64,000 nucleotides of DNA from a candidate division WOR-3 bacterium (GTDB lineage Bacteria > Hydrothermota > Hydrothermia > LBFQ01 > DSFT01). Each line of letters starts with the position of its first letter. Position 1 is the stretch's first letter. A program made the position numbers and the translations under genes. The DNA is taken from contig JANXBH010000001.1 in NCBI GenBank assembly GCA_025060695.1, forward strand, positions 90,730-154,729. The letters run 5' to 3'. The notes beneath the pieces are model-generated. The model saw only the letters and a list, made by a program, of their open reading frames with translations, did not search any database and was not told where the DNA came from. This document shows, one piece after another, positions 1 through 64,000 of this stretch.

Positions 1-266
1 ATTTTGATATGTTAGTACCATATGTTGGTGAAATAATTGGTGGAAGCCAAAGAGAGGAAGATATTGAAACACTAATTAGTAGAATAAGGGAAGAAAATTT
101 ACCAATGGAACTATATATCTGGTATTTAGAAACAAGGAAGTATGGAGGTGTTCCACACTCAGGATTTGGTTTAGGAGTTGAAAGAACAGTGCTTTGGATT
201 ACTAAAGCACAACACATTAGGGAAACTATACCATTTCCAAGATTACTTGAAAAAATTTATCCTTAA
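1..266 (+). CDS. asnS: asparaginyl-tRNA synthetase, C-terminal fragment (gene begins upstream of the window)
   Basis: Class II aaRS motif 3 region: [10 protein letters not shown] ... [30 protein letters not shown] ... IPFPR. This is diagnostic of AsnRS rather than AspRS. The frame is open from the window edge. Confidence 0.8.
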
Positions 267-1210
267 TGAAATTAGTATTTCTAAACTCTGCTCCCTATTT
301 AGCAGGAAGCATTATATCGGACTTAAAACTTGCAAGACTATTATATAATAATGGGTTTGAAGTTGCTTTCTTCTCAAAAATAAAGCATATGATAAAAAAT
401 TTTGAAGACTTAAACATTTTAGATTTTAAGATTTTGGATATTTTTAAACATATCAAAAAATCACATGTAGTATTTCTTACAGAAAAAGAAGCAAGAAGAT
501 TAATTTTGCCAATAAGAATAGTAAATCCCAAAATAAAAATATTTTCAATAAGAAGAGCACTTCCGAAAAGCACTAAGATATCTTTATTAATTCAAAAGCT
601 ACTTAGCGATAAAATACTATGTGTAAGCAAAAGTGTAGCAAATTCTATAAATTCAAAGAAAACCTATGTAATATACGATTTTACAGAAAGTGTAAGTAAT
701 CCAAAAGAAAGTGTAAATAATGAAATAACATTTGGATATTTAGGAAGGAATGATTATGACAAAGGAACGGACATACTATTAAATAGTATAAAAATTAAGA
801 AGTTTAAGCTTATACTTGCAGGAAATTTTGAAAATTCAGAATTTTTAAAGTATGAAAATGTTAGCTACTTAGGATTTATTTACAATATAGAGGAATTTTT
901 TAGAAAGATAGATATACTTATACTACCATCAAGAAAAGATGCTTTTCCGAGAGTAATTCTTGAAGCGTTCTCCTTTGGTATTCCAGTAATAGCAAGTAAT
1001 GTTGGTGGTATTCCCGAGATTGTAAAGGAAAACTACAACGGTTTTATATTTGAAAGTGAGAATGTAAAAAATTTAATAGAAAAAATAGAAATGGTTGAAA
1101 ATAATCCAAGTATGATTTTGAACATGTCTAAAAACTGCATTAAAACTATAGAGGAAAACTTCCTTCCAAATCATATGCTAAAAAGAATATTACCTCTTTT
1201 ATCTTCATAG
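266..1210 (+). CDS. glycosyltransferase, family 4 / group 1 (GT-B fold)
   Basis: C-terminal GT1 signature EAFSFGIPVIASNVGGIPEIV. The start overlaps the asnS stop (taATGa). Confidence 0.75.
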   Translation: MKLVFLNSAPYLAGSIISDLKLARLLYNNGFEVAFFSKIKHMIKNFEDLNILDFKILDIFKHIKKSHVVFLTEKEARRLILPIRIVNPKIKIFSIRRALPKSTKISLLIQKLLSDKILCVSKSVANSINSKKTYVIYDFTESVSNPKESVNNEITFGYLGRNDYDKGTDILLNSIKIKKFKLILAGNFENSEFLKYENVSYLGFIYNIEEFFRKIDILILPSRKDAFPRVILEAFSFGIPVIASNVGGIPEIVKENYNGFIFESENVKNLIEKIEMVENNPSMILNMSKNCIKTIEENFLPNHMLKRILPLLSS

Positions 1211-1911
1211 TCAGTAAATAGCTTTATGTAAAATCTTATGATATTTGCATCTTTCGGAATATTAATCCTTTTAGCACTAAATAAATCATCTCCTACTTTA
1301 TATCTGCCCCTATCCAGTGTCCAAGCACTTTCGTAATTTGCTTTTTTTACATAACTAATTACTAAATCATTATATTTTCCATATGGATAACAAAAATGTC
1401 TGATTTTTACTTTGAACTTTCTTTCAAGTATAATTTTACTATTTAAAACTTCGTCCTCTATAGATTTTTCGTCTAAATCAGTTAGTATCGGATGGGTTCT
1501 TGTATGGCTTGCAATTTCCATACCACTATCTAACCATACTTTAATTTGGTCTTCATCCATAAGTGGCTTTATCATGTTAGCTTCCTTATAGTACCACTTA
1601 TTGTAACTTCCAATTAAATCACTAACTACAAATAAGGTTGCACTAAATCCGAATTTTTTCAATATAGGAAGTGCATTTTTAAAATTATCTACATATCCAT
1701 CATCAAAAGTAAGAATAACTACTTTTCCTACTTTCTTTCCAGTAATATATTCCCAACCATCTGAAATAGAAAGTCCTTTATATCCCAAAAATTTTAATAG
1801 TTTCATTTGAAGATAAAAATTTAATGTAGTTGTATGTAAACTTCTTTTTTTTACGTTAAAATAAGGTGCCCTGCTAATATTATGATAGCACAAAACTGGT
1901 ATTTTATTCAT
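1171..1911 (-). CDS. polysaccharide deacetylase (NodB-homology, CE4)
   Basis: VILTFDDGYVDN motif (TFDDG) and a His-containing downstream motif HTRTHP. Confidence 0.75.
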   Translation of the reverse strand: MNKIPVLCYHNISRAPYFNVKKRSLHTTTLNFYLQMKLLKFLGYKGLSISDGWEYITGKKVGKVVILTFDDGYVDNFKNALPILKKFGFSATLFVVSDLIGSYNKWYYKEANMIKPLMDEDQIKVWLDSGMEIASHTRTHPILTDLDEKSIEDEVLNSKIILERKFKVKIRHFCYPYGKYNDLVISYVKKANYESAWTLDRGRYKVGDDLFSAKRINIPKDANIIRFYIKLFTDYEDKRGNILFSI

Positions 1912-2371
1912 CCTTGTTTAAGTAGTATCTATATGCACTTTTTCCGTTTGAGTAGAATTTTTTTATTTCCTCAACCTTTCTAAAGCCAATGTTTTCATAG
2001 AACTTAATTGCAACTATATTATCATCCACAACTTCAAGATATATATCCTTTTTCAACTTTCTTACTTTATCTATAAGAAGACTTCCAATTCCTCTTCTTC
2101 TATGATTTGGATGAACAGCTATATTCTTAATATGAATAGAATTTCCTTCATCAGTATATGCACAATAACCTAAAATCTCACCATTTTTCTCTACTAATAT
2201 TATTCTGTTATAAGCATTTTCAATGAACTTCATGAAAAAATATAACCCCCACTTACCAAAGTTAAACGATAGTTCCTCTATTTTTGAAACTTCTATTAAA
2301 TCTTCTTTTTCAGCCTCTCTTATTGTATAGTGCATCAGGTTCTCTAATGTAGTTAGGTTCAAAAGTTTCAA
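1904..2371 (-). CDS. rimI: GNAT N-acetyltransferase, RimI-like (ribosomal-protein-alanine acetyltransferase)
   Basis: GNAT motif A HPNHRRRGIGSLLI. It is adjacent to, and co-oriented with, tsaB, which is the classical tsaB-rimI pairing. Its 5' end overlaps tsaB by 62 nt, so the real start may be an internal ATG. Confidence 0.6.
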   Translation of the reverse strand: MKLLNLTTLENLMHYTIREAEKEDLIEVSKIEELSFNFGKWGLYFFMKFIENAYNRIILVEKNGEILGYCAYTDEGNSIHIKNIAVHPNHRRRGIGSLLIDKVRKLKKDIYLEVVDDNIVAIKFYENIGFRKVEEIKKFYSNGKSAYRYYLNKDE

Positions 2372-2876
2372 TATCTACATAATTTTCAAATTTAGAAAGC
2401 CTTATTAAATTAGATGCGGTTGGATAATTCTCTAAAATTATAAAATTAGGAAAATCCATTTTTAGTTCCTCTAGGCTATATATTCCTTCTTCTAACACTA
2501 TATTGAAGTTTTCATCAAAAGCACAAGCATAAACTTTATTCTTTGGTGCTTTTAAAATAGGAATTACTCTATAGCCTTTGATGTTATATGCTATGTTTTT
2601 TAAAGAGCTTACTGCTTTAAATTTTACGTCATTGTATACAATTTTAAAAGCCTTTGAAAAGGCGGTAGAAATTCTTAAAGATGTAAAAAATCCGGGTCCT
2701 CTTGATATCACAACTTCTTCTATTTTTGAAAAATCTACCTCAAGCATAGAAAGAATTTTATTTAAATTCTCTGTATGAGAAAATTCAATAAATAAATTAT
2801 ACTCCCACATTACATTGTCATTCTCTCCAATAGCAATAGATAGAAATTCGGTAGATGTTTCTATTGCTAAAATCAT
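2310..2876 (-). CDS. tsaB: tRNA threonylcarbamoyladenosine biosynthesis protein TsaB (YeaZ)
   Basis: N-terminus MILAIETSTEFLSIAI and an ISRGPGFFTSLRI actin-like ATPase-fold motif typical of inactive Kae1 paralogs. 188 aa. Confidence 0.75.
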   Translation of the reverse strand: MILAIETSTEFLSIAIGENDNVMWEYNLFIEFSHTENLNKILSMLEVDFSKIEEVVISRGPGFFTSLRISTAFSKAFKIVYNDVKFKAVSSLKNIAYNIKGYRVIPILKAPKNKVYACAFDENFNIVLEEGIYSLEELKMDFPNFIILENYPTASNLIRLSKFENYVDIETFEPNYIREPDALYNKRG

Positions 2877-4099
2877 AAATTCTCAAACGCTTGTTTTAAA
2901 TCATTTATTAAATCGTCTACATTCTCTATTCCAATTGAAAGTCTTATCATACTATCACTAATTCCAATTTTTAATTTTTCTTCATTTTCTATATCTGAAT
3001 GCGTCATAGAATACGGATGTTCCGCTAATGATTCAGTTCCTCCAAGACTTACCGCAAGTTTAAATACTTTCAAATTATTTAAAAATTTAAAAGCTACTTT
3101 CTCATCACCATCTATATCAAATGAAATCATAGCACCAGGTCCAAGACACTGCTTTTTATATATTTCATATTGCTCACCTTCTAAAAGACCCAAATAGTAA
3201 ACTTTTCTTACTTTTGGATGATTTTTTAAAAAGTTTGCAATTTTTATAGCATTTTGTGTTTGTTTTTCAAATCTAATTTTTAGTGTTTCTAAACTCCTTA
3301 GAATAAGCCACGCATTTATCGGATCAGTTATAGTTCCAAGAAATGTCCTCGTTGTTTTTATTTGATTTATATACTTTGAATATCCAACTACCGCACCTGC
3401 TACGACATCACTATGTCCTGAAATATACTTAGTAGCAGAATATACTACTAAATCCGCTCCAAATCTTAATGGCTTTTGATATATTGGTCCAAGAAAAGTA
3501 TTGTCTACAATTAGAATTGCTCCTATTTCTTTTGATATTTTTGAAAATTTCTCCATATCTATAACCTCAAGCGTTGGATTTGCAGGCGTTTCAATATATA
3601 TAATCTTCGGCTTTTCTATCTTTATTCTTTCAAATATATTTTTATCGCTTATGTAGAATTTTATAACCTCTATGTCAAAATCTTTCAAAAAATGTTCAAA
3701 AAAATAGTAAGTACCACCGTATAGAGGAAAAGAATAAAAAATCTTATCTTTTGGCTTTAGAAATGTTAAAATAGTGGTAGATATAGCAGACATTCCACTA
3801 GAAAATACAGCGCTATCTTCCGCTTCATCGTAAAGAGTTAATCTATCCTCAAGTATTTCTATATTTGGATTATTCAATCTACTATATATAAGACCAATAC
3901 TTTCAGTAGGCTCTTTTTCTCTTAATCCATATGCAATTTCAAAGAACTTCTTTCCTTCTTCAGCACTTTTAAAGATAAATGTAGAAGTTTGATATATTGG
4001 TGGCTTCAGTGCATATTCTGACCATGCAGGGACATAACCATAACTTAAAATAAGCGTTTCAGGTTTTAAATTATTTTTCTTTTTATAATCTATACCCAT
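2873..4099 (-). CDS. PLP-dependent Cys/Met-metabolism enzyme (O-acetylhomoserine sulfhydrylase / methionine gamma-lyase family)
   Basis: Lys-PLP site YSATKYISGHSDVVAGAVV. At 408 aa it has the fold-type I trans-sulfuration family size. Substrate specificity cannot be decided from the sequence alone. Confidence 0.75.
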   Translation of the reverse strand: MGIDYKKKNNLKPETLILSYGYVPAWSEYALKPPIYQTSTFIFKSAEEGKKFFEIAYGLREKEPTESIGLIYSRLNNPNIEILEDRLTLYDEAEDSAVFSSGMSAISTTILTFLKPKDKIFYSFPLYGGTYYFFEHFLKDFDIEVIKFYISDKNIFERIKIEKPKIIYIETPANPTLEVIDMEKFSKISKEIGAILIVDNTFLGPIYQKPLRFGADLVVYSATKYISGHSDVVAGAVVGYSKYINQIKTTRTFLGTITDPINAWLILRSLETLKIRFEKQTQNAIKIANFLKNHPKVRKVYYLGLLEGEQYEIYKKQCLGPGAMISFDIDGDEKVAFKFLNNLKVFKLAVSLGGTESLAEHPYSMTHSDIENEEKLKIGISDSMIRLSIGIENVDDLINDLKQAFENL

Positions 4100-4134
4100 G
4101 GTCTTAAATTTTAAAGTTTGTACCTTAAAATTTA

Positions 4135-4614
4135 TTGAATTTGGAAAGAAAAAGGTTAGATATTAATATTTACTCACTCGCTGAGATAATAAAAAATAGT
4201 GAAGAACACATTTTAGATTTAGAAACTGGTAGATTATTCAAAATTGATGAAAATATCTTAGATGCTATTGAAAGTGACTATTACGATGACTTAAGTGTAA
4301 ATGAGTTGGAAGTAGTGGAAATTTTAAAAGAGGTTTATAATGGTTCTAAGAGGTTTGTTCAAGTTCCAAAAATTTCAGAGGGAGACATAATAAATATCAT
4401 TATGGAAATTAGAGAAAATTTGGATGATATGGATGAATTAAAAGAAAAACTTCTTGAAATTGCATCATCTGAAAAAGTGTATAGAAAAATTAGATATTTG
4501 ATAGATAAAAATGAGGAATTTGAAAAAATATGGAATTATTATCTTTGGTTGTATACAGTAAAAAAGGCAAAGGCTTGGCTTTTATCTCTTGGATTTGAAA
4601 TTAACCAACCATAA
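4135..4614 (+). CDS. hypothetical acidic protein
   Basis: 159 aa ORF with no recognisable motif. The TTG at 4135 lies only 3 nt after the upstream TAAAAT element; the TTG at 4141 fits the promoter spacing better. Confidence 0.35.
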   Translation: MNLERKRLDINIYSLAEIIKNSEEHILDLETGRLFKIDENILDAIESDYYDDLSVNELEVVEILKEVYNGSKRFVQVPKISEGDIINIIMEIRENLDDMDELKEKLLEIASSEKVYRKIRYLIDKNEEFEKIWNYYLWLYTVKKAKAWLLSLGFEINQP

Positions 4615-5274
4615 ATAAAGACCAGATAGCGTCATATGAGGTTCATATTTATAGTCCTTAAAGAACTTTAAAAATAAATTCGCATTTCCACCAGTTATAA
4701 ACTTATGCTTTACATTGAATTCTTTTTCCAATTTTAAAATTAGAGATTTATAGCTATTTAACAAACCAAGTAGTATAGCCTCTTCTGTTGAGTTAGCTAT
4801 TGGTTTTTCCTGAATATCAAAACATGTATTTTCTAAATTTGGTAAAAGCGAAGTACTTTCATGTAAGCATTTTAAATAGTTTTTATAACCAAGTAATATA
4901 AAACCACCTTTAAATTCGCTATCTACTATATCTATTACTGTTGCTGTCCCAAAGTCTACCACTATAGAAATTTCCCCTAACTTGTATGAAATGTAATGTG
5001 CCTTTGCTATTCTATCGCTACCAAGTGTTTTTGAATAGTTCAACTTGACTAAACTACTTTCATAATTAAGTTCATACAAACTCTTATTTTTTAGTACTTC
5101 ACTTAAGTTTATTTCTTTTAAAACACTACAATATGCAATTTCTTCTATTTCATGAAAAAATTCCTGAATTTTTGATATTTCTACTAAACTAAATGTATTA
5201 AATTTTATTAAATCACCACTACTTACTATACCGCACTTAATTAAACTATTTCCAATATCTACTAAACCGACTAT
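4582..5274 (-). CDS. coaX: type III pantothenate kinase
   Basis: CoaX motifs in frame: VGLVDIGNS (N-terminal phosphate-1 loop), LGSDRIAKAHY, DFGTATVIDIV, ITGGNA. The ORF track begins at an internal TTG (5079). My in-frame translation is open up to 5304 with no ATG/GTG/TTG. I propose an ATA start at 5272-5274, which is 8 nt after a TAAAAT element. Confidence 0.7.
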   Translation of the reverse strand: MVGLVDIGNSLIKCGIVSSGDLIKFNTFSLVEISKIQEFFHEIEEIAYCSVLKEINLSEVLKNKSLYELNYESSLVKLNYSKTLGSDRIAKAHYISYKLGEISIVVDFGTATVIDIVDSEFKGGFILLGYKNYLKCLHESTSLLPNLENTCFDIQEKPIANSTEEAILLGLLNSYKSLILKLEKEFNVKHKFITGGNANLFLKFFKDYKYEPHMTLSGLYLWLVNFKSKR

Positions 5275-5280
5275 TGACCT

Positions 5281-5316
5281 AAATTTTAAAGCAACATAAC
5301 TGCTTTAAAATTTTTA
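5281..5316. promoter_or_regulatory. two copies of the palindromic TTTAAAATTTTAAA-type element in a 46-bp divergent intergenic region (coaX / RNB exoribonuclease)
   Basis: AAATTTTAAAG at 5281-5291 faces coaX, with ATA 8 nt downstream on the minus strand. CTTTAAAATTTTTA at 5303-5316 faces the RNB gene, with ATG 5321 9 nt after TAAAAT. Confidence 0.45.
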
Positions 5317-5320
5317 CTTC

Positions 5321-6871
5321 ATGGAAGAGTTAAAGAAAGTGTGGAAAGATTTAGTAAATAAAAAAATAGAGCTTATAAATTATAATGAATTTGAAAAGAT
5401 GTATGGTGCAAGCATGCTTGAGATGGTAGCTAGTCCAAATCCTTATTTTTCTATAAGGGAAAATGTTATAAGGGTAAATAGTTGGGCAAAGAGATTTACA
5501 AATTTTGAAAGTGGGAAAAAAGATGAGGAGCTTGCACTAATTTTATCTGACTATATAAGAAATGGCTATAAAACAGAATATTTAGATATAATTGAAGAGA
5601 TAAAAAGTGAAGGTACAGATGACCAAAGGATATATAAAACACTTGGTAGAAAAGGTTATTTATACTACAAAGAATTGCCTTTTTTTTATAGGGAAGAACC
5701 ATGTAATCCTATAATAGTAGAGGATAACTATAAGAGAGTTGATTTAAGAAACTTATATACATTCTCTGTTGATGAGGAGGGAACGATAGAAGTAGATGAT
5801 GCAATTAGCATAAACGGAAATAAGGTATATATCCACGTAGCAGACGTTGCATCATCAATAAAATTATACAAAAACCTATCATTACTTGAAAAAGTAATGA
5901 GCTTGTACTTGCCTGAAGAAAATTTTTACTTATTTTCAAATAAGGTGATTGAGAGTTTTTCTCTATATAAAGGTGATAAAAAAGCATTAACTTTAGTTAT
6001 GGAATTTGATGAAAACTTAAATCTAAAAAGCTACAATTTTATAAGAACGATTATCAGCGTAAAAGATAGATTTGACTATAAAACCTTTGAAAAAGTTTTA
6101 TCTATAGAGCCATTTAAAAAACTTCTAACAATTTCAAGAAAATTTCAACTGATAAGATTAAATAATGGTGGCTATAACATAAATTTACCTATGAAAAAAT
6201 TCAAAATAGAGGACGATAGTATACACTACGAGCTTATAAATTTAAATTCAAAAAGTTATACTACAATTTCAGAACTTATGATACTTTATAACTACTTGGC
6301 TTCCAAACTACTAAGAAGACTGGAATTTTCTGCAGTATATAGAAATTATGAGGATAAAGGTCAAATCCAATTAGATGAGAATGATCCCTTATATTACTAT
6401 AAAATTATGAATTTATTCAAACCAACTGTTCTATCTTCTCAACCTAAAGCTCATACTATTATGGGTTTAGATGTATATGCACAATTTACTTCACCTTTAA
6501 GAAGAATTTACGATATCATAAATCAAGAGCAACTACATAGAGCATTAGATAACCAAGAACCAGTTTATCATGCAGAGAAAATAGAAGAGTTTATAAAAGT
6601 TGCAGTTAGAATTGAAAAGAGGAAGAAAAATATACAAAGAGATAGGCTAAACTTTTGGACTTATGTCTATTTGAAAAAATACCATAGTGAAAGAATTATA
6701 AGCGGAGTTGTTTCACAAGCAAATAATAAATGGTCGGAAATTTTCTTCCCAAAGTTTCTTATAACTGAAAAGGTATATTACAAAGGTCTTGAAGTTGGCA
6801 AAAAAATAAATTGTTTAATAAAAAATGTAGATCCATTCGGAAATAAAATGGAGATTTTCATAGTAAAATGA
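5321..6871 (+). CDS. RNB-domain 3'-5' exoribonuclease (RNase II/R family) with C-terminal S1 domain
   Basis: RNB catalytic region VDDAISINGNKVYIHVADVASSI and a C-terminal S1-like segment GVVSQANNKWSEIFFPKFLITEKVYYKGLEVGKK. 516 aa. Confidence 0.65.
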   Translation: MEELKKVWKDLVNKKIELINYNEFEKMYGASMLEMVASPNPYFSIRENVIRVNSWAKRFTNFESGKKDEELALILSDYIRNGYKTEYLDIIEEIKSEGTDDQRIYKTLGRKGYLYYKELPFFYREEPCNPIIVEDNYKRVDLRNLYTFSVDEEGTIEVDDAISINGNKVYIHVADVASSIKLYKNLSLLEKVMSLYLPEENFYLFSNKVIESFSLYKGDKKALTLVMEFDENLNLKSYNFIRTIISVKDRFDYKTFEKVLSIEPFKKLLTISRKFQLIRLNNGGYNINLPMKKFKIEDDSIHYELINLNSKSYTTISELMILYNYLASKLLRRLEFSAVYRNYEDKGQIQLDENDPLYYYKIMNLFKPTVLSSQPKAHTIMGLDVYAQFTSPLRRIYDIINQEQLHRALDNQEPVYHAEKIEEFIKVAVRIEKRKKNIQRDRLNFWTYVYLKKYHSERIISGVVSQANNKWSEIFFPKFLITEKVYYKGLEVGKKINCLIKNVDPFGNKMEIFIVK

Positions 6872-7644
6872 AAGCCCTTGTGCTTTCAGGTGGAGGTTCA
6901 AAAGGTCTTGCTCATATCGGTGTGATAAAAGCAATTGAGGAGAAGAAAATTGAATTAGATTTTATTGTAGGATGTTCAATGGGAGCTTTAGTAGGAAGTT
7001 TGTATGGACTTGGATATTCTTCACATGCTATGACTTCTATTGCAAGACTTATTATTTCAAAAAAGTTGCTAAATTTTAAGTTTTCATTGAGTGAGTTTTT
7101 TGATTCAAAGAAAATAGATAGTTTATTAGATGAAATATTTCAAGAAACCACATTTAGAGAGCTTAAAATTCCTGTTTATATAACTGCTGTGGACTTACTA
7201 AATTACAACTATATTGTTTTTAATGATGGATTGCTAAAGAATGCAATAAGAGCGTCTATTTCATTGCCTGTTATTTTTAAGCCTGTAATGATAAATGGCA
7301 GGGTCCTAATAGATGGTGGAATTATTGAAATACTTCCTCTAAGTGTTGCGAGGAAATTAGGAGCAAACTATATCATTGCTGTAAACGTTGTAGGTTCATT
7401 ATCAGAAGATATATACTTTGAAGATAGTAGCAATGTAAAAAGTATAGATTATGGACTTATTAGAACTGCTCTAAGTTCTATATATATTTTACAAAGGTCT
7501 CAAATTCAAAAGACTATAGAATCATTTAAGCCAGAGGTACTTATAAATGTAGATACAAGTGGTATTAGTCCTATAGACTTTAACCTTAATTTAGAAGATA
7601 TTATAAGTAGAGGCTATGAAAGTGCAAAGAATGCTTTAAAATGA
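6868..7644 (+). CDS. patatin-like phospholipase
   Basis: LVLSGGGSKGLAHIGV (oxyanion GGGxKG), GCSMGALVG (GxSxG nucleophile), and DGG in IDGGIIE (catalytic Asp). Confidence 0.75.
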   Translation: MKALVLSGGGSKGLAHIGVIKAIEEKKIELDFIVGCSMGALVGSLYGLGYSSHAMTSIARLIISKKLLNFKFSLSEFFDSKKIDSLLDEIFQETTFRELKIPVYITAVDLLNYNYIVFNDGLLKNAIRASISLPVIFKPVMINGRVLIDGGIIEILPLSVARKLGANYIIAVNVVGSLSEDIYFEDSSNVKSIDYGLIRTALSSIYILQRSQIQKTIESFKPEVLINVDTSGISPIDFNLNLEDIISRGYESAKNALK

Positions 7645-8006
7645 ATATAGGTATAGATATAGTTGAAGTTAAAAGAATTGAGAATTTATATAGAAAATTT
7701 GGTGAAAAGTTTTTACATCGCATCTTTACAGATGAAGAAATAAATTATTGTTTTTCAAGGAAAAATAGTTTCCATAGTTTTGCAGGTAGATTTGCTATAA
7801 AAGAGGCTGTTCTTAAGGCTCTTGGAATTGGTATGACATCTGGATTTTCATTTAAAGATATTGAAGTTGTAAATTTAGAAAAAGGAAAACCAGTGGTAAT
7901 ACTAAATGGTAAGCTAAAAGAAATGCTTGGAAATAGAAAAATAGAAATATCTATAAGTCATTCAGATAACTATGCAATAGGTGTATGTATAATTCACAAC
8001 CTTTAA
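7641..8006 (+). CDS. acpS: holo-[acyl-carrier-protein] synthase
   Basis: 121 aa with GIDIVEVKRI and FAGRFAIKEAVLKALG, the AcpS 4'-phosphopantetheinyl transferase signature. Start overlaps the patatin stop. Confidence 0.8.
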   Translation: MNIGIDIVEVKRIENLYRKFGEKFLHRIFTDEEINYCFSRKNSFHSFAGRFAIKEAVLKALGIGMTSGFSFKDIEVVNLEKGKPVVILNGKLKEMLGNRKIEISISHSDNYAIGVCIIHNL

Positions 8007-8015
8007 AATATAAGC

Positions 8016-9749
8016 ATGCTTCAGATTACTTTCGGACTTTTTGTTGATATTCCAAAAACGAAGTTCTTTGGCATAGGTGCTTACATAAATCCGCAGTTTC
8101 AAAATAGAACTATTGGGTATTGGGAAGTATCCTATACCCCATTTACAATGGGTCTTGTAGGCTTTACAACTGGAACTCAAATACTATTCGGTAATATCTA
8201 TGCATCCGAAATTTCTTCCTCCGATACACAATTATATTACCTACCAGGATTTCAAGTTTTCATTGGACCTGCAATTGGTAAGAAGTTTTTTTATATAGCT
8301 CCAACTTTAAGTATTACTTATTTTAATCCAAGGTCTATAAAAGTAATAAAGCCAACTTTTGGTGATACATTGAATTATGGACCAACACTTTCATCTTCAG
8401 TAGGTGTAAAAATTGGACTATTATATAAAGAACACTTTTCACTTATTACTGCATATTTTGGTTATGGACAGTACGTAATAAAGAGATACAATAATAATAA
8501 TTGGATAAGAAATCAAGATAGCTTATTAAGGAATTTTTATTTTTCTATAGCAATAAATCCTTTATTTTTCACAAGTACTTATCCATTTAGAGAGTGGGAT
8601 GAGGAAACATATACAAGATATTATCATGGAGATATAGTAGAAAAGGCAGAAGAAAGAAATTTCGTACTATTTTCAATATATACTCAAAGGATGTTTGAAG
8701 AAAAATCACACTTTGACTACATTTACGAATTGGGACTATATAGATACTTTCCTTTAAGAAAATATGGCAATGAGTTTACACTTGGTTTAAGAAGAACAAC
8801 TTATAATCCACTAAATCCTACATATAACCTTCCAACCTTTATATATTTTAAATTTAGACCATATTTCGGGACAAAAAATTACGATATTGGTCCTTATTTT
8901 TCGTTTGGTTATGCGACTGATGGAAAATTTTTAAGAGGAGGAGGTTATGACTTTGGTCTTGCAATAAGATGGCAGATATTTTATCTTGATGTAGGTATGA
9001 CAAAAGCATACTCAGGATTATTCTACGACCCTATGAAAACCTACATTTTAAGAAGCAAACCCGATACCAACTTATTTAGCGAATATAGAATATATCCCTC
9101 TAAACTATTACTAAAAGTTTCATTTGGTTTAAGAATTTTATATAACCATAGCGATTACGTTATAGCACCATTTATATTTAATCCTGCGAGTGAAAGGACA
9201 TTTTTACTATGGACATTGAGTTTAGGAACTAATTTTCAAGCAAGTAATGAACTAAAGATTGTTCCATTTGATTTTATATTCTTTAAATACATGAAAAATA
9301 AACCGATTGGTTTCGGAATAGGTATGGATTTTGAAAATATTACATTTAGTTTAAGAAGAGATACGACCTTACCTAAAGATATAAAAGAAGCAGTAAAAGA
9401 GTCAAGACTTTCATTTAAACTTGGTCCTTCACTTGGGGGAAGGGTAGCTTCAATTATGCCATATGGATTTGTAGGCACTGCATTTTATCCAAGAGATTTA
9501 ATATACGGCGGTGGCGTAAAAGTAGGTTTCGGTTCTTGGGGTAAAGCTTGGAATATGCCATTCTATGTTTTATCAGTTGATTTAAGATATGCAAACGATT
9601 ACTACTTTAATGGTTCAGAATATGTCCAAAATTTTGGATTTAGTCTAAAATTTGGTTTGAGTTATCATATTCCTATATGGATATTTACAAAGAAAACAGA
9701 AAGCGATATATACAAACCTGTAAAACCTGACTATATAAGAGGATATTGA
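8016..9749 (+). CDS. hypothetical aromatic/Gly-rich protein (possible beta-rich envelope protein)
   Basis: 577 aa, rich in Y/F/G/N with alternating hydrophobic patterns, ending in ...IRGY. No obvious signal peptide at the annotated ATG. No catalytic motif recognised. Confidence 0.3.
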   Translation: MLQITFGLFVDIPKTKFFGIGAYINPQFQNRTIGYWEVSYTPFTMGLVGFTTGTQILFGNIYASEISSSDTQLYYLPGFQVFIGPAIGKKFFYIAPTLSITYFNPRSIKVIKPTFGDTLNYGPTLSSSVGVKIGLLYKEHFSLITAYFGYGQYVIKRYNNNNWIRNQDSLLRNFYFSIAINPLFFTSTYPFREWDEETYTRYYHGDIVEKAEERNFVLFSIYTQRMFEEKSHFDYIYELGLYRYFPLRKYGNEFTLGLRRTTYNPLNPTYNLPTFIYFKFRPYFGTKNYDIGPYFSFGYATDGKFLRGGGYDFGLAIRWQIFYLDVGMTKAYSGLFYDPMKTYILRSKPDTNLFSEYRIYPSKLLLKVSFGLRILYNHSDYVIAPFIFNPASERTFLLWTLSLGTNFQASNELKIVPFDFIFFKYMKNKPIGFGIGMDFENITFSLRRDTTLPKDIKEAVKESRLSFKLGPSLGGRVASIMPYGFVGTAFYPRDLIYGGGVKVGFGSWGKAWNMPFYVLSVDLRYANDYYFNGSEYVQNFGFSLKFGLSYHIPIWIFTKKTESDIYKPVKPDYIRGY

Positions 9750-10288
9750 TATTTTTACCTGATATCCTTACAACGATTAGATTTATAATAACTTTTTTTG
9801 TGTTTTTTTCTATTGGAAAAAATAATTTACTTACATTGTTCTTATTATTTATTGCATTTATTACAGATATACTTGATGGACACATTGCGAGGAAATTGGG
9901 TATTCAAAATAGGGAGTTCGGTAAGGCATACGACCACTTAGTTGATAAACTTTTAGTTTTTGTAGTTATCTACGGACTTGTTTTATATAAGAATTTACCA
10001 AATTGGGCATTAATATTTTTCCTGATGAGAGAATTTCTTTTAATTATTGGTGTCATATTTCTATGGTTTTATAAAATGAAAATTCAAGGCTCTAATATTT
10101 TAGGTAAAATTTCAGGAGTGGTTTTTTATTTAATGGTAATTAGTTATCTTTTTAATTTAGATATTAGCTTCACAATGCTAATTATTTCAATTGTTTTTTC
10201 ATTACTTGCATTTTTAATCTACGCTATAAGAGGTATATCAGAATTTTATAAATATGTTGTTTCTAATAGCTCTAAAGTTAGATATTGA
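9746..10288 (+). CDS. CDP-alcohol phosphatidyltransferase (PgsA-like)
   Basis: DILDGHIARKLGIQNREFGKAYDHLVDKL matches D-G-x2-A-R-x8-G-x3-D-x3-D. It has an N-terminal PDILTTIRFII and multiple TM segments. 180 aa. Confidence 0.65.
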   Translation: MIFLPDILTTIRFIITFFVFFSIGKNNLLTLFLLFIAFITDILDGHIARKLGIQNREFGKAYDHLVDKLLVFVVIYGLVLYKNLPNWALIFFLMREFLLIIGVIFLWFYKMKIQGSNILGKISGVVFYLMVISYLFNLDISFTMLIISIVFSLLAFLIYAIRGISEFYKYVVSNSSKVRY

Positions 10289-10931
10289 GTTAAAAAGAAT
10301 AAAGTTCAATGGTGATTATATTGACGTATATAAGCCAAAGGAAAATGGAAGTTATCCATTTGTTATATTTTCAGGAGGTATGAATACACCTTCAAGAAGG
10401 TATGAATCCTTCGCAAGATACATATCAAGTTATGGTTATGTAGTGATTATTCCTGACTATAAAGGGTGGCTATTTTTAACTTTCATACCATCTAAGATTT
10501 TGAAAATTCTTGATAACTTATCTAAGATTGATAGTTCAATAAAAAATGAAGGATGTCTTGGTGGACATTCTCTCGGTGCATACTTTTCACTTTTAGTTTC
10601 TTATAAAAGAAGTTCTATAAAGTGTGTTTTTGTATTTTCTCCACCTGCTCTGTTATTAAGATATGATAAAATCAAAATTCCAGTTTTGATTTTTGCTGGG
10701 ACAAATGACGAAATTACAAAAATAGAGAGTAATCAAAAAATTATATATGATAATCTGAAAACTGATAAGAAACTTGTAATTATTGAAGGTGGTAATCATA
10801 ATGGTTATATGGATAGATGGGCTTTTGTAGAAGGAATAACAGATGGACATTTAAAGATTGAACATGCAAAACAGCTCAGTATAGTAAGGGATAGTGTGTT
10901 GGAGTTCTTAAATTCTATATTTAAGCATTAA
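10254..10931 (+). CDS. alpha/beta hydrolase (dienelactone hydrolase / chlorophyllase-like)
   Basis: GGHSLGAY nucleophile elbow (GxSxG) and an FSGGMNTP...YGYVVIIPDY hydrolase fold pattern. The 5' end overlaps the preceding gene, so the true start is probably an internal ATG. Confidence 0.5.
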   Translation: MLFLIALKLDIELKRIKFNGDYIDVYKPKENGSYPFVIFSGGMNTPSRRYESFARYISSYGYVVIIPDYKGWLFLTFIPSKILKILDNLSKIDSSIKNEGCLGGHSLGAYFSLLVSYKRSSIKCVFVFSPPALLLRYDKIKIPVLIFAGTNDEITKIESNQKIIYDNLKTDKKLVIIEGGNHNGYMDRWAFVEGITDGHLKIEHAKQLSIVRDSVLEFLNSIFKH

Positions 10932-10964
10932 AATTTTGTTCTTCTGGAAATTTATGTAGTTTTC

Positions 10965-11669
10965 TTGTATGCTTTAGTTTCAGATTTGGCAACAGGAATA
11001 GGAGCAATTCCTTTTTTTTTCATTAAAGACATCAAAAAGAAGATTTTAGGCTTTCTTGAAGCACTTGCAGGTGGTTTAATGATGGGTGCAAGTTTTAATT
11101 TAATATTTGAAGGGATAAATCTAAATATCTTGTTATTAAATATAGGAATGATTTTAGGAATACTTCTTGTTGTAGCTTCAAATAATTTTTTAAATGGTAA
11201 AGAGCTTGCACTTGGAAATATAAGAGGTATTTCAGCTAAAAGAGCTATATTGTTTTTATTTATAATGACCGCACATAGTTTCGCTGAAGGTATTGCAATT
11301 GGTGTTTCATTCGGTGGAAGGGAAAATCTTGGTATATTGACCTCTGTAGCTATAGCAATTCACAATATACCAGAGGGTCTTGCAATATCACTATACTTAA
11401 TTTCGCAAGGTGCAAGTCCAATCGCCTGCCTGTTTTGGAGTATATTCTCAAGTCTTCCTCAGCCAATTATGGCTGTCCCTTCTTATATCCTTGTTGAAAT
11501 CTTTAAACCAATTTTACCATTTGGTTTTGGCTTTGCAGCAGGAGCTATGATATATCTTGTATTATGGGATATTATACCAAGTTCCCTAAAATCAGTTTCA
11601 CAAGAATTTAACTCTATAACTATAATTTTAGGAACCTTATTAATGATAACTTTTTATAAATTACTCTAA
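10965..11669 (+). CDS. zupT: ZIP family zinc/metal transporter (ZupT-like)
   Basis: Signature AIAIHNIPEGLAISL (HNxPEG), the HSFAEGIAIG motif, and 8 predicted TM helices. Confidence 0.75.
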   Translation: MYALVSDLATGIGAIPFFFIKDIKKKILGFLEALAGGLMMGASFNLIFEGINLNILLLNIGMILGILLVVASNNFLNGKELALGNIRGISAKRAILFLFIMTAHSFAEGIAIGVSFGGRENLGILTSVAIAIHNIPEGLAISLYLISQGASPIACLFWSIFSSLPQPIMAVPSYILVEIFKPILPFGFGFAAGAMIYLVLWDIIPSSLKSVSQEFNSITIILGTLLMITFYKLL

Positions 11670-12056
11670 TTTCTTTACTGGAACTTTTATTTTTTTCTCG
11701 CCTGACTTTTTAAATTTTAATACCAGCTCAATAGTGTCATTTTCTCTTAAGTCTTCTTTTAAGTTTATAAGCATTACATGAAGACCCCCTGGCTCTAAGC
11801 TTAGTTTATCCTTTATCACTAAATAGTCTATTTTTTTCATCTCCATCATATCACCCTTTTTTATTGTCTCATGTAATTCGGTTATATTCGCACAATTGCA
11901 GTATGCTTCATACAAAGTATCCTCCATACCTTGATTATTCTTTATTTTCATATATACCGCACTTGAACCATCCTTAGGAGCTATTCTCGCATATGGATTC
12001 AATATCTCTATATCCTCACCTACCTTATTACATCCAACTATAAAAAGTAATATCAA
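11661..12056 (-). CDS. PCu(A)C-family periplasmic copper chaperone, lipoprotein
   Basis: Lipobox LFIVGC at the N-terminus. Cu(I)-binding pattern H..M...M..H.M (ELHETIKKGDMMEMKK ... GGLHVMLINLK) typical of DUF461/PCuAC. Confidence 0.6.
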   Translation of the reverse strand: MILLFIVGCNKVGEDIEILNPYARIAPKDGSSAVYMKIKNNQGMEDTLYEAYCNCANITELHETIKKGDMMEMKKIDYLVIKDKLSLEPGGLHVMLINLKEDLRENDTIELVLKFKKSGEKKIKVPVKKLE

Positions 12057-12088
12057 AATTTTTTGTCTTATGTTTTGATAAATTTTAA

Positions 12089-12105
12089 AGGGGGAACGGC
12101 CCCCT
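12089..12105 (-). terminator. GC-rich hairpin (GGGGG-AACGG-CCCCC) followed on the minus strand by a T-rich tract
   Basis: It immediately abuts the stop codon (12104-12106) of the TonB-dependent receptor gene. It is the only GC-only stem in an AT-rich intergenic region. Confidence 0.5.
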
Positions 12106-13921
12106 ATATAGAGATACTAATTGAGAAATTTCTGAAAGGTTCAAATGTTTTAAATGGATTGGTCGGTTCTATGTATTTTTCATTAAATAGATTATTTATA
12201 GAAAAGTTTAAACTTATTCTTCTAATGTTGTAATCTATCCCAAGAGAAAATATGGAAAATAGTTTTTTGCTTTTCTCATCAAAGAATGCTCTATGGTATA
12301 GCGTAATGAATTTATAACTTAGTCTCGTCCTTAACTGAGGTTTTGTATAAAATTCAATCTCAACCGAAGGTTTGGAGTATTCAAGTGTAGTACTAAGAAA
12401 AAAGTTATTAAACGGAATGAAATTCATATTAAGCAGCGAGTTGAAAATGTATATATCTTTATTTTCCCACGTATAGGCTGGATATCCTTCAATAGTATCA
12501 TTAGCAAACTTTAGTGAAATGTAGTTTTTTATATAACTTATAGACGGGTTAACATTAAGCATTATGAAATTTAAAGAATGCTTATAGTCTACATGAAAAC
12601 TAAGTAGAAGCTCCTCTTTTAAACTTGGATTTGGAATTTCGTATCTATTTGCTGTCTTGTGAATACCTTCAAATGTTAACTGCTGGAGTGATGGGTACTG
12701 AATTGACTGAGAAAGAGAAAAGTTAAAATCACTAAATTTCGTTCCAATTAAAAAGCTATAACCAATTTTCAGTTTCTCATCAAAGCTTGAGTAGCTTGGT
12801 ATTATTGAAAATGCATAATTAAGGTTCTTAAACTTGTTAGAATATAGAGTTGAAAGTATTATTCTGTTATAGTTATATTTATCTTCACCTTTTGAAAGAA
12901 AATCACTATAGTTTAAATTTAAGTAGAAGTTATTTGAATTATAAATAGTTTGGATTGTTCTTAGATTTAGCTGAGTTATTAGTTCATCTCCATCGTATTC
13001 TCTTTGGTCCGAGTTTTGAAAATCTAAAATAAAATTATTGTAGCTTAGTCTTGGATTTAGATATATATTTTTTGCTCTTGACTGACCATGAGCACCATGC
13101 ATAATTTTACTTTCTTCTAAGCTTGGCACGCCATAGTTTATAAAACTAAAATAGTTTCCAATCATAATTTTCTTATATTTTGCAGAAAGTATTGAGTATA
13201 TTGAACTATCGGAAGTGTTTTCTATTTCTGGATTTTTAAAGTCTCCACTTATTGAACCCTTAATACCAACTTTGTATGAGAAGTTTTTAAAGTTTCTATT
13301 ATCCTTAAAGAGCACAGAAAATCTGTCATTAGATGATAAATAGGAAAATTTACCCACATATCTATTCTCATTTGTTATATCAAATATCCTTAAGTCCAAG
13401 CCACCTGCTACAGAATTTATACCAAATATAGCGTTTGTAGATGTATTGCCTATATATATTTTATCCGCAAGTTCAAAGTCCATTACTATAGGATGGTCAA
13501 GGTAGTCGCTTTGGTCATGCAATATCGCACCATCTACAGTAATATTGTATTTATCCCTATTGAAACCGGAGATTATAGGCTTGTTCACTACACTACCATA
13601 CATTGTATTTTCAAGGTCAAAGTCCAATTTCCTTACCTCATTTAATCTTGTATATTTAGAAACGACTTCAACAGGTTTTAGGCTAATTCCTTCCACTTCA
13701 AGATATATTTCACTTGGAACATTTTCTTTAAATTTTAACATTTTATAGCCTATTCTATATATTATGATACTATCCTTATATTTCACATTAGCACAACCAC
13801 TATGGTCTGTAAAAGTAATACTTATTGGGCTATAAATCTTTACCGCTTCAAGCGGCTGTTTTGTCTCTTTATCATAAACACAAATTTTTAAGTTTTCTAA
13901 ATTTATAATTAAAGCTATCAT
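12104..13921 (-). CDS. TonB-dependent outer-membrane receptor (small, about 605 aa)
   Basis: Plug-domain pattern ...NITVDGAILHDQSDY... and IYIGNTSTNAIFGINSVAGGLDLRIFD, then a long beta-rich region rich in Y/N/S/F. Confidence 0.65.
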   Translation of the reverse strand: MIALIINLENLKICVYDKETKQPLEAVKIYSPISITFTDHSGCANVKYKDSIIIYRIGYKMLKFKENVPSEIYLEVEGISLKPVEVVSKYTRLNEVRKLDFDLENTMYGSVVNKPIISGFNRDKYNITVDGAILHDQSDYLDHPIVMDFELADKIYIGNTSTNAIFGINSVAGGLDLRIFDITNENRYVGKFSYLSSNDRFSVLFKDNRNFKNFSYKVGIKGSISGDFKNPEIENTSDSSIYSILSAKYKKIMIGNYFSFINYGVPSLEESKIMHGAHGQSRAKNIYLNPRLSYNNFILDFQNSDQREYDGDELITQLNLRTIQTIYNSNNFYLNLNYSDFLSKGEDKYNYNRIILSTLYSNKFKNLNYAFSIIPSYSSFDEKLKIGYSFLIGTKFSDFNFSLSQSIQYPSLQQLTFEGIHKTANRYEIPNPSLKEELLLSFHVDYKHSLNFIMLNVNPSISYIKNYISLKFANDTIEGYPAYTWENKDIYIFNSLLNMNFIPFNNFFLSTTLEYSKPSVEIEFYTKPQLRTRLSYKFITLYHRAFFDEKSKKLFSIFSLGIDYNIRRISLNFSINNLFNEKYIEPTNPFKTFEPFRNFSISISI

Positions 13922-13977
13922 TTTTTACCTCCTTTTTTTATTATTTACTTTCTATTTTTTAAAGCTCAAATTTAAAG

Positions 13978-14238
13978 TTAAAAATTAGGAGGAGAGCGAA
14001 TATTTGGAAAAATAAGACTATAAGTTTCGTGCTTTTTAGTTTTCATTGATATTGAAACAATGTATAGAACTCTCGGTTTTTCTATTTTTAATGAAAAACC
14101 TTCGATTTTAGGAGGATTGTTTTGATAGTGTAAGATAAGACATTCTTCTAATATTGAATGATGAATATGATTGTGAAAGCTTGAAATTACAATTGCATTT
14201 AATATAAATATTAATGTGAGAAATGAGAAAATCTTCAA
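13978..14238 (-). CDS. small secreted His-rich protein (possible metal-binding)
   Basis: 86 aa with an N-terminal hydrophobic signal-like segment then FHNHIHHS. It has its own upstream TTTTATAATTTTAAAG element. It sits in the copper/metal gene block. Confidence 0.35.
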   Translation of the reverse strand: MKIFSFLTLIFILNAIVISSFHNHIHHSILEECLILHYQNNPPKIEGFSLKIEKPRVLYIVSISMKTKKHETYSLIFPNIRSPPNF

Positions 14239-15050
14239 GGTTTTATAATTTTAAAGTCCGCATCTATCAAAAATACTCCTTTTTTTACAATTTTTTCACC
14301 ATTCTTTATACCTTCAATTAAATAACCATCTTTTACATCAGTAATAATCTTTACTTCTTTTGCTTTAAATGAGCCATCTTCAAAAACATATACTATATCA
14401 CTATTTCCTGTTCTAATTACTGAACTTTTCGGAACAATCTTTCCCCTTATTTCCTTCACTATCTTACCTACTTCATAATTATTCTCAAAGAAAGTATTAT
14501 CATTTTTAAGAATAACGATAATTTCAAAGTAGTTTGCACTATTGGAAGAAGGTAAAATCTCTACTACTCTACCCTTAGTATTTCTAATTTCAACTATATC
14601 TCCTTTTTGAACATATAAAAAATCGCTTTTTCTAACGCTACCTATAAACTGAACAATAGAATTATTTACAATTTCCATAACTACAGAACCAGCCTCAAAT
14701 TTTTCACCTTCTGTTATATCAATTTTCAAAACTCTTCCACTAATAGGACTTCTAAAAATTATACTATCCGAAAATATATCTTCAGGACTTATTTGTAATA
14801 ACTTAATCCTCTCAAGAATAAAACTATCTTTAGTAATATCGAACTCCGATTTTATTCTTAAAATTTCAGGAGAATAAAAACTAAAAATCTTCTCTCCTCT
14901 ATTTATATATTCTCCTTCGTTTTGAATATAGAGATTTAAAACGTATCCAGAAAATCTTGGAACAATTTTTGTAATTGCATTTTTTGGAAATTTTACTACA
15001 CCTTCTATGATTATTTCCTTATAACCAACTGTATCTTTAACTAAAAAAAA
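14235..15050 (-). CDS. RND membrane fusion protein (CusB/HlyD family), C-terminal two-thirds; frame lacks a start codon
   Basis: By my hand translation the frame is open from 15050 down to 14235, about 272 codons. It encodes MFP-like beta-barrel and membrane-proximal segments (RSPISGRVLKIDITEGEKFEAGSVVMEI; IVYVFEDGSFKAKEVKI...GEKIVKKGVFLIDAD). There is no ATG/GTG/TTG before the internal TTG at 14729. It joins the upstream ORF by a 1-nt shift in a T8 run. Confidence 0.6.
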   Translation of the reverse strand, partial: FFLVKDTVGYKEIIIEGVVKFPKNAITKIVPRFSGYVLNLYIQNEGEYINRGEKIFSFYSPEILRIKSEFDITKDSFILERIKLLQISPEDIFSDSIIFRSPISGRVLKIDITEGEKFEAGSVVMEIVNNSIVQFIGSVRKSDFLYVQKGDIVEIRNTKGRVVEILPSSNSANYFEIIVILKNDNTFFENNYEVGKIVKEIRGKIVPKSSVIRTGNSDIVYVFEDGSFKAKEVKIITDVKDGYLIEGIKNGEKIVKKGVFLIDADFKIIKP

Positions 15051-15445
15051 TCAATAAGTTTATTATCTATTTGAGAATGTGTATGCTTAACTTCCCCCTT
15101 AAATGGTATATTTATTAGCTTTTCAATTTTGTTTCCATCTAACTCTAAAATAATAAACCACTCACCACTCATAGAAACAAAAACTTTTCCTTCGTAATTT
15201 TTATTTAGTTCAAATACTTCTGTCATGGCAGGCATGCCTGGCATTTCCGGCATATACAAATACGCCTTAAATGACCTTGGTTTTGGTTCTATTATAAACT
15301 TTACCTTATTTTCTCTTTCCTTTAGCATTCCATCAGTAGTTAAGATTTTTACTTTATATCCTTTATCTACTATTTCAAGAACTTCTTTATAATTTTGACC
15401 ACAGGATATAAGAAAAAGTAATATAAAAATTTTCCTCATATTCAA
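15041..15445 (-). CDS. lipoprotein N-terminal segment of the same CusB-like adaptor; Met-rich putative Cu(I) site
   Basis: Lipobox LISCGQ and a Met-rich motif YMPEMPGMPAMTEV. The ORF stops (TAG 15041-15043) right after GAU UUU UUU, inside the T8 homopolymer 15043-15050. Confidence 0.55.
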   Translation of the reverse strand: MNMRKIFILLFLISCGQNYKEVLEIVDKGYKVKILTTDGMLKERENKVKFIIEPKPRSFKAYLYMPEMPGMPAMTEVFELNKNYEGKVFVSMSGEWFIILELDGNKIEKLINIPFKGEVKHTHSQIDNKLIDFF

Positions 15446-15449
15446 AATT

Positions 15450-16436
15450 TTAAAACATAAACTTTAACTTATAGTAGCTTAGGATTGCATTATATTTCAA
15501 CCTGTTTATTTCTCTTTCCATATTCAATATTTCGTTTAAATTATAGTAGTATTCTACTAAAGATATATCACCTAAAAGCTTTGAAATATTTAAAGTCGTC
15601 ATAAGTTCATCTCTTCGGCTTTTATATAACTCATATTGACTAACTGATAGTTTATATTCAGATATAGTTCTTTCAATTTCAAGCTTAATATATTCTATTG
15701 AAGAACTATAGTAATTTCTATATGCATCTTTCAATTTTACTCTTGTCTTTATTTCACCTAATGGAAATGTATTAATAGTAAATCCTATCATAAATCCATA
15801 TGTATTATCTTTTCTTATTAAAACCATAGGTTTTACATTAGGAACAAGCTTTATATAGCTTAATTTTAAAGAATTTTCAATTGTCTTAAGTTCATAGCTT
15901 AACATATTATAATCTACGGTCTCTTCCAACTTATAGTCTTTTAATTTTGGAATACTTTCAATATCTTCAATGCTATCTATCTTGGCATAGTAGTTTAGTG
16001 TAATCATTAAATTATTATATTTTGCCTTAAGAAAATCCAAGTTTATATTCAATTCTCTTATTTTTGCATTTATCTCTAATATTTTTGAAAATTCCGTAGT
16101 TTTATCATATTTATAAGCACTTAGTATTAGCTTCCTTATTTTTTCATAGTTTTCTAAAATTTTATATAGAATTTCCAATTCTTTTTTTAATTCAATAGCT
16201 TGTAAATAAGTCTCTATTGCTTCAAGTATGAATTCATTCCTTTCTTTTAAATTTTTATATTTCATCGCAACTATTTCATCTTTAATTATAAAAGACTCAT
16301 ATATCATATGGGGCGATATTTCAGTTCCTATACTTATATTTCCACTTTCAAACATTGCATTGTATTCTACCATAAGCTGTGGATTTAAAGCACTGTAAAT
16401 TTGATATTCGTAATACTTTACTTTTTTATGCTCCAT
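15450..16436 (-). CDS. outer-membrane efflux factor-like protein (TolC/OMF family?), short
   Basis: 328 aa, heavily coiled-coil (alternating heptads), ending with aromatic YKLKFMF. Its position next to MFP and RND genes suggests an OMF. No signal peptide at the annotated ATG, so the N-terminus is uncertain. Confidence 0.4.
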   Translation of the reverse strand: MEHKKVKYYEYQIYSALNPQLMVEYNAMFESGNISIGTEISPHMIYESFIIKDEIVAMKYKNLKERNEFILEAIETYLQAIELKKELEILYKILENYEKIRKLILSAYKYDKTTEFSKILEINAKIRELNINLDFLKAKYNNLMITLNYYAKIDSIEDIESIPKLKDYKLEETVDYNMLSYELKTIENSLKLSYIKLVPNVKPMVLIRKDNTYGFMIGFTINTFPLGEIKTRVKLKDAYRNYYSSSIEYIKLEIERTISEYKLSVSQYELYKSRRDELMTTLNISKLLGDISLVEYYYNLNEILNMEREINRLKYNAILSYYKLKFMF

Positions 16437-16513
16437 TACTTTCTTTATAAAATCCTCTATGTTCGTAAATATTAAGTAAATAATAATGAAAATTTTAGAG
16501 TTAAAATTTAAAA

Positions 16514-19507
16514 TTGCTTGAAAAAATTGTAAATTTTTCTCTGAAAAATAAAACTACAATTTCACTTATCGTTATACTTTTAACTATTGTTGGAATATAT
16601 TCCATATTTAAAGTTAATATAGATGCAATACCAGATATTTCAGAAAATCAAGTAATTATTACCGCAAGGTATGAAGGACAGGACCCCATTACTATTGAGG
16701 AGCAAGTTAGCTATAAGTTAGTATCAAGACTACTATCAATACCTAAAATTAGAACTATTAGAGCAATTTCAATGAATAATATTGCTTTTGTATACATAAT
16801 TTTTAAAGATGGTGTAAATATATATTGGGCAAGGTCTAGAGTTTTAGAGTATATTGCAGGATTAGATATTCCAAAAGAAGTAAATATACAAATTGGCCCT
16901 CCCTCATCTTCTATATCTTGGATAGTTCAATATGTACTAATATCAGATAAACATACTATTGATGAGTTAACTGCATTTAACGAGTTTATATTAAAACCAT
17001 ATCTACAGGCAACAGAAGGTGTATCAGAAATAGCTACAATAGGTGGTTTTATAAAGGAATATCAGATAGACGTTGACCCATATAAATTAAAATCTTATAA
17101 TTTAAGTTTTGAAGAAGTTTTAAAGGCTATTGAAAATGCCAACTTATCAACAGGTGGAAGGTTTATAGAAATAGCCGAAAGATATTATAACATAAGGGGA
17201 TACGGATATATTAGAACATTGGAAGATATTGAGAATATTTCTATAAAAGGCATAAAAATTAAGGATATAGGTATTGTTCAAATAGGTCCTTCAATAAGAG
17301 AAGGAGCTTTGGACTATAATGCAAAAGGTGAATCGGTAGGTGGTATTATTATTTCAACAATAGGAGAAAATGCGTATAAAGTAATTAGAAATGTAAAAGA
17401 AAAAATAAAGAAGATAAATTTGCCTGAAGGTATGAAAATAGAAATCGTTTACGATAGAAGTTATTTAATTGAGGAAAGCATTAAAACATTGATTAGCGCA
17501 ATATTAAAAGAAAGTCTTATAATCGCAATATTAGTTTATATTTTTTTAGTTTCAATAAAATCTTCTATTTCAATAATTATTATACTTCCTCTTTCGGTAA
17601 TTTTATCTATAATTTTTGTAAAAATTTTTAACATTACTTTAAACATAATGAGTCTTGGTGGTTTTATACTATCGCTTGGAGTTTTGATTGATATGGCGGT
17701 TGTTCTTGTAGAAAGCAGTCATAAGTATATTGAGCAAGGATATTCCAAAATAGAAGCAATAGAAAAATCAGTTAAGGAACTTTCAAGAAGTATTTTCTTT
17801 TCGCTATTAATCATTACAATATCATTTTTACCAGTTTTCTTTCTTACTGGTGAGGAAGGAAAACTATTTAAGCCATTAGCTATTACCAAAACCTTTTCCA
17901 TGTTAATAGCTTCAATACTTTCTATTTCTTTCATAATCATTTTAATATATTTCTTCCTCCCAAATAAAACCAAACCTGAAATGGAAAATCCTATAAATAG
18001 AATAATTTTGAAAACTTACGAGTTCACATTCAAAATTGTATATAAATATCCATTAGCTTTTATAGTGTTTTTTATTTTGTTTTCCGTTTTCGGTATTTTT
18101 ATTTATAAAACCATAAAAAGCGAATTCTTACCACCATTTAATGAAGGCTCAATTTTATATATGCCATCTACAACCTCAGGTATTTCTATACAAAAAGGTA
18201 TTGAAGTACTTAGATATATGGATTCTATTATTATAAGTAATGAAAATGTAAGAGCGGTTTTTGGAAAAATTTCAAGGGCAAACACAGCTACTGACCCTGC
18301 ACCACCTAGCATGATTGAAACTAATATAGAGCTAAAAGACCCAAAGAAAATATACGAAGTTATAAATGAATTAAGCCATAAACTAAATATCCCTGGATTT
18401 ATAAACACATTTAGTATGCCAATTAGAACAAGGATAGATATGTTAAAAACAGGCATTAGAACTCCACTTGGAATAAAAGTATATGGAAATGATCCTTATA
18501 TTACCGAAAGTTTAGCAATAGAGATAGAAAAATTATTAAGGAGTTTAAGAGAGACAAAATATGCCTATGCAGAAAGACTTTCAAATTCATACTACATTAT
18601 AATTAGTCCAAGAAGAGAAAGAATTTCCCAATACAATATAAGTATAAAGGAGATTATGGATATTATAAATTTTTACATTGGTGGAAATACTATTACTTAC
18701 AAGATTGAAAATAGATTTAGCTATCCAATTAGAGCAAGAATTCTAAGAGACTATAGAGAAATTGAATATATTAAGAGGATACCTATTTTTACAACTTCAG
18801 GTTTTGTAAGCTTAGAAGATATATGCGATATTCAAATTAAAAGAGGTTTTGAAATGATTAGAAATGAAAATGGATTTATTACAAGTTATATTTATCTTGA
18901 TAGTCATGACGACTATTTAAAATATATTCAAAAAGTAAATTCTATAATAAATTCATTCATAAAATTCCCCTCTGGATATTTTTATGAGGTTTCAGGTCAA
19001 TACGAAGACTTAAAGAGAGTTCAAAGCACACTTGTTTTTATTATTCCAATGACCATATTCATTATATTTATTTTGCTATATATGAACTTTAAGAGTTTAG
19101 TAAAGAGTATTTTAGTATTGATATTACTTATATTTCCACTTTCGGGAGCCTTTATTACTATAAAGTTATTAAACTACAATTTATCAATTGCGGTATGGAT
19201 TGGAATTGTTGCACTTTTAGGTATAAGTACGGAAATTATTGTAGTAAAAATTGCGTTTTTAGATTTAGGTTTTGAAAAGTTCAATAACAAATACGAGGCT
19301 ATACACTGGGCAGTGATAACAAGATTAAGACCAATTACAATTACTACACTAACCGCATTCTTTTCACTAATTCCTATAATGTTTGAATTTACACTTGGTG
19401 CAGATATTATAAAAAGAATAGTTGCACCCATGATAGGAGGTATATTCTTTACATTCATTTTAAGTTTATATATCTTGCCAAGTTTTTATGTAATGTTTAA
19501 AAAATAG
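16514..19507 (+). CDS. heavy-metal efflux RND transporter (CusA/CzcA family)
   Basis: N-terminus MLEKIVNFSLKNK...IDAIPDISENQVIITARYEGQDP is the hallmark HME-RND start. 997 aa with 12 TM and large periplasmic loops. TTG start. Confidence 0.8.
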   Translation: MLEKIVNFSLKNKTTISLIVILLTIVGIYSIFKVNIDAIPDISENQVIITARYEGQDPITIEEQVSYKLVSRLLSIPKIRTIRAISMNNIAFVYIIFKDGVNIYWARSRVLEYIAGLDIPKEVNIQIGPPSSSISWIVQYVLISDKHTIDELTAFNEFILKPYLQATEGVSEIATIGGFIKEYQIDVDPYKLKSYNLSFEEVLKAIENANLSTGGRFIEIAERYYNIRGYGYIRTLEDIENISIKGIKIKDIGIVQIGPSIREGALDYNAKGESVGGIIISTIGENAYKVIRNVKEKIKKINLPEGMKIEIVYDRSYLIEESIKTLISAILKESLIIAILVYIFLVSIKSSISIIIILPLSVILSIIFVKIFNITLNIMSLGGFILSLGVLIDMAVVLVESSHKYIEQGYSKIEAIEKSVKELSRSIFFSLLIITISFLPVFFLTGEEGKLFKPLAITKTFSMLIASILSISFIIILIYFFLPNKTKPEMENPINRIILKTYEFTFKIVYKYPLAFIVFFILFSVFGIFIYKTIKSEFLPPFNEGSILYMPSTTSGISIQKGIEVLRYMDSIIISNENVRAVFGKISRANTATDPAPPSMIETNIELKDPKKIYEVINELSHKLNIPGFINTFSMPIRTRIDMLKTGIRTPLGIKVYGNDPYITESLAIEIEKLLRSLRETKYAYAERLSNSYYIIISPRRERISQYNISIKEIMDIINFYIGGNTITYKIENRFSYPIRARILRDYREIEYIKRIPIFTTSGFVSLEDICDIQIKRGFEMIRNENGFITSYIYLDSHDDYLKYIQKVNSIINSFIKFPSGYFYEVSGQYEDLKRVQSTLVFIIPMTIFIIFILLYMNFKSLVKSILVLILLIFPLSGAFITIKLLNYNLSIAVWIGIVALLGISTEIIVVKIAFLDLGFEKFNNKYEAIHWAVITRLRPITITTLTAFFSLIPIMFEFTLGADIIKRIVAPMIGGIFFTFILSLYILPSFYVMFKK

Positions 19508-19508
19508 C

Positions 19509-21461
19509 TTATTTATTAAAGAGTGTTCGTGCTAATCTATTTCTTGCTCTTTTCTTTTCAGCTATAAATCTATATTCATTACTTTTTAAATTATTTCCAA
19601 TTAAGTAATACATAGCGGAAAATGTCCAGTATGCATCGTTTTCAGAAAGCAAAACTGAAACTTTTAATTTTTCCATAGCATCATTCCTTTTATCTAATTT
19701 CCACAAGGCTAATGCCCAAATATGATACATATATCCATTCATATAGCAATTTTTTAAAAGATATCTTGCAACACTGTCTACTTTTTCATATTCCTTCAAG
19801 TCATAAAGAAGACCTATCTGTCTTGCTCTTACATCTTCATTACAAGGCTCTTCGCGTAATATTTCATTTAATCTCTCTGAAAGTTTCTTAAAATCCCTAA
19901 ATTGAACAATTTCTAACTTGGAATAATTATAATGAACTGTCCTAAAGAAATTACTTTCCTTCATGATTTTCAAAAAACATATAAAACTAAAAATTCCAAA
20001 TAGTATTAAAAATAGAATTTCATAAAATTTTTTCTGAATAGCAAATAGAAAACATAAAATAGAAAAAGTCAGCCCTATGAGTATATTTATATTTAAAAGT
20101 AGTGAAACTATAACGAAAGACAATGATGCCAAAATTCCCTGAACGTATTTTCCAAAGCTTCCAAACATGGTATAAGCGGTAAATATATTACCTCTTTTAT
20201 CACCTTCTACATCGGACATATCCTTTAGACCAAATCCCAAGCTAATACCAAATAAAATAGAAAGTACCAATTTTTCATTCAATATTAAAATAGGATTTTC
20301 TTTATAAAAATAACCTATAGCTAAAACTACACTCATTAGAGCAATAAAGCTTAAGTTTAGTGTTGAAATTATCCAAAACCTCTTTAATCTAACAGGTTCA
20401 ATAGAATACAGAATAGAGGAAGAAAGAATTACTAAAATTATAACAAAAATACTATATGACGTAGAAAGTGCAATTGATAAATTGAGAATAGTAAGAATAG
20501 AAATATATCCAAAAAATTCGTTTTCTTTTAGTATACCTTCATTGAATACATTTCTTTTTTGGTTTATTTTATCTATTTCCCTATCAAAGTAGTCATTTAC
20601 TATAAGTGCTATCAAGAATGTTAAAAATAAGCATAATATAATATTAAAAATTCCAAGAAAGTCAAATATATTGGAAAATACAGATTGATAGGTAAATCTT
20701 ACAACTTTTAAACCAATAATAAAACCAAATACTAAAAATGGCAAATAGTATAGAAATTTATAAATTCTCATTTTGAAGATATTTTTTACATGGTGTGGAA
20801 ATAGAAAAATAAGCGATAGAATAATAAAATATAAGTTAATTAAAGCATACCTTTGAGTATCGGTTTCAATCAAGGAAAATGTTTTGAAATATTCTCTTGA
20901 GATAAATGAAGGAAATGAACCTATAACACCTGTAGTAATTAAAAAAATTAATACTATGAAAGTTGATTTTAAGATACTTTTTCCCCATGCAAACGACCAC
21001 AAGAAAATACCTAAAACAGCTACTAATAGTTCAATTCTCATACCAGGACTAAGTGCTCTAAGTTCTACAAATGGATTAAATAAGTTAAAAAGCGAATATA
21101 AAAATTCTTCGAAAGAAAATATATACTGTGGTCTAAAATTTCCTCCAAATATAGCATCAACTATCGGAGGAGTAATGATAATAATAGAAAACGAAAAAAC
21201 TATTTTTATTATATTAATCGTACTTTTGTATGGAAAGAAAAGTTTAATTATTGAAGAAAGTACTAAGTAAACCGCAAAGAAAAATGCATATTGATGTAAA
21301 AATATAAAAAGAGCTGACTTATATTCAATAGGATTAGTTAGCATGCGGTTGTGGTCTACTGCACCTTCAAGAACTCCTCTAATTATCGGAGATAGTAGTG
21401 CAATAACAAGAGCACTTAAAAAACTTGTATTTTCAATATATTCAATAATCTTCTTAATCAT
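19509..21461 (-). CDS. polytopic membrane protein with UbiA-type prenyltransferase motif and C-terminal soluble domain
   Basis: More than 12 TM segments. Asp-rich NDYFDREID (NDxxDxxxD) typical of UbiA-family prenyl/phosphoribosyl transferases. C-terminal ~150 aa is helical and TPR-like. Confidence 0.4.
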   Translation of the reverse strand: MIKKIIEYIENTSFLSALVIALLSPIIRGVLEGAVDHNRMLTNPIEYKSALFIFLHQYAFFFAVYLVLSSIIKLFFPYKSTINIIKIVFSFSIIIITPPIVDAIFGGNFRPQYIFSFEEFLYSLFNLFNPFVELRALSPGMRIELLVAVLGIFLWSFAWGKSILKSTFIVLIFLITTGVIGSFPSFISREYFKTFSLIETDTQRYALINLYFIILSLIFLFPHHVKNIFKMRIYKFLYYLPFLVFGFIIGLKVVRFTYQSVFSNIFDFLGIFNIILCLFLTFLIALIVNDYFDREIDKINQKRNVFNEGILKENEFFGYISILTILNLSIALSTSYSIFVIILVILSSSILYSIEPVRLKRFWIISTLNLSFIALMSVVLAIGYFYKENPILILNEKLVLSILFGISLGFGLKDMSDVEGDKRGNIFTAYTMFGSFGKYVQGILASLSFVIVSLLLNINILIGLTFSILCFLFAIQKKFYEILFLILFGIFSFICFLKIMKESNFFRTVHYNYSKLEIVQFRDFKKLSERLNEILREEPCNEDVRARQIGLLYDLKEYEKVDSVARYLLKNCYMNGYMYHIWALALWKLDKRNDAMEKLKVSVLLSENDAYWTFSAMYYLIGNNLKSNEYRFIAEKKRARNRLARTLFNK

Positions 21462-21463
21462 CT

Positions 21464-21889
21464 CTAAAATCTATAGTCTTTCAATATTATCACTTTATTT
21501 CTTACAACCTTTAGTTTATATGGCTTTTGAGATAGTTTTTTTATAAAGTATTGTCCCTCTATTAAATCTAATACACTATCATTTATCCATACACTACTTG
21601 GCTTTTCAGATATTCCTAAGGCTATCCAATATTTTCCTTGAAAAAATATAAGAAAATAGTTTGCACTTTTACCCTTTTCAAAGTATATTTTACCACTATC
21701 TACCTTCCCATTTTCGTATATAAGTTTATAACTTTTTGAACCTGATATAGCTCTTGTAGATAAAACTAAAGTATCCTTTTCCATTTTATATCCTGAAAAC
21801 TCAAACGATTTTACATTATTCTCAGTCCATATTTTAAGTGTATCTAAAGTTATGTGAAAAACTAAAACACTATCAATCAAAAAACTCAT
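21464..21889 (-). CDS. hypothetical protein
   Basis: 141 aa ORF packed between the UbiA-like gene and speE, with a 4-nt overlap with speE. No motif recognised. Confidence 0.3.
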   Translation of the reverse strand: MSFLIDSVLVFHITLDTLKIWTENNVKSFEFSGYKMEKDTLVLSTRAISGSKSYKLIYENGKVDSGKIYFEKGKSANYFLIFFQGKYWIALGISEKPSSVWINDSVLDLIEGQYFIKKLSQKPYKLKVVRNKVIILKDYRF

Positions 21890-22704
21890 TCTATTGCATC
21901 TTTTAAAAATTTCGGAATTTTAAACACTGCATCGTACATTTCATCATGATAGAATTTCAAATCTTCTATAAAATAATAATTTCTAATTTTAGGATATTCT
22001 AAAGACTGAAAGCTTATAGTAAATGACCAATATCCCCCAGGATAAGTAGGAATTGGTGCGGTATAAATATATGCATTTGAAAATATTTTCTTAAATCTTT
22101 GGTAAATAGTTCTAATTGTATCAATGTGATAGAATGGAGACTCACTTTGCATACAAACTATAGAGTTTTCAAAAACTAACTTTTTCAAATTAAATAGAAA
22201 CTCCTCACTTATCAAACCTTCAGCTATTTTAATAGGGTCAGTAGAGTCTATTAAAATTACATCAAATTTTCTACTTTCATTCTTTACCCATTTAATTGCA
22301 TCCATAATGATAACCTCTACTCTTTTATCATTAAATGAACTTGAAAGTTCGCTAAAGAATTTTTTTGAAACTTCAATAACTTTCTCATCTATCTCTACAA
22401 GCAAAACCTTATTAATAGGATATTTCAAAACTTCCCTCAGTGTACCACCATCACCCCCTCCTATTATAAGGATATTCTTAGGATTAGGATGTGACCTTAG
22501 TGATACATGCGCTAACATTTCATGATATATAAATTCATCTTTTGTAGTAGTCATAACAAGATTGTCTAATACTAAAACTTTACCAAAAAATTCATTTTCA
22601 AAAACTAATATTTCCTGATACTTACTTCTTTCACTATGAAGTATTTTATTTACTTTAAGATATAAACCTGATGAATTTGAATGATGCTCTATAAAACTGT
22701 CCAT
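21886..22704 (-). CDS. speE: polyamine aminopropyltransferase (spermidine synthase)
   Basis: ILIIGGGDGGTLREVLKY (SAM-binding GGGDG) and the VIDSTDP motif region. Confidence 0.8.
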   Translation of the reverse strand: MDSFIEHHSNSSGLYLKVNKILHSERSKYQEILVFENEFFGKVLVLDNLVMTTTKDEFIYHEMLAHVSLRSHPNPKNILIIGGGDGGTLREVLKYPINKVLLVEIDEKVIEVSKKFFSELSSSFNDKRVEVIIMDAIKWVKNESRKFDVILIDSTDPIKIAEGLISEEFLFNLKKLVFENSIVCMQSESPFYHIDTIRTIYQRFKKIFSNAYIYTAPIPTYPGGYWSFTISFQSLEYPKIRNYYFIEDLKFYHDEMYDAVFKIPKFLKDAIE

Positions 22705-23178
22705 TTAGAATATTGCAACTCCTGAAAAAACACAGGTCGGTCCATCAACAATAGCGGAAGAAGACTTAATTTCAATAAAGTCTATATCTATTTTTCTCCT
22801 TTGCATGGCTTCAATTGCCATATCGTATGCTAATTTTCTTGCCTCTTCTTCATTAAAATAACCACTTACTTCCATAATTACTCCTACACTCTGTCTATTT
22901 TTTGGAATAGCAACTGAAACCGCACATGAAATTACCCTCCCATACTCATTAGATATTAAATATCCATATGCAATAGGAAGAATTGAACCTTCTTTTAAAT
23001 CAATACTATCTACAATCTCTATATTAGGAGGAACTATACTTGAAACTTTTATAAGATTATAATTTCCTACACCTGCAGATATTAAAGCATCATCAAATGC
23101 ATTTAATAAAGTCTTTCCTCTTCCTATACCTGAGCAAAGATATATTCTTTTAAGCTCGCCAAATAAAGGGAACATCAT
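22705..23178 (-). CDS. pdaD: pyruvoyl-dependent arginine decarboxylase (PdaD family)
   Basis: 157 aa with KVSSIVPP containing the Ser-Ser self-cleavage site, and the conserved ALISAGVGNYNL region. Size and motifs match PdaD rather than SpeH. Confidence 0.7.
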   Translation of the reverse strand: MMFPLFGELKRIYLCSGIGRGKTLLNAFDDALISAGVGNYNLIKVSSIVPPNIEIVDSIDLKEGSILPIAYGYLISNEYGRVISCAVSVAIPKNRQSVGVIMEVSGYFNEEEARKLAYDMAIEAMQRRKIDIDFIEIKSSSAIVDGPTCVFSGVAIF

Positions 23179-24058
23179 CTTTTATAACTATACCTTTTTC
23201 CTCAGCAGCATTTCTTAAATATTTCGGTATAGCAAAAACTGCACTTTGAACAGCAGGATAGTAGTATTTAAATTGATTCTGAATTGACTTAAATCTTTCA
23301 TTTATAGATGAAAAACTAATATTTTCTGGATCTCTTGATTTACTTGCAATTACAAAAGCCCAAGGTAGTTGAAACGAGAACATAAAGGTCCAATATATTT
23401 TAACTATGGGAAATATTGTTTTCAATGTTTTTACTAAGCTTGCTGCAAAATTAGGATATAACGGATCTGCACTACCTGCTTGAGCAACAAATATACCATC
23501 CGAATTTAGTTTATTATACAGAATACTATAAAACTCCTTTGTAAACAACTTTATAGACGGTCCTTGCTCGATAGGTTCTGTTAAATCAGATATAATAACA
23601 TCATATATAATGCTTGTTTCTTCAACAAATCTTCTTGCATCTGTGTAGTATATTCTTGATTTTGGATTTTCAAATGCACCTTCACTCCACTCAGGTAAAT
23701 ATTCTTTACATAAATTTACTAACTCTTCATCTATATCTACCATGTAAGCTTCTTTTACACTTTCATGTTTTAAAACTTCCCTTAATGTCGCACCCTCACC
23801 TCCTCCCATAATTAAAACTCTTTTTGGGCTTGGATGTGAAAACATGGCTATATGTGTAAGTGCTTCATGATAAATATATTCGTCAACTTGTGCGGACTGA
23901 ATTTTATCATCTAAAAACAATGTTTTTCCGAAAGGCTCAACATCCAAAATCTCTACTTTTTGGTATTTAGTTCTACCACTGTAAATAATTTTTTTAATTT
24001 TATAAGAGAATAACAGGCTATCAGTATGTTTCTCTACAAACCACATTCCTCCAAGCAT
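23150..24058 (-). CDS. second aminopropyltransferase paralog (agmatine/long-chain polyamine aminopropyltransferase candidate)
   Basis: VLIMGGGEGATLREVLKH and ISDLTEP; 302 aa. Its 3' end overlaps pdaD by 29 nt. Confidence 0.75.
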   Translation of the reverse strand: MLGGMWFVEKHTDSLLFSYKIKKIIYSGRTKYQKVEILDVEPFGKTLFLDDKIQSAQVDEYIYHEALTHIAMFSHPSPKRVLIMGGGEGATLREVLKHESVKEAYMVDIDEELVNLCKEYLPEWSEGAFENPKSRIYYTDARRFVEETSIIYDVIISDLTEPIEQGPSIKLFTKEFYSILYNKLNSDGIFVAQAGSADPLYPNFAASLVKTLKTIFPIVKIYWTFMFSFQLPWAFVIASKSRDPENISFSSINERFKSIQNQFKYYYPAVQSAVFAIPKYLRNAAEEKGIVIKDDVPFIWRA

Positions 24059-24060
24059 AG

Positions 24061-24075
24061 TTTAAAATTTTAAAG
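24061..24075 (-). promoter_or_regulatory. TTTAAAATTTTAAAG element immediately upstream of the aminopropyltransferase paralog start
   Basis: Minus strand reads CTTTAAAATTTTAAACT-ATG, with TAAAAT ending 8 nt before the ATG at 24058. Confidence 0.45.
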
Positions 24076-24082
24076 TTAAGTG

Positions 24083-24364
24083 TTAAAACCAAGAAATTCT
24101 ATGCTGAGTAATTTCAAATCTTCTATCTTCTTCTAAAAATTTTAGAATTTCTAAAAGCTGACTATTTATATAATTAACATTGCTATTAAGACATGCAAAT
24201 CCAAGCTTACTTCTTTGCCAAGCATCATAATAATCTAATTCTGCAACAGAAACATTGAATTTTGACTTCACTTTATCTTTAATACTTTTGACAATATGTC
24301 TTTTTTCTTTAATTGATCTACTATAAGGTATAAATACTTCAACTTCAAGAACACCTACTATCAT
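24083..24364 (-). CDS. DUF503 protein (YlxP-like, infB-associated)
   Basis: LEVEVFIPYSRSIKEKRHIVKSI...FNVSVAELDYYDAWQRSKLGFA matches the conserved YlxP/DUF503 pattern. It lies immediately downstream of infB, as in Firmicutes. Confidence 0.6.
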   Translation of the reverse strand: MIVGVLEVEVFIPYSRSIKEKRHIVKSIKDKVKSKFNVSVAELDYYDAWQRSKLGFACLNSNVNYINSQLLEILKFLEEDRRFEITQHRISWF

Positions 24365-26469
24365 TCCAATTTAGGCAAAATCTTAACTACTTTGTAAACT
24401 TCAATAATATCCCCCTCTTTATAATCATTCCAATTAGTTAATCTTATACCGCATTCCATACCAGCACTTACTTCTTCTACATCAGTTTGAAAGTGTCTCA
24501 AGCTTTCAATTTTGCCTTCATATACTGCATTTCCATCTCTTAGTAATCTTACTTTATCTGCACTCTTTAAGACTTTACCTTCTAATGCATAACAACCTGC
24601 AACTTTTCCATACTTTGTCTTGAAAACCGCTTTTATTTCAAGCTTACCTAATAGTTCTTCTTTATACTCAGGTTCTAAAATACCTTGCATGAATTTAGTT
24701 AGGTCCTCAAGTAAGTGATATATAATTTTATGAACTTTTATTGGAACTTTCTTTGCATCTGCATAGGACTTTGCTCTGCTATCTATTTTTACTGAAAATC
24801 CAAGAACTACTCCTTCACTTGCCTCAGCTAACATTACATCACTTTCAGTTATATCACCTATTCCACTATGAACTATTATAGGTTTAATCTTTTCAAATTC
24901 CATCTTCAATACGCTATCCTTGATTGCTTCAAGTGTCCCATAGTTATCAGCTTTTAGAACAATTGCTAATTCCTTTTTCTCTCCTAATAGTATTTTTTCT
25001 TTTATTTTACTTGCTATTGATTCCATTTCACCTCTTGCAAGTTGAGCTTTTAGTGCTTTTCTTCTTTCTTCTACTATTTTTCTTGCTTCATTTATATCTT
25101 CAACAATCTCAAATTTATCACCTGCTCTTGGTAATTCTTCAAAACCTTGAACAAGAACAGGGTCGGATGGATATGCATTACTTAATTTTTCACCTCGGTC
25201 ATTGTATATTGCTCTAATTTTTGCATATGTATAACCAGCTACTACAATGTCCCCAGATTTTAAAACACCTCTTTGGACTATTAAAGTTGCAACTGGTCCC
25301 TTACCTTTATCCATTTTAGACTCTAAAACTATTCCTTTTGCAGTCCCCTTTATACTTGTCTTTAAATCCAACTCCTCACTCACAATTAATATTGCTTCCA
25401 ATAGGTCGTTTATTCCAATACCTTTATACGCAGAAACAGGAACAAATATTGTGCTCCCTCCCCAATCATCAGGTATTAAATTGTATTCTGAAAGCTGCCT
25501 TTTTACCATGTCAATATTTGCATCAGGAAGATCAATTTTGGTTATTGCAACTATGATTTTAACTCCTGCAGCTTTTGCATGATTTAGTGCCTCAATAGTT
25601 TGCTCCTTCACCCCTTCTCTCCCATCTACTACTAATATTACAATATCAGTAATTTGTGCTCCTCTTGCACGCATTGCTGTAAATGCTTCATGACCAGGGG
25701 TATCAATAAAAGTAATCTTTTTATTATTATAAACTACTTGATATGCACCAATCCTTTGAGTTATTCTACCTTCTTCTTTCTCAGCAATATTGGTATTTCT
25801 TATTTTATCAAGTAATGTAGTCTTTCCATGGTCAACATGTCCCATGATTGTAACTATAGGAGGCCTAATATAGTCATATTCAACTTCTTCCTTTACTTTT
25901 TCTTCTATTATTTCTTTCCTAACTACTTGAAAGCCAAAGTTTTCAGCCAATAACTCAATAACATCAAAAGGTAATGTTTGATTTATAGTTGCAATATATC
26001 CTATATCCATTAGGGTTTTTATAACCTCAGAAGGAGATAATCCTGCTATAGTAGAAAATTCTCCAACAGTCAAAGGACCTGGTATTTCTATAATTTTTCT
26101 CTCTAATACTTGCTCTTCTTTTATTAACTTCTTTGGCTTTAATTTTTGCTTTACGTGCTTTTTTATTGGCCTTTCCTCTTTAGTTATTTCTTCTCTTTTT
26201 TCCTGCCTTTGTTGTAGCCTCCTTGGAACTTTTTTTCTGGGAACTTCTAATTTTTGATATATCTCCTTTTTCTTCTCTATGTCCTTTTGAACTTCCTGTT
26301 TTTCCTTTTCTAATATTTTTCTCAAATAATCCTCCATTTCCTTATTTACTTTACTAAAACCAGATTTTACTTCATACCCTGCATCTTTAAGTAGTTCGAC
26401 TGCAGTCTTTACAGAAATACCTAAATCTTTAGCCAACTCTTTAAGTTGAACTGGTCCCTTTTTATTCAT
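24361..26469 (-). CDS. infB: translation initiation factor IF-2
   Basis: G-domain GHVDHGKTTLLD, DTPGHEAF, and the C-terminal beta-barrel domains. 702 aa. Confidence 0.9.
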   Translation of the reverse strand: MNKKGPVQLKELAKDLGISVKTAVELLKDAGYEVKSGFSKVNKEMEDYLRKILEKEKQEVQKDIEKKKEIYQKLEVPRKKVPRRLQQRQEKREEITKEERPIKKHVKQKLKPKKLIKEEQVLERKIIEIPGPLTVGEFSTIAGLSPSEVIKTLMDIGYIATINQTLPFDVIELLAENFGFQVVRKEIIEEKVKEEVEYDYIRPPIVTIMGHVDHGKTTLLDKIRNTNIAEKEEGRITQRIGAYQVVYNNKKITFIDTPGHEAFTAMRARGAQITDIVILVVDGREGVKEQTIEALNHAKAAGVKIIVAITKIDLPDANIDMVKRQLSEYNLIPDDWGGSTIFVPVSAYKGIGINDLLEAILIVSEELDLKTSIKGTAKGIVLESKMDKGKGPVATLIVQRGVLKSGDIVVAGYTYAKIRAIYNDRGEKLSNAYPSDPVLVQGFEELPRAGDKFEIVEDINEARKIVEERRKALKAQLARGEMESIASKIKEKILLGEKKELAIVLKADNYGTLEAIKDSVLKMEFEKIKPIIVHSGIGDITESDVMLAEASEGVVLGFSVKIDSRAKSYADAKKVPIKVHKIIYHLLEDLTKFMQGILEPEYKEELLGKLEIKAVFKTKYGKVAGCYALEGKVLKSADKVRLLRDGNAVYEGKIESLRHFQTDVEEVSAGMECGIRLTNWNDYKEGDIIEVYKVVKILPKLE

Positions 26470-27676
26470 TTAGTTTCTCCTCTATAAATTCTATAAGTTT
26501 TAACGAGGTTTTTTCATCAAGACCTATATTATATAAACTTGCTAAGGTTGGTTCCTCGTTAAATGAATAAAAACCATGCTTCCTTAAAATTTCTAAGACA
26601 GTAGGAGGAAAGCTTTTTTGTATTTCTAGTAATGTTACTATACCCTTTGGCTTTATATATTCTGAATAAGCTAATATAACTATGTCTTTTCCAATGAGTT
26701 TAGATGCAAGTATCACATTATAACCCTCTACCCCTTTTGTCTCTCCAACATGCTCGTCTTCTACTACTATATAAATTTTATCCTCAATTCTATATGCGGT
26801 TAAAACATATGGACTTTGAATAGCATTAACTGCAAACTTTATTAAATCATTATCCCACTTTACAATATCAACTTTTTCCCCACCAAGCTCCTTTTGAATT
26901 GGATTAAGTCTAGTTCCCTTGCTTCCTATGACTGTTCCTATAGGGTCTAATTTTAGCTCTCTTGAAAATACCGCTACTTTTGATCTTTTTCCGGGTATTC
27001 TTGCAACTTGCTTTATCTCAACAGTCCCATCCATAATTTCAGGTATCTCCCTTTCTAATAGTTTTTTTAGGAAATCAGGATGGGTTCTTGAAAGCAAAAT
27101 ATAGTTCTCCTTGTCATCAATACCAGTAATAACTGCAAGTTTCTTTTCACCCTGTTTAATCTTTTCAAACTCTCCTGGCAATAGTTCTGAAAAAGGTAAT
27201 TTACCCTCAGCATCTACTCTCTCTATTGCTAAAATTACCGAGTTCTCCTTCTTTATAATTCTCTGAACCTCGCCTCTTACAATCTCTCCAATTTTCTTAG
27301 AAAATTCCTTTACGATTATTTGTCTTTCCTTGTCTTTTAATCTCTGAGTAAATTTATTCATTATTTTATAAACTACTGCTCTTGGTAATTGTTCTATGGA
27401 AATTGGAACTCTTACCTCCGCTCCTTCTATTGCTTGACTGTCGTACTTTTTTGCATCTTGGATACTTATTTCGTTTGATGGTTCTTTAACCCTCTTTACT
27501 ACTTTCTTAGGCACCACCACTGTCCACTTATTATCCAGCTGAATTTCTACATTAGTTCTATAATAACTAGATGCAGCTTCAATTATAACACTTTTAAGAG
27601 TATTAATTATTTCTTCCCTATCTAAGTTTTTCGTTCTTACAAGCTGCTCTATCTTTTCTTCAAATTCCCTTGTCAT
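26462..27676 (-). CDS. nusA: transcription termination/antitermination factor NusA
   Basis: N-terminal domain, S1 (GEIVRGEVQRI) and KH regions (PGKRSKVAVFS...IGSKGTRLNPI). Sits in the canonical position between rimP and infB. Confidence 0.85.
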   Translation of the reverse strand: MTREFEEKIEQLVRTKNLDREEIINTLKSVIIEAASSYYRTNVEIQLDNKWTVVVPKKVVKRVKEPSNEISIQDAKKYDSQAIEGAEVRVPISIEQLPRAVVYKIMNKFTQRLKDKERQIIVKEFSKKIGEIVRGEVQRIIKKENSVILAIERVDAEGKLPFSELLPGEFEKIKQGEKKLAVITGIDDKENYILLSRTHPDFLKKLLEREIPEIMDGTVEIKQVARIPGKRSKVAVFSRELKLDPIGTVIGSKGTRLNPIQKELGGEKVDIVKWDNDLIKFAVNAIQSPYVLTAYRIEDKIYIVVEDEHVGETKGVEGYNVILASKLIGKDIVILAYSEYIKPKGIVTLLEIQKSFPPTVLEILRKHGFYSFNEEPTLASLYNIGLDEKTSLKLIEFIEEKLNE

Positions 27677-27679
27677 AGC

Positions 27680-28105
27680 TCATACCTCATCCAGTTTTAT
27701 TTTAGATATCTCAGATCTTTTGTATACTTTACCCGATACAACTACTTCATTTTCGTTAAATTGTTCCAATCTCCCACCAAAAGTGGCACCATTTTTTAAA
27801 AATAGTTTAACTTTCTTAGATACTGCCCATCTAAGTTCTCTGTCTTTATTTAATTCCCTGTCAAGACCGGGAGATGAAACTTCCAATACATACCTTTCTT
27901 CTATTATATTTTCAGCATCAAGTATAAGAGATATTTCTCTACTAAGTTTTTCTATTTCTTTTATAGTAATGCCACCATCTAAGCGATCTACGAATATTTT
28001 TAAAATGCCATACTTGCCACCTTTGTATTCAATATCCACTAAAACATAACCATATGCATCTATAATTGGTTTAATAGCTTTTTCTACTTCCAATTCAACT
28101 TGCAT
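27680..28105 (-). CDS. rimP: ribosome maturation factor RimP
   Basis: 141 aa, IIDAYGYVLVDIEY...LKIFVD pattern, upstream of nusA. Confidence 0.8.
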   Translation of the reverse strand: MQVELEVEKAIKPIIDAYGYVLVDIEYKGGKYGILKIFVDRLDGGITIKEIEKLSREISLILDAENIIEERYVLEVSSPGLDRELNKDRELRWAVSKKVKLFLKNGATFGGRLEQFNENEVVVSGKVYKRSEISKIKLDEV

Positions 28106-28129
28106 AACTTGAAAATTTTAAAGGTTTTA

Positions 28130-29587
28130 CTAAATTTCCCAAAAGCTAACTTTGTGCTTCCAAGAATGAGTCTTTTGTGTTTGCTGTATTGTTTTTTTAT
28201 TTAAATTTATAGAATTTGCAATATCTAAAAGGATTTTCGTTGGCTTCTTTTGAGAATATTTAAACTCTTCAACAAACTTAGTTGTATAGTTAGCACTTTT
28301 AAAATCTTCACTACTAAAGATTTCTATTAGATAATCAATATTAGTTTGAACTCCAAAAATTCTATATTCCTTTAATGCACATATAATTCTACTTATTGCC
28401 TCATTTCTATTATTTCCATATACTATAAGTTTGCTAATCATTGGATCGTAATATACTGGAATTTCATAACCCAAATATACTCCACTGTCTACTCTTATGT
28501 ATGGTCCCGCTGGTTCAATTAGAAATTCTATTTTTCCGGGACTTGGAATAAAGCCATTCATTGGATCTTCCGCATAAATTCTTGCTTCAATTGAATAACC
28601 TCTTGGAGTTATATTCTTTAAATAACTAATATCTTCCCCATTTGCAATTTTTATTTGTATTTCAACAAGGTCTATATTATATCTCCACTCAGTTATAGGA
28701 TGTTCTACTTGAAGTCTTGTGTTCATTTCTAAAAAGTAGAAGTTTTTGTTTTCATCAAATATAAACTCAACTGTCCCTACATTTTCATAATTTATAGCTC
28801 TTGCAAAATTTATTGCACTTTCAAACAGTTTCTCTCTTATTCTATCATCAATATATGGACTTGGTGATTCTTCTATAATCTTTTGGTGTCTTCTTTGAAT
28901 AGAACACTCCCTTTCTCCAAGTGCTAATACATTTTTATATTTATCAGCAACTATTTGAACTTCAATGTGTCTCGGTTTTGATATGTATTTTTCAAAATAG
29001 ATAGTTCCATCGCCAAATGCACTTTCCGCTTCTTTACTTGCTAACTCATATTTTTCCAAAAGTTCGTCCTTGTTATATACTATTCTCATACCCTTACCAC
29101 CACCACCCTTTGCTGCCTTTATCATAAGTGGAAATCCTATTTCCCTTGCATATTTTTCCGCATCATTAAAATTATTTATACCAGGAGAACTTGGCAATAT
29201 TGGAACATTTACTTTTTTTGCAATTTCCTTTGACATAATCTTATCACCTGCAAGTAATATACTCTCTATAGAAGGTCCTATGAATATTAATCCTGCTTCT
29301 TTTACTTTTTTTGCAAATTCAGGATTTTCCGATAAAAATCCATATCCGGGATGAATGGCATTAGAATTGGACTTTATTGCAATCTCTATAATTTTGTCCA
29401 TATTCAAATAACTCTTAATACTTTCAGGAGGTCCAATATAGTATGCTTCATCACTTAAAAGGACATGTAAGGAATTTTTGTCAGCATCTGAATATATAGA
29501 ACAATAAGGAATAGATAATCTCTTTAAGGTTCTAGCTATTCTTAAGGCTATTTCACCCCTATTTGCTATAAGGACCTTTTTTATCAT
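28130..29587 (-). CDS. accC: biotin carboxylase (AccC / pyruvate carboxylase subunit A family)
   Basis: MIKKVLIANRGEIALRIART, the ATP-grasp domain and the GGGGKGMRIV glycine loop. 485 aa. Confidence 0.85.
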   Translation of the reverse strand: MIKKVLIANRGEIALRIARTLKRLSIPYCSIYSDADKNSLHVLLSDEAYYIGPPESIKSYLNMDKIIEIAIKSNSNAIHPGYGFLSENPEFAKKVKEAGLIFIGPSIESILLAGDKIMSKEIAKKVNVPILPSSPGINNFNDAEKYAREIGFPLMIKAAKGGGGKGMRIVYNKDELLEKYELASKEAESAFGDGTIYFEKYISKPRHIEVQIVADKYKNVLALGERECSIQRRHQKIIEESPSPYIDDRIREKLFESAINFARAINYENVGTVEFIFDENKNFYFLEMNTRLQVEHPITEWRYNIDLVEIQIKIANGEDISYLKNITPRGYSIEARIYAEDPMNGFIPSPGKIEFLIEPAGPYIRVDSGVYLGYEIPVYYDPMISKLIVYGNNRNEAISRIICALKEYRIFGVQTNIDYLIEIFSSEDFKSANYTTKFVEEFKYSQKKPTKILLDIANSINLNKKTIQQTQKTHSWKHKVSFWEI

Positions 29588-29823
29588 TTTTTTAAAAATA
29601 AAATAATTAATGTGGCTAAAAATATAACTATGTTTAATATGGTAAGAAAAACTATTGCTGCAGATATATTTTTTATCATTGATATATCTTTCATAAGATT
29701 ATCACTTGTTTTGTGATAGTCCTGGACTGTTCGCTTGATGTCTATCCACATATCTTCTACTTCCTTTAAAACCAAATACAATGTTCTTAAATCATCTTTT
29801 TCTTTGTTTGGTTCGTTTTCCAC
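29584..29823 (-). CDS. small protein with C-terminal TM helix, translationally coupled to biotin carboxylase
   Basis: 79 aa with a GTG start 7 nt after a TAAAAT element. Overlaps the accC start by 4 nt. C-terminal AAIVFLTILNIVIFLATLIILFL helix. Confidence 0.35.
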   Translation of the reverse strand: MENEPNKEKDDLRTLYLVLKEVEDMWIDIKRTVQDYHKTSDNLMKDISMIKNISAAIVFLTILNIVIFLATLIILFLKK

Positions 29824-29827
29824 AAAT

Positions 29828-29859
29828 GAAATTTTAAAGCAACCTTAAAATTTTGAAAT
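29828..29859. promoter_or_regulatory. back-to-back TAAAAT elements serving the divergent small ORF (-) and ccdA (+)
   Basis: GAAATTTTAAAG at 29828-29839 gives TAAAAT 7 nt before GTG 29823 on the minus strand. CCTTAAAATTTTGAAAT-ATG gives TAAAAT 8 nt before ccdA ATG 29860. Confidence 0.45.
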
Positions 29860-30711
29860 ATGGAAGAAGTAAATATTATTAGTGCCCTTATTGCAGGTTT
29901 CTTGTCATTTCTATCACCTTGTGTATTTCCACTTATCCCTGCATATATTTCGTATATTTCAGGTATTTCCATTAAGGACCTTTCAAATTCAAGAATTTCA
30001 ACAAATACCATAGTAAATCTAATTTCCTTTATCTTCGGATTTTCAATTATATTTATATTATTTGGTGCAAGTGCAACATTTATCGGTCAAGTACTTGCAC
30101 AGAATAAGCTACTAATATCAAAGTTTGCAAGTTTAGTAATTATTGTTTTTGGTTTAAATTTTATTGGAATTTTCAGATATAAAATTCAACTTCAACACAA
30201 AAAACTTATCAAAATTCTATCTTGGATAGTGTTAGCACTATTAATTATAGCTTTTTACGATGTTTTCAAAAACTGGTTATTTCTTCTATTTTCAGTTATT
30301 TTAATTACTCTATTTAATTATTTGAATCTCATTGATTTTGAATTTTTAAACTATGAGAAGAAGCTAAATGTAAATACTACAAGAAGAGGTTTAGTATCTT
30401 CACTCATACTTGGAAGTTCATTTGCATTTGGCTGGACACCCTGCATAGGACCAATTTTAGCAAGTATATTATCACTTGCAGCAATTCAAGAGACTGTATA
30501 TCAAGGTATTATACTTTTATCGTTCTATTCACTTGGACTTGGTATTCCATTTTTCCTTGCAGGCATATTGACTGATGCTTTACTTAGAAGTGTAAAGTTT
30601 ATGAAAAAATTTTTCGGTATAATTGAAGTCATTAGTGGTATTTTACTGATAGTTATTGGTATACTTATATACAACGATGCATTCACAATATTTGCATCAT
30701 TTTCTTCTTAA
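29860..30711 (+). CDS. ccdA: cytochrome c-type biogenesis / thiol-disulfide transporter CcdA (DsbD family)
   Basis: LSFLSPCVFPLIPAYISYISG (first Cys motif) and GWTPCIGPIL (second Cys), with 6-8 TM. Confidence 0.75.
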   Translation: MEEVNIISALIAGFLSFLSPCVFPLIPAYISYISGISIKDLSNSRISTNTIVNLISFIFGFSIIFILFGASATFIGQVLAQNKLLISKFASLVIIVFGLNFIGIFRYKIQLQHKKLIKILSWIVLALLIIAFYDVFKNWLFLLFSVILITLFNYLNLIDFEFLNYEKKLNVNTTRRGLVSSLILGSSFAFGWTPCIGPILASILSLAAIQETVYQGIILLSFYSLGLGIPFFLAGILTDALLRSVKFMKKFFGIIEVISGILLIVIGILIYNDAFTIFASFSS

Positions 30712-32982
30712 TGAGAATAATAATATGGAAAAGACTAAAACCATAAAAGTAAAAATGGAAATTATTAAAGACGAAATTTCTAATTTTGGTTCATATTTAA
30801 AAACTACTACATGACTTCCTTTATCTAATGCAATAGCCATTTGAAGATAGTTAACTATATAAATTTTCTTTTCTTTCCCATTAACGAAAGCTTTCCACTG
30901 CTTATGGTAATTATTGGAAAAGACTAAATATGCAGGATTTTCTAAGTCAACTTTAAGCTTTGCATAATTTTCAGATAAATTCATAACCTCAATATTTCCA
31001 TTTATTTTATCTAAGTTTATTTTCTCAACCGGCTCACTTTCAAAAATAAGCTTTCCTTGATAATTTCTTACATCCGAAATAGGATTATTTGAAACTTTGT
31101 ACGAACTGGCTAAATAAAAAATAGGATAATAATTTGGATTTTCGTAAATTTCGTATATTCCATCATCGTATACCTTTTTATAGTTTCTTACATATTCCTG
31201 GAAAAGTTTTACAATTGGTTCGTCTGATACTTCTGGAAGTTTTTGTGTAATTACAAATCTAATAGATAGAACATCACTTAATTTAGGATTCTTTAGTATT
31301 TCAGTTGTTGTTGCAGGATTTAGCATAAGTCTATTTTCTGCTCCAATAATACTAAATAGTCTGTGAGGTTGAACTCCGTGATGACCACCAATTGTTCTAA
31401 TTTCTTTTAGTGTAAAATAATTGTCATCTGTTCTGTATGCAAATGGAAATACATTAAAATAACCTTTTTGATTTTTTAAAAACATTACCACACTATCACT
31501 TTTGAATATATGCTCTTCGTTATCTACATATCTAATAAAGTTCTTTGAAATTAAATATAGGTCAATACCACTTATAATGCTTAGAAATAAAACTAAGTTC
31601 CTATGGCTTATCCAATTATTTATGTGGGAAAGTATTAGAACTGATGCTAATGTAGAGAATAAAAATGTCATAAATATAGAAAATCTTATTTTGTCAATTT
31701 CATACAAAACTATTTGGGCTTTATCAATAGGATTATTAAATATGCCGTTTATCAAGGATTCAGATGAGAATAACCAGAAAATTAAAAGCGAAATTGGAAT
31801 TAAAAATAGAAGTTTAGTATAAACTCTTGGATTTTCCTTTAAATTTTTTAGTGTAATAGCGGAAATTAAAATTGCGGAAAATACGCAAAGATAAAAAGCC
31901 ATAGAAGGTGCTCTAAATTTTTGATATGCAGGTAGTACAGTCCATATGATTTTATATAAAAATGTAGAACCTCCAAGTGAAATAATTGAAAAGAAAACAA
32001 AAGAAAATATTAGAAAATTTCTTAGTCTGTTTTCTATCTTGTTTAAAAAACTTAAAATAAAGAGTAAAAATACTACTATACCAAAGTATTCGGAATTTAT
32101 TTTAAATGCATTAGGACCCCAATAGAATGAATAGTTAGTATCTTCTAATGAAAAACCACTAAATCCACCAATGAAAGAAGATATAAAATCTTGCCATCCA
32201 AGTGACCAAGTAGTAGCAAACTCATAACTTTCAATTTGTCCTCTTTGAGAATAGTTAATAGTATAATCGTATATAGGTAGGAATTGACCAAAGAAAATTA
32301 GTATAGAAAGAAGCAAACTAAAAATGCCAAGAGAAAAAACCCTTATAAGTTTTTTATTATTTTCTTTAAAAACAAAATAGCTTTCATATAATACATAGAA
32401 AAATGTAAAAAGGACTAAGTAATAAATCATTTGAATATGAGCATTTAGAGAAATTAAGCTTGTAAATAGTGATAAAAGCAAGGCATTTTTAAAGCTTGGA
32501 TTTATGAAGATTTCTCTTAAATATAGAAAGTAAAAGGGAAGAATTGAAACTATTGCAAATTTTCCAAGATGACCACTATATAAATAACCAAAAAATATAC
32601 CACTTAGCATAAAGGATACAGCGGAAAATAGTGCAATAACTTTATCACTCAATATTCTATTTACCAAAATGAACATCCCAATACCTGCAATAATTAAATG
32701 AAAAATTATCCAATAGTTTAAAAAGAACTTTGCAGGCAAAATAATAAGTAATAGAAAAAATGGATAAAAACCAAATTGTAATGTTGGTATTGTAGGCATG
32801 CCATAAAAGATATAAGGATTCCAAAAAGGAAAACTTCCGCTTAGTATTTCTTTTCTTATAAACTCATAGAGATATATGCCATCAGTTATCGCATCGGTCA
32901 TTATAAGTAGATTTCCAAGCAATGCTTTAAAAAGTAAAAATATTGGAATAATAGAAACTATTAGTATTTCTAAATTTTTCAT
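30697..32982 (-). CDS. YfhO-family polytopic membrane protein (putative glycosyltransferase)
   Basis: 761 aa, more than 12 TM. N-terminal EFIRKEILSGSFPFWNPYIFYGMP resembles the conserved YfhO start. Large C-terminal extracytoplasmic domain. Confidence 0.5.
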   Translation of the reverse strand: MKNLEILIVSIIPIFLLFKALLGNLLIMTDAITDGIYLYEFIRKEILSGSFPFWNPYIFYGMPTIPTLQFGFYPFFLLLIILPAKFFLNYWIIFHLIIAGIGMFILVNRILSDKVIALFSAVSFMLSGIFFGYLYSGHLGKFAIVSILPFYFLYLREIFINPSFKNALLLSLFTSLISLNAHIQMIYYLVLFTFFYVLYESYFVFKENNKKLIRVFSLGIFSLLLSILIFFGQFLPIYDYTINYSQRGQIESYEFATTWSLGWQDFISSFIGGFSGFSLEDTNYSFYWGPNAFKINSEYFGIVVFLLFILSFLNKIENRLRNFLIFSFVFFSIISLGGSTFLYKIIWTVLPAYQKFRAPSMAFYLCVFSAILISAITLKNLKENPRVYTKLLFLIPISLLIFWLFSSESLINGIFNNPIDKAQIVLYEIDKIRFSIFMTFLFSTLASVLILSHINNWISHRNLVLFLSIISGIDLYLISKNFIRYVDNEEHIFKSDSVVMFLKNQKGYFNVFPFAYRTDDNYFTLKEIRTIGGHHGVQPHRLFSIIGAENRLMLNPATTTEILKNPKLSDVLSIRFVITQKLPEVSDEPIVKLFQEYVRNYKKVYDDGIYEIYENPNYYPIFYLASSYKVSNNPISDVRNYQGKLIFESEPVEKINLDKINGNIEVMNLSENYAKLKVDLENPAYLVFSNNYHKQWKAFVNGKEKKIYIVNYLQMAIALDKGSHVVVFKYEPKLEISSLIISIFTFMVLVFSILLFSLRRK

Positions 32983-33007
32983 GATTTTGAGAATTTTAAA
33001 GTTTTAG

Positions 33008-33991
33008 CTAACATATAGGCTCGTACAGGTTTTTCTTTACACATTCCTTGAACTTGTTTACCCTTTCCAATCTTAAAACTTTCCTACTTTCAGCTGACTT
33101 AAATCTTTCAATCTCATAGTCCCTCCAAGGATTAAATTGCTTTAATGGCTCAACTGAAACAAAAGTCATATAACTACTTGCAACTTTATATCTTGTTGAA
33201 GTAAGTGGCTCTTCTTTTATTATTTTTACACCAACTTCAATAGAGCGATGACCTACATAGTTTATACCAAGGTAGAAATGCAAGATATCTCCAGTTCTTA
33301 CAGGACAAATAAAGTCAAACTCATCGATTGATGCAGTAAACGACGGGCTTTTCGCATACTGAACACTTAAAATTCCACCAAGCTCATCTAACTTCTCAAA
33401 CAAATAACCTGCAAACATTGTATTAGAATATATAGTTTCATATGGAAAAACAAGTTTTGCAGAATACAAACTATAGGTAGGGACTTTTGATGTATCTAAG
33501 TCATTTATGTCTAATTTTCTATTCTTTATCCTTTCTAATCTATACGCCCTTTTTTTAAGACCCCATTCGTATATTTGTTTTTCTTTTTCATCCTTTGGGA
33601 CAACTTTTATGTCTAGCTTTCTTGGTTTTCCGCTTTCATCCACTGCAACGTATCCAAAATGAGCAAGTGTGACTACTTTTAATTCATTATCCTTTGTTCT
33701 TTTAAATACAGTAACACCTACTTCTAAAGAACTATTAAAAGTTGCCTGCACTCTTGATCTAAAAATAAGTGTATCTCCACTATGTACAGGTTCTATAAAA
33801 TCTACGCTATCCATAGAGCCAATTACAACTGGTCCTTGTGCTACTTTATTTGCAGAAAGAAGACTTGCCTGACTTATAAGATATAACATTTTACCGCCAA
33901 ACATTGTATTTGCAGGATTTATAAAATAAGGAAACACATATTCGTATATTTCTATAACTGTATCAGAAATATTTATTTCCTTCATCTTCAA
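33008..33991 (-). CDS. acyl-CoA thioesterase, tandem hot-dog domains
   Basis: Two repeats of the hot-dog thioesterase pattern (PANTMFGGKMLYLISQAS...GDTLIF and NTMFAGYLFEKLDELG...GDILHF). Confidence 0.65.
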   Translation of the reverse strand: MKMKEINISDTVIEIYEYVFPYFINPANTMFGGKMLYLISQASLLSANKVAQGPVVIGSMDSVDFIEPVHSGDTLIFRSRVQATFNSSLEVGVTVFKRTKDNELKVVTLAHFGYVAVDESGKPRKLDIKVVPKDEKEKQIYEWGLKKRAYRLERIKNRKLDINDLDTSKVPTYSLYSAKLVFPYETIYSNTMFAGYLFEKLDELGGILSVQYAKSPSFTASIDEFDFICPVRTGDILHFYLGINYVGHRSIEVGVKIIKEEPLTSTRYKVASSYMTFVSVEPLKQFNPWRDYEIERFKSAESRKVLRLERVNKFKECVKKNLYEPIC

Positions 33992-34565
33992 ATTTTAAAC
34001 TTAGAAAATCTCTAAGCTTTTTTAATGCAATAGCTCTATGACTAATTTTATTTTTAACTTCCATTTCTATTTCCCCAAATGTTTTTCCAATTGGTTTATA
34101 GTAAAATATTGGGTCATAACCAAAACCTTTATCTCCTCTTATTTGAAAACCAATTTCACCCTCCACCTTTCCCTCAAATACATGGCTTTCACCGTTGTTA
34201 TTTATAAACACAATGACACAATGAAAATACGCACTTCTATTTTCTTTATCTTTCATAAGTTCTAAGATTTTTTCTAAATAGTCTGGATTTCCTTTTTGAA
34301 ACTCAGCTGAATGAACACCGGGAAAACCACCTAACGCCTCTATAAAAATACCAGAATCATCAGATATTACTGGCATTCCTGTTATTTCATGAACTTTCTT
34401 TGCCTTAATTAGTGCATTTTCTAATAGCGTCTTTCCAGTTTCCTCTATTTGAATATCTAAACTTATATCTTCCAAAGACAGAAATTCTATATCCTTAAAG
34501 TCCTTGAAAAAATTTTTAATTTCTTCTATTTTATGTTTATTTCTTGAAGAAATTAGAATTTTCAG
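33963..34565 (-). CDS. rdgB: non-canonical purine NTP pyrophosphatase (RdgB/Ham1 family)
   Basis: GFGYDPIFY C-terminal motif. The in-frame N-terminus (L)KILISSRNKHKIEEIK aligns to the family start MKIVLATGNxGK. The ORF track starts at an internal TTG (34475). The frame is open up to the tRNA-Tyr 3' end with no ATG/GTG/TTG. Start assigned to CTG 34563-34565; ATT 34557-34559 is the alternative. Confidence 0.65.
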   Translation of the reverse strand: MKILISSRNKHKIEEIKNFFKDFKDIEFLSLEDISLDIQIEETGKTLLENALIKAKKVHEITGMPVISDDSGIFIEALGGFPGVHSAEFQKGNPDYLEKILELMKDKENRSAYFHCVIVFINNNGESHVFEGKVEGEIGFQIRGDKGFGYDPIFYYKPIGKTFGEIEMEVKNKISHRAIALKKLRDFLSLKFEDEGNKYF

Positions 34566-34568
34566 TAG

Positions 34569-34653
34569 TGGGCAGGGTAGGATTTGAACCTACGTAGGGC
34601 GTTAGCCCAGCAGGTTTACAGCCTGCCCCCGTTGGCCGCTTGGGTACCTGCCC
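34569..34653 (-). tRNA. tRNA-Tyr (anticodon GTA), long variable arm, CCA not encoded
   Basis: Acceptor GGGCAGG/CCTGCCC. Anticodon stem-loop GCAGG-CTGTAAA-CCTGC. T-arm GTAGGTTCAAATCCTAC. Confidence 0.85.
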
Positions 34654-34657
34654 AAAA

Positions 34658-34730
34658 AGCCAGCGGGCGGACTCGAACCGCCGACCTGCTGATTACAAAT
34701 CAGCCGCTCTACCAACTGAGCTACGCTGGC
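34658..34730 (-). tRNA. tRNA-Thr (anticodon TGT), CCA not encoded
   Basis: GCCAGCGTAGCTCAGTTGGTAGAGC...GCTGA-TTTGTAA-TCAGC...GGCGGTTCGAGTCCGCC-CGCTGGC. It is 4 nt upstream of tRNA-Tyr. Confidence 0.85.
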
Positions 34731-34734
34731 AAGG

Positions 34735-34750
34735 CTTTATAATTTTAAAG
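34735..34750 (+). promoter_or_regulatory. CTTTATAATTTTAAAG element; TATAAT 8 nt upstream of the ATG of the 1381-aa gene
   Basis: GGCTTTATAATTTTAAAGT-ATG at 34752. No Shine-Dalgarno is possible in the 1-nt gap after the element. Confidence 0.45.
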
Positions 34751-34751
34751 T

Positions 34752-37700
34752 ATGCTTACATTACTTTTTAACCTTTCGTTTTATTATAACGAGCAAAATA
34801 TTAAAAAACTTCCCATTCTATTTGAAGAAGGTTATCCACAAATTCCATATGACTATAGACTTATTGAAATTCCTGAAAATGCAAAGAATATAAAAATTAA
34901 AAACACTTACTACCAGAAAAGTTTATACCAGTCCAATGCTATTTTAAAATACAACGACAAGATATACTACTTTGATAGAACAGGAGCGTTAAAGACTATT
35001 GATATTCCAAGAATAAACATAGGAAATAGGTTTCCGAAATCTCCTATTGAAATAAGAAGTATTGGTTATTTCAGAGAAAAGAAATATGTTCTTGTTTTTA
35101 TCTATCCTATCGTTTATGAAAATGGAAATTTGTATTTAAATGAAGTTATTTCCTTTGATATTGAATATGAAGAAGAACAAAGGAACTATAGTATTAGACC
35201 ATTGCCCGATAGCTTGGACTATGCGATATTAACGATAAGTTTGTTAAAAGAGCCTTTCGATTCTATTGCGCACCTTTCAAGAATAAGAGGCTTTAGAACT
35301 GAAGTTTTTTTAGTAGATACTATAAAAGAAAATCCTGAGAAAATAAGAAACTTCATAATTGAGCTTTATAGAACATTTGGTATAAAATATTTACTAATTG
35401 GAGCGGATGCAAGTATAGTTAAGCCTTGGAGATTTCAAGTAAGTTTTTATGATGCCGATCAATCCTTTTTGACAGGTCCTGATGTCCATACGGACTATCC
35501 ATATTCCGCACTTGATGGAAACTATATAAATGGTAAAAAGTGGAAAATGGGAGATAGTGTAATAGACCCGTTTGCAGACATTGGCATAGGTAGATTACCT
35601 GTAATTAATACCTACGAAGTTTTTAACTACTATAGAAAATTAAAGGACTGGACATTTAACTTTCAAGGAAATACCAATAGCTTTGCTTGTCTTGAAAGTG
35701 AAATTGCACTTAACTACTTCGGTAATTATTGCGAACATATTGTATTAGCCTCCAATTTACCAAAAATCACAAGACTTTATGAACCTTTCTTCAATGGTCA
35801 ACTAACTCCTCAAATACTTTTTGACTCACTAAATACAAACAAACCACAATTTTTCTTCTATATAGGACATGCTAATGGTTTTTATATTGCGTCAAGCTAT
35901 GCAAATCCAACCTATTATGTAGGGATACAGGACTTCTATAATGCTTCTTTAAACTATAGTGCTCCATATATTGCGATGTTTGGAGGATGTTGGACAGGAG
36001 ACTTGGAACATACTGCACTCGTAAAGAACATACTTACTATGCCTGAAAGAGGTTCTATATTTTCTATTGGAGCAAGCAAACTTGATAATACAGGTTCTGA
36101 AACTGCAAGAGGTATGAATTTCTTTTACGCATTCAACAGTTATAATGCTAAAACAATAGGAGATGCATATTTGCATATGGTTATGGGATTTGCAGGCTCA
36201 CTATTTGGTGTATATTCTAAATTGAACATGTTCGGAGATCCTACTATTGAACCTTATTTCAATGGGAAAAATTACATTAGTGCAAACCATGACAATTCAT
36301 TTTCAGATTCGCTTATTATAAATACAATACCTAATGCAAGAGTTTTGCTATATGATGGAGAATTATATGTCTATACTAAATCTAACAATTCAGGTAAAGC
36401 AATTTTAAGATATAATAGTAATCAAGCGAAAACACTATTGCTCTCTATTTCAAAACCATCGCATATTCCATATTATACTTATGTAAACTACTATCCTTCA
36501 GAAGTTATATTAGATAGTATTTCACTAAATTCAAATTCTGTAATTCCGGGAAATACGTACGAATTGAAATTCTATCTTTCTAATATTAGTTCAAATAATA
36601 TAAATGTAAACTTTAAGGTAAAATTCAATAATGCTATTCCTGACAGTATAGTTCAAAACTTAGATTTTAGCCCTCAAGAAAGTCAAATTATTAGCTCAAC
36701 AATTACAATCAAACCTGATGCAAAGAACCTTTTAGTATCTATATTTATAAATAACAATCTGATTAAGAGATTCTCCTATATAGTGCAAAAACCTGAAATA
36801 AAGTTAGTTGGAGTAAAATGGGAAAATGATAGTATAGCCTTGGACATTTATAACAAATCAAATATTAATATATATAATATTGAACTGAAGTTCCTGTCCT
36901 CAAATGTAAGCAAAACACTTGATTCTATAAGTGCAAAATCCAATACTTCTTATACTACCAAATTACCAAGAATATCAAATAATCCAAAACTCGTAATATC
37001 TTACGCAGGGAAACAAGATACCTACAATTTAAACTACCAGCTTCCATTAAATCCTCCTCAATTTTACTTATTTCCAAGAAGAGAGGGTATATATATAACT
37101 TTTGATACTTTGGACAATAGCTCAAGGTTCTATAAAATTTACAGAGCAAAGAGTCCAAATGGAGAATATAAATTTATTGATATAACCAATGAACTCTCAA
37201 AACTACATATGGATTATGTAGATAGCTTTGAGTTTTACTATTACAAAATTTCAAGCTTAGATTTTTACTACAACGAAGGGTATATATCTAACTACAAATC
37301 TCAAATAAAGAGTCCAAACTATAGTATATATAGACCTACCTATTTACCACAGCAGGGAGAAGTTCCACCGATAATTGGGAAATTTAATAGTTTAGAACAA
37401 AACAAGCAAGTTTTAGTATTTTCACCGATTTATGCAAGTTTTTATAACCATCAAGGTATTAATTTTAATGACTATCCAAAAGAACTAAAATTTAGGGCAC
37501 TTTCAAGCGCTCTTTCAGACATTGATGGAGATGGAATAAATGAAGCAATAGTTTCAGCACAGAAAGATGGAAAGTCATTTCTACTATTGGTAAAATTAGA
37601 CAAAATTGATACTATATTTATATCAAACTATTGGGGTGATGTTTCAATATATAACAAAGGTTTAGTTATTGCTAACTTTATAGGTGATACACTTCCTGAG

Positions 37701-38897
37701 ATAGCACTTAAAACTTATTACTCTGACGGTAATAACTATAAACAAAGAATTATTATAATCGACCCAAGAACAGAGAGTATAGTAAATGAATTTAAGTATT
37801 TCAAAGGAAACGTATCAGCCAATTGGGATATATGTGCAAGTGATTTTGATTATGATAAGATGTATGAAGTAGTGTTTTTGGACTCAATGGGTTTTCTTCA
37901 TATTAAAAAAACAAACGGACAAAGTATAAATAATTTTCCAATTGATATAAAACCTTATCTTCCATCTTCAAATATTGATAACTTGGGTCAGTTTTCTTGT
38001 GCGATAGATGCCAAGAACAATAAAATAATATTAGGAAGTACGATGTCAGGAACACTTAACATCATTCTCATAAATGTGAATAGTGGAATGGTTGAGATGG
38101 TCCAAAGTATAAATCAATTTATAAATAATAATCCTATTGACAATTTTGCACTATCACTTGGAGACTTAGATAACAATCAAATACCAGAAATTATTCTAAT
38201 TACAAATCACAATTACTATCATTCAAAATACATACTTATTATTAAACAAAATGGTAGTTTACTTACAAAATTTACTGGTCCTGAAAAAGATTGGGTTTGG
38301 TATTCACCTGCAAGCATAGTAGATATATGGAATGACAACAAAATAGAGTTGGTAATTAGTCTTCCAAGAAGAGTATTTATACTAACTTATCAAGATAGTC
38401 TATTTCATAATTTTGGTTCACCTATATTACTTGCGGACGACACACTACCTGAAGGTTATCCATATTATTCACCTATATTTGAGGATATAGATAATAATAA
38501 CAAAGTAGAAATGTTCGTAATGCAGTTATCAAATCCCTTATACTCTTTTGATTTGGGAATAGCTGGGAAAATTCAATGGAATGGAAATAGAGCAAATCCT
38601 TTAAATACAGCGGAATGGGGGAAAAGAGAGTATACCACAGTGGAAGAAAAACTTTCTAACTATGTAAAGTTTAACTCCAAGTTATTCGCAATTGAATATA
38701 ACTTAATTAGAACTGAAAACTATGTGCTTAGAATTTATGATATTTCAGGAAGAGAAGTTTATGAAGACAAAGGAAATATAGAAGGAAAGGGTGTTTTGGA
38801 ACTTAGAAAATTAAAATTAAAGACTGGAATTTACATAGTAGATTTTCATTCGGATAATTATAAATTAAGGACAAAAGCCTTAAATCTTGGTTTATAA
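34752..38897 (+). CDS. large secreted protein: C25-like cysteine peptidase core, FG-GAP-like repeats, T9SS C-terminal sorting domain
   Basis: 1381 aa. Candidate catalytic dyad contexts FFFYIGHANGF and IAMFGGCWTGD. DIDGDGINEAIV-type repeats. C-terminal approximately 80 aa (NYVKFNSK...VLRIYDISGREVYED...GIYIVDF...KLRTKALNLGL) matches the Por/T9SS type-A CTD pattern. Confidence 0.55.
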   Translation: MLTLLFNLSFYYNEQNIKKLPILFEEGYPQIPYDYRLIEIPENAKNIKIKNTYYQKSLYQSNAILKYNDKIYYFDRTGALKTIDIPRINIGNRFPKSPIEIRSIGYFREKKYVLVFIYPIVYENGNLYLNEVISFDIEYEEEQRNYSIRPLPDSLDYAILTISLLKEPFDSIAHLSRIRGFRTEVFLVDTIKENPEKIRNFIIELYRTFGIKYLLIGADASIVKPWRFQVSFYDADQSFLTGPDVHTDYPYSALDGNYINGKKWKMGDSVIDPFADIGIGRLPVINTYEVFNYYRKLKDWTFNFQGNTNSFACLESEIALNYFGNYCEHIVLASNLPKITRLYEPFFNGQLTPQILFDSLNTNKPQFFFYIGHANGFYIASSYANPTYYVGIQDFYNASLNYSAPYIAMFGGCWTGDLEHTALVKNILTMPERGSIFSIGASKLDNTGSETARGMNFFYAFNSYNAKTIGDAYLHMVMGFAGSLFGVYSKLNMFGDPTIEPYFNGKNYISANHDNSFSDSLIINTIPNARVLLYDGELYVYTKSNNSGKAILRYNSNQAKTLLLSISKPSHIPYYTYVNYYPSEVILDSISLNSNSVIPGNTYELKFYLSNISSNNINVNFKVKFNNAIPDSIVQNLDFSPQESQIISSTITIKPDAKNLLVSIFINNNLIKRFSYIVQKPEIKLVGVKWENDSIALDIYNKSNINIYNIELKFLSSNVSKTLDSISAKSNTSYTTKLPRISNNPKLVISYAGKQDTYNLNYQLPLNPPQFYLFPRREGIYITFDTLDNSSRFYKIYRAKSPNGEYKFIDITNELSKLHMDYVDSFEFYYYKISSLDFYYNEGYISNYKSQIKSPNYSIYRPTYLPQQGEVPPIIGKFNSLEQNKQVLVFSPIYASFYNHQGINFNDYPKELKFRALSSALSDIDGDGINEAIVSAQKDGKSFLLLVKLDKIDTIFISNYWGDVSIYNKGLVIANFIGDTLPEIALKTYYSDGNNYKQRIIIIDPRTESIVNEFKYFKGNVSANWDICASDFDYDKMYEVVFLDSMGFLHIKKTNGQSINNFPIDIKPYLPSSNIDNLGQFSCAIDAKNNKIILGSTMSGTLNIILINVNSGMVEMVQSINQFINNNPIDNFALSLGDLDNNQIPEIILITNHNYYHSKYILIIKQNGSLLTKFTGPEKDWVWYSPASIVDIWNDNKIELVISLPRRVFILTYQDSLFHNFGSPILLADDTLPEGYPYYSPIFEDIDNNNKVEMFVMQLSNPLYSFDLGIAGKIQWNGNRANPLNTAEWGKREYTTVEEKLSNYVKFNSKLFAIEYNLIRTENYVLRIYDISGREVYEDKGNIEGKGVLELRKLKLKTGIYIVDFHSDNYKLRTKALNLGL

Positions 38898-38926
38898 ATA
38901 AACATATCCTTTATAATTTCAACACT

Positions 38927-39406
38927 ATGAAACTTTTAGGTTGGTCATTTGTATTAAGTCCTCTGGTAATTGGTGGCATTATGATGCCTTTCGCATGGCT
39001 ATCTTTGGCTAAAAAGACAAACGAGAATATTTACAAATGGGCAGGTATCTTCGGAATAATAACTATTGCTATTGCAATAATCTCGGCTCCTTTTCTATTC
39101 GTTTCACTATATGAATTCTTTACTAATAACTACTCAATCGAAGATCTCGCTAGCACGACGACTTTTCTATCACTTCTGGGTATTGCATCTATAGCAGGAA
39201 TTATCTACTTGGTTTTTACAATAATGTCACTCTTTAAGGTATCCCAAATACATAATGTTCAAAATTTAAAAAATCTCACAATTGCTCTTATTGTATGCCT
39301 TGTTTTAACTTTAATTCCATTCATAGGGTTTCTTGCCTCTATAGCTCTTATAGTAGTGTATGTTTTAATAGGAATTCAGATTCTTAATATTAAAGAAGCA
39401 CAATAG
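38927..39406 (+). CDS. small integral membrane protein (4 TM)
   Basis: 159 aa with four hydrophobic helices. No motif recognised. Confidence 0.35.
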   Translation: MKLLGWSFVLSPLVIGGIMMPFAWLSLAKKTNENIYKWAGIFGIITIAIAIISAPFLFVSLYEFFTNNYSIEDLASTTTFLSLLGIASIAGIIYLVFTIMSLFKVSQIHNVQNLKNLTIALIVCLVLTLIPFIGFLASIALIVVYVLIGIQILNIKEAQ

Positions 39407-39532
39407 CAGAAAAGCTTATTACAAAATTTTCCATATCAAAGTTCTTTGGACATTTTCTAGAGTTTTCTCTATTGTTATTCTACCTGATTTATCTGAATCT
39501 CACAACAGCTGTAATTCTTTTAGAAGTGTAGC

Positions 39533-39573
39533 AAATGCTGAAATATTATACTTTCAAAATATTTGAGCATTTT
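39533..39573. terminator. 14/15-bp inverted repeat (AAATGCTGAAATATT ... AATATTTGAGCATTT) straddling the pyrF stop codon
   Basis: A near-perfect palindrome with a 11-nt loop, followed on the plus strand by TTTTAAT. Possible bidirectional terminator between convergent genes, or a regulatory hairpin. Confidence 0.3.
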
Positions 39574-40240
39574 TAATCTCCAATATAACTTTGTTTATTG
39601 CTTCAACAGGGTCTTCAGAATTTGTAATAGCTCTCCCAATTACCAAAAAGTCAGCTCCATTCTTTATAGCCTCCCTCGGAGTTATTATTTGTTTTTGGTC
39701 ATTAGCTTTAGAATAAAATTCTAGTCTAACCCCAGGAACAATAGTTAGAAAATTTCTTCCAATTGTTTCCTTTATCTTTTTTACATATATTCCTGAAACT
39801 ACGACACCATCAAGACCACACTCTTTAGCTAAAAAACTTCTTTTAATAGTTAGAGCACTCATAGGCAAACTTATGCCTATATCCTTTAAATCTTCTTGAT
39901 TTAAACTAGTTAAAACAGTAACACCAAGTAATTTTATCCTATCAGTGCTTTCCCTTGCTGAGACTAACATATCCCTACCTCCTGAAACATGAAGTGTCAA
40001 ATAGTCAATATCAAAATTATTTAGAACCTTAATTGTCCTACTAACTGTATTTGGAATATCTTCTAATTTTAAATCTAAAAAAACGGTAGCACCCCTAATT
40101 TTTAAATATTCTATAACTTTAAAACCTTCTGCTGAAAAAAGCTCAAGTCCAACTTTATAGAGTTTGTGAATATCAATAGTTTTATCTACAAAAGACTTAA
40201 ATGATTTAAAATCACTAAAATCAAGAGCTATGAAAAACAC
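39554..40240 (-). CDS. pyrF: orotidine 5'-phosphate decarboxylase
   Basis: DLKLEDIPNTV (DxKxxDIPNT) and the N-terminal FIALDF. GTG start 2 nt after a CTTTAAAATTTTG element. Confidence 0.8.
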   Translation of the reverse strand: MFFIALDFSDFKSFKSFVDKTIDIHKLYKVGLELFSAEGFKVIEYLKIRGATVFLDLKLEDIPNTVSRTIKVLNNFDIDYLTLHVSGGRDMLVSARESTDRIKLLGVTVLTSLNQEDLKDIGISLPMSALTIKRSFLAKECGLDGVVVSGIYVKKIKETIGRNFLTIVPGVRLEFYSKANDQKQIITPREAIKNGADFLVIGRAITNSEDPVEAINKVILEIKNAQIF

Positions 40241-40241
40241 A

Positions 40242-40254
40242 CAAAATTTTAAAG
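40242..40254 (-). promoter_or_regulatory. CTTTAAAATTTTG element abutting the pyrF GTG start
   Basis: Minus strand: ATAACTTTAAAATTTTGT-GTG-TTT-TTC. Confidence 0.4.
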
Positions 40255-40289
40255 TTATTAGCTTGTCCTTTAAAATTGTAATACTTTTT

Positions 40290-40375
40290 GGAGGGGTGCG
40301 CCGAACTGGTAAGGCAGCGGATTTGAAATCCGCCGGGGCTTAGGCCCCTTAGGGGTTCGAGTCCCCTCCCCTCCG
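40290..40375 (+). tRNA. tRNA-Ser (anticodon TGA), long variable arm
   Basis: GGAGGGG...GCGGA-TTTGAAA-TCCGC...variable arm GGGGCTTAGGCCCC...GGGGTTCGAGTCCCCT-CCCCTCC-G. Confidence 0.8.
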
Positions 40376-40380
40376 TTTCT

Positions 40381-40472
40381 GGAGAGGTGGCCGAGCGGTC
40401 GAAGGCGGGGGCTTGCTAAGCCTTTTCTCAGGTTAAAAGCCTGAGACGAGGGTTCAAATCCCTCCCTCTCCG
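40381..40472 (+). tRNA. tRNA-Ser (anticodon GCT), long variable arm
   Basis: GGAGAGGTGGCCGAGCGGTCGAAGGCG, anticodon loop TTGCTAA, variable arm CTCAGGTTAAAAGCCTGAG, T-arm GAGGGTTCAAATCCCTC. Confidence 0.8.
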
Positions 40473-40473
40473 C

Positions 40474-41712
40474 TTACAGTTTCTTTACTTTATAAATATA
40501 TGGATTTTCAGTAGCTTCTATGGTTTCATTATCTGAAAAAAGTTTTTCTTCCAGCTTTTCACCCTTTCTCAAGTCAGTAAAAATTATCTGAATATCTTTA
40601 TAAGGTTCATAACCGAGAAGCTTTAATAAGTTTTCAATTGCACTTCTAACATTTATCGGTTCTCCCATATCAAGAATAAGAATATCTCCACCATTTGAAA
40701 TAATTGGAGAATATAAGACTAACAAAACCGCTTCTTTCGGAGTTATAAAGTATCTCTTTGCATCTTTATGAGTAATTTTTACATAACCCTTTTGAACCTG
40801 TTTCAATATAGTAGGAATTAAACTTCCTCTTGAACCAATAACATTACCAAACCTTACCGCTATGTAATTATTTTCAATCACTAAATCCTCTGCTATACTT
40901 TTTGTCTTACCCATTATGCTTGTAGGCTCCACTGCCTTATCAGTGGATATAAATACAAATTTTTTAATACCATTCCTTTTTGAAAACTCTACTAATTTCT
41001 TAGTCCCAATGAAATTTACTTTATATGCCATATATTCAAAGTTTTCTAATATTGGAACATGTTTATATGCAGCACAATGAAATACTAAATCAATATGATT
41101 CTGAAAAACATCATAAAGACAATAATCATCAGTAATATCTCCAAGATAAATAATCAATCTATCATCATCTAAGTCATTTGACAATTCGTATAATCTGGTC
41201 TCATCTATATCCATAGCTATTACTTTTCTTACATTGAAATTTAGAACTTCCTTTACTAAATATGAACCAATTGAACCCGCTCCACCTGTTATTAAAATAT
41301 TTTTATTTTCATAAAATAGCTTTAAAGCTTCATAGTCTATCTGCATCTCTCTTTTTTTGAAAACGTCAAAAATATCAATTTCTACAACATGTTTTAAAAA
41401 TACTCTATCCTCCTTTACATAATAACTCGGCACAATCTTAATATCCTTAATACCTAATCTTAAAGAGAGCATTTCTATTTCTCTTATTCTTTGAATACTT
41501 GCAGAAGGCATAGCAATTATCAGACTATCTATATTCTTGAGTTTCCCAATAGAATTTATATCTCCAATTACTTTTATATTTTTATACTCTAAGTTCCACT
41601 TATTTTTATCGTCGTCCAAAAAACCAACTATTTTATAGTTTCCATTTTTCAATATATCATCTGCTACTTGTTTGCCTGCTTCTCCAAAACCATATATTAT
41701 AACTCTTTTCAT
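40474..41712 (-). CDS. nucleoside-diphosphate-sugar 4,6-dehydratase/epimerase (CapD/PglF/WbpM-like, Polysacc_synt_2)
   Basis: Rossmann ILITGGAGSIGSYLV. 412 aa soluble form of the CapD family. Confidence 0.7.
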   Translation of the reverse strand: MKRVIIYGFGEAGKQVADDILKNGNYKIVGFLDDDKNKWNLEYKNIKVIGDINSIGKLKNIDSLIIAMPSASIQRIREIEMLSLRLGIKDIKIVPSYYVKEDRVFLKHVVEIDIFDVFKKREMQIDYEALKLFYENKNILITGGAGSIGSYLVKEVLNFNVRKVIAMDIDETRLYELSNDLDDDRLIIYLGDITDDYCLYDVFQNHIDLVFHCAAYKHVPILENFEYMAYKVNFIGTKKLVEFSKRNGIKKFVFISTDKAVEPTSIMGKTKSIAEDLVIENNYIAVRFGNVIGSRGSLIPTILKQVQKGYVKITHKDAKRYFITPKEAVLLVLYSPIISNGGDILILDMGEPINVRSAIENLLKLLGYEPYKDIQIIFTDLRKGEKLEEKLFSDNETIEATENPYIYKVKKL

Positions 41713-42664
41713 AACCTAAAACTCCTACAATTATAAAACATAAAAATGCTATCAACCATAGATAAATTTCATCAAGCTTATATGTAAGTATTGCTAATAC
41801 ACTAAAAAACAGCTGTAAAGTAGAAATTATGAAAACCGTCATAAATTTACCAAATCTTCTATATAGAATGTGATGTAAGTGTCTCTTATCTGAATAAAAT
41901 ATAGGATATTTAGAGAGAATTCTTCTAATGATTGTCCAAATGGTATCAAATATTGGTATTGAAAGAATAATAACAGGAACTATAGGATATATGGAATTTT
42001 TTCCTTGAGTTAGGAATAATGAAAATGAAGCGGACAGAAAACCAAGAGTAAGTGCTCCCACATCTCCCATAAACACTCTTGCAATTGGAAAATTAAAGAA
42101 AAGAAATCCAAGCAAAGCAGAAATTATCCCAATAGAAAAAATAAAAAGCTCGGTATTTCCTAAAATAGAGAAGAAATAAGAAAATGTTGAGAATATAATA
42201 ATACTAACTAAGGTTAATAATCCATCTAATCCATCAAGCATATTGAATGCATTTATAACACCAACAAAGCCAATAATAGTAATTACAAATCCAATAGCTG
42301 GATGTAAAACTACATCAAATCCAATAGTTTTTATACCATAACCTGATAGAAATATAAAACTTGCAGAAAAAAATTCAAATGTAAACTTTTGTGAAAAATG
42401 TAAATTAGCAATATCATCAAACAAACCTTCAAACACAATGATTAAAAGGGCAATTGTGAAAAGGGTCAATTTTTCTAATATATCTGTGAATAAGAAGGTT
42501 GATAGAATTATAGGAAGAATAAATCCAAGACCGCCAATTCTTGGAACTGGATAATTATGCATCTTTCTACCGTTTGGATAGTCATAAATCTTTAGTTTAT
42601 GCGAAATCTTTATGATAATTAATGTGAAAATTATTGAAAGTATTAAATTTATCAAAAATATCAT
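41657..42664 (-). CDS. polyprenyl-phosphate N-acetylhexosamine-1-phosphate transferase (WecA/MraY family)
   Basis: NAFNMLDGLDGL (DxxD Mg site region), the IARVFMGDVGAL motif, and 10-11 TM. Confidence 0.75.
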   Translation of the reverse strand: MIFLINLILSIIFTLIIIKISHKLKIYDYPNGRKMHNYPVPRIGGLGFILPIILSTFLFTDILEKLTLFTIALLIIVFEGLFDDIANLHFSQKFTFEFFSASFIFLSGYGIKTIGFDVVLHPAIGFVITIIGFVGVINAFNMLDGLDGLLTLVSIIIFSTFSYFFSILGNTELFIFSIGIISALLGFLFFNFPIARVFMGDVGALTLGFLSASFSLFLTQGKNSIYPIVPVIILSIPIFDTIWTIIRRILSKYPIFYSDKRHLHHILYRRFGKFMTVFIISTLQLFFSVLAILTYKLDEIYLWLIAFLCFIIVGVLGYEKSYNIWFWRSRQTSSR

Positions 42665-43428
42665 ATTTTTTTCATTCTGACAGTTTTTATTTTATATCCG
42701 TCTATCTCCAATATTTCAAAAACAAATCCATCCAACTCTATAGTATCTCCAACTTTTGGGACTTTGCCGAGTTTTTCCAAAAGAAGTCCTGAAAGTGTAG
42801 CATAAGTGCTATTAGGTTCAATTTCTATATTAACGCTAAAGTTTTCTTTTATAAATTCTGAAAATTCATCGATAGAAATGGAAGAGGATATTTTATATTC
42901 ATCGTCGGAAATTCTTACAATATCTGAAAATTCATATTCATTCTTTATATCACCTACTATTTCTTCTAATAAATCTTCCATAGTAACCATACCGATAACC
43001 ATACCATTCTCATCTACCACAAGTGCAATGGAGACTCGTTTTTCCCTTAAAAACTCTATGGCATCAATTATACTATAACTATATGGAATATAGTGAGCAG
43101 GTTTAGTTAATTTTCTTATAGTAGTTTCGTTCATCTTATCAATATTCCTTATTAAGTCCCTTATATAAAAAATACCTACAAACTCACTATCGTCATTTAC
43201 TACAGGATACTTTGTATAATTTAGATCCCTTATCTTTTCATACGCAAATGAGAGCAAGTTATTTTCATTCAAAGTTATAATAGATGACTTTGGTTTCATA
43301 GCCTTAAGTAAATTAGTTTCAGTTAACTTAATTAAATTTCTAATTAGTTTAGCAAATCGCTTATCTTTTTTGGCATATCTAAAAATTTTAAGTATGAAAC
43401 TAAGTCTTTTACCTAACGAACCTTCCAT
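42661..43428 (-). CDS. CBS-pair plus CorC/HlyC transporter-associated domain protein (CorC-like)
   Basis: Two CBS repeats followed by MEDLLEEIVGDIKNEYE, the CorC_HlyC C-terminal domain signature. No DUF21 membrane domain. Confidence 0.65.
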   Translation of the reverse strand: MEGSLGKRLSFILKIFRYAKKDKRFAKLIRNLIKLTETNLLKAMKPKSSIITLNENNLLSFAYEKIRDLNYTKYPVVNDDSEFVGIFYIRDLIRNIDKMNETTIRKLTKPAHYIPYSYSIIDAIEFLREKRVSIALVVDENGMVIGMVTMEDLLEEIVGDIKNEYEFSDIVRISDDEYKISSSISIDEFSEFIKENFSVNIEIEPNSTYATLSGLLLEKLGKVPKVGDTIELDGFVFEILEIDGYKIKTVRMKKI

Positions 43429-43429
43429 A

Positions 43430-44347
43430 CTAAGCTATCTGAAGCATTCTTCTAATTGGAATAGATGCTTTTTGAATAATCTCACTACTTAAATCTATCT
43501 CGTATTTCAGTTCTTTTAATGATAGAAAAACTTTTTCAAGTGTTATCATTTTCATGTATTTACATATAGCATTTTCATCTGCAGGTATAAACTCCTTTTG
43601 AGGACTTGCTTTTTTTAATGGATATAAAATACCTGTTTCAGTTACTACTATAAACTTATTACTTTTACTTTCCTTTGCATTTCTTATCATACCACTCGTA
43701 GAAAGGACTTTTACATTACCATTAAAATGATATAAACATTGGGTAGTGCATCCGCACTCAGGGTGAAGCATTACTTCCGCATCAGGGTTTTCTTCCATCT
43801 TTCTTAATAAATCTTCATATCTAAAACCTGCATGAACATGACATTCACCTGGCCAAATATGAATATTTTCTCTACCTGTTTGCTTTTTTATCCACATACC
43901 TAAATACATATCGGGCAAAAATAGTATTTCCTTATCTTCAGGTATAGATTGGATAACTCTTATTGCGTTAGAAGAGGTGCAACAATAATCACATTCAGTT
44001 TTAATATCCGCATTAGTATTTATATAACAAACAACTATCGCATTTGGATGCTCACTTTTCCATTTTCTTAGTTGTTCTAAATTTATTGAGTCAGCAAGTG
44101 AACAACCTGCATCTAAATCAGGTATTAAAACTTTCTTGTCTGGATTTAATATCTTAGCAGTTTCTGCCATAAACTTTACACCGCAAAATACTATAACGTT
44201 CGCATCTACTTGACTTGCCTTTCTTGAAAGTTCCAAACTATCTCCTACAAAATCCGCAATATCTTGAACTTCTGGGACTTGATAATTATGTGCTAAGATA
44301 ATTGCATTTCTTTCTTTTTTTAATTTTAATATCTCTTCTTTTAACAT
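43430..44347 (-). CDS. nadA: quinolinate synthase A
   Basis: ILAHNYQVPEVQDIADFVGDSLELSRKA, and Cys residues in the CxxC...C pattern. 305 aa. Confidence 0.85.
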   Translation of the reverse strand: MLKEEILKLKKERNAIILAHNYQVPEVQDIADFVGDSLELSRKASQVDANVIVFCGVKFMAETAKILNPDKKVLIPDLDAGCSLADSINLEQLRKWKSEHPNAIVVCYINTNADIKTECDYCCTSSNAIRVIQSIPEDKEILFLPDMYLGMWIKKQTGRENIHIWPGECHVHAGFRYEDLLRKMEENPDAEVMLHPECGCTTQCLYHFNGNVKVLSTSGMIRNAKESKSNKFIVVTETGILYPLKKASPQKEFIPADENAICKYMKMITLEKVFLSLKELKYEIDLSSEIIQKASIPIRRMLQIA

Positions 44348-44357
44348 CTATTAAATT

Positions 44358-44930
44358 TTAAAGGCTGTCATAAAGATTTTCTAATGCCTCTTTTCTAATT
44401 ACATTTCTTTCGAATTCTCCAAACTTTACCAAGACTTGATTGTTTAAAATCTTAAATACTAAGGCAATTGAAACAAATGGCTTTAGATATTCTAAAAACT
44501 TATATAAACTCGGATTAAAATTTAAAATACCTTCACTTTCGCTATGCAAAACTCCCTCAGGGAATATAAAAAAATAGTACTTTTGAGGATATGTATTTAG
44601 CAGTTCTATTGTTTTTCTCATTGAAATTATTTTTTCATGAGTAGTTTTAAATGGTAATACTTTTGCGAATTTTTCAAAATAAGGATAATTTCTATATTCC
44701 TCCATCCAAATAAGAATCTTCCTATCTTTCAAAATGGTTTTTCTCAGCCTATTTAATATATGAACATCGTAGTAGTAAAAATGGTTAGAATAGATAATAA
44801 TTTTTTGTTCCTTATATAAGCTAAACTCTGGTGCATTTAATACCTTAAATGACTTAAATCTACTTAGCTGACTCTCAAGAGTAAAATCTACTAAAAACTT
44901 TGGATAAAACTTTTTAAAATATTCTAACAT
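44358..44930 (-). CDS. lysophospholipid acyltransferase-family protein (PlsC-like)
   Basis: HxxxxD motif NHFYYYD and an FPEG motif (FIFPEGVLHSE). Confidence 0.5.
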   Translation of the reverse strand: MLEYFKKFYPKFLVDFTLESQLSRFKSFKVLNAPEFSLYKEQKIIIYSNHFYYYDVHILNRLRKTILKDRKILIWMEEYRNYPYFEKFAKVLPFKTTHEKIISMRKTIELLNTYPQKYYFFIFPEGVLHSESEGILNFNPSLYKFLEYLKPFVSIALVFKILNNQVLVKFGEFERNVIRKEALENLYDSL

Positions 44931-45744
44931 TAATGTATCTACTCGGATTTTTCTTTATATCTTCAATTAATTCTTGAACTTTCTTTATGGAAGATTTTAA
45001 TTCTAAATATAGTGAATCACTTTGGGTTAATTTGCCTACAGTTCCTCTATATCTAATACTATCAACTTCAATTTTTATTTTATCTATCAACGAGTCTATA
45101 GAATTTAAAGTTAGTCTTCCAGCACTTATTAATGAATTTACATTGTGCCAAGTACTATCTAAATTCTCATTTTGATTATCAACGAGATATTTTACTTTAT
45201 ATACAAGACTATTTAAATTATTTAAAGATGTTTTCAGTTCGGAGGATATAATAATAATCTCGCTATTAGTAGACTTTACTAAATTATTGACATTTGATAA
45301 AATAGTATCAACTTTATCGTATAACTTTAAAACAATGTTCATTACTTCATCAAAGGATGGACTATCGTATCCAACTATAGTATCGTTCATGTTTAAAAAT
45401 TCACCATTTCCTGGTTCAATATCAATTAGCCTATTACCAAGTGCTGAAGGAGAAATAATCTGAGCATAAGCATTTTTTCTTAACCTATAGTCCTTTAATC
45501 CAAATTTTACTATTACAAAATTCTCTTTAATTTCAACACTGATGACACTACCTATTGGAACTCCTTTCACTAAAACTCTTGTCCCGGGTGATATTAATGT
45601 CGCTCTTGGGAGCTTTATATAATAGGTATAATTATGTTTTTGTCTCTTTTGAGTACTTATCCAATTATATCCAATAAAAAAAGCGACTAACATAACTAAG
45701 ACAAAAATTCCTACTTTTATATAATCTAATCTATTAACTTCCAT
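44914..45744 (-). CDS. MCE-domain protein (MlaD-like)
   Basis: N-terminal TM (VGIFVLVMLVAFFIG), an MCE domain (LISPGTRVLVKGVPIGSVISVEIK...ISPSALGNRLIDIEPG), and a C-terminal coiled coil. Confidence 0.65.
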   Translation of the reverse strand: MEVNRLDYIKVGIFVLVMLVAFFIGYNWISTQKRQKHNYTYYIKLPRATLISPGTRVLVKGVPIGSVISVEIKENFVIVKFGLKDYRLRKNAYAQIISPSALGNRLIDIEPGNGEFLNMNDTIVGYDSPSFDEVMNIVLKLYDKVDTILSNVNNLVKSTNSEIIIISSELKTSLNNLNSLVYKVKYLVDNQNENLDSTWHNVNSLISAGRLTLNSIDSLIDKIKIEVDSIRYRGTVGKLTQSDSLYLELKSSIKKVQELIEDIKKNPSRYINVRIF

Positions 45745-46915
45745 ATACCTCTAATATCATGCTTGCACCCATACCTCCACCTACACAAGCACTAACTATA
45801 CCATAACCACCACCTCTTTTTCTTAATTCATGTATTAATTTCGTTGTTAAAATAGCACCAGTTGCACCAAGTGGATGTCCAAGCGATATTGCTCCACCAT
45901 TTACATTTAACTTCTCCAACGGTATGGGTAGTTCTCTTAATACCGCAATAACTTGTGTAGCAAATGCTTCATTTAGTTCAATAAGCTTTATATCATCTAA
46001 TTTTAAGTTTGCTTTTCGTAATGACTTTGGAATAGCATATGCGGGTGCTATGCCCATTATTTCCGCAGGAACCCCAACAACTTGAAATGTAATAAATCTT
46101 GCAAGTGGCTTTAAACCAAGTTCTTTAGCTTTTCTCTCACTCATCATTAAAACCGCACTTGCACCATCACTCCTTTGAGAAGCATTACCTGCTGTAACAG
46201 TCCCATCTACCTTAAAATATGGTTTTAAACTCAGAAGTCCCTCTAATGTAGTATCTGGTCTTGGACATTCATCATGTTCAAAAATTTTTTCAATTAATTG
46301 ACTATTTCCATCTTCATCTTCTATTCTAACTTTCACTTTTATTGGGACAATTTCTTCTTTAAATTTTCCACTTAATACTGCCTGAGCTCCTCTTGTGTGA
46401 GATAAATATGCAAATTCGTCTACTTCCCTTCTTGTAATATTATAAATAGGAACTAAGTTTTCCGCAGTTAGTCCCATATTTAAATAGTAGTGTGGAAAAT
46501 TTTGAGCAACATATGGCTCAGGTCTAAATTTATAACCCGGCATAGGAACTAAACTCATATTTTCAACACCACCCGCTATTGCAACATCTATTTCACCAAC
46601 TATAATCCTATGAGCAGTCTGAGCTATAGTTTGTATAGATGATGCACAGTATCTATTAACTGTTACAGCAGGAATTGAGTTTGGAAGCCCTGCTCTGTAA
46701 ATTACTGTTCTTGCAAGGTTCATACCCTGATATGCCTCAGGAAACGCACATCCAATAGACACGTCTTCTATTATATATGGTTCTATTTTCGTTTCATCCA
46801 ATATAGCTTTAATTACTTCAGATAGTAGATATTCTGGTCTTGTGTCCTTTAGTGTTCCTTTAATTGCTTTTCCTATAGCTGTTCGCTTTGCACTAACAAT
46901 TACAGCGTTGTTCAC
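45734..46915 (-). CDS. acetyl-CoA C-acetyltransferase (thiolase)
   Basis: AVIVSAKRTAIGK N-terminus, RYCASSIQ (active-site Cys), NGGAISLGHPLGATG, CVGGGMGAS. Confidence 0.85.
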   Translation of the reverse strand: MNNAVIVSAKRTAIGKAIKGTLKDTRPEYLLSEVIKAILDETKIEPYIIEDVSIGCAFPEAYQGMNLARTVIYRAGLPNSIPAVTVNRYCASSIQTIAQTAHRIIVGEIDVAIAGGVENMSLVPMPGYKFRPEPYVAQNFPHYYLNMGLTAENLVPIYNITRREVDEFAYLSHTRGAQAVLSGKFKEEIVPIKVKVRIEDEDGNSQLIEKIFEHDECPRPDTTLEGLLSLKPYFKVDGTVTAGNASQRSDGASAVLMMSERKAKELGLKPLARFITFQVVGVPAEIMGIAPAYAIPKSLRKANLKLDDIKLIELNEAFATQVIAVLRELPIPLEKLNVNGGAISLGHPLGATGAILTTKLIHELRKRGGGYGIVSACVGGGMGASMILEVYGS

Positions 46916-46957
46916 AACTGAAAGTTTAAAGTAGATGCTTTAAAATTTTGGAAAATT

Positions 46958-47031
46958 GGGCGGGTAGCTCAGCTGGTGAGAGCGCTGCCCTTACAAGGCA
47001 GAGGTCAGAGGTTCAAGTCCTCTCCCGCCCA
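46958..47031 (+). tRNA. tRNA-Val (anticodon TAC)
   Basis: GGGCGGGTAGCTCAGCTGGTGAGAGC...CTGCC-CTTACAA-GGCAG...AGAGGTTCAAGTCCTCT-CCCGCCC-A. Confidence 0.85.
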
Positions 47032-47033
47032 TA

Positions 47034-47699
47034 ATAAAATATATTATCATTGTCCCAACTTATAATGAATTTCCTAAGATAATCCAAACAATTGAAAATC
47101 TAAAAAACTATAATTACGATGTATTATTCATAGATGATGGATCAAGCGATGGAACATTTGAAGTTATTAAAAGTTCTGGTTTTAAATATATAAAAAATCA
47201 AAAAAATTTTGGAAAGGGTTATAGTATAAAAAGGGGTTTAGAATATGCTATCTTAAATAACTATCAAGTAGTAATCACATTAGATGCGGATGGACAACAT
47301 CCAATAGAATACATTCCGAAATTCATAGAGAAGATTCAAAACTACGATATTGTTATTGGTTCAAGAAGAAAACTTATGCATCCAAAAAATATGCCATTTG
47401 ATAGGTATATTTCCAATAGACTAAACTCTTCAATTGTTTCAATTTTTTGCAATAAAATTATACCAGATGCACTCTGTGGCTATAGGGCAATTAGAACCAA
47501 GATTTTAAAGGATATTAACTTTAATTGTAATAGATTTGAATTTGAAATAGAGTTCATAGTAAAAGCTTGTAAATATGGATTTAGTATTGGATTCTTAGAT
47601 ATACCTTTAATTTATAAGGATGAAAAAAGCCATATAAGAAAAGTCTTAGATACATTAAGAGTAATGAAATTATACTTCAGCTTTATCTTGTTTTCTTAG
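47034..47699 (+). CDS. family 2 glycosyltransferase (dolichyl/polyprenyl-phosphate glycosyltransferase-like)
   Basis: In-frame N-terminus IKYIIIVPTYNEF...FIDDGSSDGT...ITLDADGQHP (GT2 DxD/DAD motifs). The ORF track only reports from the internal ATG 47376. The frame is open back into tRNA-Val with no ATG/GTG/TTG. First codon after the tRNA is ATA 47034-47036. Confidence 0.65.
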   Translation: MKYIIIVPTYNEFPKIIQTIENLKNYNYDVLFIDDGSSDGTFEVIKSSGFKYIKNQKNFGKGYSIKRGLEYAILNNYQVVITLDADGQHPIEYIPKFIEKIQNYDIVIGSRRKLMHPKNMPFDRYISNRLNSSIVSIFCNKIIPDALCGYRAIRTKILKDINFNCNRFEFEIEFIVKACKYGFSIGFLDIPLIYKDEKSHIRKVLDTLRVMKLYFSFILFS

Positions 47700-47724
47700 T
47701 TATAGCTTTAAACTTTAGGGCTTT

Positions 47725-48681
47725 ATGAAAACATTGGAATATCTTATTAATTTTGAAGGCAAGATATGTCTTATTGCACATAGTAATCCCGACCCTGATT
47801 GTATTGGGAGTATGTTAGCACTATATAATTACCTTAATAAGTTTAATAAAGATGTTATTATGATTTCAAAAGACGAGCCTATAGGAACTATAAAATATTT
47901 AAAAGGTTTTGACAAAATAATTAGAATAGGGAATTTACCTGAGACGGATTTATACGTACTAATTGACCAGTCTGAAGTGGAAAGAAGCGGAATAAATCCA
48001 GAGGAATTTAAAGATAAAAACATAATAAAAATTGACCATCATATTACAAATAAAAAATATAGTGAATATGACTATATAGATGAAAATGCTCCATCAACAA
48101 CTTCATTAATGTTAGAACTTATGAGAAACTACAATGAAGAATTAATAGATGAAAATATAGCTGAGTGTATATTCGTAGGCTTGTCAGCAGATACAGGAAA
48201 CTTTTCGTTCTCTAATTTAAAAGTAGCATTTGAAAATGCTCTATATTTAGCAAATAGGGGATTTAATATAAATAGATTTTCTGAGAAGTTTTTAAGAAAT
48301 CAGTCCATAAATAGAATGGAGTTAATAAGATTAGCACTATCTACATTAAGGTATGAAGATAACATTGGATATATTATAATAAGAAAAAAATTTTATGAAA
48401 TTTCAGGAGCAAAGAAATATGAAAATTATGGAATAGTAGATATTCCTTTATCTTTAAGTAATGTGAAAGTTGCTCTGAAATTTGAAGAAATGGAAAATGG
48501 CTGGAAAGTGAATTTAAGAAGTAAAGAAAATATTGATGTTCAGAAATTTGCTGAAAAGCACAATGGTGGTGGTCATAAAAATGCATCCGCTTTTAGAATT
48601 AATGAGAAAATTCCTGAAAGTGAACTTATAGAGCGTATTATTGAAGATTTGAAAAACTACTTAAAAACTATTCATGAATAA
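47725..48681 (+). CDS. nrnA: DHH/DHHA1 phosphoesterase (NrnA-like oligoribonuclease / pAp phosphatase)
   Basis: IAHSNPDPDCIGS, DHH motif (KIDHHITN), DHHA1 GGGHKNASAF. Confidence 0.7.
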   Translation: MKTLEYLINFEGKICLIAHSNPDPDCIGSMLALYNYLNKFNKDVIMISKDEPIGTIKYLKGFDKIIRIGNLPETDLYVLIDQSEVERSGINPEEFKDKNIIKIDHHITNKKYSEYDYIDENAPSTTSLMLELMRNYNEELIDENIAECIFVGLSADTGNFSFSNLKVAFENALYLANRGFNINRFSEKFLRNQSINRMELIRLALSTLRYEDNIGYIIIRKKFYEISGAKKYENYGIVDIPLSLSNVKVALKFEEMENGWKVNLRSKENIDVQKFAEKHNGGGHKNASAFRINEKIPESELIERIIEDLKNYLKTIHE

Positions 48682-49795
48682 TAGCTTTGATTTCTTTTAT
48701 TTCTTCGCCATTTTTAACATTTAAAACTTCTAATAGTCTATCAAGGTCATTGTTAAGAAATTCATAAATAAAGCGAATAATATTTTTAAAGTTTCTGTCA
48801 GTTAATTGTTTTAACTCATTATAGCTAATACTTCTTAAATGAAAGAGCATAATTTTGGAAAAGAAATCAATAATATTTAAGTTATAATCCTTTTCAAAGA
48901 AAGCTTTTATGTGAATAGGTAAATTTTTAAACTTTAAAAGTTTTTTCTCAATTGATAGTGCATATCTAATAGCATTTTCTATCTCACTAAAATTTCCAAA
49001 CCAAGGATAAGTTAAGTACGCTCTATAAAAGTCCTCTTCAATTTCTACCATTTCATTCGTAATATTTCTTAAAAAGTGCTCTAATATAAGTAGTTTCTCT
49101 TTATGGTTTCTTTCAGAGATAGATGGTATATAGATTGATGGTACTGTAGAAAGATTTATAGGTGGAGAGATATTGTCCGTAATGAATACAATTCTTCCTT
49201 TCTTTTTATATATACTATTTACAGCAAAATTAAATTCAAGAATACTTTCAAATAGGTCTATATTCATTATAATTATTGACTTAGTCTTTTCTTTTTCTTT
49301 TCTAAAACCCACTTCCTTTTCCTCAATTTCAAAATAGTCTACTGCTCTATCTCCAATTATAGAGCGTATAATTGTATATTTACCAACACCCCTTTGACCA
49401 TATATCAAAATCCAAGGTTCATACTCACTATTTAGTAGTATTTCAAGTTTTCTATATATGTCATCTGTTTTTCCATAATAGCAAACAAAGTTTACATTTG
49501 CAGGCTTTAAATCGTTTATAGCATAGTATTTATTATAAAATTCTATCATTCTTTGTCTAATAGTTTTTTTTGAATAGACTTCAAGAAAGTTATTTAAATC
49601 ATCTTCGTTTTCAAAAGAATAGTCTATAGTTTGTAAGTTAGAAGAGCCTATAGTTATAGTTGTAAAATTCAGAGATATTTCATACAGTTCCTTGTAATTA
49701 TTATCAGCAATTACAACGTCTGGGAATTCATCTATGTTTACTTGATTGTAGCTTTCCTTTATTTTAATATTTTTAGATAAATTAAGAATTTTCAA
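48668..49795 (-). CDS. AAA+ ATPase related to sigma-54 activator domains (degenerate)
   Basis: Walker A ILIYGQRGVGKYT and the C-terminal PWFGNFSEIENAIRYA resembling the WPGNVRELEN signature. No GAFTGA, no receiver domain and no obvious HTH. Start taken as TTG 49793-49795, 4 nt after tRNA-Gly. The ORF track began at a TTG inside the tRNA. Confidence 0.4.
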   Translation of the reverse strand: MKILNLSKNIKIKESYNQVNIDEFPDVVIADNNYKELYEISLNFTTITIGSSNLQTIDYSFENEDDLNNFLEVYSKKTIRQRMIEFYNKYYAINDLKPANVNFVCYYGKTDDIYRKLEILLNSEYEPWILIYGQRGVGKYTIIRSIIGDRAVDYFEIEEKEVGFRKEKEKTKSIIIMNIDLFESILEFNFAVNSIYKKKGRIVFITDNISPPINLSTVPSIYIPSISERNHKEKLLILEHFLRNITNEMVEIEEDFYRAYLTYPWFGNFSEIENAIRYALSIEKKLLKFKNLPIHIKAFFEKDYNLNIIDFFSKIMLFHLRSISYNELKQLTDRNFKNIIRFIYEFLNNDLDRLLEVLNVKNGEEIKEIKAIIHE

Positions 49796-49798
49796 AAG

Positions 49799-49870
49799 AG
49801 CGAGCGACGGGACTTGAACCCGCAACCCCCAGCTTGGAAGGCTGGCGCTCTACCGTTGAGCTACGCTCGC
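49799..49870 (-). tRNA. tRNA-Gly (anticodon TCC)
   Basis: GCGAGCGTAGCTCAACGGTAGAGC...CCAGC-CTTCCAA-GCTGG...GCGGGTTCAAGTCCCGT-CGCTCGC-T. Confidence 0.85.
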
Positions 49871-49883
49871 TAAGTATAAAATT

Positions 49884-50744
49884 TTAAAGCATAGATAAAA
49901 TTCTTTGAGAATCATAAACTTGTAAATCAATGTCCAAGTAGTATATATTTTCTTTATTTTCAATTTTTACAAAGTCCTTTAAAGTGGTTATTATAGGAAG
50001 GTTGAATTTCCTTAATGGTTTTAAATCACTTTCTTTATAGTAGTGATGGTCAGGAAATTCTTTAAAATATATAAGATTAAATGTTTTACTTACTATATTC
50101 TTAAAACTCCTACTATCCGCAATGCCACAGAAAGCCACAACATCTTTAAAGTTATATGGATTTATTATTTTATATCTTATGCTGACAGCAGGCTTTCCAT
50201 AAAATTCAGAAATCTCAAAAAACTCAGAAAATTTAAAATTTATTACTATAAAATCTACCCTCTTTATTTCAGTTATAGGTTCTCTATATTTCCCAAATGG
50301 AAATACTTTCCAACCCCTAAGTTCATTGTAGTTTATAATCAATATTTTTTTATCAAAGTCTATCCTCCAATACTGTAATGCATCATCAAATAGTAAAATA
50401 TGAGGTTTAAATAGTTCAATGCCAATTTTTGATGCAAGAAATCTGTCTTTATATACAAGAACTTTCAAACCTGTTTTAAGATGTATTAAATATGGCTCAT
50501 CACCTACTAAGCTGACATCTATATCTTTGTCCCTAATTAACTGAACATGCTTGTTTTTCCTCTTATAACCTCTACTTAGAACAATTACATTATACCTCTG
50601 TTTTAGCTTATTTGCTAAGAATATAGTAAATGGAGTTTTCCCTGTTCCACCAAATGAAAAATTTCCAATAGCTATTGTTTTTGCATCTAACTTTTCTGGC
50701 TTTATTAAAGATCTATGTATCTTAGAGATATAGTAGTAAATCAC
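49884..50744 (-). CDS. lpxK: tetraacyldisaccharide 4'-kinase
   Basis: P-loop IAIGNFSFGGTGKTPF. 286 aa. Confidence 0.8.
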   Translation of the reverse strand: MIYYYISKIHRSLIKPEKLDAKTIAIGNFSFGGTGKTPFTIFLANKLKQRYNVIVLSRGYKRKNKHVQLIRDKDIDVSLVGDEPYLIHLKTGLKVLVYKDRFLASKIGIELFKPHILLFDDALQYWRIDFDKKILIINYNELRGWKVFPFGKYREPITEIKRVDFIVINFKFSEFFEISEFYGKPAVSIRYKIINPYNFKDVVAFCGIADSRSFKNIVSKTFNLIYFKEFPDHHYYKESDLKPLRKFNLPIITTLKDFVKIENKENIYYLDIDLQVYDSQRILSML

Positions 50745-51328
50745 ATTATTTCTTTTTCATCTATAAGATGACCCATTTTTTTAATCTTCGTTAAAATGTA
50801 ATTTTTATTGTATTTATTTGCTTTTACATAAACTGGTATTCTCTCCACAATTTCAATACCACATATACTAAGATGTTTTATCTTTTGTGGATTATTCGTC
50901 ATTAATCTTACCTTTTTTACACCTATATCTTTTAGAATTTCACATGCAACTTTATAGTTTCTTAAATCAGCTTCAAAACCAAGCTGGTGATTTGCTAAAA
51001 CTGTATCATATCCCAAGTCCTGTAAATAGTAAGCTTTTACTTTATTTATAAGTCCTATTCCTCTACCCTCTTGGTTTAAATATATCAAAATTCCTCTTCC
51101 TTCACTTGAAATTTTTTCTAATGCATATTTTAATTGAGCTCCACAATCACATCTTAAAGAGCCAAATGTATCCCCCGTAATACATTGCGAATGTACCCTT
51201 ACTAATATATTATCTCCAACTTCACCCATAATCAATGCAATGTGCTCTTTACCACCTTCAGAGTATACTCTTATAGTAAATTCACCAAAAATTGTAGGAA
51301 GACTTGCTTGAGCTTCAAATTTCACCAT
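50741..51328 (-). CDS. ribA: GTP cyclohydrolase II
   Basis: Zn site VHSQCITGDTFGSLRCDCG, and the LNQEGRGIGL and LMTNNPQK motifs. 195 aa monofunctional form. Confidence 0.85.
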   Translation of the reverse strand: MVKFEAQASLPTIFGEFTIRVYSEGGKEHIALIMGEVGDNILVRVHSQCITGDTFGSLRCDCGAQLKYALEKISSEGRGILIYLNQEGRGIGLINKVKAYYLQDLGYDTVLANHQLGFEADLRNYKVACEILKDIGVKKVRLMTNNPQKIKHLSICGIEIVERIPVYVKANKYNKNYILTKIKKMGHLIDEKEIM

Positions 51329-52172
51329 AGAAAACTTTATCCGCTCTATATGAGCTTCTTACGAGTGGTCCTGAGAATACTTCTTTAAATCCAATTTCTA
51401 ATGCTCTATCTCTATACCATTTGAATTTATACGGCGGAACATATTCTACTACGCTTAAGTGTCTTTTTGAGGGTTGTAAATATTGTCCAATTGTTAATAT
51501 ATCCACACCCACATTTCTTAAGTCTTTCATAGTTTGAATAACCTCCTCCTCAGTTTCTCCAAGTCCAACCATAATTGAACTTTTAGTTAATATATTGCTA
51601 CTTTGATTCTTTGCATGTTCCAAAACAAAAAGTGATTGTTTATAGCTTGCCCTTGGGTCTCTTACTATAGACGTTAGTCTTTCTACCGTTTCTATGTTAT
51701 GTGCAAATACATCAAGTGGAGATTTTGCTACTAAACTAATAGAGTTTCTATTTGCTTGAAAATCTCCAACAAGTGCCTCAATTTTAATATCTGGGAAATT
51801 CTTTCTTATTTCTAATATAGTTCTATATACGTGAAATGCACCACCATCTACTAAATCATCCCTATCAACCATAGTAATTACTACATATCTTAGATTTAGA
51901 TGTCTAATAGTTTCTACTACGTGAATAGGTTCTAATGGATCAATCCAACCTTTTGGATTTCCAGTTTTTACAGCACAAAATTTACAATTTCTGGTACAAG
52001 TATCTCCAAGTATCATTATAGTAGCTGTCCCGTGCGACCAACATTCGTTTATATTTGGACACTTCGCTTCTTCACAAACTGTATACAGTTTTTTATTTCT
52101 TAATATATCCTTGACTTCATAAAATTTATCATTATATTCAAGCTTAATTTTTAACCACTCAGGTTTGTTCAT
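51315..52172 (-). CDS. lipA: lipoyl synthase
   Basis: CEEAKCPNINEC (auxiliary cluster) and LGDTCTRNCKFC (radical-SAM CxxxCxxC). Confidence 0.9.
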   Translation of the reverse strand: MNKPEWLKIKLEYNDKFYEVKDILRNKKLYTVCEEAKCPNINECWSHGTATIMILGDTCTRNCKFCAVKTGNPKGWIDPLEPIHVVETIRHLNLRYVVITMVDRDDLVDGGAFHVYRTILEIRKNFPDIKIEALVGDFQANRNSISLVAKSPLDVFAHNIETVERLTSIVRDPRASYKQSLFVLEHAKNQSSNILTKSSIMVGLGETEEEVIQTMKDLRNVGVDILTIGQYLQPSKRHLSVVEYVPPYKFKWYRDRALEIGFKEVFSGPLVRSSYRADKVFYGEI

Positions 52173-52174
52173 TA

Positions 52175-52219
52175 TTTTAAAATTTTAAAACACATTTATT
52201 CACTTTAAAATTTAAAAAG
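52175..52219. promoter_or_regulatory. tandem TTTTAAAATTTTAAAA / CTTTAAAATTTAAAAA elements between lipA (-) and the + strand operon start
   Basis: lipA ATG 52172 is preceded on the minus strand by TAAAAT-containing sequence. The + gene GTG 52219 lies 7 nt after TAAAAT. Confidence 0.45.
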
Positions 52220-53037
52220 TGTCAAAAATTGTATACGATAAAATAAAATATGATGGGATTTCAAGTAGTTTTATTATTACACATGCGTTTGAAAAATTTC
52301 TAAAAGTCAACGTTTTTAATGGTTATATAATATTTAATAACAAGGATTTTGTATATGTACTAAACGGTGAACTCTATGGAATTAAGAAACTTGAAGATGC
52401 AAAGCAACCATGGATTGCTAATGTATACGAATTAAATTCAAAAACACTAATACTATTTATGAACTTTAAAAACTCAAAAAATTTAGAAAGTTTAAAGATA
52501 TCTTCAAGACTTTTTGATACACTAATATCTGAAACTCTTGAAATTACTAAATTTTTTTGGATTGAGATAAAAGATGGTAATAATCTTTACGATTTGGCAT
52601 ACTTTTTAGGAGAAGTTGTAGGGATTTATAGGAATTCTGTAAGGATCTTAGAATTACCCGAAAACGAATTATCAAACAGAATTGAGGTAAATGTTTTTGA
52701 TTTTAATGAATATCTTGAAACAAAAAAGGCAGAGATACTTAAGAACTTCTATATAAAAAGGTTTGAAAACATTTGGCAAAAATACAAAGAGACATTAATT
52801 ATAGAATATAGTAAGGAGAAGGCTGAAGTGGAATTTAGAAAATTACAAAAAGAATTATCAAAAAAATACTCAATTTTAGACCCATTGCTTGGTATTGTGG
52901 ACATAGATAAGAACTTTGACTTAAAAGTCCAATCACTAAATGAAGATGAGGTCTTCATAGTTAGAGAACTACTTCTGAATTTTTATTCAAAAACTATACC
53001 GAAGAAACTTGAAAAGATAAAAGAAGAGTTAGCATGA
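52219..53037 (+). CDS. hypothetical protein; first gene of a long + strand operon
   Basis: 272 aa with no motif recognised. GTG start 7 nt after CTTTAAAATTTAAAAA. Confidence 0.3.
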   Translation: MSKIVYDKIKYDGISSSFIITHAFEKFLKVNVFNGYIIFNNKDFVYVLNGELYGIKKLEDAKQPWIANVYELNSKTLILFMNFKNSKNLESLKISSRLFDTLISETLEITKFFWIEIKDGNNLYDLAYFLGEVVGIYRNSVRILELPENELSNRIEVNVFDFNEYLETKKAEILKNFYIKRFENIWQKYKETLIIEYSKEKAEVEFRKLQKELSKKYSILDPLLGIVDIDKNFDLKVQSLNEDEVFIVRELLLNFYSKTIPKKLEKIKEELA

Positions 53038-53753
53038 GAAAATTCTCAGATATTGTATTTTCAAGATTATCAAATGTTTTTAGAAGTTTATTTATAGCAA
53101 TTATAGTAATAAATGGTGTTTTGTTATTTTCTCTTTCTAAAATTTTTGAAAAATCTTCAGATATTGGCTTTTTAAGAGGACAATTAACCTCATTTTCTCT
53201 AATGATTTATGATATTATTGCAGGGATACACTCAAAGGAGTTTGCAAAATTATCACTTTCTGAAAGTATAAATAAAACTGAGCCAATATTAAAGAAATAT
53301 AGAGATGATGTTTGGTCAAAGGATTTTGGAAGATTCATTGAAAAATTTAAACTTTTTATAGAAAATCCAACTCAAAAAGCAGCAAATGAAATATTTCTAT
53401 TAGCTGAAAATTTAAATAGAAAACTGATTGAAATTGATGAAGAAAGCAGAAAAATTAGTTCAATGGGGGTTATTGTAGTAATAGCTTTAAATATCTTTTT
53501 TCTCGGTGCTTTAGGATTCTTTATGATAAACTACACTTATAAACTGTCTTCAGAGTTTTCCGCACCACTTATTGAAATAAGGAACATTATTTCAAAAATA
53601 GCCATAGGTAGTATAGATAAAGCGGTAAAATATGAGGGTAATATAGAGGAAGTTTATGATATATTCCAGAGTATTGAAACCTTAAGGGAAGATTTGTATC
53701 AAAGTAAGCTTAGGATACAAGAAATATTAAAGAAATACAGAGAAGGGAAATAG
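53034..53753 (+). CDS. membrane protein: TM, periplasmic helical domain, TM, HAMP-like domain, no output domain
   Basis: Two hydrophobic helices (LFIAIIVINGVLLFSL; GVIVVIALNIFFLGALGFFMI) and an approximately 50-aa amphipathic segment after TM2 (APLIEIRNIISKIAIGSIDKAVKYEG...) typical of HAMP. Confidence 0.4.
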   Translation: MRKFSDIVFSRLSNVFRSLFIAIIVINGVLLFSLSKIFEKSSDIGFLRGQLTSFSLMIYDIIAGIHSKEFAKLSLSESINKTEPILKKYRDDVWSKDFGRFIEKFKLFIENPTQKAANEIFLLAENLNRKLIEIDEESRKISSMGVIVVIALNIFFLGALGFFMINYTYKLSSEFSAPLIEIRNIISKIAIGSIDKAVKYEGNIEEVYDIFQSIETLREDLYQSKLRIQEILKKYREGK

Positions 53754-53768
53754 CTTTAAAATTATAGT
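53754..53768 (+). promoter_or_regulatory. CTTTAAAATTATAGT element 6 nt upstream of the recN ATG (possible internal promoter)
   Basis: TAGCTTTAAAATTATAGT-ATG at 53769. Confidence 0.35.
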
Positions 53769-55454
53769 ATGATATTAAATTTGAAAGTGAAAAATTTCTT
53801 GCTATTAAAGGAAGCACATATAGAATTTGATAAGGGTTTTAATGTGCTAACAGGTGAAACTGGAGCAGGAAAGTCATTATTACTAAAAGCATTAAGTTTA
53901 GCACTTGGAGATAGAATTGATTGGGAAATATTTACTGAAGAAAAGTCCTTAATTGAAGTTCAAGTTTTAGTTCCAGACGAGTTTTTAAGTCTCTTTGAAA
54001 ATTATGGTATAGAATTAGATGGAAATTTACTAATAATAAGAAGAATTATAGAAGGTGATAAAAGAAGAAGTAGAATATATGCAAATGACAATCTTGTTCT
54101 TTCAAAGACTATAAATGAAATAATAAGAAATCTGATAGAAATTCACGGACAATACGATACATATAAGTTATTCAATGAAGAGTATCAGATGGAAGTAATT
54201 GATAGATATGCAAAATCAAGAGTTTTTGAGAACGATTATCAAGCCAATATTTTAGATAAATATGCAAACAATGAAAACTTAATAGAAAGCTACAGAAAAA
54301 TTTATAAAGATTGGCTTTACTTAAATAATATCTATAACGAATATAAGGAAAAGGAAGAGAAATATATTCAAGAACTTGAGTTTTTAAAATATCAATTGAA
54401 TGAATTAGAAGAAGCAAATTTAAAAATAAATGAAGAGCAAGAATTGTTAAGGAAATTAGAATATTTAAGAAAAATAGAGGAAATTAGAGAAATAAAGCAA
54501 CTAATTAAAAATATTGTTTTTGAAGGAGAAGAGAATGTAATTTCTAAGTTATACTTTATTTTAAGAAAACTTGAGAATTTAGAAGATATTCAGGAATTTA
54601 GGGAATTAAAGGAAAAATTCGAGAATATTATATATGAACTAAAGGAGCTAAAACACTACTATAAAGATAACAATTTGGAAGAATACGAAAGCTTAGACTT
54701 TATACAAGAAAGGTTATTTTTACTAAATAGACTAAAAAAGAAATATTCAAAAAGTATTGAAGAATTACTAAACTATAAGGAGGAACTAAAGGAGAAAATA
54801 AAAAAGATAGAGAATTTACCTTTTGAAATTAAGAATTTATCTGAGAAAATTAAAGATTTAAGTAAAAATTTAGAAAACTTGGCAAATGAAATAAGTAAGC
54901 GTAGAAAGAACGCAAGCAAGAATTTTAGAGAAGAAATTATTAAAACTTTAAAGGAACTTGGAATGCCAGATGCGGAGTTTTTAACAAAATTTGAAGAAAT
55001 ACCTTTAGGTTATAATGGTAAGGATAGGGTTGAATTTTTGTTTTCTGCTAATAAAAATTTTCCACCAAGACCATTAAGGAAAATAGTATCAGGTGGAGAG
55101 CTTTCGCGCTTTGCTCTTTCACTAAAACTTGCAATAGCAGGTAAAGAAAGTCCCACAACATTAATATTTGATGAGATTGATACAGGTATAGGTGGAGAAA
55201 CTGCTCTAAAAGTTGCACAAAAACTGCAAGAACTTTCAAAATTCTACCAAGTTATAGTAATTACACATTTACCTCAAATTGCAAGCAAATCAAACAAGCA
55301 CTTTTTAATAATGAAAAAAGACGGTATAGCCCAAATAAATGAATTAGATGAAAAAGAAAGAGTTTTAGAAATTGCAAGAATGCTATCTGGTATAGTTTCA
55401 GATGAAAGTTTAAAACATGCAAAGTTTTTACTTTCTAACAGAAGTGCTTTATAA
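53769..55454 (+). CDS. recN: DNA repair protein RecN
   Basis: N-terminal LKVKNFLLLKEAHIEFDKGFNVLTGETGAGKSLLLKAL (Walker A), a long coiled coil, and a C-terminal SGGELSRFALSLKLA signature plus Walker B LIFDEIDTGIGG. Confidence 0.85.
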   Translation: MILNLKVKNFLLLKEAHIEFDKGFNVLTGETGAGKSLLLKALSLALGDRIDWEIFTEEKSLIEVQVLVPDEFLSLFENYGIELDGNLLIIRRIIEGDKRRSRIYANDNLVLSKTINEIIRNLIEIHGQYDTYKLFNEEYQMEVIDRYAKSRVFENDYQANILDKYANNENLIESYRKIYKDWLYLNNIYNEYKEKEEKYIQELEFLKYQLNELEEANLKINEEQELLRKLEYLRKIEEIREIKQLIKNIVFEGEENVISKLYFILRKLENLEDIQEFRELKEKFENIIYELKELKHYYKDNNLEEYESLDFIQERLFLLNRLKKKYSKSIEELLNYKEELKEKIKKIENLPFEIKNLSEKIKDLSKNLENLANEISKRRKNASKNFREEIIKTLKELGMPDAEFLTKFEEIPLGYNGKDRVEFLFSANKNFPPRPLRKIVSGGELSRFALSLKLAIAGKESPTTLIFDEIDTGIGGETALKVAQKLQELSKFYQVIVITHLPQIASKSNKHFLIMKKDGIAQINELDEKERVLEIARMLSGIVSDESLKHAKFLLSNRSAL

Positions 55455-55469
55455 TTTTGGCACATAATT

Positions 55470-56678
55470 ATGATAAGTAAAATTAGTGAAAGTAAAGTTC
55501 TAGCAAATAGTCTAAGGAGCATTTCTGTGGGATTTTCTAATAACGAAAAACCTTATATGGCAGGTATAGAAGCTGTAAAGGAAGCAATGGAATTGCTTAT
55601 GATAAAAGACATTTCATTTGCAATAGCTGTAATTTCAAAAGATTACGAATATAAAAAAGTTATAGAAGGAATAAAGCAGATTATTCCAAAAGCAACACTA
55701 ATTAGTTTATTTTCAGATAACATAACTACTTATAGCTTCATGTCTAACAAGGGAGTTGCAGTTTTGCTATTTACAAGTGAGATAAATGTCAATTATCACA
55801 TAGCAAAAGGATTTTCTTTAAGTGTAAAAAAATCCTTAAGTGAACTATTTTCCGAAATAGACCTTGAAAAAAAATCATACAAGAATGATATACTTATATT
55901 TTTCATACCCGGCTCTATACCACTGCCTGGGCAAAATAGTATATCGGTTATTGAAAATTATATTAAGGACTTTAACTGCATAGTAGGTGGGGTGTTTGGA
56001 ACTCTCAATTTAGTTGAATATCAAACATTTATCATAGACGAGAAAGTTTTAACTGACCACGCAATAGCTCTAAGAATACAAACGAATAATAATTATACAG
56101 TTTCACAAAGTTATGGTTTTCATCCTGTTAGACCATTCGTAGTATCGAGTGTAAAAGGGGATATGATAATTAGTTTAGATGATGGATCTGCATTTTATTC
56201 ATTAGCAAATGTTCTCACAAAAAGAGGAATAGACGATGGAATACTTAAAGACCCCATAAAAGCACAAAGACTCCTATCTAAATATCAGTTTGCAGTTGCT
56301 AACAAGGAAAAACCTGGTCTATTTAGGTCAATAGTTCCCTTGGCTATTACGGAAAGGGGTATAAAGGTTAACTCGTTTATAGAAAAAGATTCTACAATCT
56401 GGCTCATGGAATTTAGTAAAGAAGAGATATTTGAAGGCGTAGATAAAATGTCAAGTAGAGTTTTAAATAGTTTAAAGTCTATATCAGGAGGCATCATCTT
56501 TGAGAATGTTGTGAGAAAATATCTACTTGGTGAAGATTATGTGAAAGAAAAAAGAATTATTTGGGATAATCTAAAAGTTCCATTTATTGTTCTTGAGACG
56601 ATTGAAGAAATTGTATATAGTGAAAACACATATGGAGGTTCGCATAGTGGTTCAATATTAGGACTGTTTTTTGAATAA
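55470..56678 (+). CDS. hypothetical protein (possible FIST-type sensory domain; unverified)
   Basis: 402 aa soluble protein with no catalytic motif. Its size and placement directly upstream of, and overlapping, mglB suggest an input module. The FIST assignment is a guess that needs an HMM search. Confidence 0.25.
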   Translation: MISKISESKVLANSLRSISVGFSNNEKPYMAGIEAVKEAMELLMIKDISFAIAVISKDYEYKKVIEGIKQIIPKATLISLFSDNITTYSFMSNKGVAVLLFTSEINVNYHIAKGFSLSVKKSLSELFSEIDLEKKSYKNDILIFFIPGSIPLPGQNSISVIENYIKDFNCIVGGVFGTLNLVEYQTFIIDEKVLTDHAIALRIQTNNNYTVSQSYGFHPVRPFVVSSVKGDMIISLDDGSAFYSLANVLTKRGIDDGILKDPIKAQRLLSKYQFAVANKEKPGLFRSIVPLAITERGIKVNSFIEKDSTIWLMEFSKEEIFEGVDKMSSRVLNSLKSISGGIIFENVVRKYLLGEDYVKEKRIIWDNLKVPFIVLETIEEIVYSENTYGGSHSGSILGLFFE

Positions 56679-57147
56679 GGAGGAGGTTATGGAAAAAATA
56701 GAGGAACTTTTGAATCAACTTATAAGGAAGGTTCCACAAATAAGAGCAGCAGCGGTAGTAAATACTGAAGGCATAGTTATTGCATCAGTATTAGAAGGAA
56801 ACATAAGTGAAGAGAATTTTGGAGCAATGTCTGCTGCTTTACTGGGTCTTGGAGATAGCGTGCTTTCAGAAGTAAAAGGAGGAAAGCTTTCGGAAATATA
56901 TGTAAAGGGCAATGAAAAGATGATACTACTTTCAAAGATATCAAAAGACCAATTACTATCCCTCTCTATTTCATCTGATGCACCATTAGGTTTGCTTTTA
57001 GTAGAAGTTAGAAAAACTGCTAAGATGATTGGTGCTATTCTCTCAGAAATGGAGAAAACACAAACTGTTACGGATATAAGCGAACTATTAGGTGGAGATA
57101 CCTCTATAATAGAGGGCTTGTCATTCAAGGATTTATTAGAAGAATGA
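56671..57147 (+). CDS. mglB: Roadblock/LC7 domain protein (MglB-like GTPase-activating protein)
   Basis: VPQIRAAAVVNTEGIVIASV...GAMSAALLGLGDSV is the roadblock fold signature. Immediately upstream of mglA. Confidence 0.7.
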   Translation: MNKEEVMEKIEELLNQLIRKVPQIRAAAVVNTEGIVIASVLEGNISEENFGAMSAALLGLGDSVLSEVKGGKLSEIYVKGNEKMILLSKISKDQLLSLSISSDAPLGLLLVEVRKTAKMIGAILSEMEKTQTVTDISELLGGDTSIIEGLSFKDLLEE

Positions 57148-57159
57148 GGAGAATTTGAA

Positions 57160-57750
57160 ATGTTTATAGATACTAAGAAGAAAGAAATCAATGTGAAAAT
57201 TGTGTATTATGGTCCTGCCCTCTCTGGTAAAACTACTAATTTGAAAGTAATATATGCAAAACTAAATCCAAAATTTAGGGGTGATCTTGTTACTGTTGAT
57301 ACAAAAGGTGAAAGAACGCTCTATTTTGATTTTTTACCTATTGAAATAACATTGGCCGGTGGATTTAAGGTGAAATTTCACGTATACACAGTGCCAGGGC
57401 AAGTTTTTTATAAAGCGTCAAGAAAGTTAGTTCTAAAAGGTGCGGATGGCATAGTTTTTGTAGCGGATTCCTCACCTGAAAGAAGAGAATCAAACATTCA
57501 AATAATGCAAGAACTTATTGAAACTCTTGAGGAACAAGGCATATCATTAAATTCCATTCCACTTGTGATACAATACAACAAGCGAGATATTCCTAATGCT
57601 ATGAGCATAGATATAATGAATGCGGATATAAATCATTTAAATAATCCCTACTTTGAAGCCATAGCAAGTCAAGAAAAGGGAGTTTTTGAAACCTTGGATG
57701 CAATTGTAAAACTCGTAATTAAAAAGCTAACTACGAAAACCCCTGTATGA
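57160..57750 (+). CDS. mglA: Ras-like small GTPase MglA
   Basis: KIVYYGPALSGKTTNL (P-loop), TLYFDFLP...FHVYTVPGQVFY and IQYNKRD. Near-identical to the canonical MglA motifs. Confidence 0.85.
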   Translation: MFIDTKKKEINVKIVYYGPALSGKTTNLKVIYAKLNPKFRGDLVTVDTKGERTLYFDFLPIEITLAGGFKVKFHVYTVPGQVFYKASRKLVLKGADGIVFVADSSPERRESNIQIMQELIETLEEQGISLNSIPLVIQYNKRDIPNAMSIDIMNADINHLNNPYFEAIASQEKGVFETLDAIVKLVIKKLTTKTPV

Positions 57751-59042
57751 TTACAACAATAGGAAATTTAATAGACCTAAGTTCAGATATATTGGTTGAA
57801 CTTGATAACAATTTTAATATTAAACTATGCAATGCAAAATTTAAGGATTACTTTGGGGACATTACGAACTTTTTTAGTATCTTTCCATTAGCATATAGGG
57901 AAGTTATACTAAGGCTTATAGAAAATGCACAAAAAACCTTAACCCCGCTCAATATTAGAATACCTATTTTAAGAGGAGAAAAACAAGAAATAGTTTATAT
58001 GAAAGTATTTCCTGTTGAGAAGGGTTTATTTATTTCCATAAGACCACAAAAATCATCAAGTATCTCTGAAGATATAATAAATTCAATTGATTATGGAGTA
58101 ATACTAATTTCAAAGGAAGGTAATTTAATATACAACAACAACTATGCCAAGAATTATGAAGAATATTGGAACGAGCTAATAAAGGAAAGCTTAAAGCAAC
58201 AAGATAGAAACTTTGAAGTTAATGTCAAAGGCAAAACATTTGAAGTATTTCAAAAAGAATTTGAAAGAAAAATTTCAGGCAAAATATTACTTTTTAGAGA
58301 TATTACTCAAATCAAGAGGATGCATGATTTAATGTCACTTGTTGATAGGTTAAGTTCAGTAGGTCTCATAGCAGCATCACTTGCCCATGAAATAAAAAAT
58401 CCACTAACAAGCATAAAAGTTCTATCACAAGTTTTAGCTAATGACTTAAGCAATGATAAAAAAGAAATAGCTTTAAGGATCTCAAGACAAATAGATAGAG
58501 TAAATGAGCTTATTTCAAAACTTCTTATATACACAAAGCCTTCAAAGTCAAAACCAGTCTATGTAAATCCAACCGAGATTATAAATGAGCTTGAAGGTAT
58601 CATTTATGGACAACTTATAAGTAAAAAAATTAGGCTTTATAAAGATATAGATACGAACGTTGAGATATTTGTTGATCCGAAAGACTTACACCAGATATTA
58701 CTAAATTTAGTTCTAAATTCAATAGACGCGTTAAGTGAAGGTGGATATATTAAAATAGAGGCTGGCATATCAGGTATAGTTTCAACTGAATTAGAACCAT
58801 TAGCATACATTAAAGTAATAGATAATGGTTGTGGTATTCCAAGAGAAAAACTAAAGGAGATATTCTATCCATTTTACACAACCAAAAAAAGTGGCACAGG
58901 ATTAGGACTATTTGTTGTTCATAAACTTGTAAAAGATAATGGAGGAATGATAGAAGTAGAGAGTGAAGTGGGACAAGGAACCACATTTACAATTTACTTT
59001 AAAGGGAGGGTAAAAAATGCGAAGAATAATGATAGTAGATGA
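57747..59042 (+). CDS. sensor histidine kinase (PAS-like N-terminus, HisKA, HATPase_c)
   Basis: H-box LAHEIKNPLTSIKVLSQVL, N-box LNLVLNSIDAL, G-boxes DNGCGIP and GTGLGLFVVHKLV. No TM, so cytoplasmic. Confidence 0.8.
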   Translation: MITTIGNLIDLSSDILVELDNNFNIKLCNAKFKDYFGDITNFFSIFPLAYREVILRLIENAQKTLTPLNIRIPILRGEKQEIVYMKVFPVEKGLFISIRPQKSSSISEDIINSIDYGVILISKEGNLIYNNNYAKNYEEYWNELIKESLKQQDRNFEVNVKGKTFEVFQKEFERKISGKILLFRDITQIKRMHDLMSLVDRLSSVGLIAASLAHEIKNPLTSIKVLSQVLANDLSNDKKEIALRISRQIDRVNELISKLLIYTKPSKSKPVYVNPTEIINELEGIIYGQLISKKIRLYKDIDTNVEIFVDPKDLHQILLNLVLNSIDALSEGGYIKIEAGISGIVSTELEPLAYIKVIDNGCGIPREKLKEIFYPFYTTKKSGTGLGLFVVHKLVKDNGGMIEVESEVGQGTTFTIYFKGRVKNAKNNDSR

Positions 59043-60063
59043 CGAAGAAGATATAGTTTTAGGTCTTTCTAGATATTTAAAGAAAAATGGATATGATGTT
59101 GTACATGAAACAAGTCCTAAAAAAGCTTTAGAAATACTGTCAGCGGAACCAGTTGATATTTTAATAGCGGATGTCAAAATGGATGAGATGTCGGGTTTAG
59201 AATTAATAAATCAAGCAAGACAAAAAAATTCAGATATTAAAGTAATTATCATGACCGCAAGGGGTTCAGAAGAAGTAGAGAGAATAAGCTATGAAAGAGG
59301 GGCATTGGAATACCTTGAAAAACCATTTGATGTGAGCTATCTTTTAGAAGTTTTAAAGAAAATAGAGGTAGGTGGCTTTAAAGGTGTTGTAAAGGAGTTA
59401 GGCTTAGTAGATTTTTTGAACATACTAAATATGGAAAGAGCTATAGCTGTTGTAAATGTTACATCCGCTATAGGTAGTGGAAAGATTTATTTTGAAAATG
59501 GAGAAATAGTACACTCACAATTTCAAGACAAAGAAGGTATAAATGCATTAAAAGAAATATTAAATTTAAAAGGAGGTTCATTTAGTGTAGAAAGGAATGT
59601 TAAAACACCAAAGAAAACAATAAATATGCCATTTAGTAATCTCATGCTTGAAGTTTATGCAAGGACCGATGAGGAAAAAGTAGATATACCATTTGAAGAT
59701 TGGAGTATTATAACGGAAGAGGTTAAAGTTTTAAGTGATGAAGTATATACTAAACTTGACAAGGAGATTAACTCAATTTTTAGTTTTGATACAAATCTTA
59801 AGGGCATATCGATATACGATTTTCAAGGAAATACTTTATATTTAAAGGGTAATGACTATAAGTCGTTAGTATTGGAAATCACAAAAATAGAAGCATTTAG
59901 TGAGGGAGTATTGGAGTTATATAATAATCAGATTATATACATTAAAAGGGATAATGAACTATTTTTTGTCATTGAAATATCGAATACTTCCTTATCTCTT
60001 GTGAAGGTGAGATTTAACAAGATTATAGCAAACCTAAGTGAGATTATAAAAGGAGGAAAGTGA
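59017..60063 (+). CDS. response regulator with C-terminal PATAN/DUF4388 domain
   Basis: REC domain (IMIVDDEEDI...DILIADVKMDEMSG...IMTA). Then GFKGVVKELGLVDFLNILNMERAIAVVNV...GKIYFENGEIVHSQF...GINALKEIL, which matches the DUF4388/PATAN pattern. Confidence 0.7.
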   Translation: MRRIMIVDDEEDIVLGLSRYLKKNGYDVVHETSPKKALEILSAEPVDILIADVKMDEMSGLELINQARQKNSDIKVIIMTARGSEEVERISYERGALEYLEKPFDVSYLLEVLKKIEVGGFKGVVKELGLVDFLNILNMERAIAVVNVTSAIGSGKIYFENGEIVHSQFQDKEGINALKEILNLKGGSFSVERNVKTPKKTINMPFSNLMLEVYARTDEEKVDIPFEDWSIITEEVKVLSDEVYTKLDKEINSIFSFDTNLKGISIYDFQGNTLYLKGNDYKSLVLEITKIEAFSEGVLELYNNQIIYIKRDNELFFVIEISNTSLSLVKVRFNKIIANLSEIIKGGK

Positions 60064-60064
60064 T

Positions 60065-60451
60065 ATGGATAAGATTCAAGAAATACTATATGAAATGTCA
60101 AAGGATATACCTGGTTATGTTGCAGGTGCTGTTGTTGAAAACGAAGAAGGACTAACCATTGTAGAAGAAAGAAACGTCCCAGATATAGATATACAAATAT
60201 CCGCAGCTTATAGTGTAGAGGCCTTAAAATTTCAAGAAAGAGTGGTTAGTGCACTAAATTCTAATGACAAAGCAAGAGCAATTATATCAATTAGTGGAAA
60301 TTACTTAATAATTACACAACCAATAGGAAGTAGTAATTTTTGCTTACACATAATAACAAATAGAGAAAAGAGTGCTCTTGGTATAATCTTGGCTTTACTT
60401 TCAAAATATGAGCAAATATTGAACAAAGCAGTTTCAGAATGGGTCTTATGA
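60065..60451 (+). CDS. second Roadblock/LC7 domain protein (MglC-like)
   Basis: 128 aa. IPGYVAGAVVENEEGLTIVEE...ISAAYSVEAL is a roadblock-fold pattern distinct from the first copy. Confidence 0.5.
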   Translation: MDKIQEILYEMSKDIPGYVAGAVVENEEGLTIVEERNVPDIDIQISAAYSVEALKFQERVVSALNSNDKARAIISISGNYLIITQPIGSSNFCLHIITNREKSALGIILALLSKYEQILNKAVSEWVL

Positions 60452-61227
60452 AAGGGAGGGCATATGGTATAACTGACTTAGGGAAAAAACGTGTAAAAAA
60501 TGAAGATTTTTTTGCAGTTGATCCTTCTATTGGGCTATTTATAGTAGCAGATGGTCTTGGTGGAAGAATGTCAGGTGATAAAGCCAGTTATGAAGCAACA
60601 CAAACATTTATTGAAAAATTAAAAAGCTTAATAAATATCTATAATGAGCCTAAAATCATTTTAGAAAGTGCATTTAAAGAAGCAAGTAAAAAGGCTTATG
60701 AAATAAGCAATTCAGATGAATATTATGGAGCTATGACTACATTTACAGCTTTATTTCTATATAAATCAAAATACTATATAGTTCATGTAGGAGACACAAG
60801 AGCATATTTACTTAGATTAAATAGATTTTTTTATCAAATTACTGAGGATGACACACAAGCACAAATATTAGTAAGAAAAAAAGCACTATCACCGAAAGAA
60901 GCAGAACATCACCCGTCAAAACACGTTCTTACAAAAGCACTCGGTCATAAACCCCTAATAAGACCTAAACTTTATGTTGGACATGTAATGGATGGAGATA
61001 AGTTTCTTCTATGTTCGGATGGTCTATATATTTACTTTTCAAATGACGAGATGAGAGAAATTCTTATGAAATACAAACCAAAGGAGGCAATAGAAATACT
61101 CGTAAAACTTGCAAACGATAGAGGTGGTGAGGACAACGTAACAGGCATAGTTATTGAGTTAATTAAATCTGATAGTGGTATAGTAAGTCAATTTAAAGCA
61201 ATTTTAGAAACAATCCTAAGAAGATGA
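60439..61227 (+). CDS. PP2C-family Ser/Thr protein phosphatase
   Basis: GITDLGKKRVKNEDFF, FIVADGLGGRMSGDKAS, HVGDTRAYL, LCSDGL, and GGEDNVTGIV near the C-terminus. Confidence 0.8.
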   Translation: MGLMKGRAYGITDLGKKRVKNEDFFAVDPSIGLFIVADGLGGRMSGDKASYEATQTFIEKLKSLINIYNEPKIILESAFKEASKKAYEISNSDEYYGAMTTFTALFLYKSKYYIVHVGDTRAYLLRLNRFFYQITEDDTQAQILVRKKALSPKEAEHHPSKHVLTKALGHKPLIRPKLYVGHVMDGDKFLLCSDGLYIYFSNDEMREILMKYKPKEAIEILVKLANDRGGEDNVTGIVIELIKSDSGIVSQFKAILETILRR

Positions 61228-62279
61228 TAGGTACAGTTATCGCAGATAAATATAAAATTACAAGAAAAATAGCTTCAGGTGGTATGGCAGAAGTTTATGA
61301 AGCAATACAACCTATAGTAAGAAGAAAAGTTGCAATAAAAATACTATATCCACAATATTCAAAAGATGAAAAAGCCAGAGAATTATTTTTTAGAGAAGCA
61401 AGAATCGTAGCACAAGAGCTTGAACATCCTAACATAGTAAAGGTGTACGATTTTGGTATAATTGACGACAACCTTTATCTTGTAATGTACTACGTAAGCG
61501 GAGAGACACTTGAAAGAATAATTAAAAGAGAAGGGAAATTGGATATTAAAGAAGCTTGCTATATAGTCTTAGAAGTTTTAAAAGCATTAGACTATGCACA
61601 CCAAAAAAATATAATACACAGGGATATTAAACCTGGGAATATTATGATAACTCCTGAAAAAAGAGTTTATTTATTAGACTTTGGTATTGCTGCACTTTTA
61701 ACAGAAGATAGAGAGAAAGGAAGAGTTCCTGGTACACCTGAGTATATGTCGCCCGAGCAATTTAGAGGGAAAATAGACAAAAGAAGCGACCTATATTCAC
61801 TCGGTGTAGTTCTATATGAAACTCTTACAGGACAATTACCATTTAAAGGAAATGATATTTGGGAATTACAAAGGAAAATATTTACAGAACCACCTATCCC
61901 TCCATCCCATCATAATCCAAACGTTCCAAAATCATTAGACGATATCGTTCTAAAAGCTTTAAATAAAATTCCATCTGAAAGATTTCAAACAGCATATGAA
62001 TTTGCAAATGCTATATTAGATACCAATATTATTGAAAATTACTATATAGAATTTAAAAAGACTGATGTGAAAAATGAAGTTATAAGAGGTGGTATAGTTC
62101 AAGAGGAAGAAACTGAAAAAGGGAAAAAAACTCAATTTGTCCCAATTTCAGATGATAGCGAAACCGAATTTGAATTTATAGAGGAAAAAACAAAATTCAA
62201 TAAAAACATAATAATTTTAGTAATTTTAGGGATTTTAGTCTTAGGAGGATTTCTATGGTTTTTATTATTTTCTCGATAG
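61224..62279 (+). CDS. Hanks-type Ser/Thr protein kinase with C-terminal TM anchor
   Basis: GGMAEVY, VAIKIL, HRDIKPGNIMI, DFGIA, GTPEYMSPEQ, and a terminal hydrophobic helix IIILVILGILVLGGFLWFLLF. Confidence 0.85.
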   Translation: MIGTVIADKYKITRKIASGGMAEVYEAIQPIVRRKVAIKILYPQYSKDEKARELFFREARIVAQELEHPNIVKVYDFGIIDDNLYLVMYYVSGETLERIIKREGKLDIKEACYIVLEVLKALDYAHQKNIIHRDIKPGNIMITPEKRVYLLDFGIAALLTEDREKGRVPGTPEYMSPEQFRGKIDKRSDLYSLGVVLYETLTGQLPFKGNDIWELQRKIFTEPPIPPSHHNPNVPKSLDDIVLKALNKIPSERFQTAYEFANAILDTNIIENYYIEFKKTDVKNEVIRGGIVQEEETEKGKKTQFVPISDDSETEFEFIEEKTKFNKNIIILVILGILVLGGFLWFLLFSR

Positions 62280-62593
62280 ATACGATAAATTTAGATAATA
62301 AAGTATTTGAAATAGCTAAAAAATTAAATTGTCAAGTTTGTGCAGGTGAAAATGTAGCATATTCACAAAGTGATTTAGCAGTAGACATGAGAAACAAAAT
62401 AAGAGAATTGCTAAGGGAAGGAAAGACAGAAAAAGAAATATTGGATTATTTTGTATCCGTATATGGTGAGCAGGTTTTAGCAGAACCACCTAAAAAAGGT
62501 TTCTTTAATTTTCTTTGGATTATTCCCAATGTAGTTATAATACTATCTATCTTAGGTATCTTGTTATACTTTGCAATAAAGAAGAAGAACTAA
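62255..62593 (+). CDS. CcmH/CycL/NrfF-family CXXC protein
   Basis: LNCQVCAGENVAYSQSDLAVDMRNKIRELLREGKTEKEILDYFVSVYGEQVLAEPP is the CcmH motif pattern, followed by a TM helix. The start is uncertain because it overlaps the kinase 3' end. Confidence 0.5.
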   Translation: MVFIIFSIDTINLDNKVFEIAKKLNCQVCAGENVAYSQSDLAVDMRNKIRELLREGKTEKEILDYFVSVYGEQVLAEPPKKGFFNFLWIIPNVVIILSILGILLYFAIKKKN

Positions 62594-62594
62594 T

Positions 62595-63335
62595 ATGTTC
62601 ATCAAGTTTAAAAAAATGGATGCTTGTGGAAATAATTTTATAGCAATGACAGAAGATGAATTTGAAAAAATAGATGATCCATATCTTTTTACAACTGAAA
62701 TATGCAATAGTAAAAAATACATCGGGGCGGATGGGTTAATAGTAGCAATGAAAGATGAAAACTACGACTTTAGATTTAAATATATTAACTATTTAGGAAA
62801 GGACGTGCCATTTTGCGGTCATGCTATAAGATGCTTAACATTTCTTGCATACTACGAAGGATTTGTCAAGAAGAAAGAAATGCATATTTTAACAGAAATT
62901 GGAGTTAAGAAAACAATTATAAGGAATATTTCTGGCTGGAAGGCATTTATAGGTTTAGAGTTTGAGAATTTTGAAATTGGAGTAAAGCACTATGTAAAAA
63001 GTGTAGAAAATGTAGAAAGTTATAATATTAAGGAAACTGCTATGGAATTTTTTAAAAATTCAGAGAAGCATTTTAATGTATATAGTGAAATAGAAGAAGG
63101 TAAAATTATGATTAGGACTTGGGAATATGGAAGAGATAGGGAGGAACTTAGTTGTGCAACAGGTGGTCTTGCTTGTGCATTAGATTATAATAAAGCAAAA
63201 AAATTAAACTCAATAGAAGTTATCCCAAAATCTAAAATACCCATATATATTGAAATACTAAAAAACAAAGCCATTCTATGGTCAGATGTAAGAATAGTTC
63301 TTCAAGGGGAAATATATGAACCTATTAATTTTTGA
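62595..63335 (+). CDS. dapF: diaminopimelate epimerase
   Basis: KMDACGNNFIA (first catalytic Cys motif) and a second Cys near SCATGGLAC. Confidence 0.8.
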   Translation: MFIKFKKMDACGNNFIAMTEDEFEKIDDPYLFTTEICNSKKYIGADGLIVAMKDENYDFRFKYINYLGKDVPFCGHAIRCLTFLAYYEGFVKKKEMHILTEIGVKKTIIRNISGWKAFIGLEFENFEIGVKHYVKSVENVESYNIKETAMEFFKNSEKHFNVYSEIEEGKIMIRTWEYGRDREELSCATGGLACALDYNKAKKLNSIEVIPKSKIPIYIEILKNKAILWSDVRIVLQGEIYEPINF

Positions 63336-63762
63336 TAGAGATGGGACCATAATAGAAAATTCACATTATCCAGGCTATCCATGGCAAATAAAATTAAAAA
63401 AGGGTATAAAGGAAAAACTCATGAAATATAGCAAAGAATATAAATTTTTTATAATTAGTAATCAATCGGGTATAAAAAGAGGATATTTTTCTCTAAACCA
63501 TCTAAATACCATTCAAAGATATATTGACCTAATGCTTTATCCTATAAAATTCGAAAGGGTATACTATTGCACACATCATCCAAATGAAAACTGCTCTTGT
63601 AGAAAACCAAAGAACTATTTTTTAAGGAAAATTTTATATTCATATAATTTTAATAAATGCTATGTGGTAGGAGATAGAGAAAGTGATGAATTACTTGCAA
63701 AAAGTCTAAATATTAGATTTATTCATATAAATGAATTTTTACTACTTCCAAACCTTCCTTGA
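63316..63762 (+). CDS. gmhB: HAD-family D,D-heptose-1,7-bisphosphate phosphatase (GmhB-like)
   Basis: FDRDGTI (HAD motif I), ISNQSG (motif II), and the Zn-binding CTHHPNENCSCRKPK typical of the GmhB/HisB-N subfamily. Confidence 0.7.
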   Translation: MNLLIFDRDGTIIENSHYPGYPWQIKLKKGIKEKLMKYSKEYKFFIISNQSGIKRGYFSLNHLNTIQRYIDLMLYPIKFERVYYCTHHPNENCSCRKPKNYFLRKILYSYNFNKCYVVGDRESDELLAKSLNIRFIHINEFLLLPNLP

Positions 63763-64000
63763 ATAAGCATATCCATATAGTGCGTAAATCAAAATACCAA
63801 TAACAAGCCAAATAATAAATCTCATCCAAGTTAAGGGTGGAAGTCCTGAAGTTACAAAAATTATCAGTCCAAGATTTATGGGTATAAGTATCCAAGGAAT
63901 GGGAACTCTATAAGTCCCACCTGGTTCCTTTTTAATTCTTAAATATAAAACCGCTAAACCCACTACAAAGTAAGCAAACAGTGTCCCTATGTTTACAAGC
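63742..64000 (-). CDS. C-terminal fragment of an APC-family amino-acid permease (gene continues past the window end)
   Basis: Terminal TM helices. The frame is open to the window edge. Tail ...WLVIGILIYALYGYAYSRKVWK is typical of APC permease C-termini. Confidence 0.4.
   Translation of the reverse strand, partial: LVNIGTLFAYFVVGLAVLYLRIKKEPGGTYRVPIPWILIPINLGLIIFVTSGLPPLTWMRFIIWLVIGILIYALYGYAYSRKVWK

Follow-up and report, generated by a model that had tools for sequence, protein, structure and literature searches.

In Myxococcus xanthus the polarity module comprises MglA, MglB, MglC and RomR/RomX and is fed by the Frz chemosensory system, with the masK kinase operon situated beside mglBA (PMC3546991) and a RomR/MglC/MglB complex that sets a precedent for a chain of roadblock proteins (PMC10329633). 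The conservons of Actinobacteria encode a histidine kinase (HK; CvnA), a roadblock protein (CvnB), a DUF742 protein (CvnC) and a GTPase (CvnD), and linkage of MglA/MglB and PATAN genes has also been reported previously (PMC4316618). In the cyanobacterial PatA-type proteins PixG, PixE and LsiR, PATAN is a protein-binding output domain whose partners are PilB1 and PilC (bioRxiv 10.1101/2021.06.11.447907), and in the NosP-NosK-NosR systems of nitric-oxide/haem signalling the FIST-family protein NosP controls an operon-encoded, sensor-less cytoplasmic HK by regulating its autophosphorylation (PMC12570481).

The locus described here lies in a 64-kb stretch of DNA from a WOR-3 bacterium (the window) and has features in common with each of these systems. 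We propose that coordinates 55470-62279 constitute an eight-gene signalling cassette, vertically inherited in WOR-3/Hydrothermae and centred on a group-1 MglA GTPase switch, and we give this explanation as a whole, including a mechanism that we largely infer, a probability of about 0.55.

The gene run and its borders

The cassette is part of a co-directional run of 14 ORFs on the + strand (52219-63762). The first-pass annotation counted sixteen genes in this run, and its own list holds 14 names.

51315-52172, - strand: lipA-like gene, divergent; 5′ border of the run
52219-53753, + strand: 272-aa ORF (hyp272) and 239-aa two-TM ORF (TM239); genome-specific, outside the cassette
53769-55454, + strand: recN (TIGR00634, 441 bits against a cut-off of 408)
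55470-56678, + strand: FIST_N+FIST_C protein of 402 aa, stand-alone; opens the cassette (Pfam FIST 1.6e-9, FIST_C 2.1e-6)
56671-57147, + strand: Roadblock/LC7 protein in the MglB position (Pfam Robl_LC7 3.1e-11)
57160-57750, + strand: group-1 MglA small GTPase of 196 aa (aligns over its full length with M. xanthus MglA)
57747-59042, + strand: soluble HK, 431 aa, with PAS-like N-terminal region, HisKA and HATPase_c (Pfam)
59017-60063, + strand: response regulator (RR) with REC (1-117), PATAN/DUF4388 (about 123-221), disordered linker and roadblock domain (about 241-344)
60065-60451, + strand: divergent roadblock-fold protein (Robl2), 128 aa, in an MglC-like position 1 nt 3′ of the RR gene
60439-61227, + strand: PP2C-family Ser/Thr phosphatase, 262 aa (Pfam PP2C_2 1.4e-13, PP2C 4.2e-9)
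61224-62279, + strand: Hanks-type Ser/Thr kinase (STK), tail-anchored (Pfam Pkinase 4.5e-54)
62255-62593, + strand: ccmH-like gene; flank, outside the cassette (Pfam CcmH 4.1e-27)
62595-63762, + strand: dapF-like and HAD-IIIA (gmhB-like) housekeeping genes (Pfam/NCBIfam)
At 63742, - strand: convergent ORF; 3′ border of the run

The 13 junctions measure, from 5′ to 3′, -4, +15, +15, -8, +12, -4, -26, +1, -13, -4, -25, +1 and -20 nt, in agreement with the gaps of at most 15 nt claimed earlier and with overlaps of up to 26 nt. Domain calls with Pfam/NCBIfam bear out most of the names given previously (RecN, Robl_LC7, GTPase, HK, REC-PATAN, PP2C, Pkinase and CcmH), and the HMM searches for FIST, PATAN and roadblock domains that had been suggested proved informative. 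The DapF-like match falls below its NCBIfam cut-off, and neither hyp272 nor TM239 has a Pfam or NCBIfam match; in TM239, previously labelled a TM-HAMP protein, two TM-like segments were found, and even a search relaxed to E<=1 gave neither HAMP nor any other Pfam match.

Conservation of the eight-gene portion

When about 30 related loci are compared for synteny, only the portion between 55470 and 62279 is conserved, in the order FIST-Robl(MglB-like)-MglA-PAS/HK-RR-Robl2-PP2C-STK. All related loci of sufficient length retain this order and the tight spacing (junctions of -26 to +21 nt across lineages), and the carriers are uncultured MAG lineages of WOR-3/Hydrothermae, which are hot-spring bacteria. 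MglA is 86-89% identical to that of the window in clade A, 79% in locus L014, 65% in clade B, and 60-63% in L015/L036/L038 and L039; FIST identity drops to 31-33% in loci with the same gene order, and the cassette proteins overall are down to 31-63% identity across these lineages. The GC content of the loci ranges from 26 to 59%, and their flanks vary from clade to clade. The first-pass annotation had named a lack of co-conservation elsewhere as what would refute its proposal; the neighbourhood comparison is positive for eight genes, such that its combination of small GTPase, His-Asp and Ser/Thr-phosphate signalling around MglA, roadblock and PATAN proteins stands as a co-inherited unit, but its extension to the full 11.5-kb run does not.

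We regard it as highly improbable that the whole run is one functional operon in which recN, ccmH, dapF, gmhB and the two 5′ ORFs are integrated with the GTPase module. Co-transcription is physically possible, as all 14 genes point the same way, no junction exceeds +15 nt, no terminator-like site was found between them, and recN overlaps or abuts the FIST gene in all clade A loci; unrelated genes are, however, routinely packed as tightly in compact AT-rich genomes. Outside clade A the cassette occurs without recN or ccmH and beside unrelated genes (PolyA_pol, Lum_binding, OsmC, YidC, glycosyltransferase, FeS_assembly_P). recN, earlier described as embedded in the unit, is at its 5′ edge and is linked to the cassette in the closest clade but in no other, being absent in clades B, C and D and in L039, and the loci in which ccmH follows STK are all window-type (L001, L010, L011, L023 and L028). 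hyp272, TM239, dapF and gmhB adjoin the cassette in no relative: the first two are absent 5′ of recN, which also removes TM239, the supposed HAMP-only protein, from the module, and PolyA_pol or other genes take the place of the last two. The synteny comparison thus largely refutes the 14-gene operon as a functional unit, and recN, ccmH and the other neighbours are bystanders.

Components of the cassette

MglA aligns with M. xanthus MglA (6hjh/6h17/5ymx) at 225 bits and 55% identity and with the Thermus thermophilus protein (3t12) at 215 bits, and all motifs of the family catalytic signature are present (P-loop GPALSGKTT, R-T of G2, TVPGQ and NKRD). The second MglA of the genome, which has no roadblock partner, belongs to a different clade. 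The roadblock protein in the MglB position has orthologues that begin MEK... and share an acidic C-terminal tail (GGDTSxLEGLSFxDLLEE), and its true start is likely the ATG at 56689. It scores 26 bits with the MglB model NF052242 against a cut-off of 200; the best PDB matches to its profile are the Asgard roadblocks 7f8m (1.8e-18) and 9jue, and M. xanthus MglB matches only at E~0.5. That it acts as a GAP is an assumption drawn from its fold and position.

The protein between recN and the roadblock gene, formerly a 402-aa protein of unknown fold, matches both FIST_N and FIST_C, the latter scoring 28.3 against a Pfam cut-off of 28.5. Orthologues are always immediately 5′ of the roadblock/MglA pair, and the subfamily is rare and very divergent, with 7 of 1.84e9 representatives at E<=1e-30 and 84 of 1.84e9 at E<=1e-10. 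By analogy it is a candidate NosP-like auxiliary sensor. In the more distant locus L040 a FIST gene is followed directly by one for a PAS protein with no mglBA between, and this PAS protein resembles the cassette HK of L039 in its N-terminus, where the two align (E 9e-9).

The HK (HisKA 2.1e-12, HATPase_c 2.6e-26) contains the H-box SLAHEIKNPL and a weak PAS_8 match, with clear PAS/PAS_4 matches in its orthologues. No TM segment was predicted in the HK or the FIST protein, and all cassette proteins other than the STK are soluble. For the RR, Pfam confirms the earlier REC-PATAN assignment (REC 3.3e-25, DUF4388 3.1e-15), and 112 homologues all keep D52, T80 and K102, leaving the phospho-acceptor site intact. 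Its AF2 model (pLDDT 84.9) has a C-terminal domain of alpha-beta-beta-alpha-beta-beta-beta-alpha topology that hhalign matches to the MglB-like family (97.9% probability, E 6.5e-13), and many homologues have a Pfam Robl_LC7 match at this end. The RR is thus a REC-PATAN-roadblock protein, which brings the roadblock units of the locus to three; this third one had been overlooked.

Robl2 is present in every complete related locus. Its Pfam Robl_LC7 match is weak (E 0.0067), and the earlier roadblock assignment is upheld at the level of fold by hhalign to the MglB-like family (59% probability, E 9e-5, 121 columns), by MAPKK1_Int matches in 4 of 10 orthologues, and by a low-confidence single-sequence AF2 model (pLDDT 60) of roadblock topology, for which all Foldseek PDB matches are roadblock proteins (MglB 1j3w with TM 0.67-0.69, MglC 7ct3, LAMTOR and 9jue).

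The STK contains VAIK, HRDIKPGN and DFG motifs and, consistent with its earlier description as membrane-anchored, a predicted C-terminal TM anchor (residues 329-347) that is followed by four residues and no extracytoplasmic domain; the anchor is common to STK orthologues of all clades. The Ser/Thr pair could instead be an independent neighbour of the FIST-Robl-MglA-HK-RR-Robl2 genes with unrelated substrates, PP2C/STK pairs being common generic modules, and one Hydrothermae sub-clade retains FIST to PP2C with no STK in the cluster, so STK is not obligatory in cis. We consider this separation unlikely, as PP2C is kept in all complete related loci and directly follows Robl2 in every complete eight-gene locus, and in four of the five lineages PP2C is followed by an STK gene that overlaps it by 4 nt, despite differing downstream flanks; every clade with an STK in the cluster shows this overlap. 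Moreover, two deeper lineages have 10-gene variants with an added FHA-TPR protein, whose gene alone stands between Robl2 and PP2C, and a second kinase; insertion of this phospho-Thr reader and kinase next to PP2C/STK links the Ser/Thr branch with the cassette and would be difficult to account for if the two were functionally uncoupled.

Putative output and comparison with known systems

We suggest that the FIST protein acts like NosP, as an auxiliary ligand sensor modulating autophosphorylation of the soluble PAS-HK, which would phosphorylate the RR at D52. The phosphorylation state of the RR would set the pairing of its roadblock domain with Robl2 and/or the MglB-like dimer, a putative fused counterpart of the Myxococcus RomR-MglC-MglB chain, and this pairing would set GAP activity and hence the level or location of MglA-GTP. 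PATAN may tether the complex to an effector machine, by precedent most probably the type IV pilus motor, and the tail-anchored STK with PP2C would provide a reversible Ser/Thr-phosphate input on one cassette component, presumably read by the FHA-TPR protein in the 10-gene variants. The net function would be a stimulus-controlled polarity or activity switch of a surface apparatus.

A motility or polarity output is inferred by analogy: no pilus, gliding or T9SS genes were found beside the cassette within the window, and its output is therefore a guess from precedent. The PATAN-PilB/PilC and MglA-type IV pilus precedents would favour type IV pili at least as much as the possible T9SS/gliding link suggested in the first-pass annotation. 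The window also encodes a protein with a borderline match to the T9SS tail (Por_Secre_tail, 26.9 bits against 27).

A less likely, though possible, reading is that the cassette is real but has another output, as a conservon-like G-protein/two-component switch for envelope or cell-cycle remodelling, development, stress or redox/NO responses, or secretion. The lack of flanking motility genes is consistent with this, as is the non-motility context of the second MglA (PntB-MglA-FtsX-like); the conservons of Actinobacteria regulate development, metabolism and drug resistance and not motility (PMC4316618), and the phenotypes governed by NosP systems concern biofilm and c-di-GMP (PMC12570481). Against it, the cassette MglA is of group 1, whose characterised members have type IV pili, gliding or polarity as their targets (PMC4316618), PilB1/PilC are the sole experimentally defined PATAN partners (bioRxiv 2021.06.11.447907), and a distant FIST-PAS relative adjoins a secretin gene.

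With the Myxococcus module the cassette has in common a group-1 MglA (intrinsic Arg, TVPGQ) with a roadblock partner beside mglA, a second, MglC-like roadblock protein, a receiver-domain protein linking phosphorylation signalling to roadblocks (compare PMC10329633), and a protein kinase gene beside the mgl genes. The Myxococcus genes are dispersed, whereas those of the cassette are in one locus, which has a dedicated HK rather than a Frz CheA-type input, and adds FIST, PP2C and a tail-anchored Hanks kinase; no RomX or RomY was found. M. xanthus MglB is no close sequence match to the MglB-position protein, and the receiver protein has PATAN and a roadblock domain of its own fused to it and lacks a RomR-like C-terminus.

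Conservons share the conserved operon of HK, roadblock and MglA-family GTPase (PMC4316618), but their MglA is of group 2 (GTPGQ, no intrinsic Arg) and their HK is membrane-bound, has a HAMP domain and comes with no cognate RR, in contrast to the soluble PAS kinase with a cognate RR here; the WOR-3 cassette lacks DUF742 and has FIST, PATAN, PP2C and STK in addition. Like NosP-NosK-NosR, it encodes a stand-alone FIST protein with a cytoplasmic HK and its RR; however, FIST and HK are separated by mglB/mglA, the HK, unlike NosK, carries a PAS region of its own, and a PATAN-roadblock output takes the place of a c-di-GMP enzyme in the RR. This FIST subfamily is also very divergent, with haem/NO binding a candidate property only. 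The RR, finally, combines PATAN and a receiver domain in one protein as do PixG, PixE and LsiR, but in the order REC-PATAN rather than PATAN-REC, with an added C-terminal roadblock domain and a classical HisKA partner kinase in place of a CheA-type system.

The gene run and its conserved core

Fourteen ORFs follow one another on the + strand from 52219 to 63762, beginning 46 nt past a divergent lipoyl-synthase-like gene and ending at a convergent ORF. The first-pass annotation had counted sixteen genes here, although its own list also names fourteen. The junctions are, in order, -4, +15, +15, -8, +12, -4, -26, +1, -13, -4, -25, +1 and -20 nt, and the GC content is ~29% throughout. The parts referred to below are:

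within 52219-53753 (+): ORFs of 272 aa (hyp272) and 239 aa (TM239), with recN following
55470-62279 (+): eight-gene cassette, in order FIST, MglB-like roadblock (Robl), MglA, PAS histidine kinase (HK), response regulator (RR), Robl2, PP2C and Ser/Thr kinase (STK)
56671-57147 (+): roadblock protein in the MglB position
59017-60063 (+): RR, a REC-PATAN-roadblock regulator
60065-60451 (+): Robl2, a 128-aa divergent protein of probable roadblock fold
beyond the cassette, to 63762 (+): ccmH, dapF and gmhB

Pfam and NCBIfam searches back the first-pass calls of RecN (TIGR00634, 441 bits, exceeding the cut-off), roadblock (Robl_LC7), small GTPase, HK (HisKA/HATPase_c), REC-PATAN (REC plus DUF4388), PP2C, Hanks-type kinase and CcmH. 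The dapF product is DapF-like and falls under the NCBIfam cut-off, gmhB encodes a HAD-IIIA/GmhB-like phosphatase, and hyp272 has no domain match in either database. TM239, annotated as a HAMP membrane protein, contains two hydrophobic segments, and neither HAMP nor any other Pfam domain was found in it at E<=1. The 402-aa protein taken to be of unknown fold proved to be a stand-alone FIST_N+FIST_C protein by Pfam, found by running the proposed check of the unknown members for FIST, PATAN and Roadblock domains. The cassette MglA protein has an exact match in WOR-3 MAG GCA_026416795.1 (contig JAOAEM010000001.1).

At 29% GC, scans for transcription signals were uninformative: the expectation was 68 promoter-like and 4 terminator-like sites, and 79 and 2, respectively, were found. 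A sigma-70-like pair (TTTACT-17-TATAAT, 10/12) lies in the end of recN at 55427-55455, 15 nt before the FIST start, and could be an internal cassette promoter, in a scan that overall does not rise above the AT-rich background.

Approximately 40 related loci from genomes and metagenomes were compared, using MglA, FIST and RR homologues as anchors and scoring with the window proteins. The genes FIST-Robl-MglA-HK-RR-Robl2-PP2C(-STK) recur without change of order or orientation wherever a locus is of sufficient length, and all named loci are from WOR-3/Hydrothermae(ota) MAGs.

MglA identity to the window and GC content of the compared loci
Clade A (closest to the window): MglA identity 86-89%; GC 26-32%
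L014: MglA identity 79%; GC 43%
Clade B (more distant): MglA identity 65%; GC 47-53%
L015/L036/L038 (10-gene variants): MglA identity 62-63%; GC 56-59%
L039 (10-gene variant): MglA identity 60%

Identities to the window fall as low as 31-33% for FIST, 40% for HK, 44% for RR, 40% for Robl2, 45% for PP2C and 45% for STK, and despite this loss the cassette junctions stay between -26 and +21 nt throughout. The flanks differ by clade. Only clade A has recN on the upstream side, and a downstream ccmH is confined to window-type loci; hyp272, TM239, dapF and gmhB are never beside the cassette in the loci compared. The proposed co-conserved unit thus holds from FIST to PP2C(-STK), and recN, described as embedded in it, is a clade-specific 5' neighbour.

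The cassette also varies at its 3' end. In one Hydrothermae sub-clade the cluster stops at PP2C and has no STK, and in the 10-gene variants (L015/L036/L038 and L039) a 492-519-aa FHA-TPR protein is encoded between Robl2 and PP2C, together with a second, soluble kinase. The exact placement of this FHA phospho-threonine reader between Robl2 and PP2C argues from gene order that the Ser/Thr branch belongs to the circuit. Upstream of the cassette at L015:1160-5674 (also in L036 and L037) are genes for a single-domain receiver, a CheC/CheX-type phosphatase, a 780-aa TPR protein and a PATAN-TPR protein, and the domain content of these upstream genes in the high-GC 10-gene variants suggests an extra, chemotaxis-like input layer.

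MglA and the roadblock proteins

The cassette GTPase, which has Arf/Ras matches in Pfam, aligns end-to-end with MglA of M. xanthus (225 bits, residues 2-190) and of T. thermophilus (215 bits). Group-1 MglA proteins are defined by an intrinsic Arg beside the G2 threonine and a TVPGQ G3 motif (Wuichet & Sogaard-Andersen 2014, PMC4316618). At G2 the cassette protein has 'gERTlyfdf' aligned with 'tDRTlffdf', retaining the R-T, and its G3 'yTVPGQ' is identical in the alignment. The 3' end of a Robl_LC7 gene lies 12 nt before mglA and a second roadblock gene is three genes downstream, so that a roadblock (MglB-family) gene is present within four genes. The alignments, motifs and neighbours together mark this GTPase as a genuine group-1 MglA. 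GTP hydrolysis by group-1 MglA requires only the right placement of its own Arg and Gln.

A second MglA paralogue, with 58% identity to the cassette MglA and forming a separate clade, is present at:

L007:8611-11727 (contig JAOAEM010000001.1, ~116.5-119.6 kb, same genome as the window)
L005
L006
L032:14776-17906 (- strand)

Its gene is wedged between genes for PntB transhydrogenase-beta and an FtsX/MacB-like permease with junctions of 1-4 nt, there is no roadblock gene nearby, and the trio is kept across WOR-3/Hydrothermia. The MglA homologues of L005-L007 (58-62% identity) were considered as cassette members and rejected as this roadblock-less paralogue; MglA identity on its own is no cassette marker.

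The protein in the MglB position has the roadblock/LC7 fold (Robl_LC7, 3.1e-11), and its profile matches PDB roadblocks 7f8m, 9jue and 7yh1, MglC (7ct3) and CvnB5. Asgard roadblocks score 1e-18 and MglC 1e-3, M. xanthus MglB chains reach no better than E 0.5-0.8, and T. thermophilus MglB is absent among the PDB matches at E<=10. With the MglB family model NF052242 (cut-off 200 bits) the protein scores 26 bits, which places it outside the characterised family. As its sequence is not close to characterised MglB, 'MglB-like' refers here to its position and fold, and the protein is regarded as a candidate GAP. Past the roadblock core, these proteins carry an acidic C-terminal tail, GGDTSxLEGLSFxDLLEE, that is invariant in all cassettes and brings to mind the regulatory helix at the C-terminus of M. 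xanthus MglB.

The RR contains REC (3.3e-25) and DUF4388/PF14332 (PATAN; 3.1e-15) domains, and the receiver residues D52, T80 and K102 are invariant among 112 homologues, leaving the phospho-acceptor site intact. An AlphaFold2 model built from these homologues (pLDDT 84.9), taken with Pfam, gives the layout as REC 1-117, PATAN about 123-221, of which the model shows about 130-220, a disordered linker and a roadblock domain at 241-344. This C-terminal domain is modelled as alpha-beta-beta-alpha-beta-beta-beta-alpha at pLDDT ~90, and matches the MglB-like family in profile-profile comparison (97.9% probability, E 6.5e-13); Pfam finds Robl_LC7 at the C-terminus of many non-WOR-3 homologues.

Robl2 has a weak Robl_LC7 match (E 0.0067), and four of ten orthologues match MAPKK1_Int. 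It aligns with the MglB-like family by hhalign at 59% probability (E 9e-5), and a low-confidence single-sequence AlphaFold2 model (pLDDT 60) has roadblock topology and retrieves roadblock proteins exclusively by Foldseek (MglB, MglC 7ct3, LAMTOR and Asgard Roadblock3). A profile search against PDB sequences returned no roadblock and nothing meaningful. These data are consistent with a roadblock fold, with weaker support than for the RR domain. In six representative loci, one or two from each clade apart from L039, the interval between the end of the RR gene and the start of Robl2 is -1 to +3 nt.

REC-PATAN-roadblock regulators are also found outside WOR-3, in Thermodesulfobacteriota, Calditrichota and Proteobacteria, and are far more widespread than the FIST subfamily. 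The family is wider than the cassette, since the distant REC-PATAN-(roadblock) regulators of L016, L017 and L018 stand alone with no MglA, HK or STK neighbours. Two such paralogues in WOR-3 MAGs (L016:8944-11029 and L017:6068-8224) have a 351- or 365-aa protein encoded directly upstream (1-4 nt) with sub-threshold Pfam matches to the T9SS protein PorV (E 6e-3 and 1.5e-4), a neighbour that may link PATAN regulators to type IX secretion.

A candidate signalling circuit and its output

The FIST protein scores 38.4 bits with FIST and marginally with FIST_C (28.3 bits against a cut-off of 28.5), and His197, His218 and His392 are invariant in its subfamily. Its profile has no solved relative in the PDB. 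Only six GTDB species representatives carry the subfamily, and when 1.84 billion representatives were searched exhaustively with its profile, 7 proteins passed E<=1e-30 and 84 passed E<=1e-10, those that could be placed being again Hydrothermae/WOR-3. A distant FIST (122 bits) is encoded on a 2.5-kb contig (L040:3-2527) between a PilQ/GspD-type secretin gene (Secretin 3.5e-50) and a PAS protein, without mglB/mglA; the PAS protein directly follows FIST and its N-terminus aligns with the L039 cassette kinase (E 9e-9).

NosP-type stand-alone FIST proteins bind haem/NO and control autophosphorylation of an operon-encoded cytoplasmic kinase feeding an operon-encoded regulator (PMC12570481). Since FIST, a PAS-HisKA kinase and RR occur in one cassette, and FIST and PAS genes are adjacent in L040, we propose by analogy that FIST is an auxiliary sensor of the cassette HK, which would phosphorylate D52 of RR. 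In M. xanthus, RomR (a receiver protein), MglC (a roadblock) and MglB (a roadblock GAP) form a complex setting GAP activity at one pole (PMC10329633). The cassette could embody this logic in fused form, the RR having its own roadblock domain; gene order would place MglC-like Robl2 as a bridge between the receiver protein and the MglB-like protein, and the PATAN domain would tether the switch to its target.

The Ser/Thr branch has readable catalytic motifs in both translations (VAIK, HRD and DFG in STK, Pkinase 184 bits; metal-binding DG motifs in PP2C, PP2C_2 51 bits). STK is tail-anchored in all clades with practically no external residues, and with PP2C would provide a reversible Ser/Thr phosphorylation input, which the FHA-TPR protein of the larger variants would presumably read. 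For a kinase operon adjoining mglBA, masABK is a precedent (PMC3546991).

An unlikely alternative is that the cassette is a self-contained polarity computer. Because RomR, RomX and RomY are absent, FIST, lying beside mglB/mglA, would here act on the GTPase cycle, e.g. as the missing GEF or GAP co-factor, and the three roadblock units would form a phospho-regulated hetero-oligomer serving as a GTPase platform. If true, this would be a bacterial analogue of Ragulator/Rag joining His-Asp and Ser/Thr phosphorylation.

For the FIST-HK-RR circuit, as for cassette function as a whole in these uncultured organisms, the output can be approached by analogy. PATAN precedent and the secretin gene beside the L040 FIST-PAS pair hint at a pilus or secretin apparatus. 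A T9SS is plausible in the organism, because a borderline sorting domain is present in the window and relatives also encode Por_Secre_tail proteins; the domain (Por_Secre_tail, 26.9 bits against a cut-off of 27) is at the C-terminus of a 1381-aa gingipain-like Peptidase_C25 protein with FG-GAP repeats (34752-38897). The output may instead be a non-motility process, as in conservons: no motility, pilus or T9SS machinery was found in the cassette's neighbourhood in the window, the rest of which contains housekeeping genes. Two large ORFs elsewhere in the window, at 8016-9749 (+; 577 aa) and 12104-13921 (-; 605 aa), have no Pfam match at E<=0.1.

Comparison with known systems

Searches of the literature for FIST with MglA, PATAN with roadblock, and WOR-3 motility found no account of the cassette and no FIST-MglA association of any kind. 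As far as this literature goes, what is new is a conserved cassette that brings together a FIST sensor, an HK of its own, a regulator of REC-PATAN-roadblock type, a third roadblock protein and a PP2C/Hanks-kinase branch, with or without FHA. Work of 2006 and 2014 had already drawn attention to the linkage of MglA/MglB and PATAN genes and to 'one MglA : two MglB' systems, and roadblock-GTPase-kinase operons are known as conservons (PMC4316618). Conservons have a membrane HAMP kinase (CvnA), a DUF742 protein (CvnC) and a group-2 MglA with GTPGQ, whereas the cassette HK is soluble, its G3 is TVPGQ and no ORF of the run matches DUF742 in Pfam; assignment as a conservon was rejected on these grounds.

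PatA-type regulators share PATAN and receiver domains with the cassette RR, but have an N-terminal PATAN and a C-terminal REC, an order reversed in the RR, which also adds the roadblock. As in NosP/NosK/NosR, the genes for a stand-alone FIST_N+FIST_C protein, a cytoplasmic HK and an RR lie together (here the latter two are 2-3 genes downstream of FIST), but the NosR-type output is a c-di-GMP-metabolising domain rather than PATAN plus roadblock. The cassette would link NosP-type FIST sensing to a small GTPase, and with it the known range of MglA-type regulation takes in an FCB-related phylum that is uncultured. REC-PATAN-roadblock proteins, widespread beyond WOR-3, may be general adaptors between two-component signalling and small GTPases.

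The chemosensory-receiver-roadblock-MglA wiring of Myxococcus was pieced together over many years from dispersed genes. In the cassette, all parts of a candidate circuit (sensor, kinase, RR, two further roadblocks, GTPase and STK/PP2C) are brought together within a single conserved unit, which offers testable pairings (FIST with HK, the roadblock domain of the RR with Robl2 and with the MglB-like protein, and STK and FHA with cassette members) as a compact, testable blueprint for GTPase-phosphorelay coupling.
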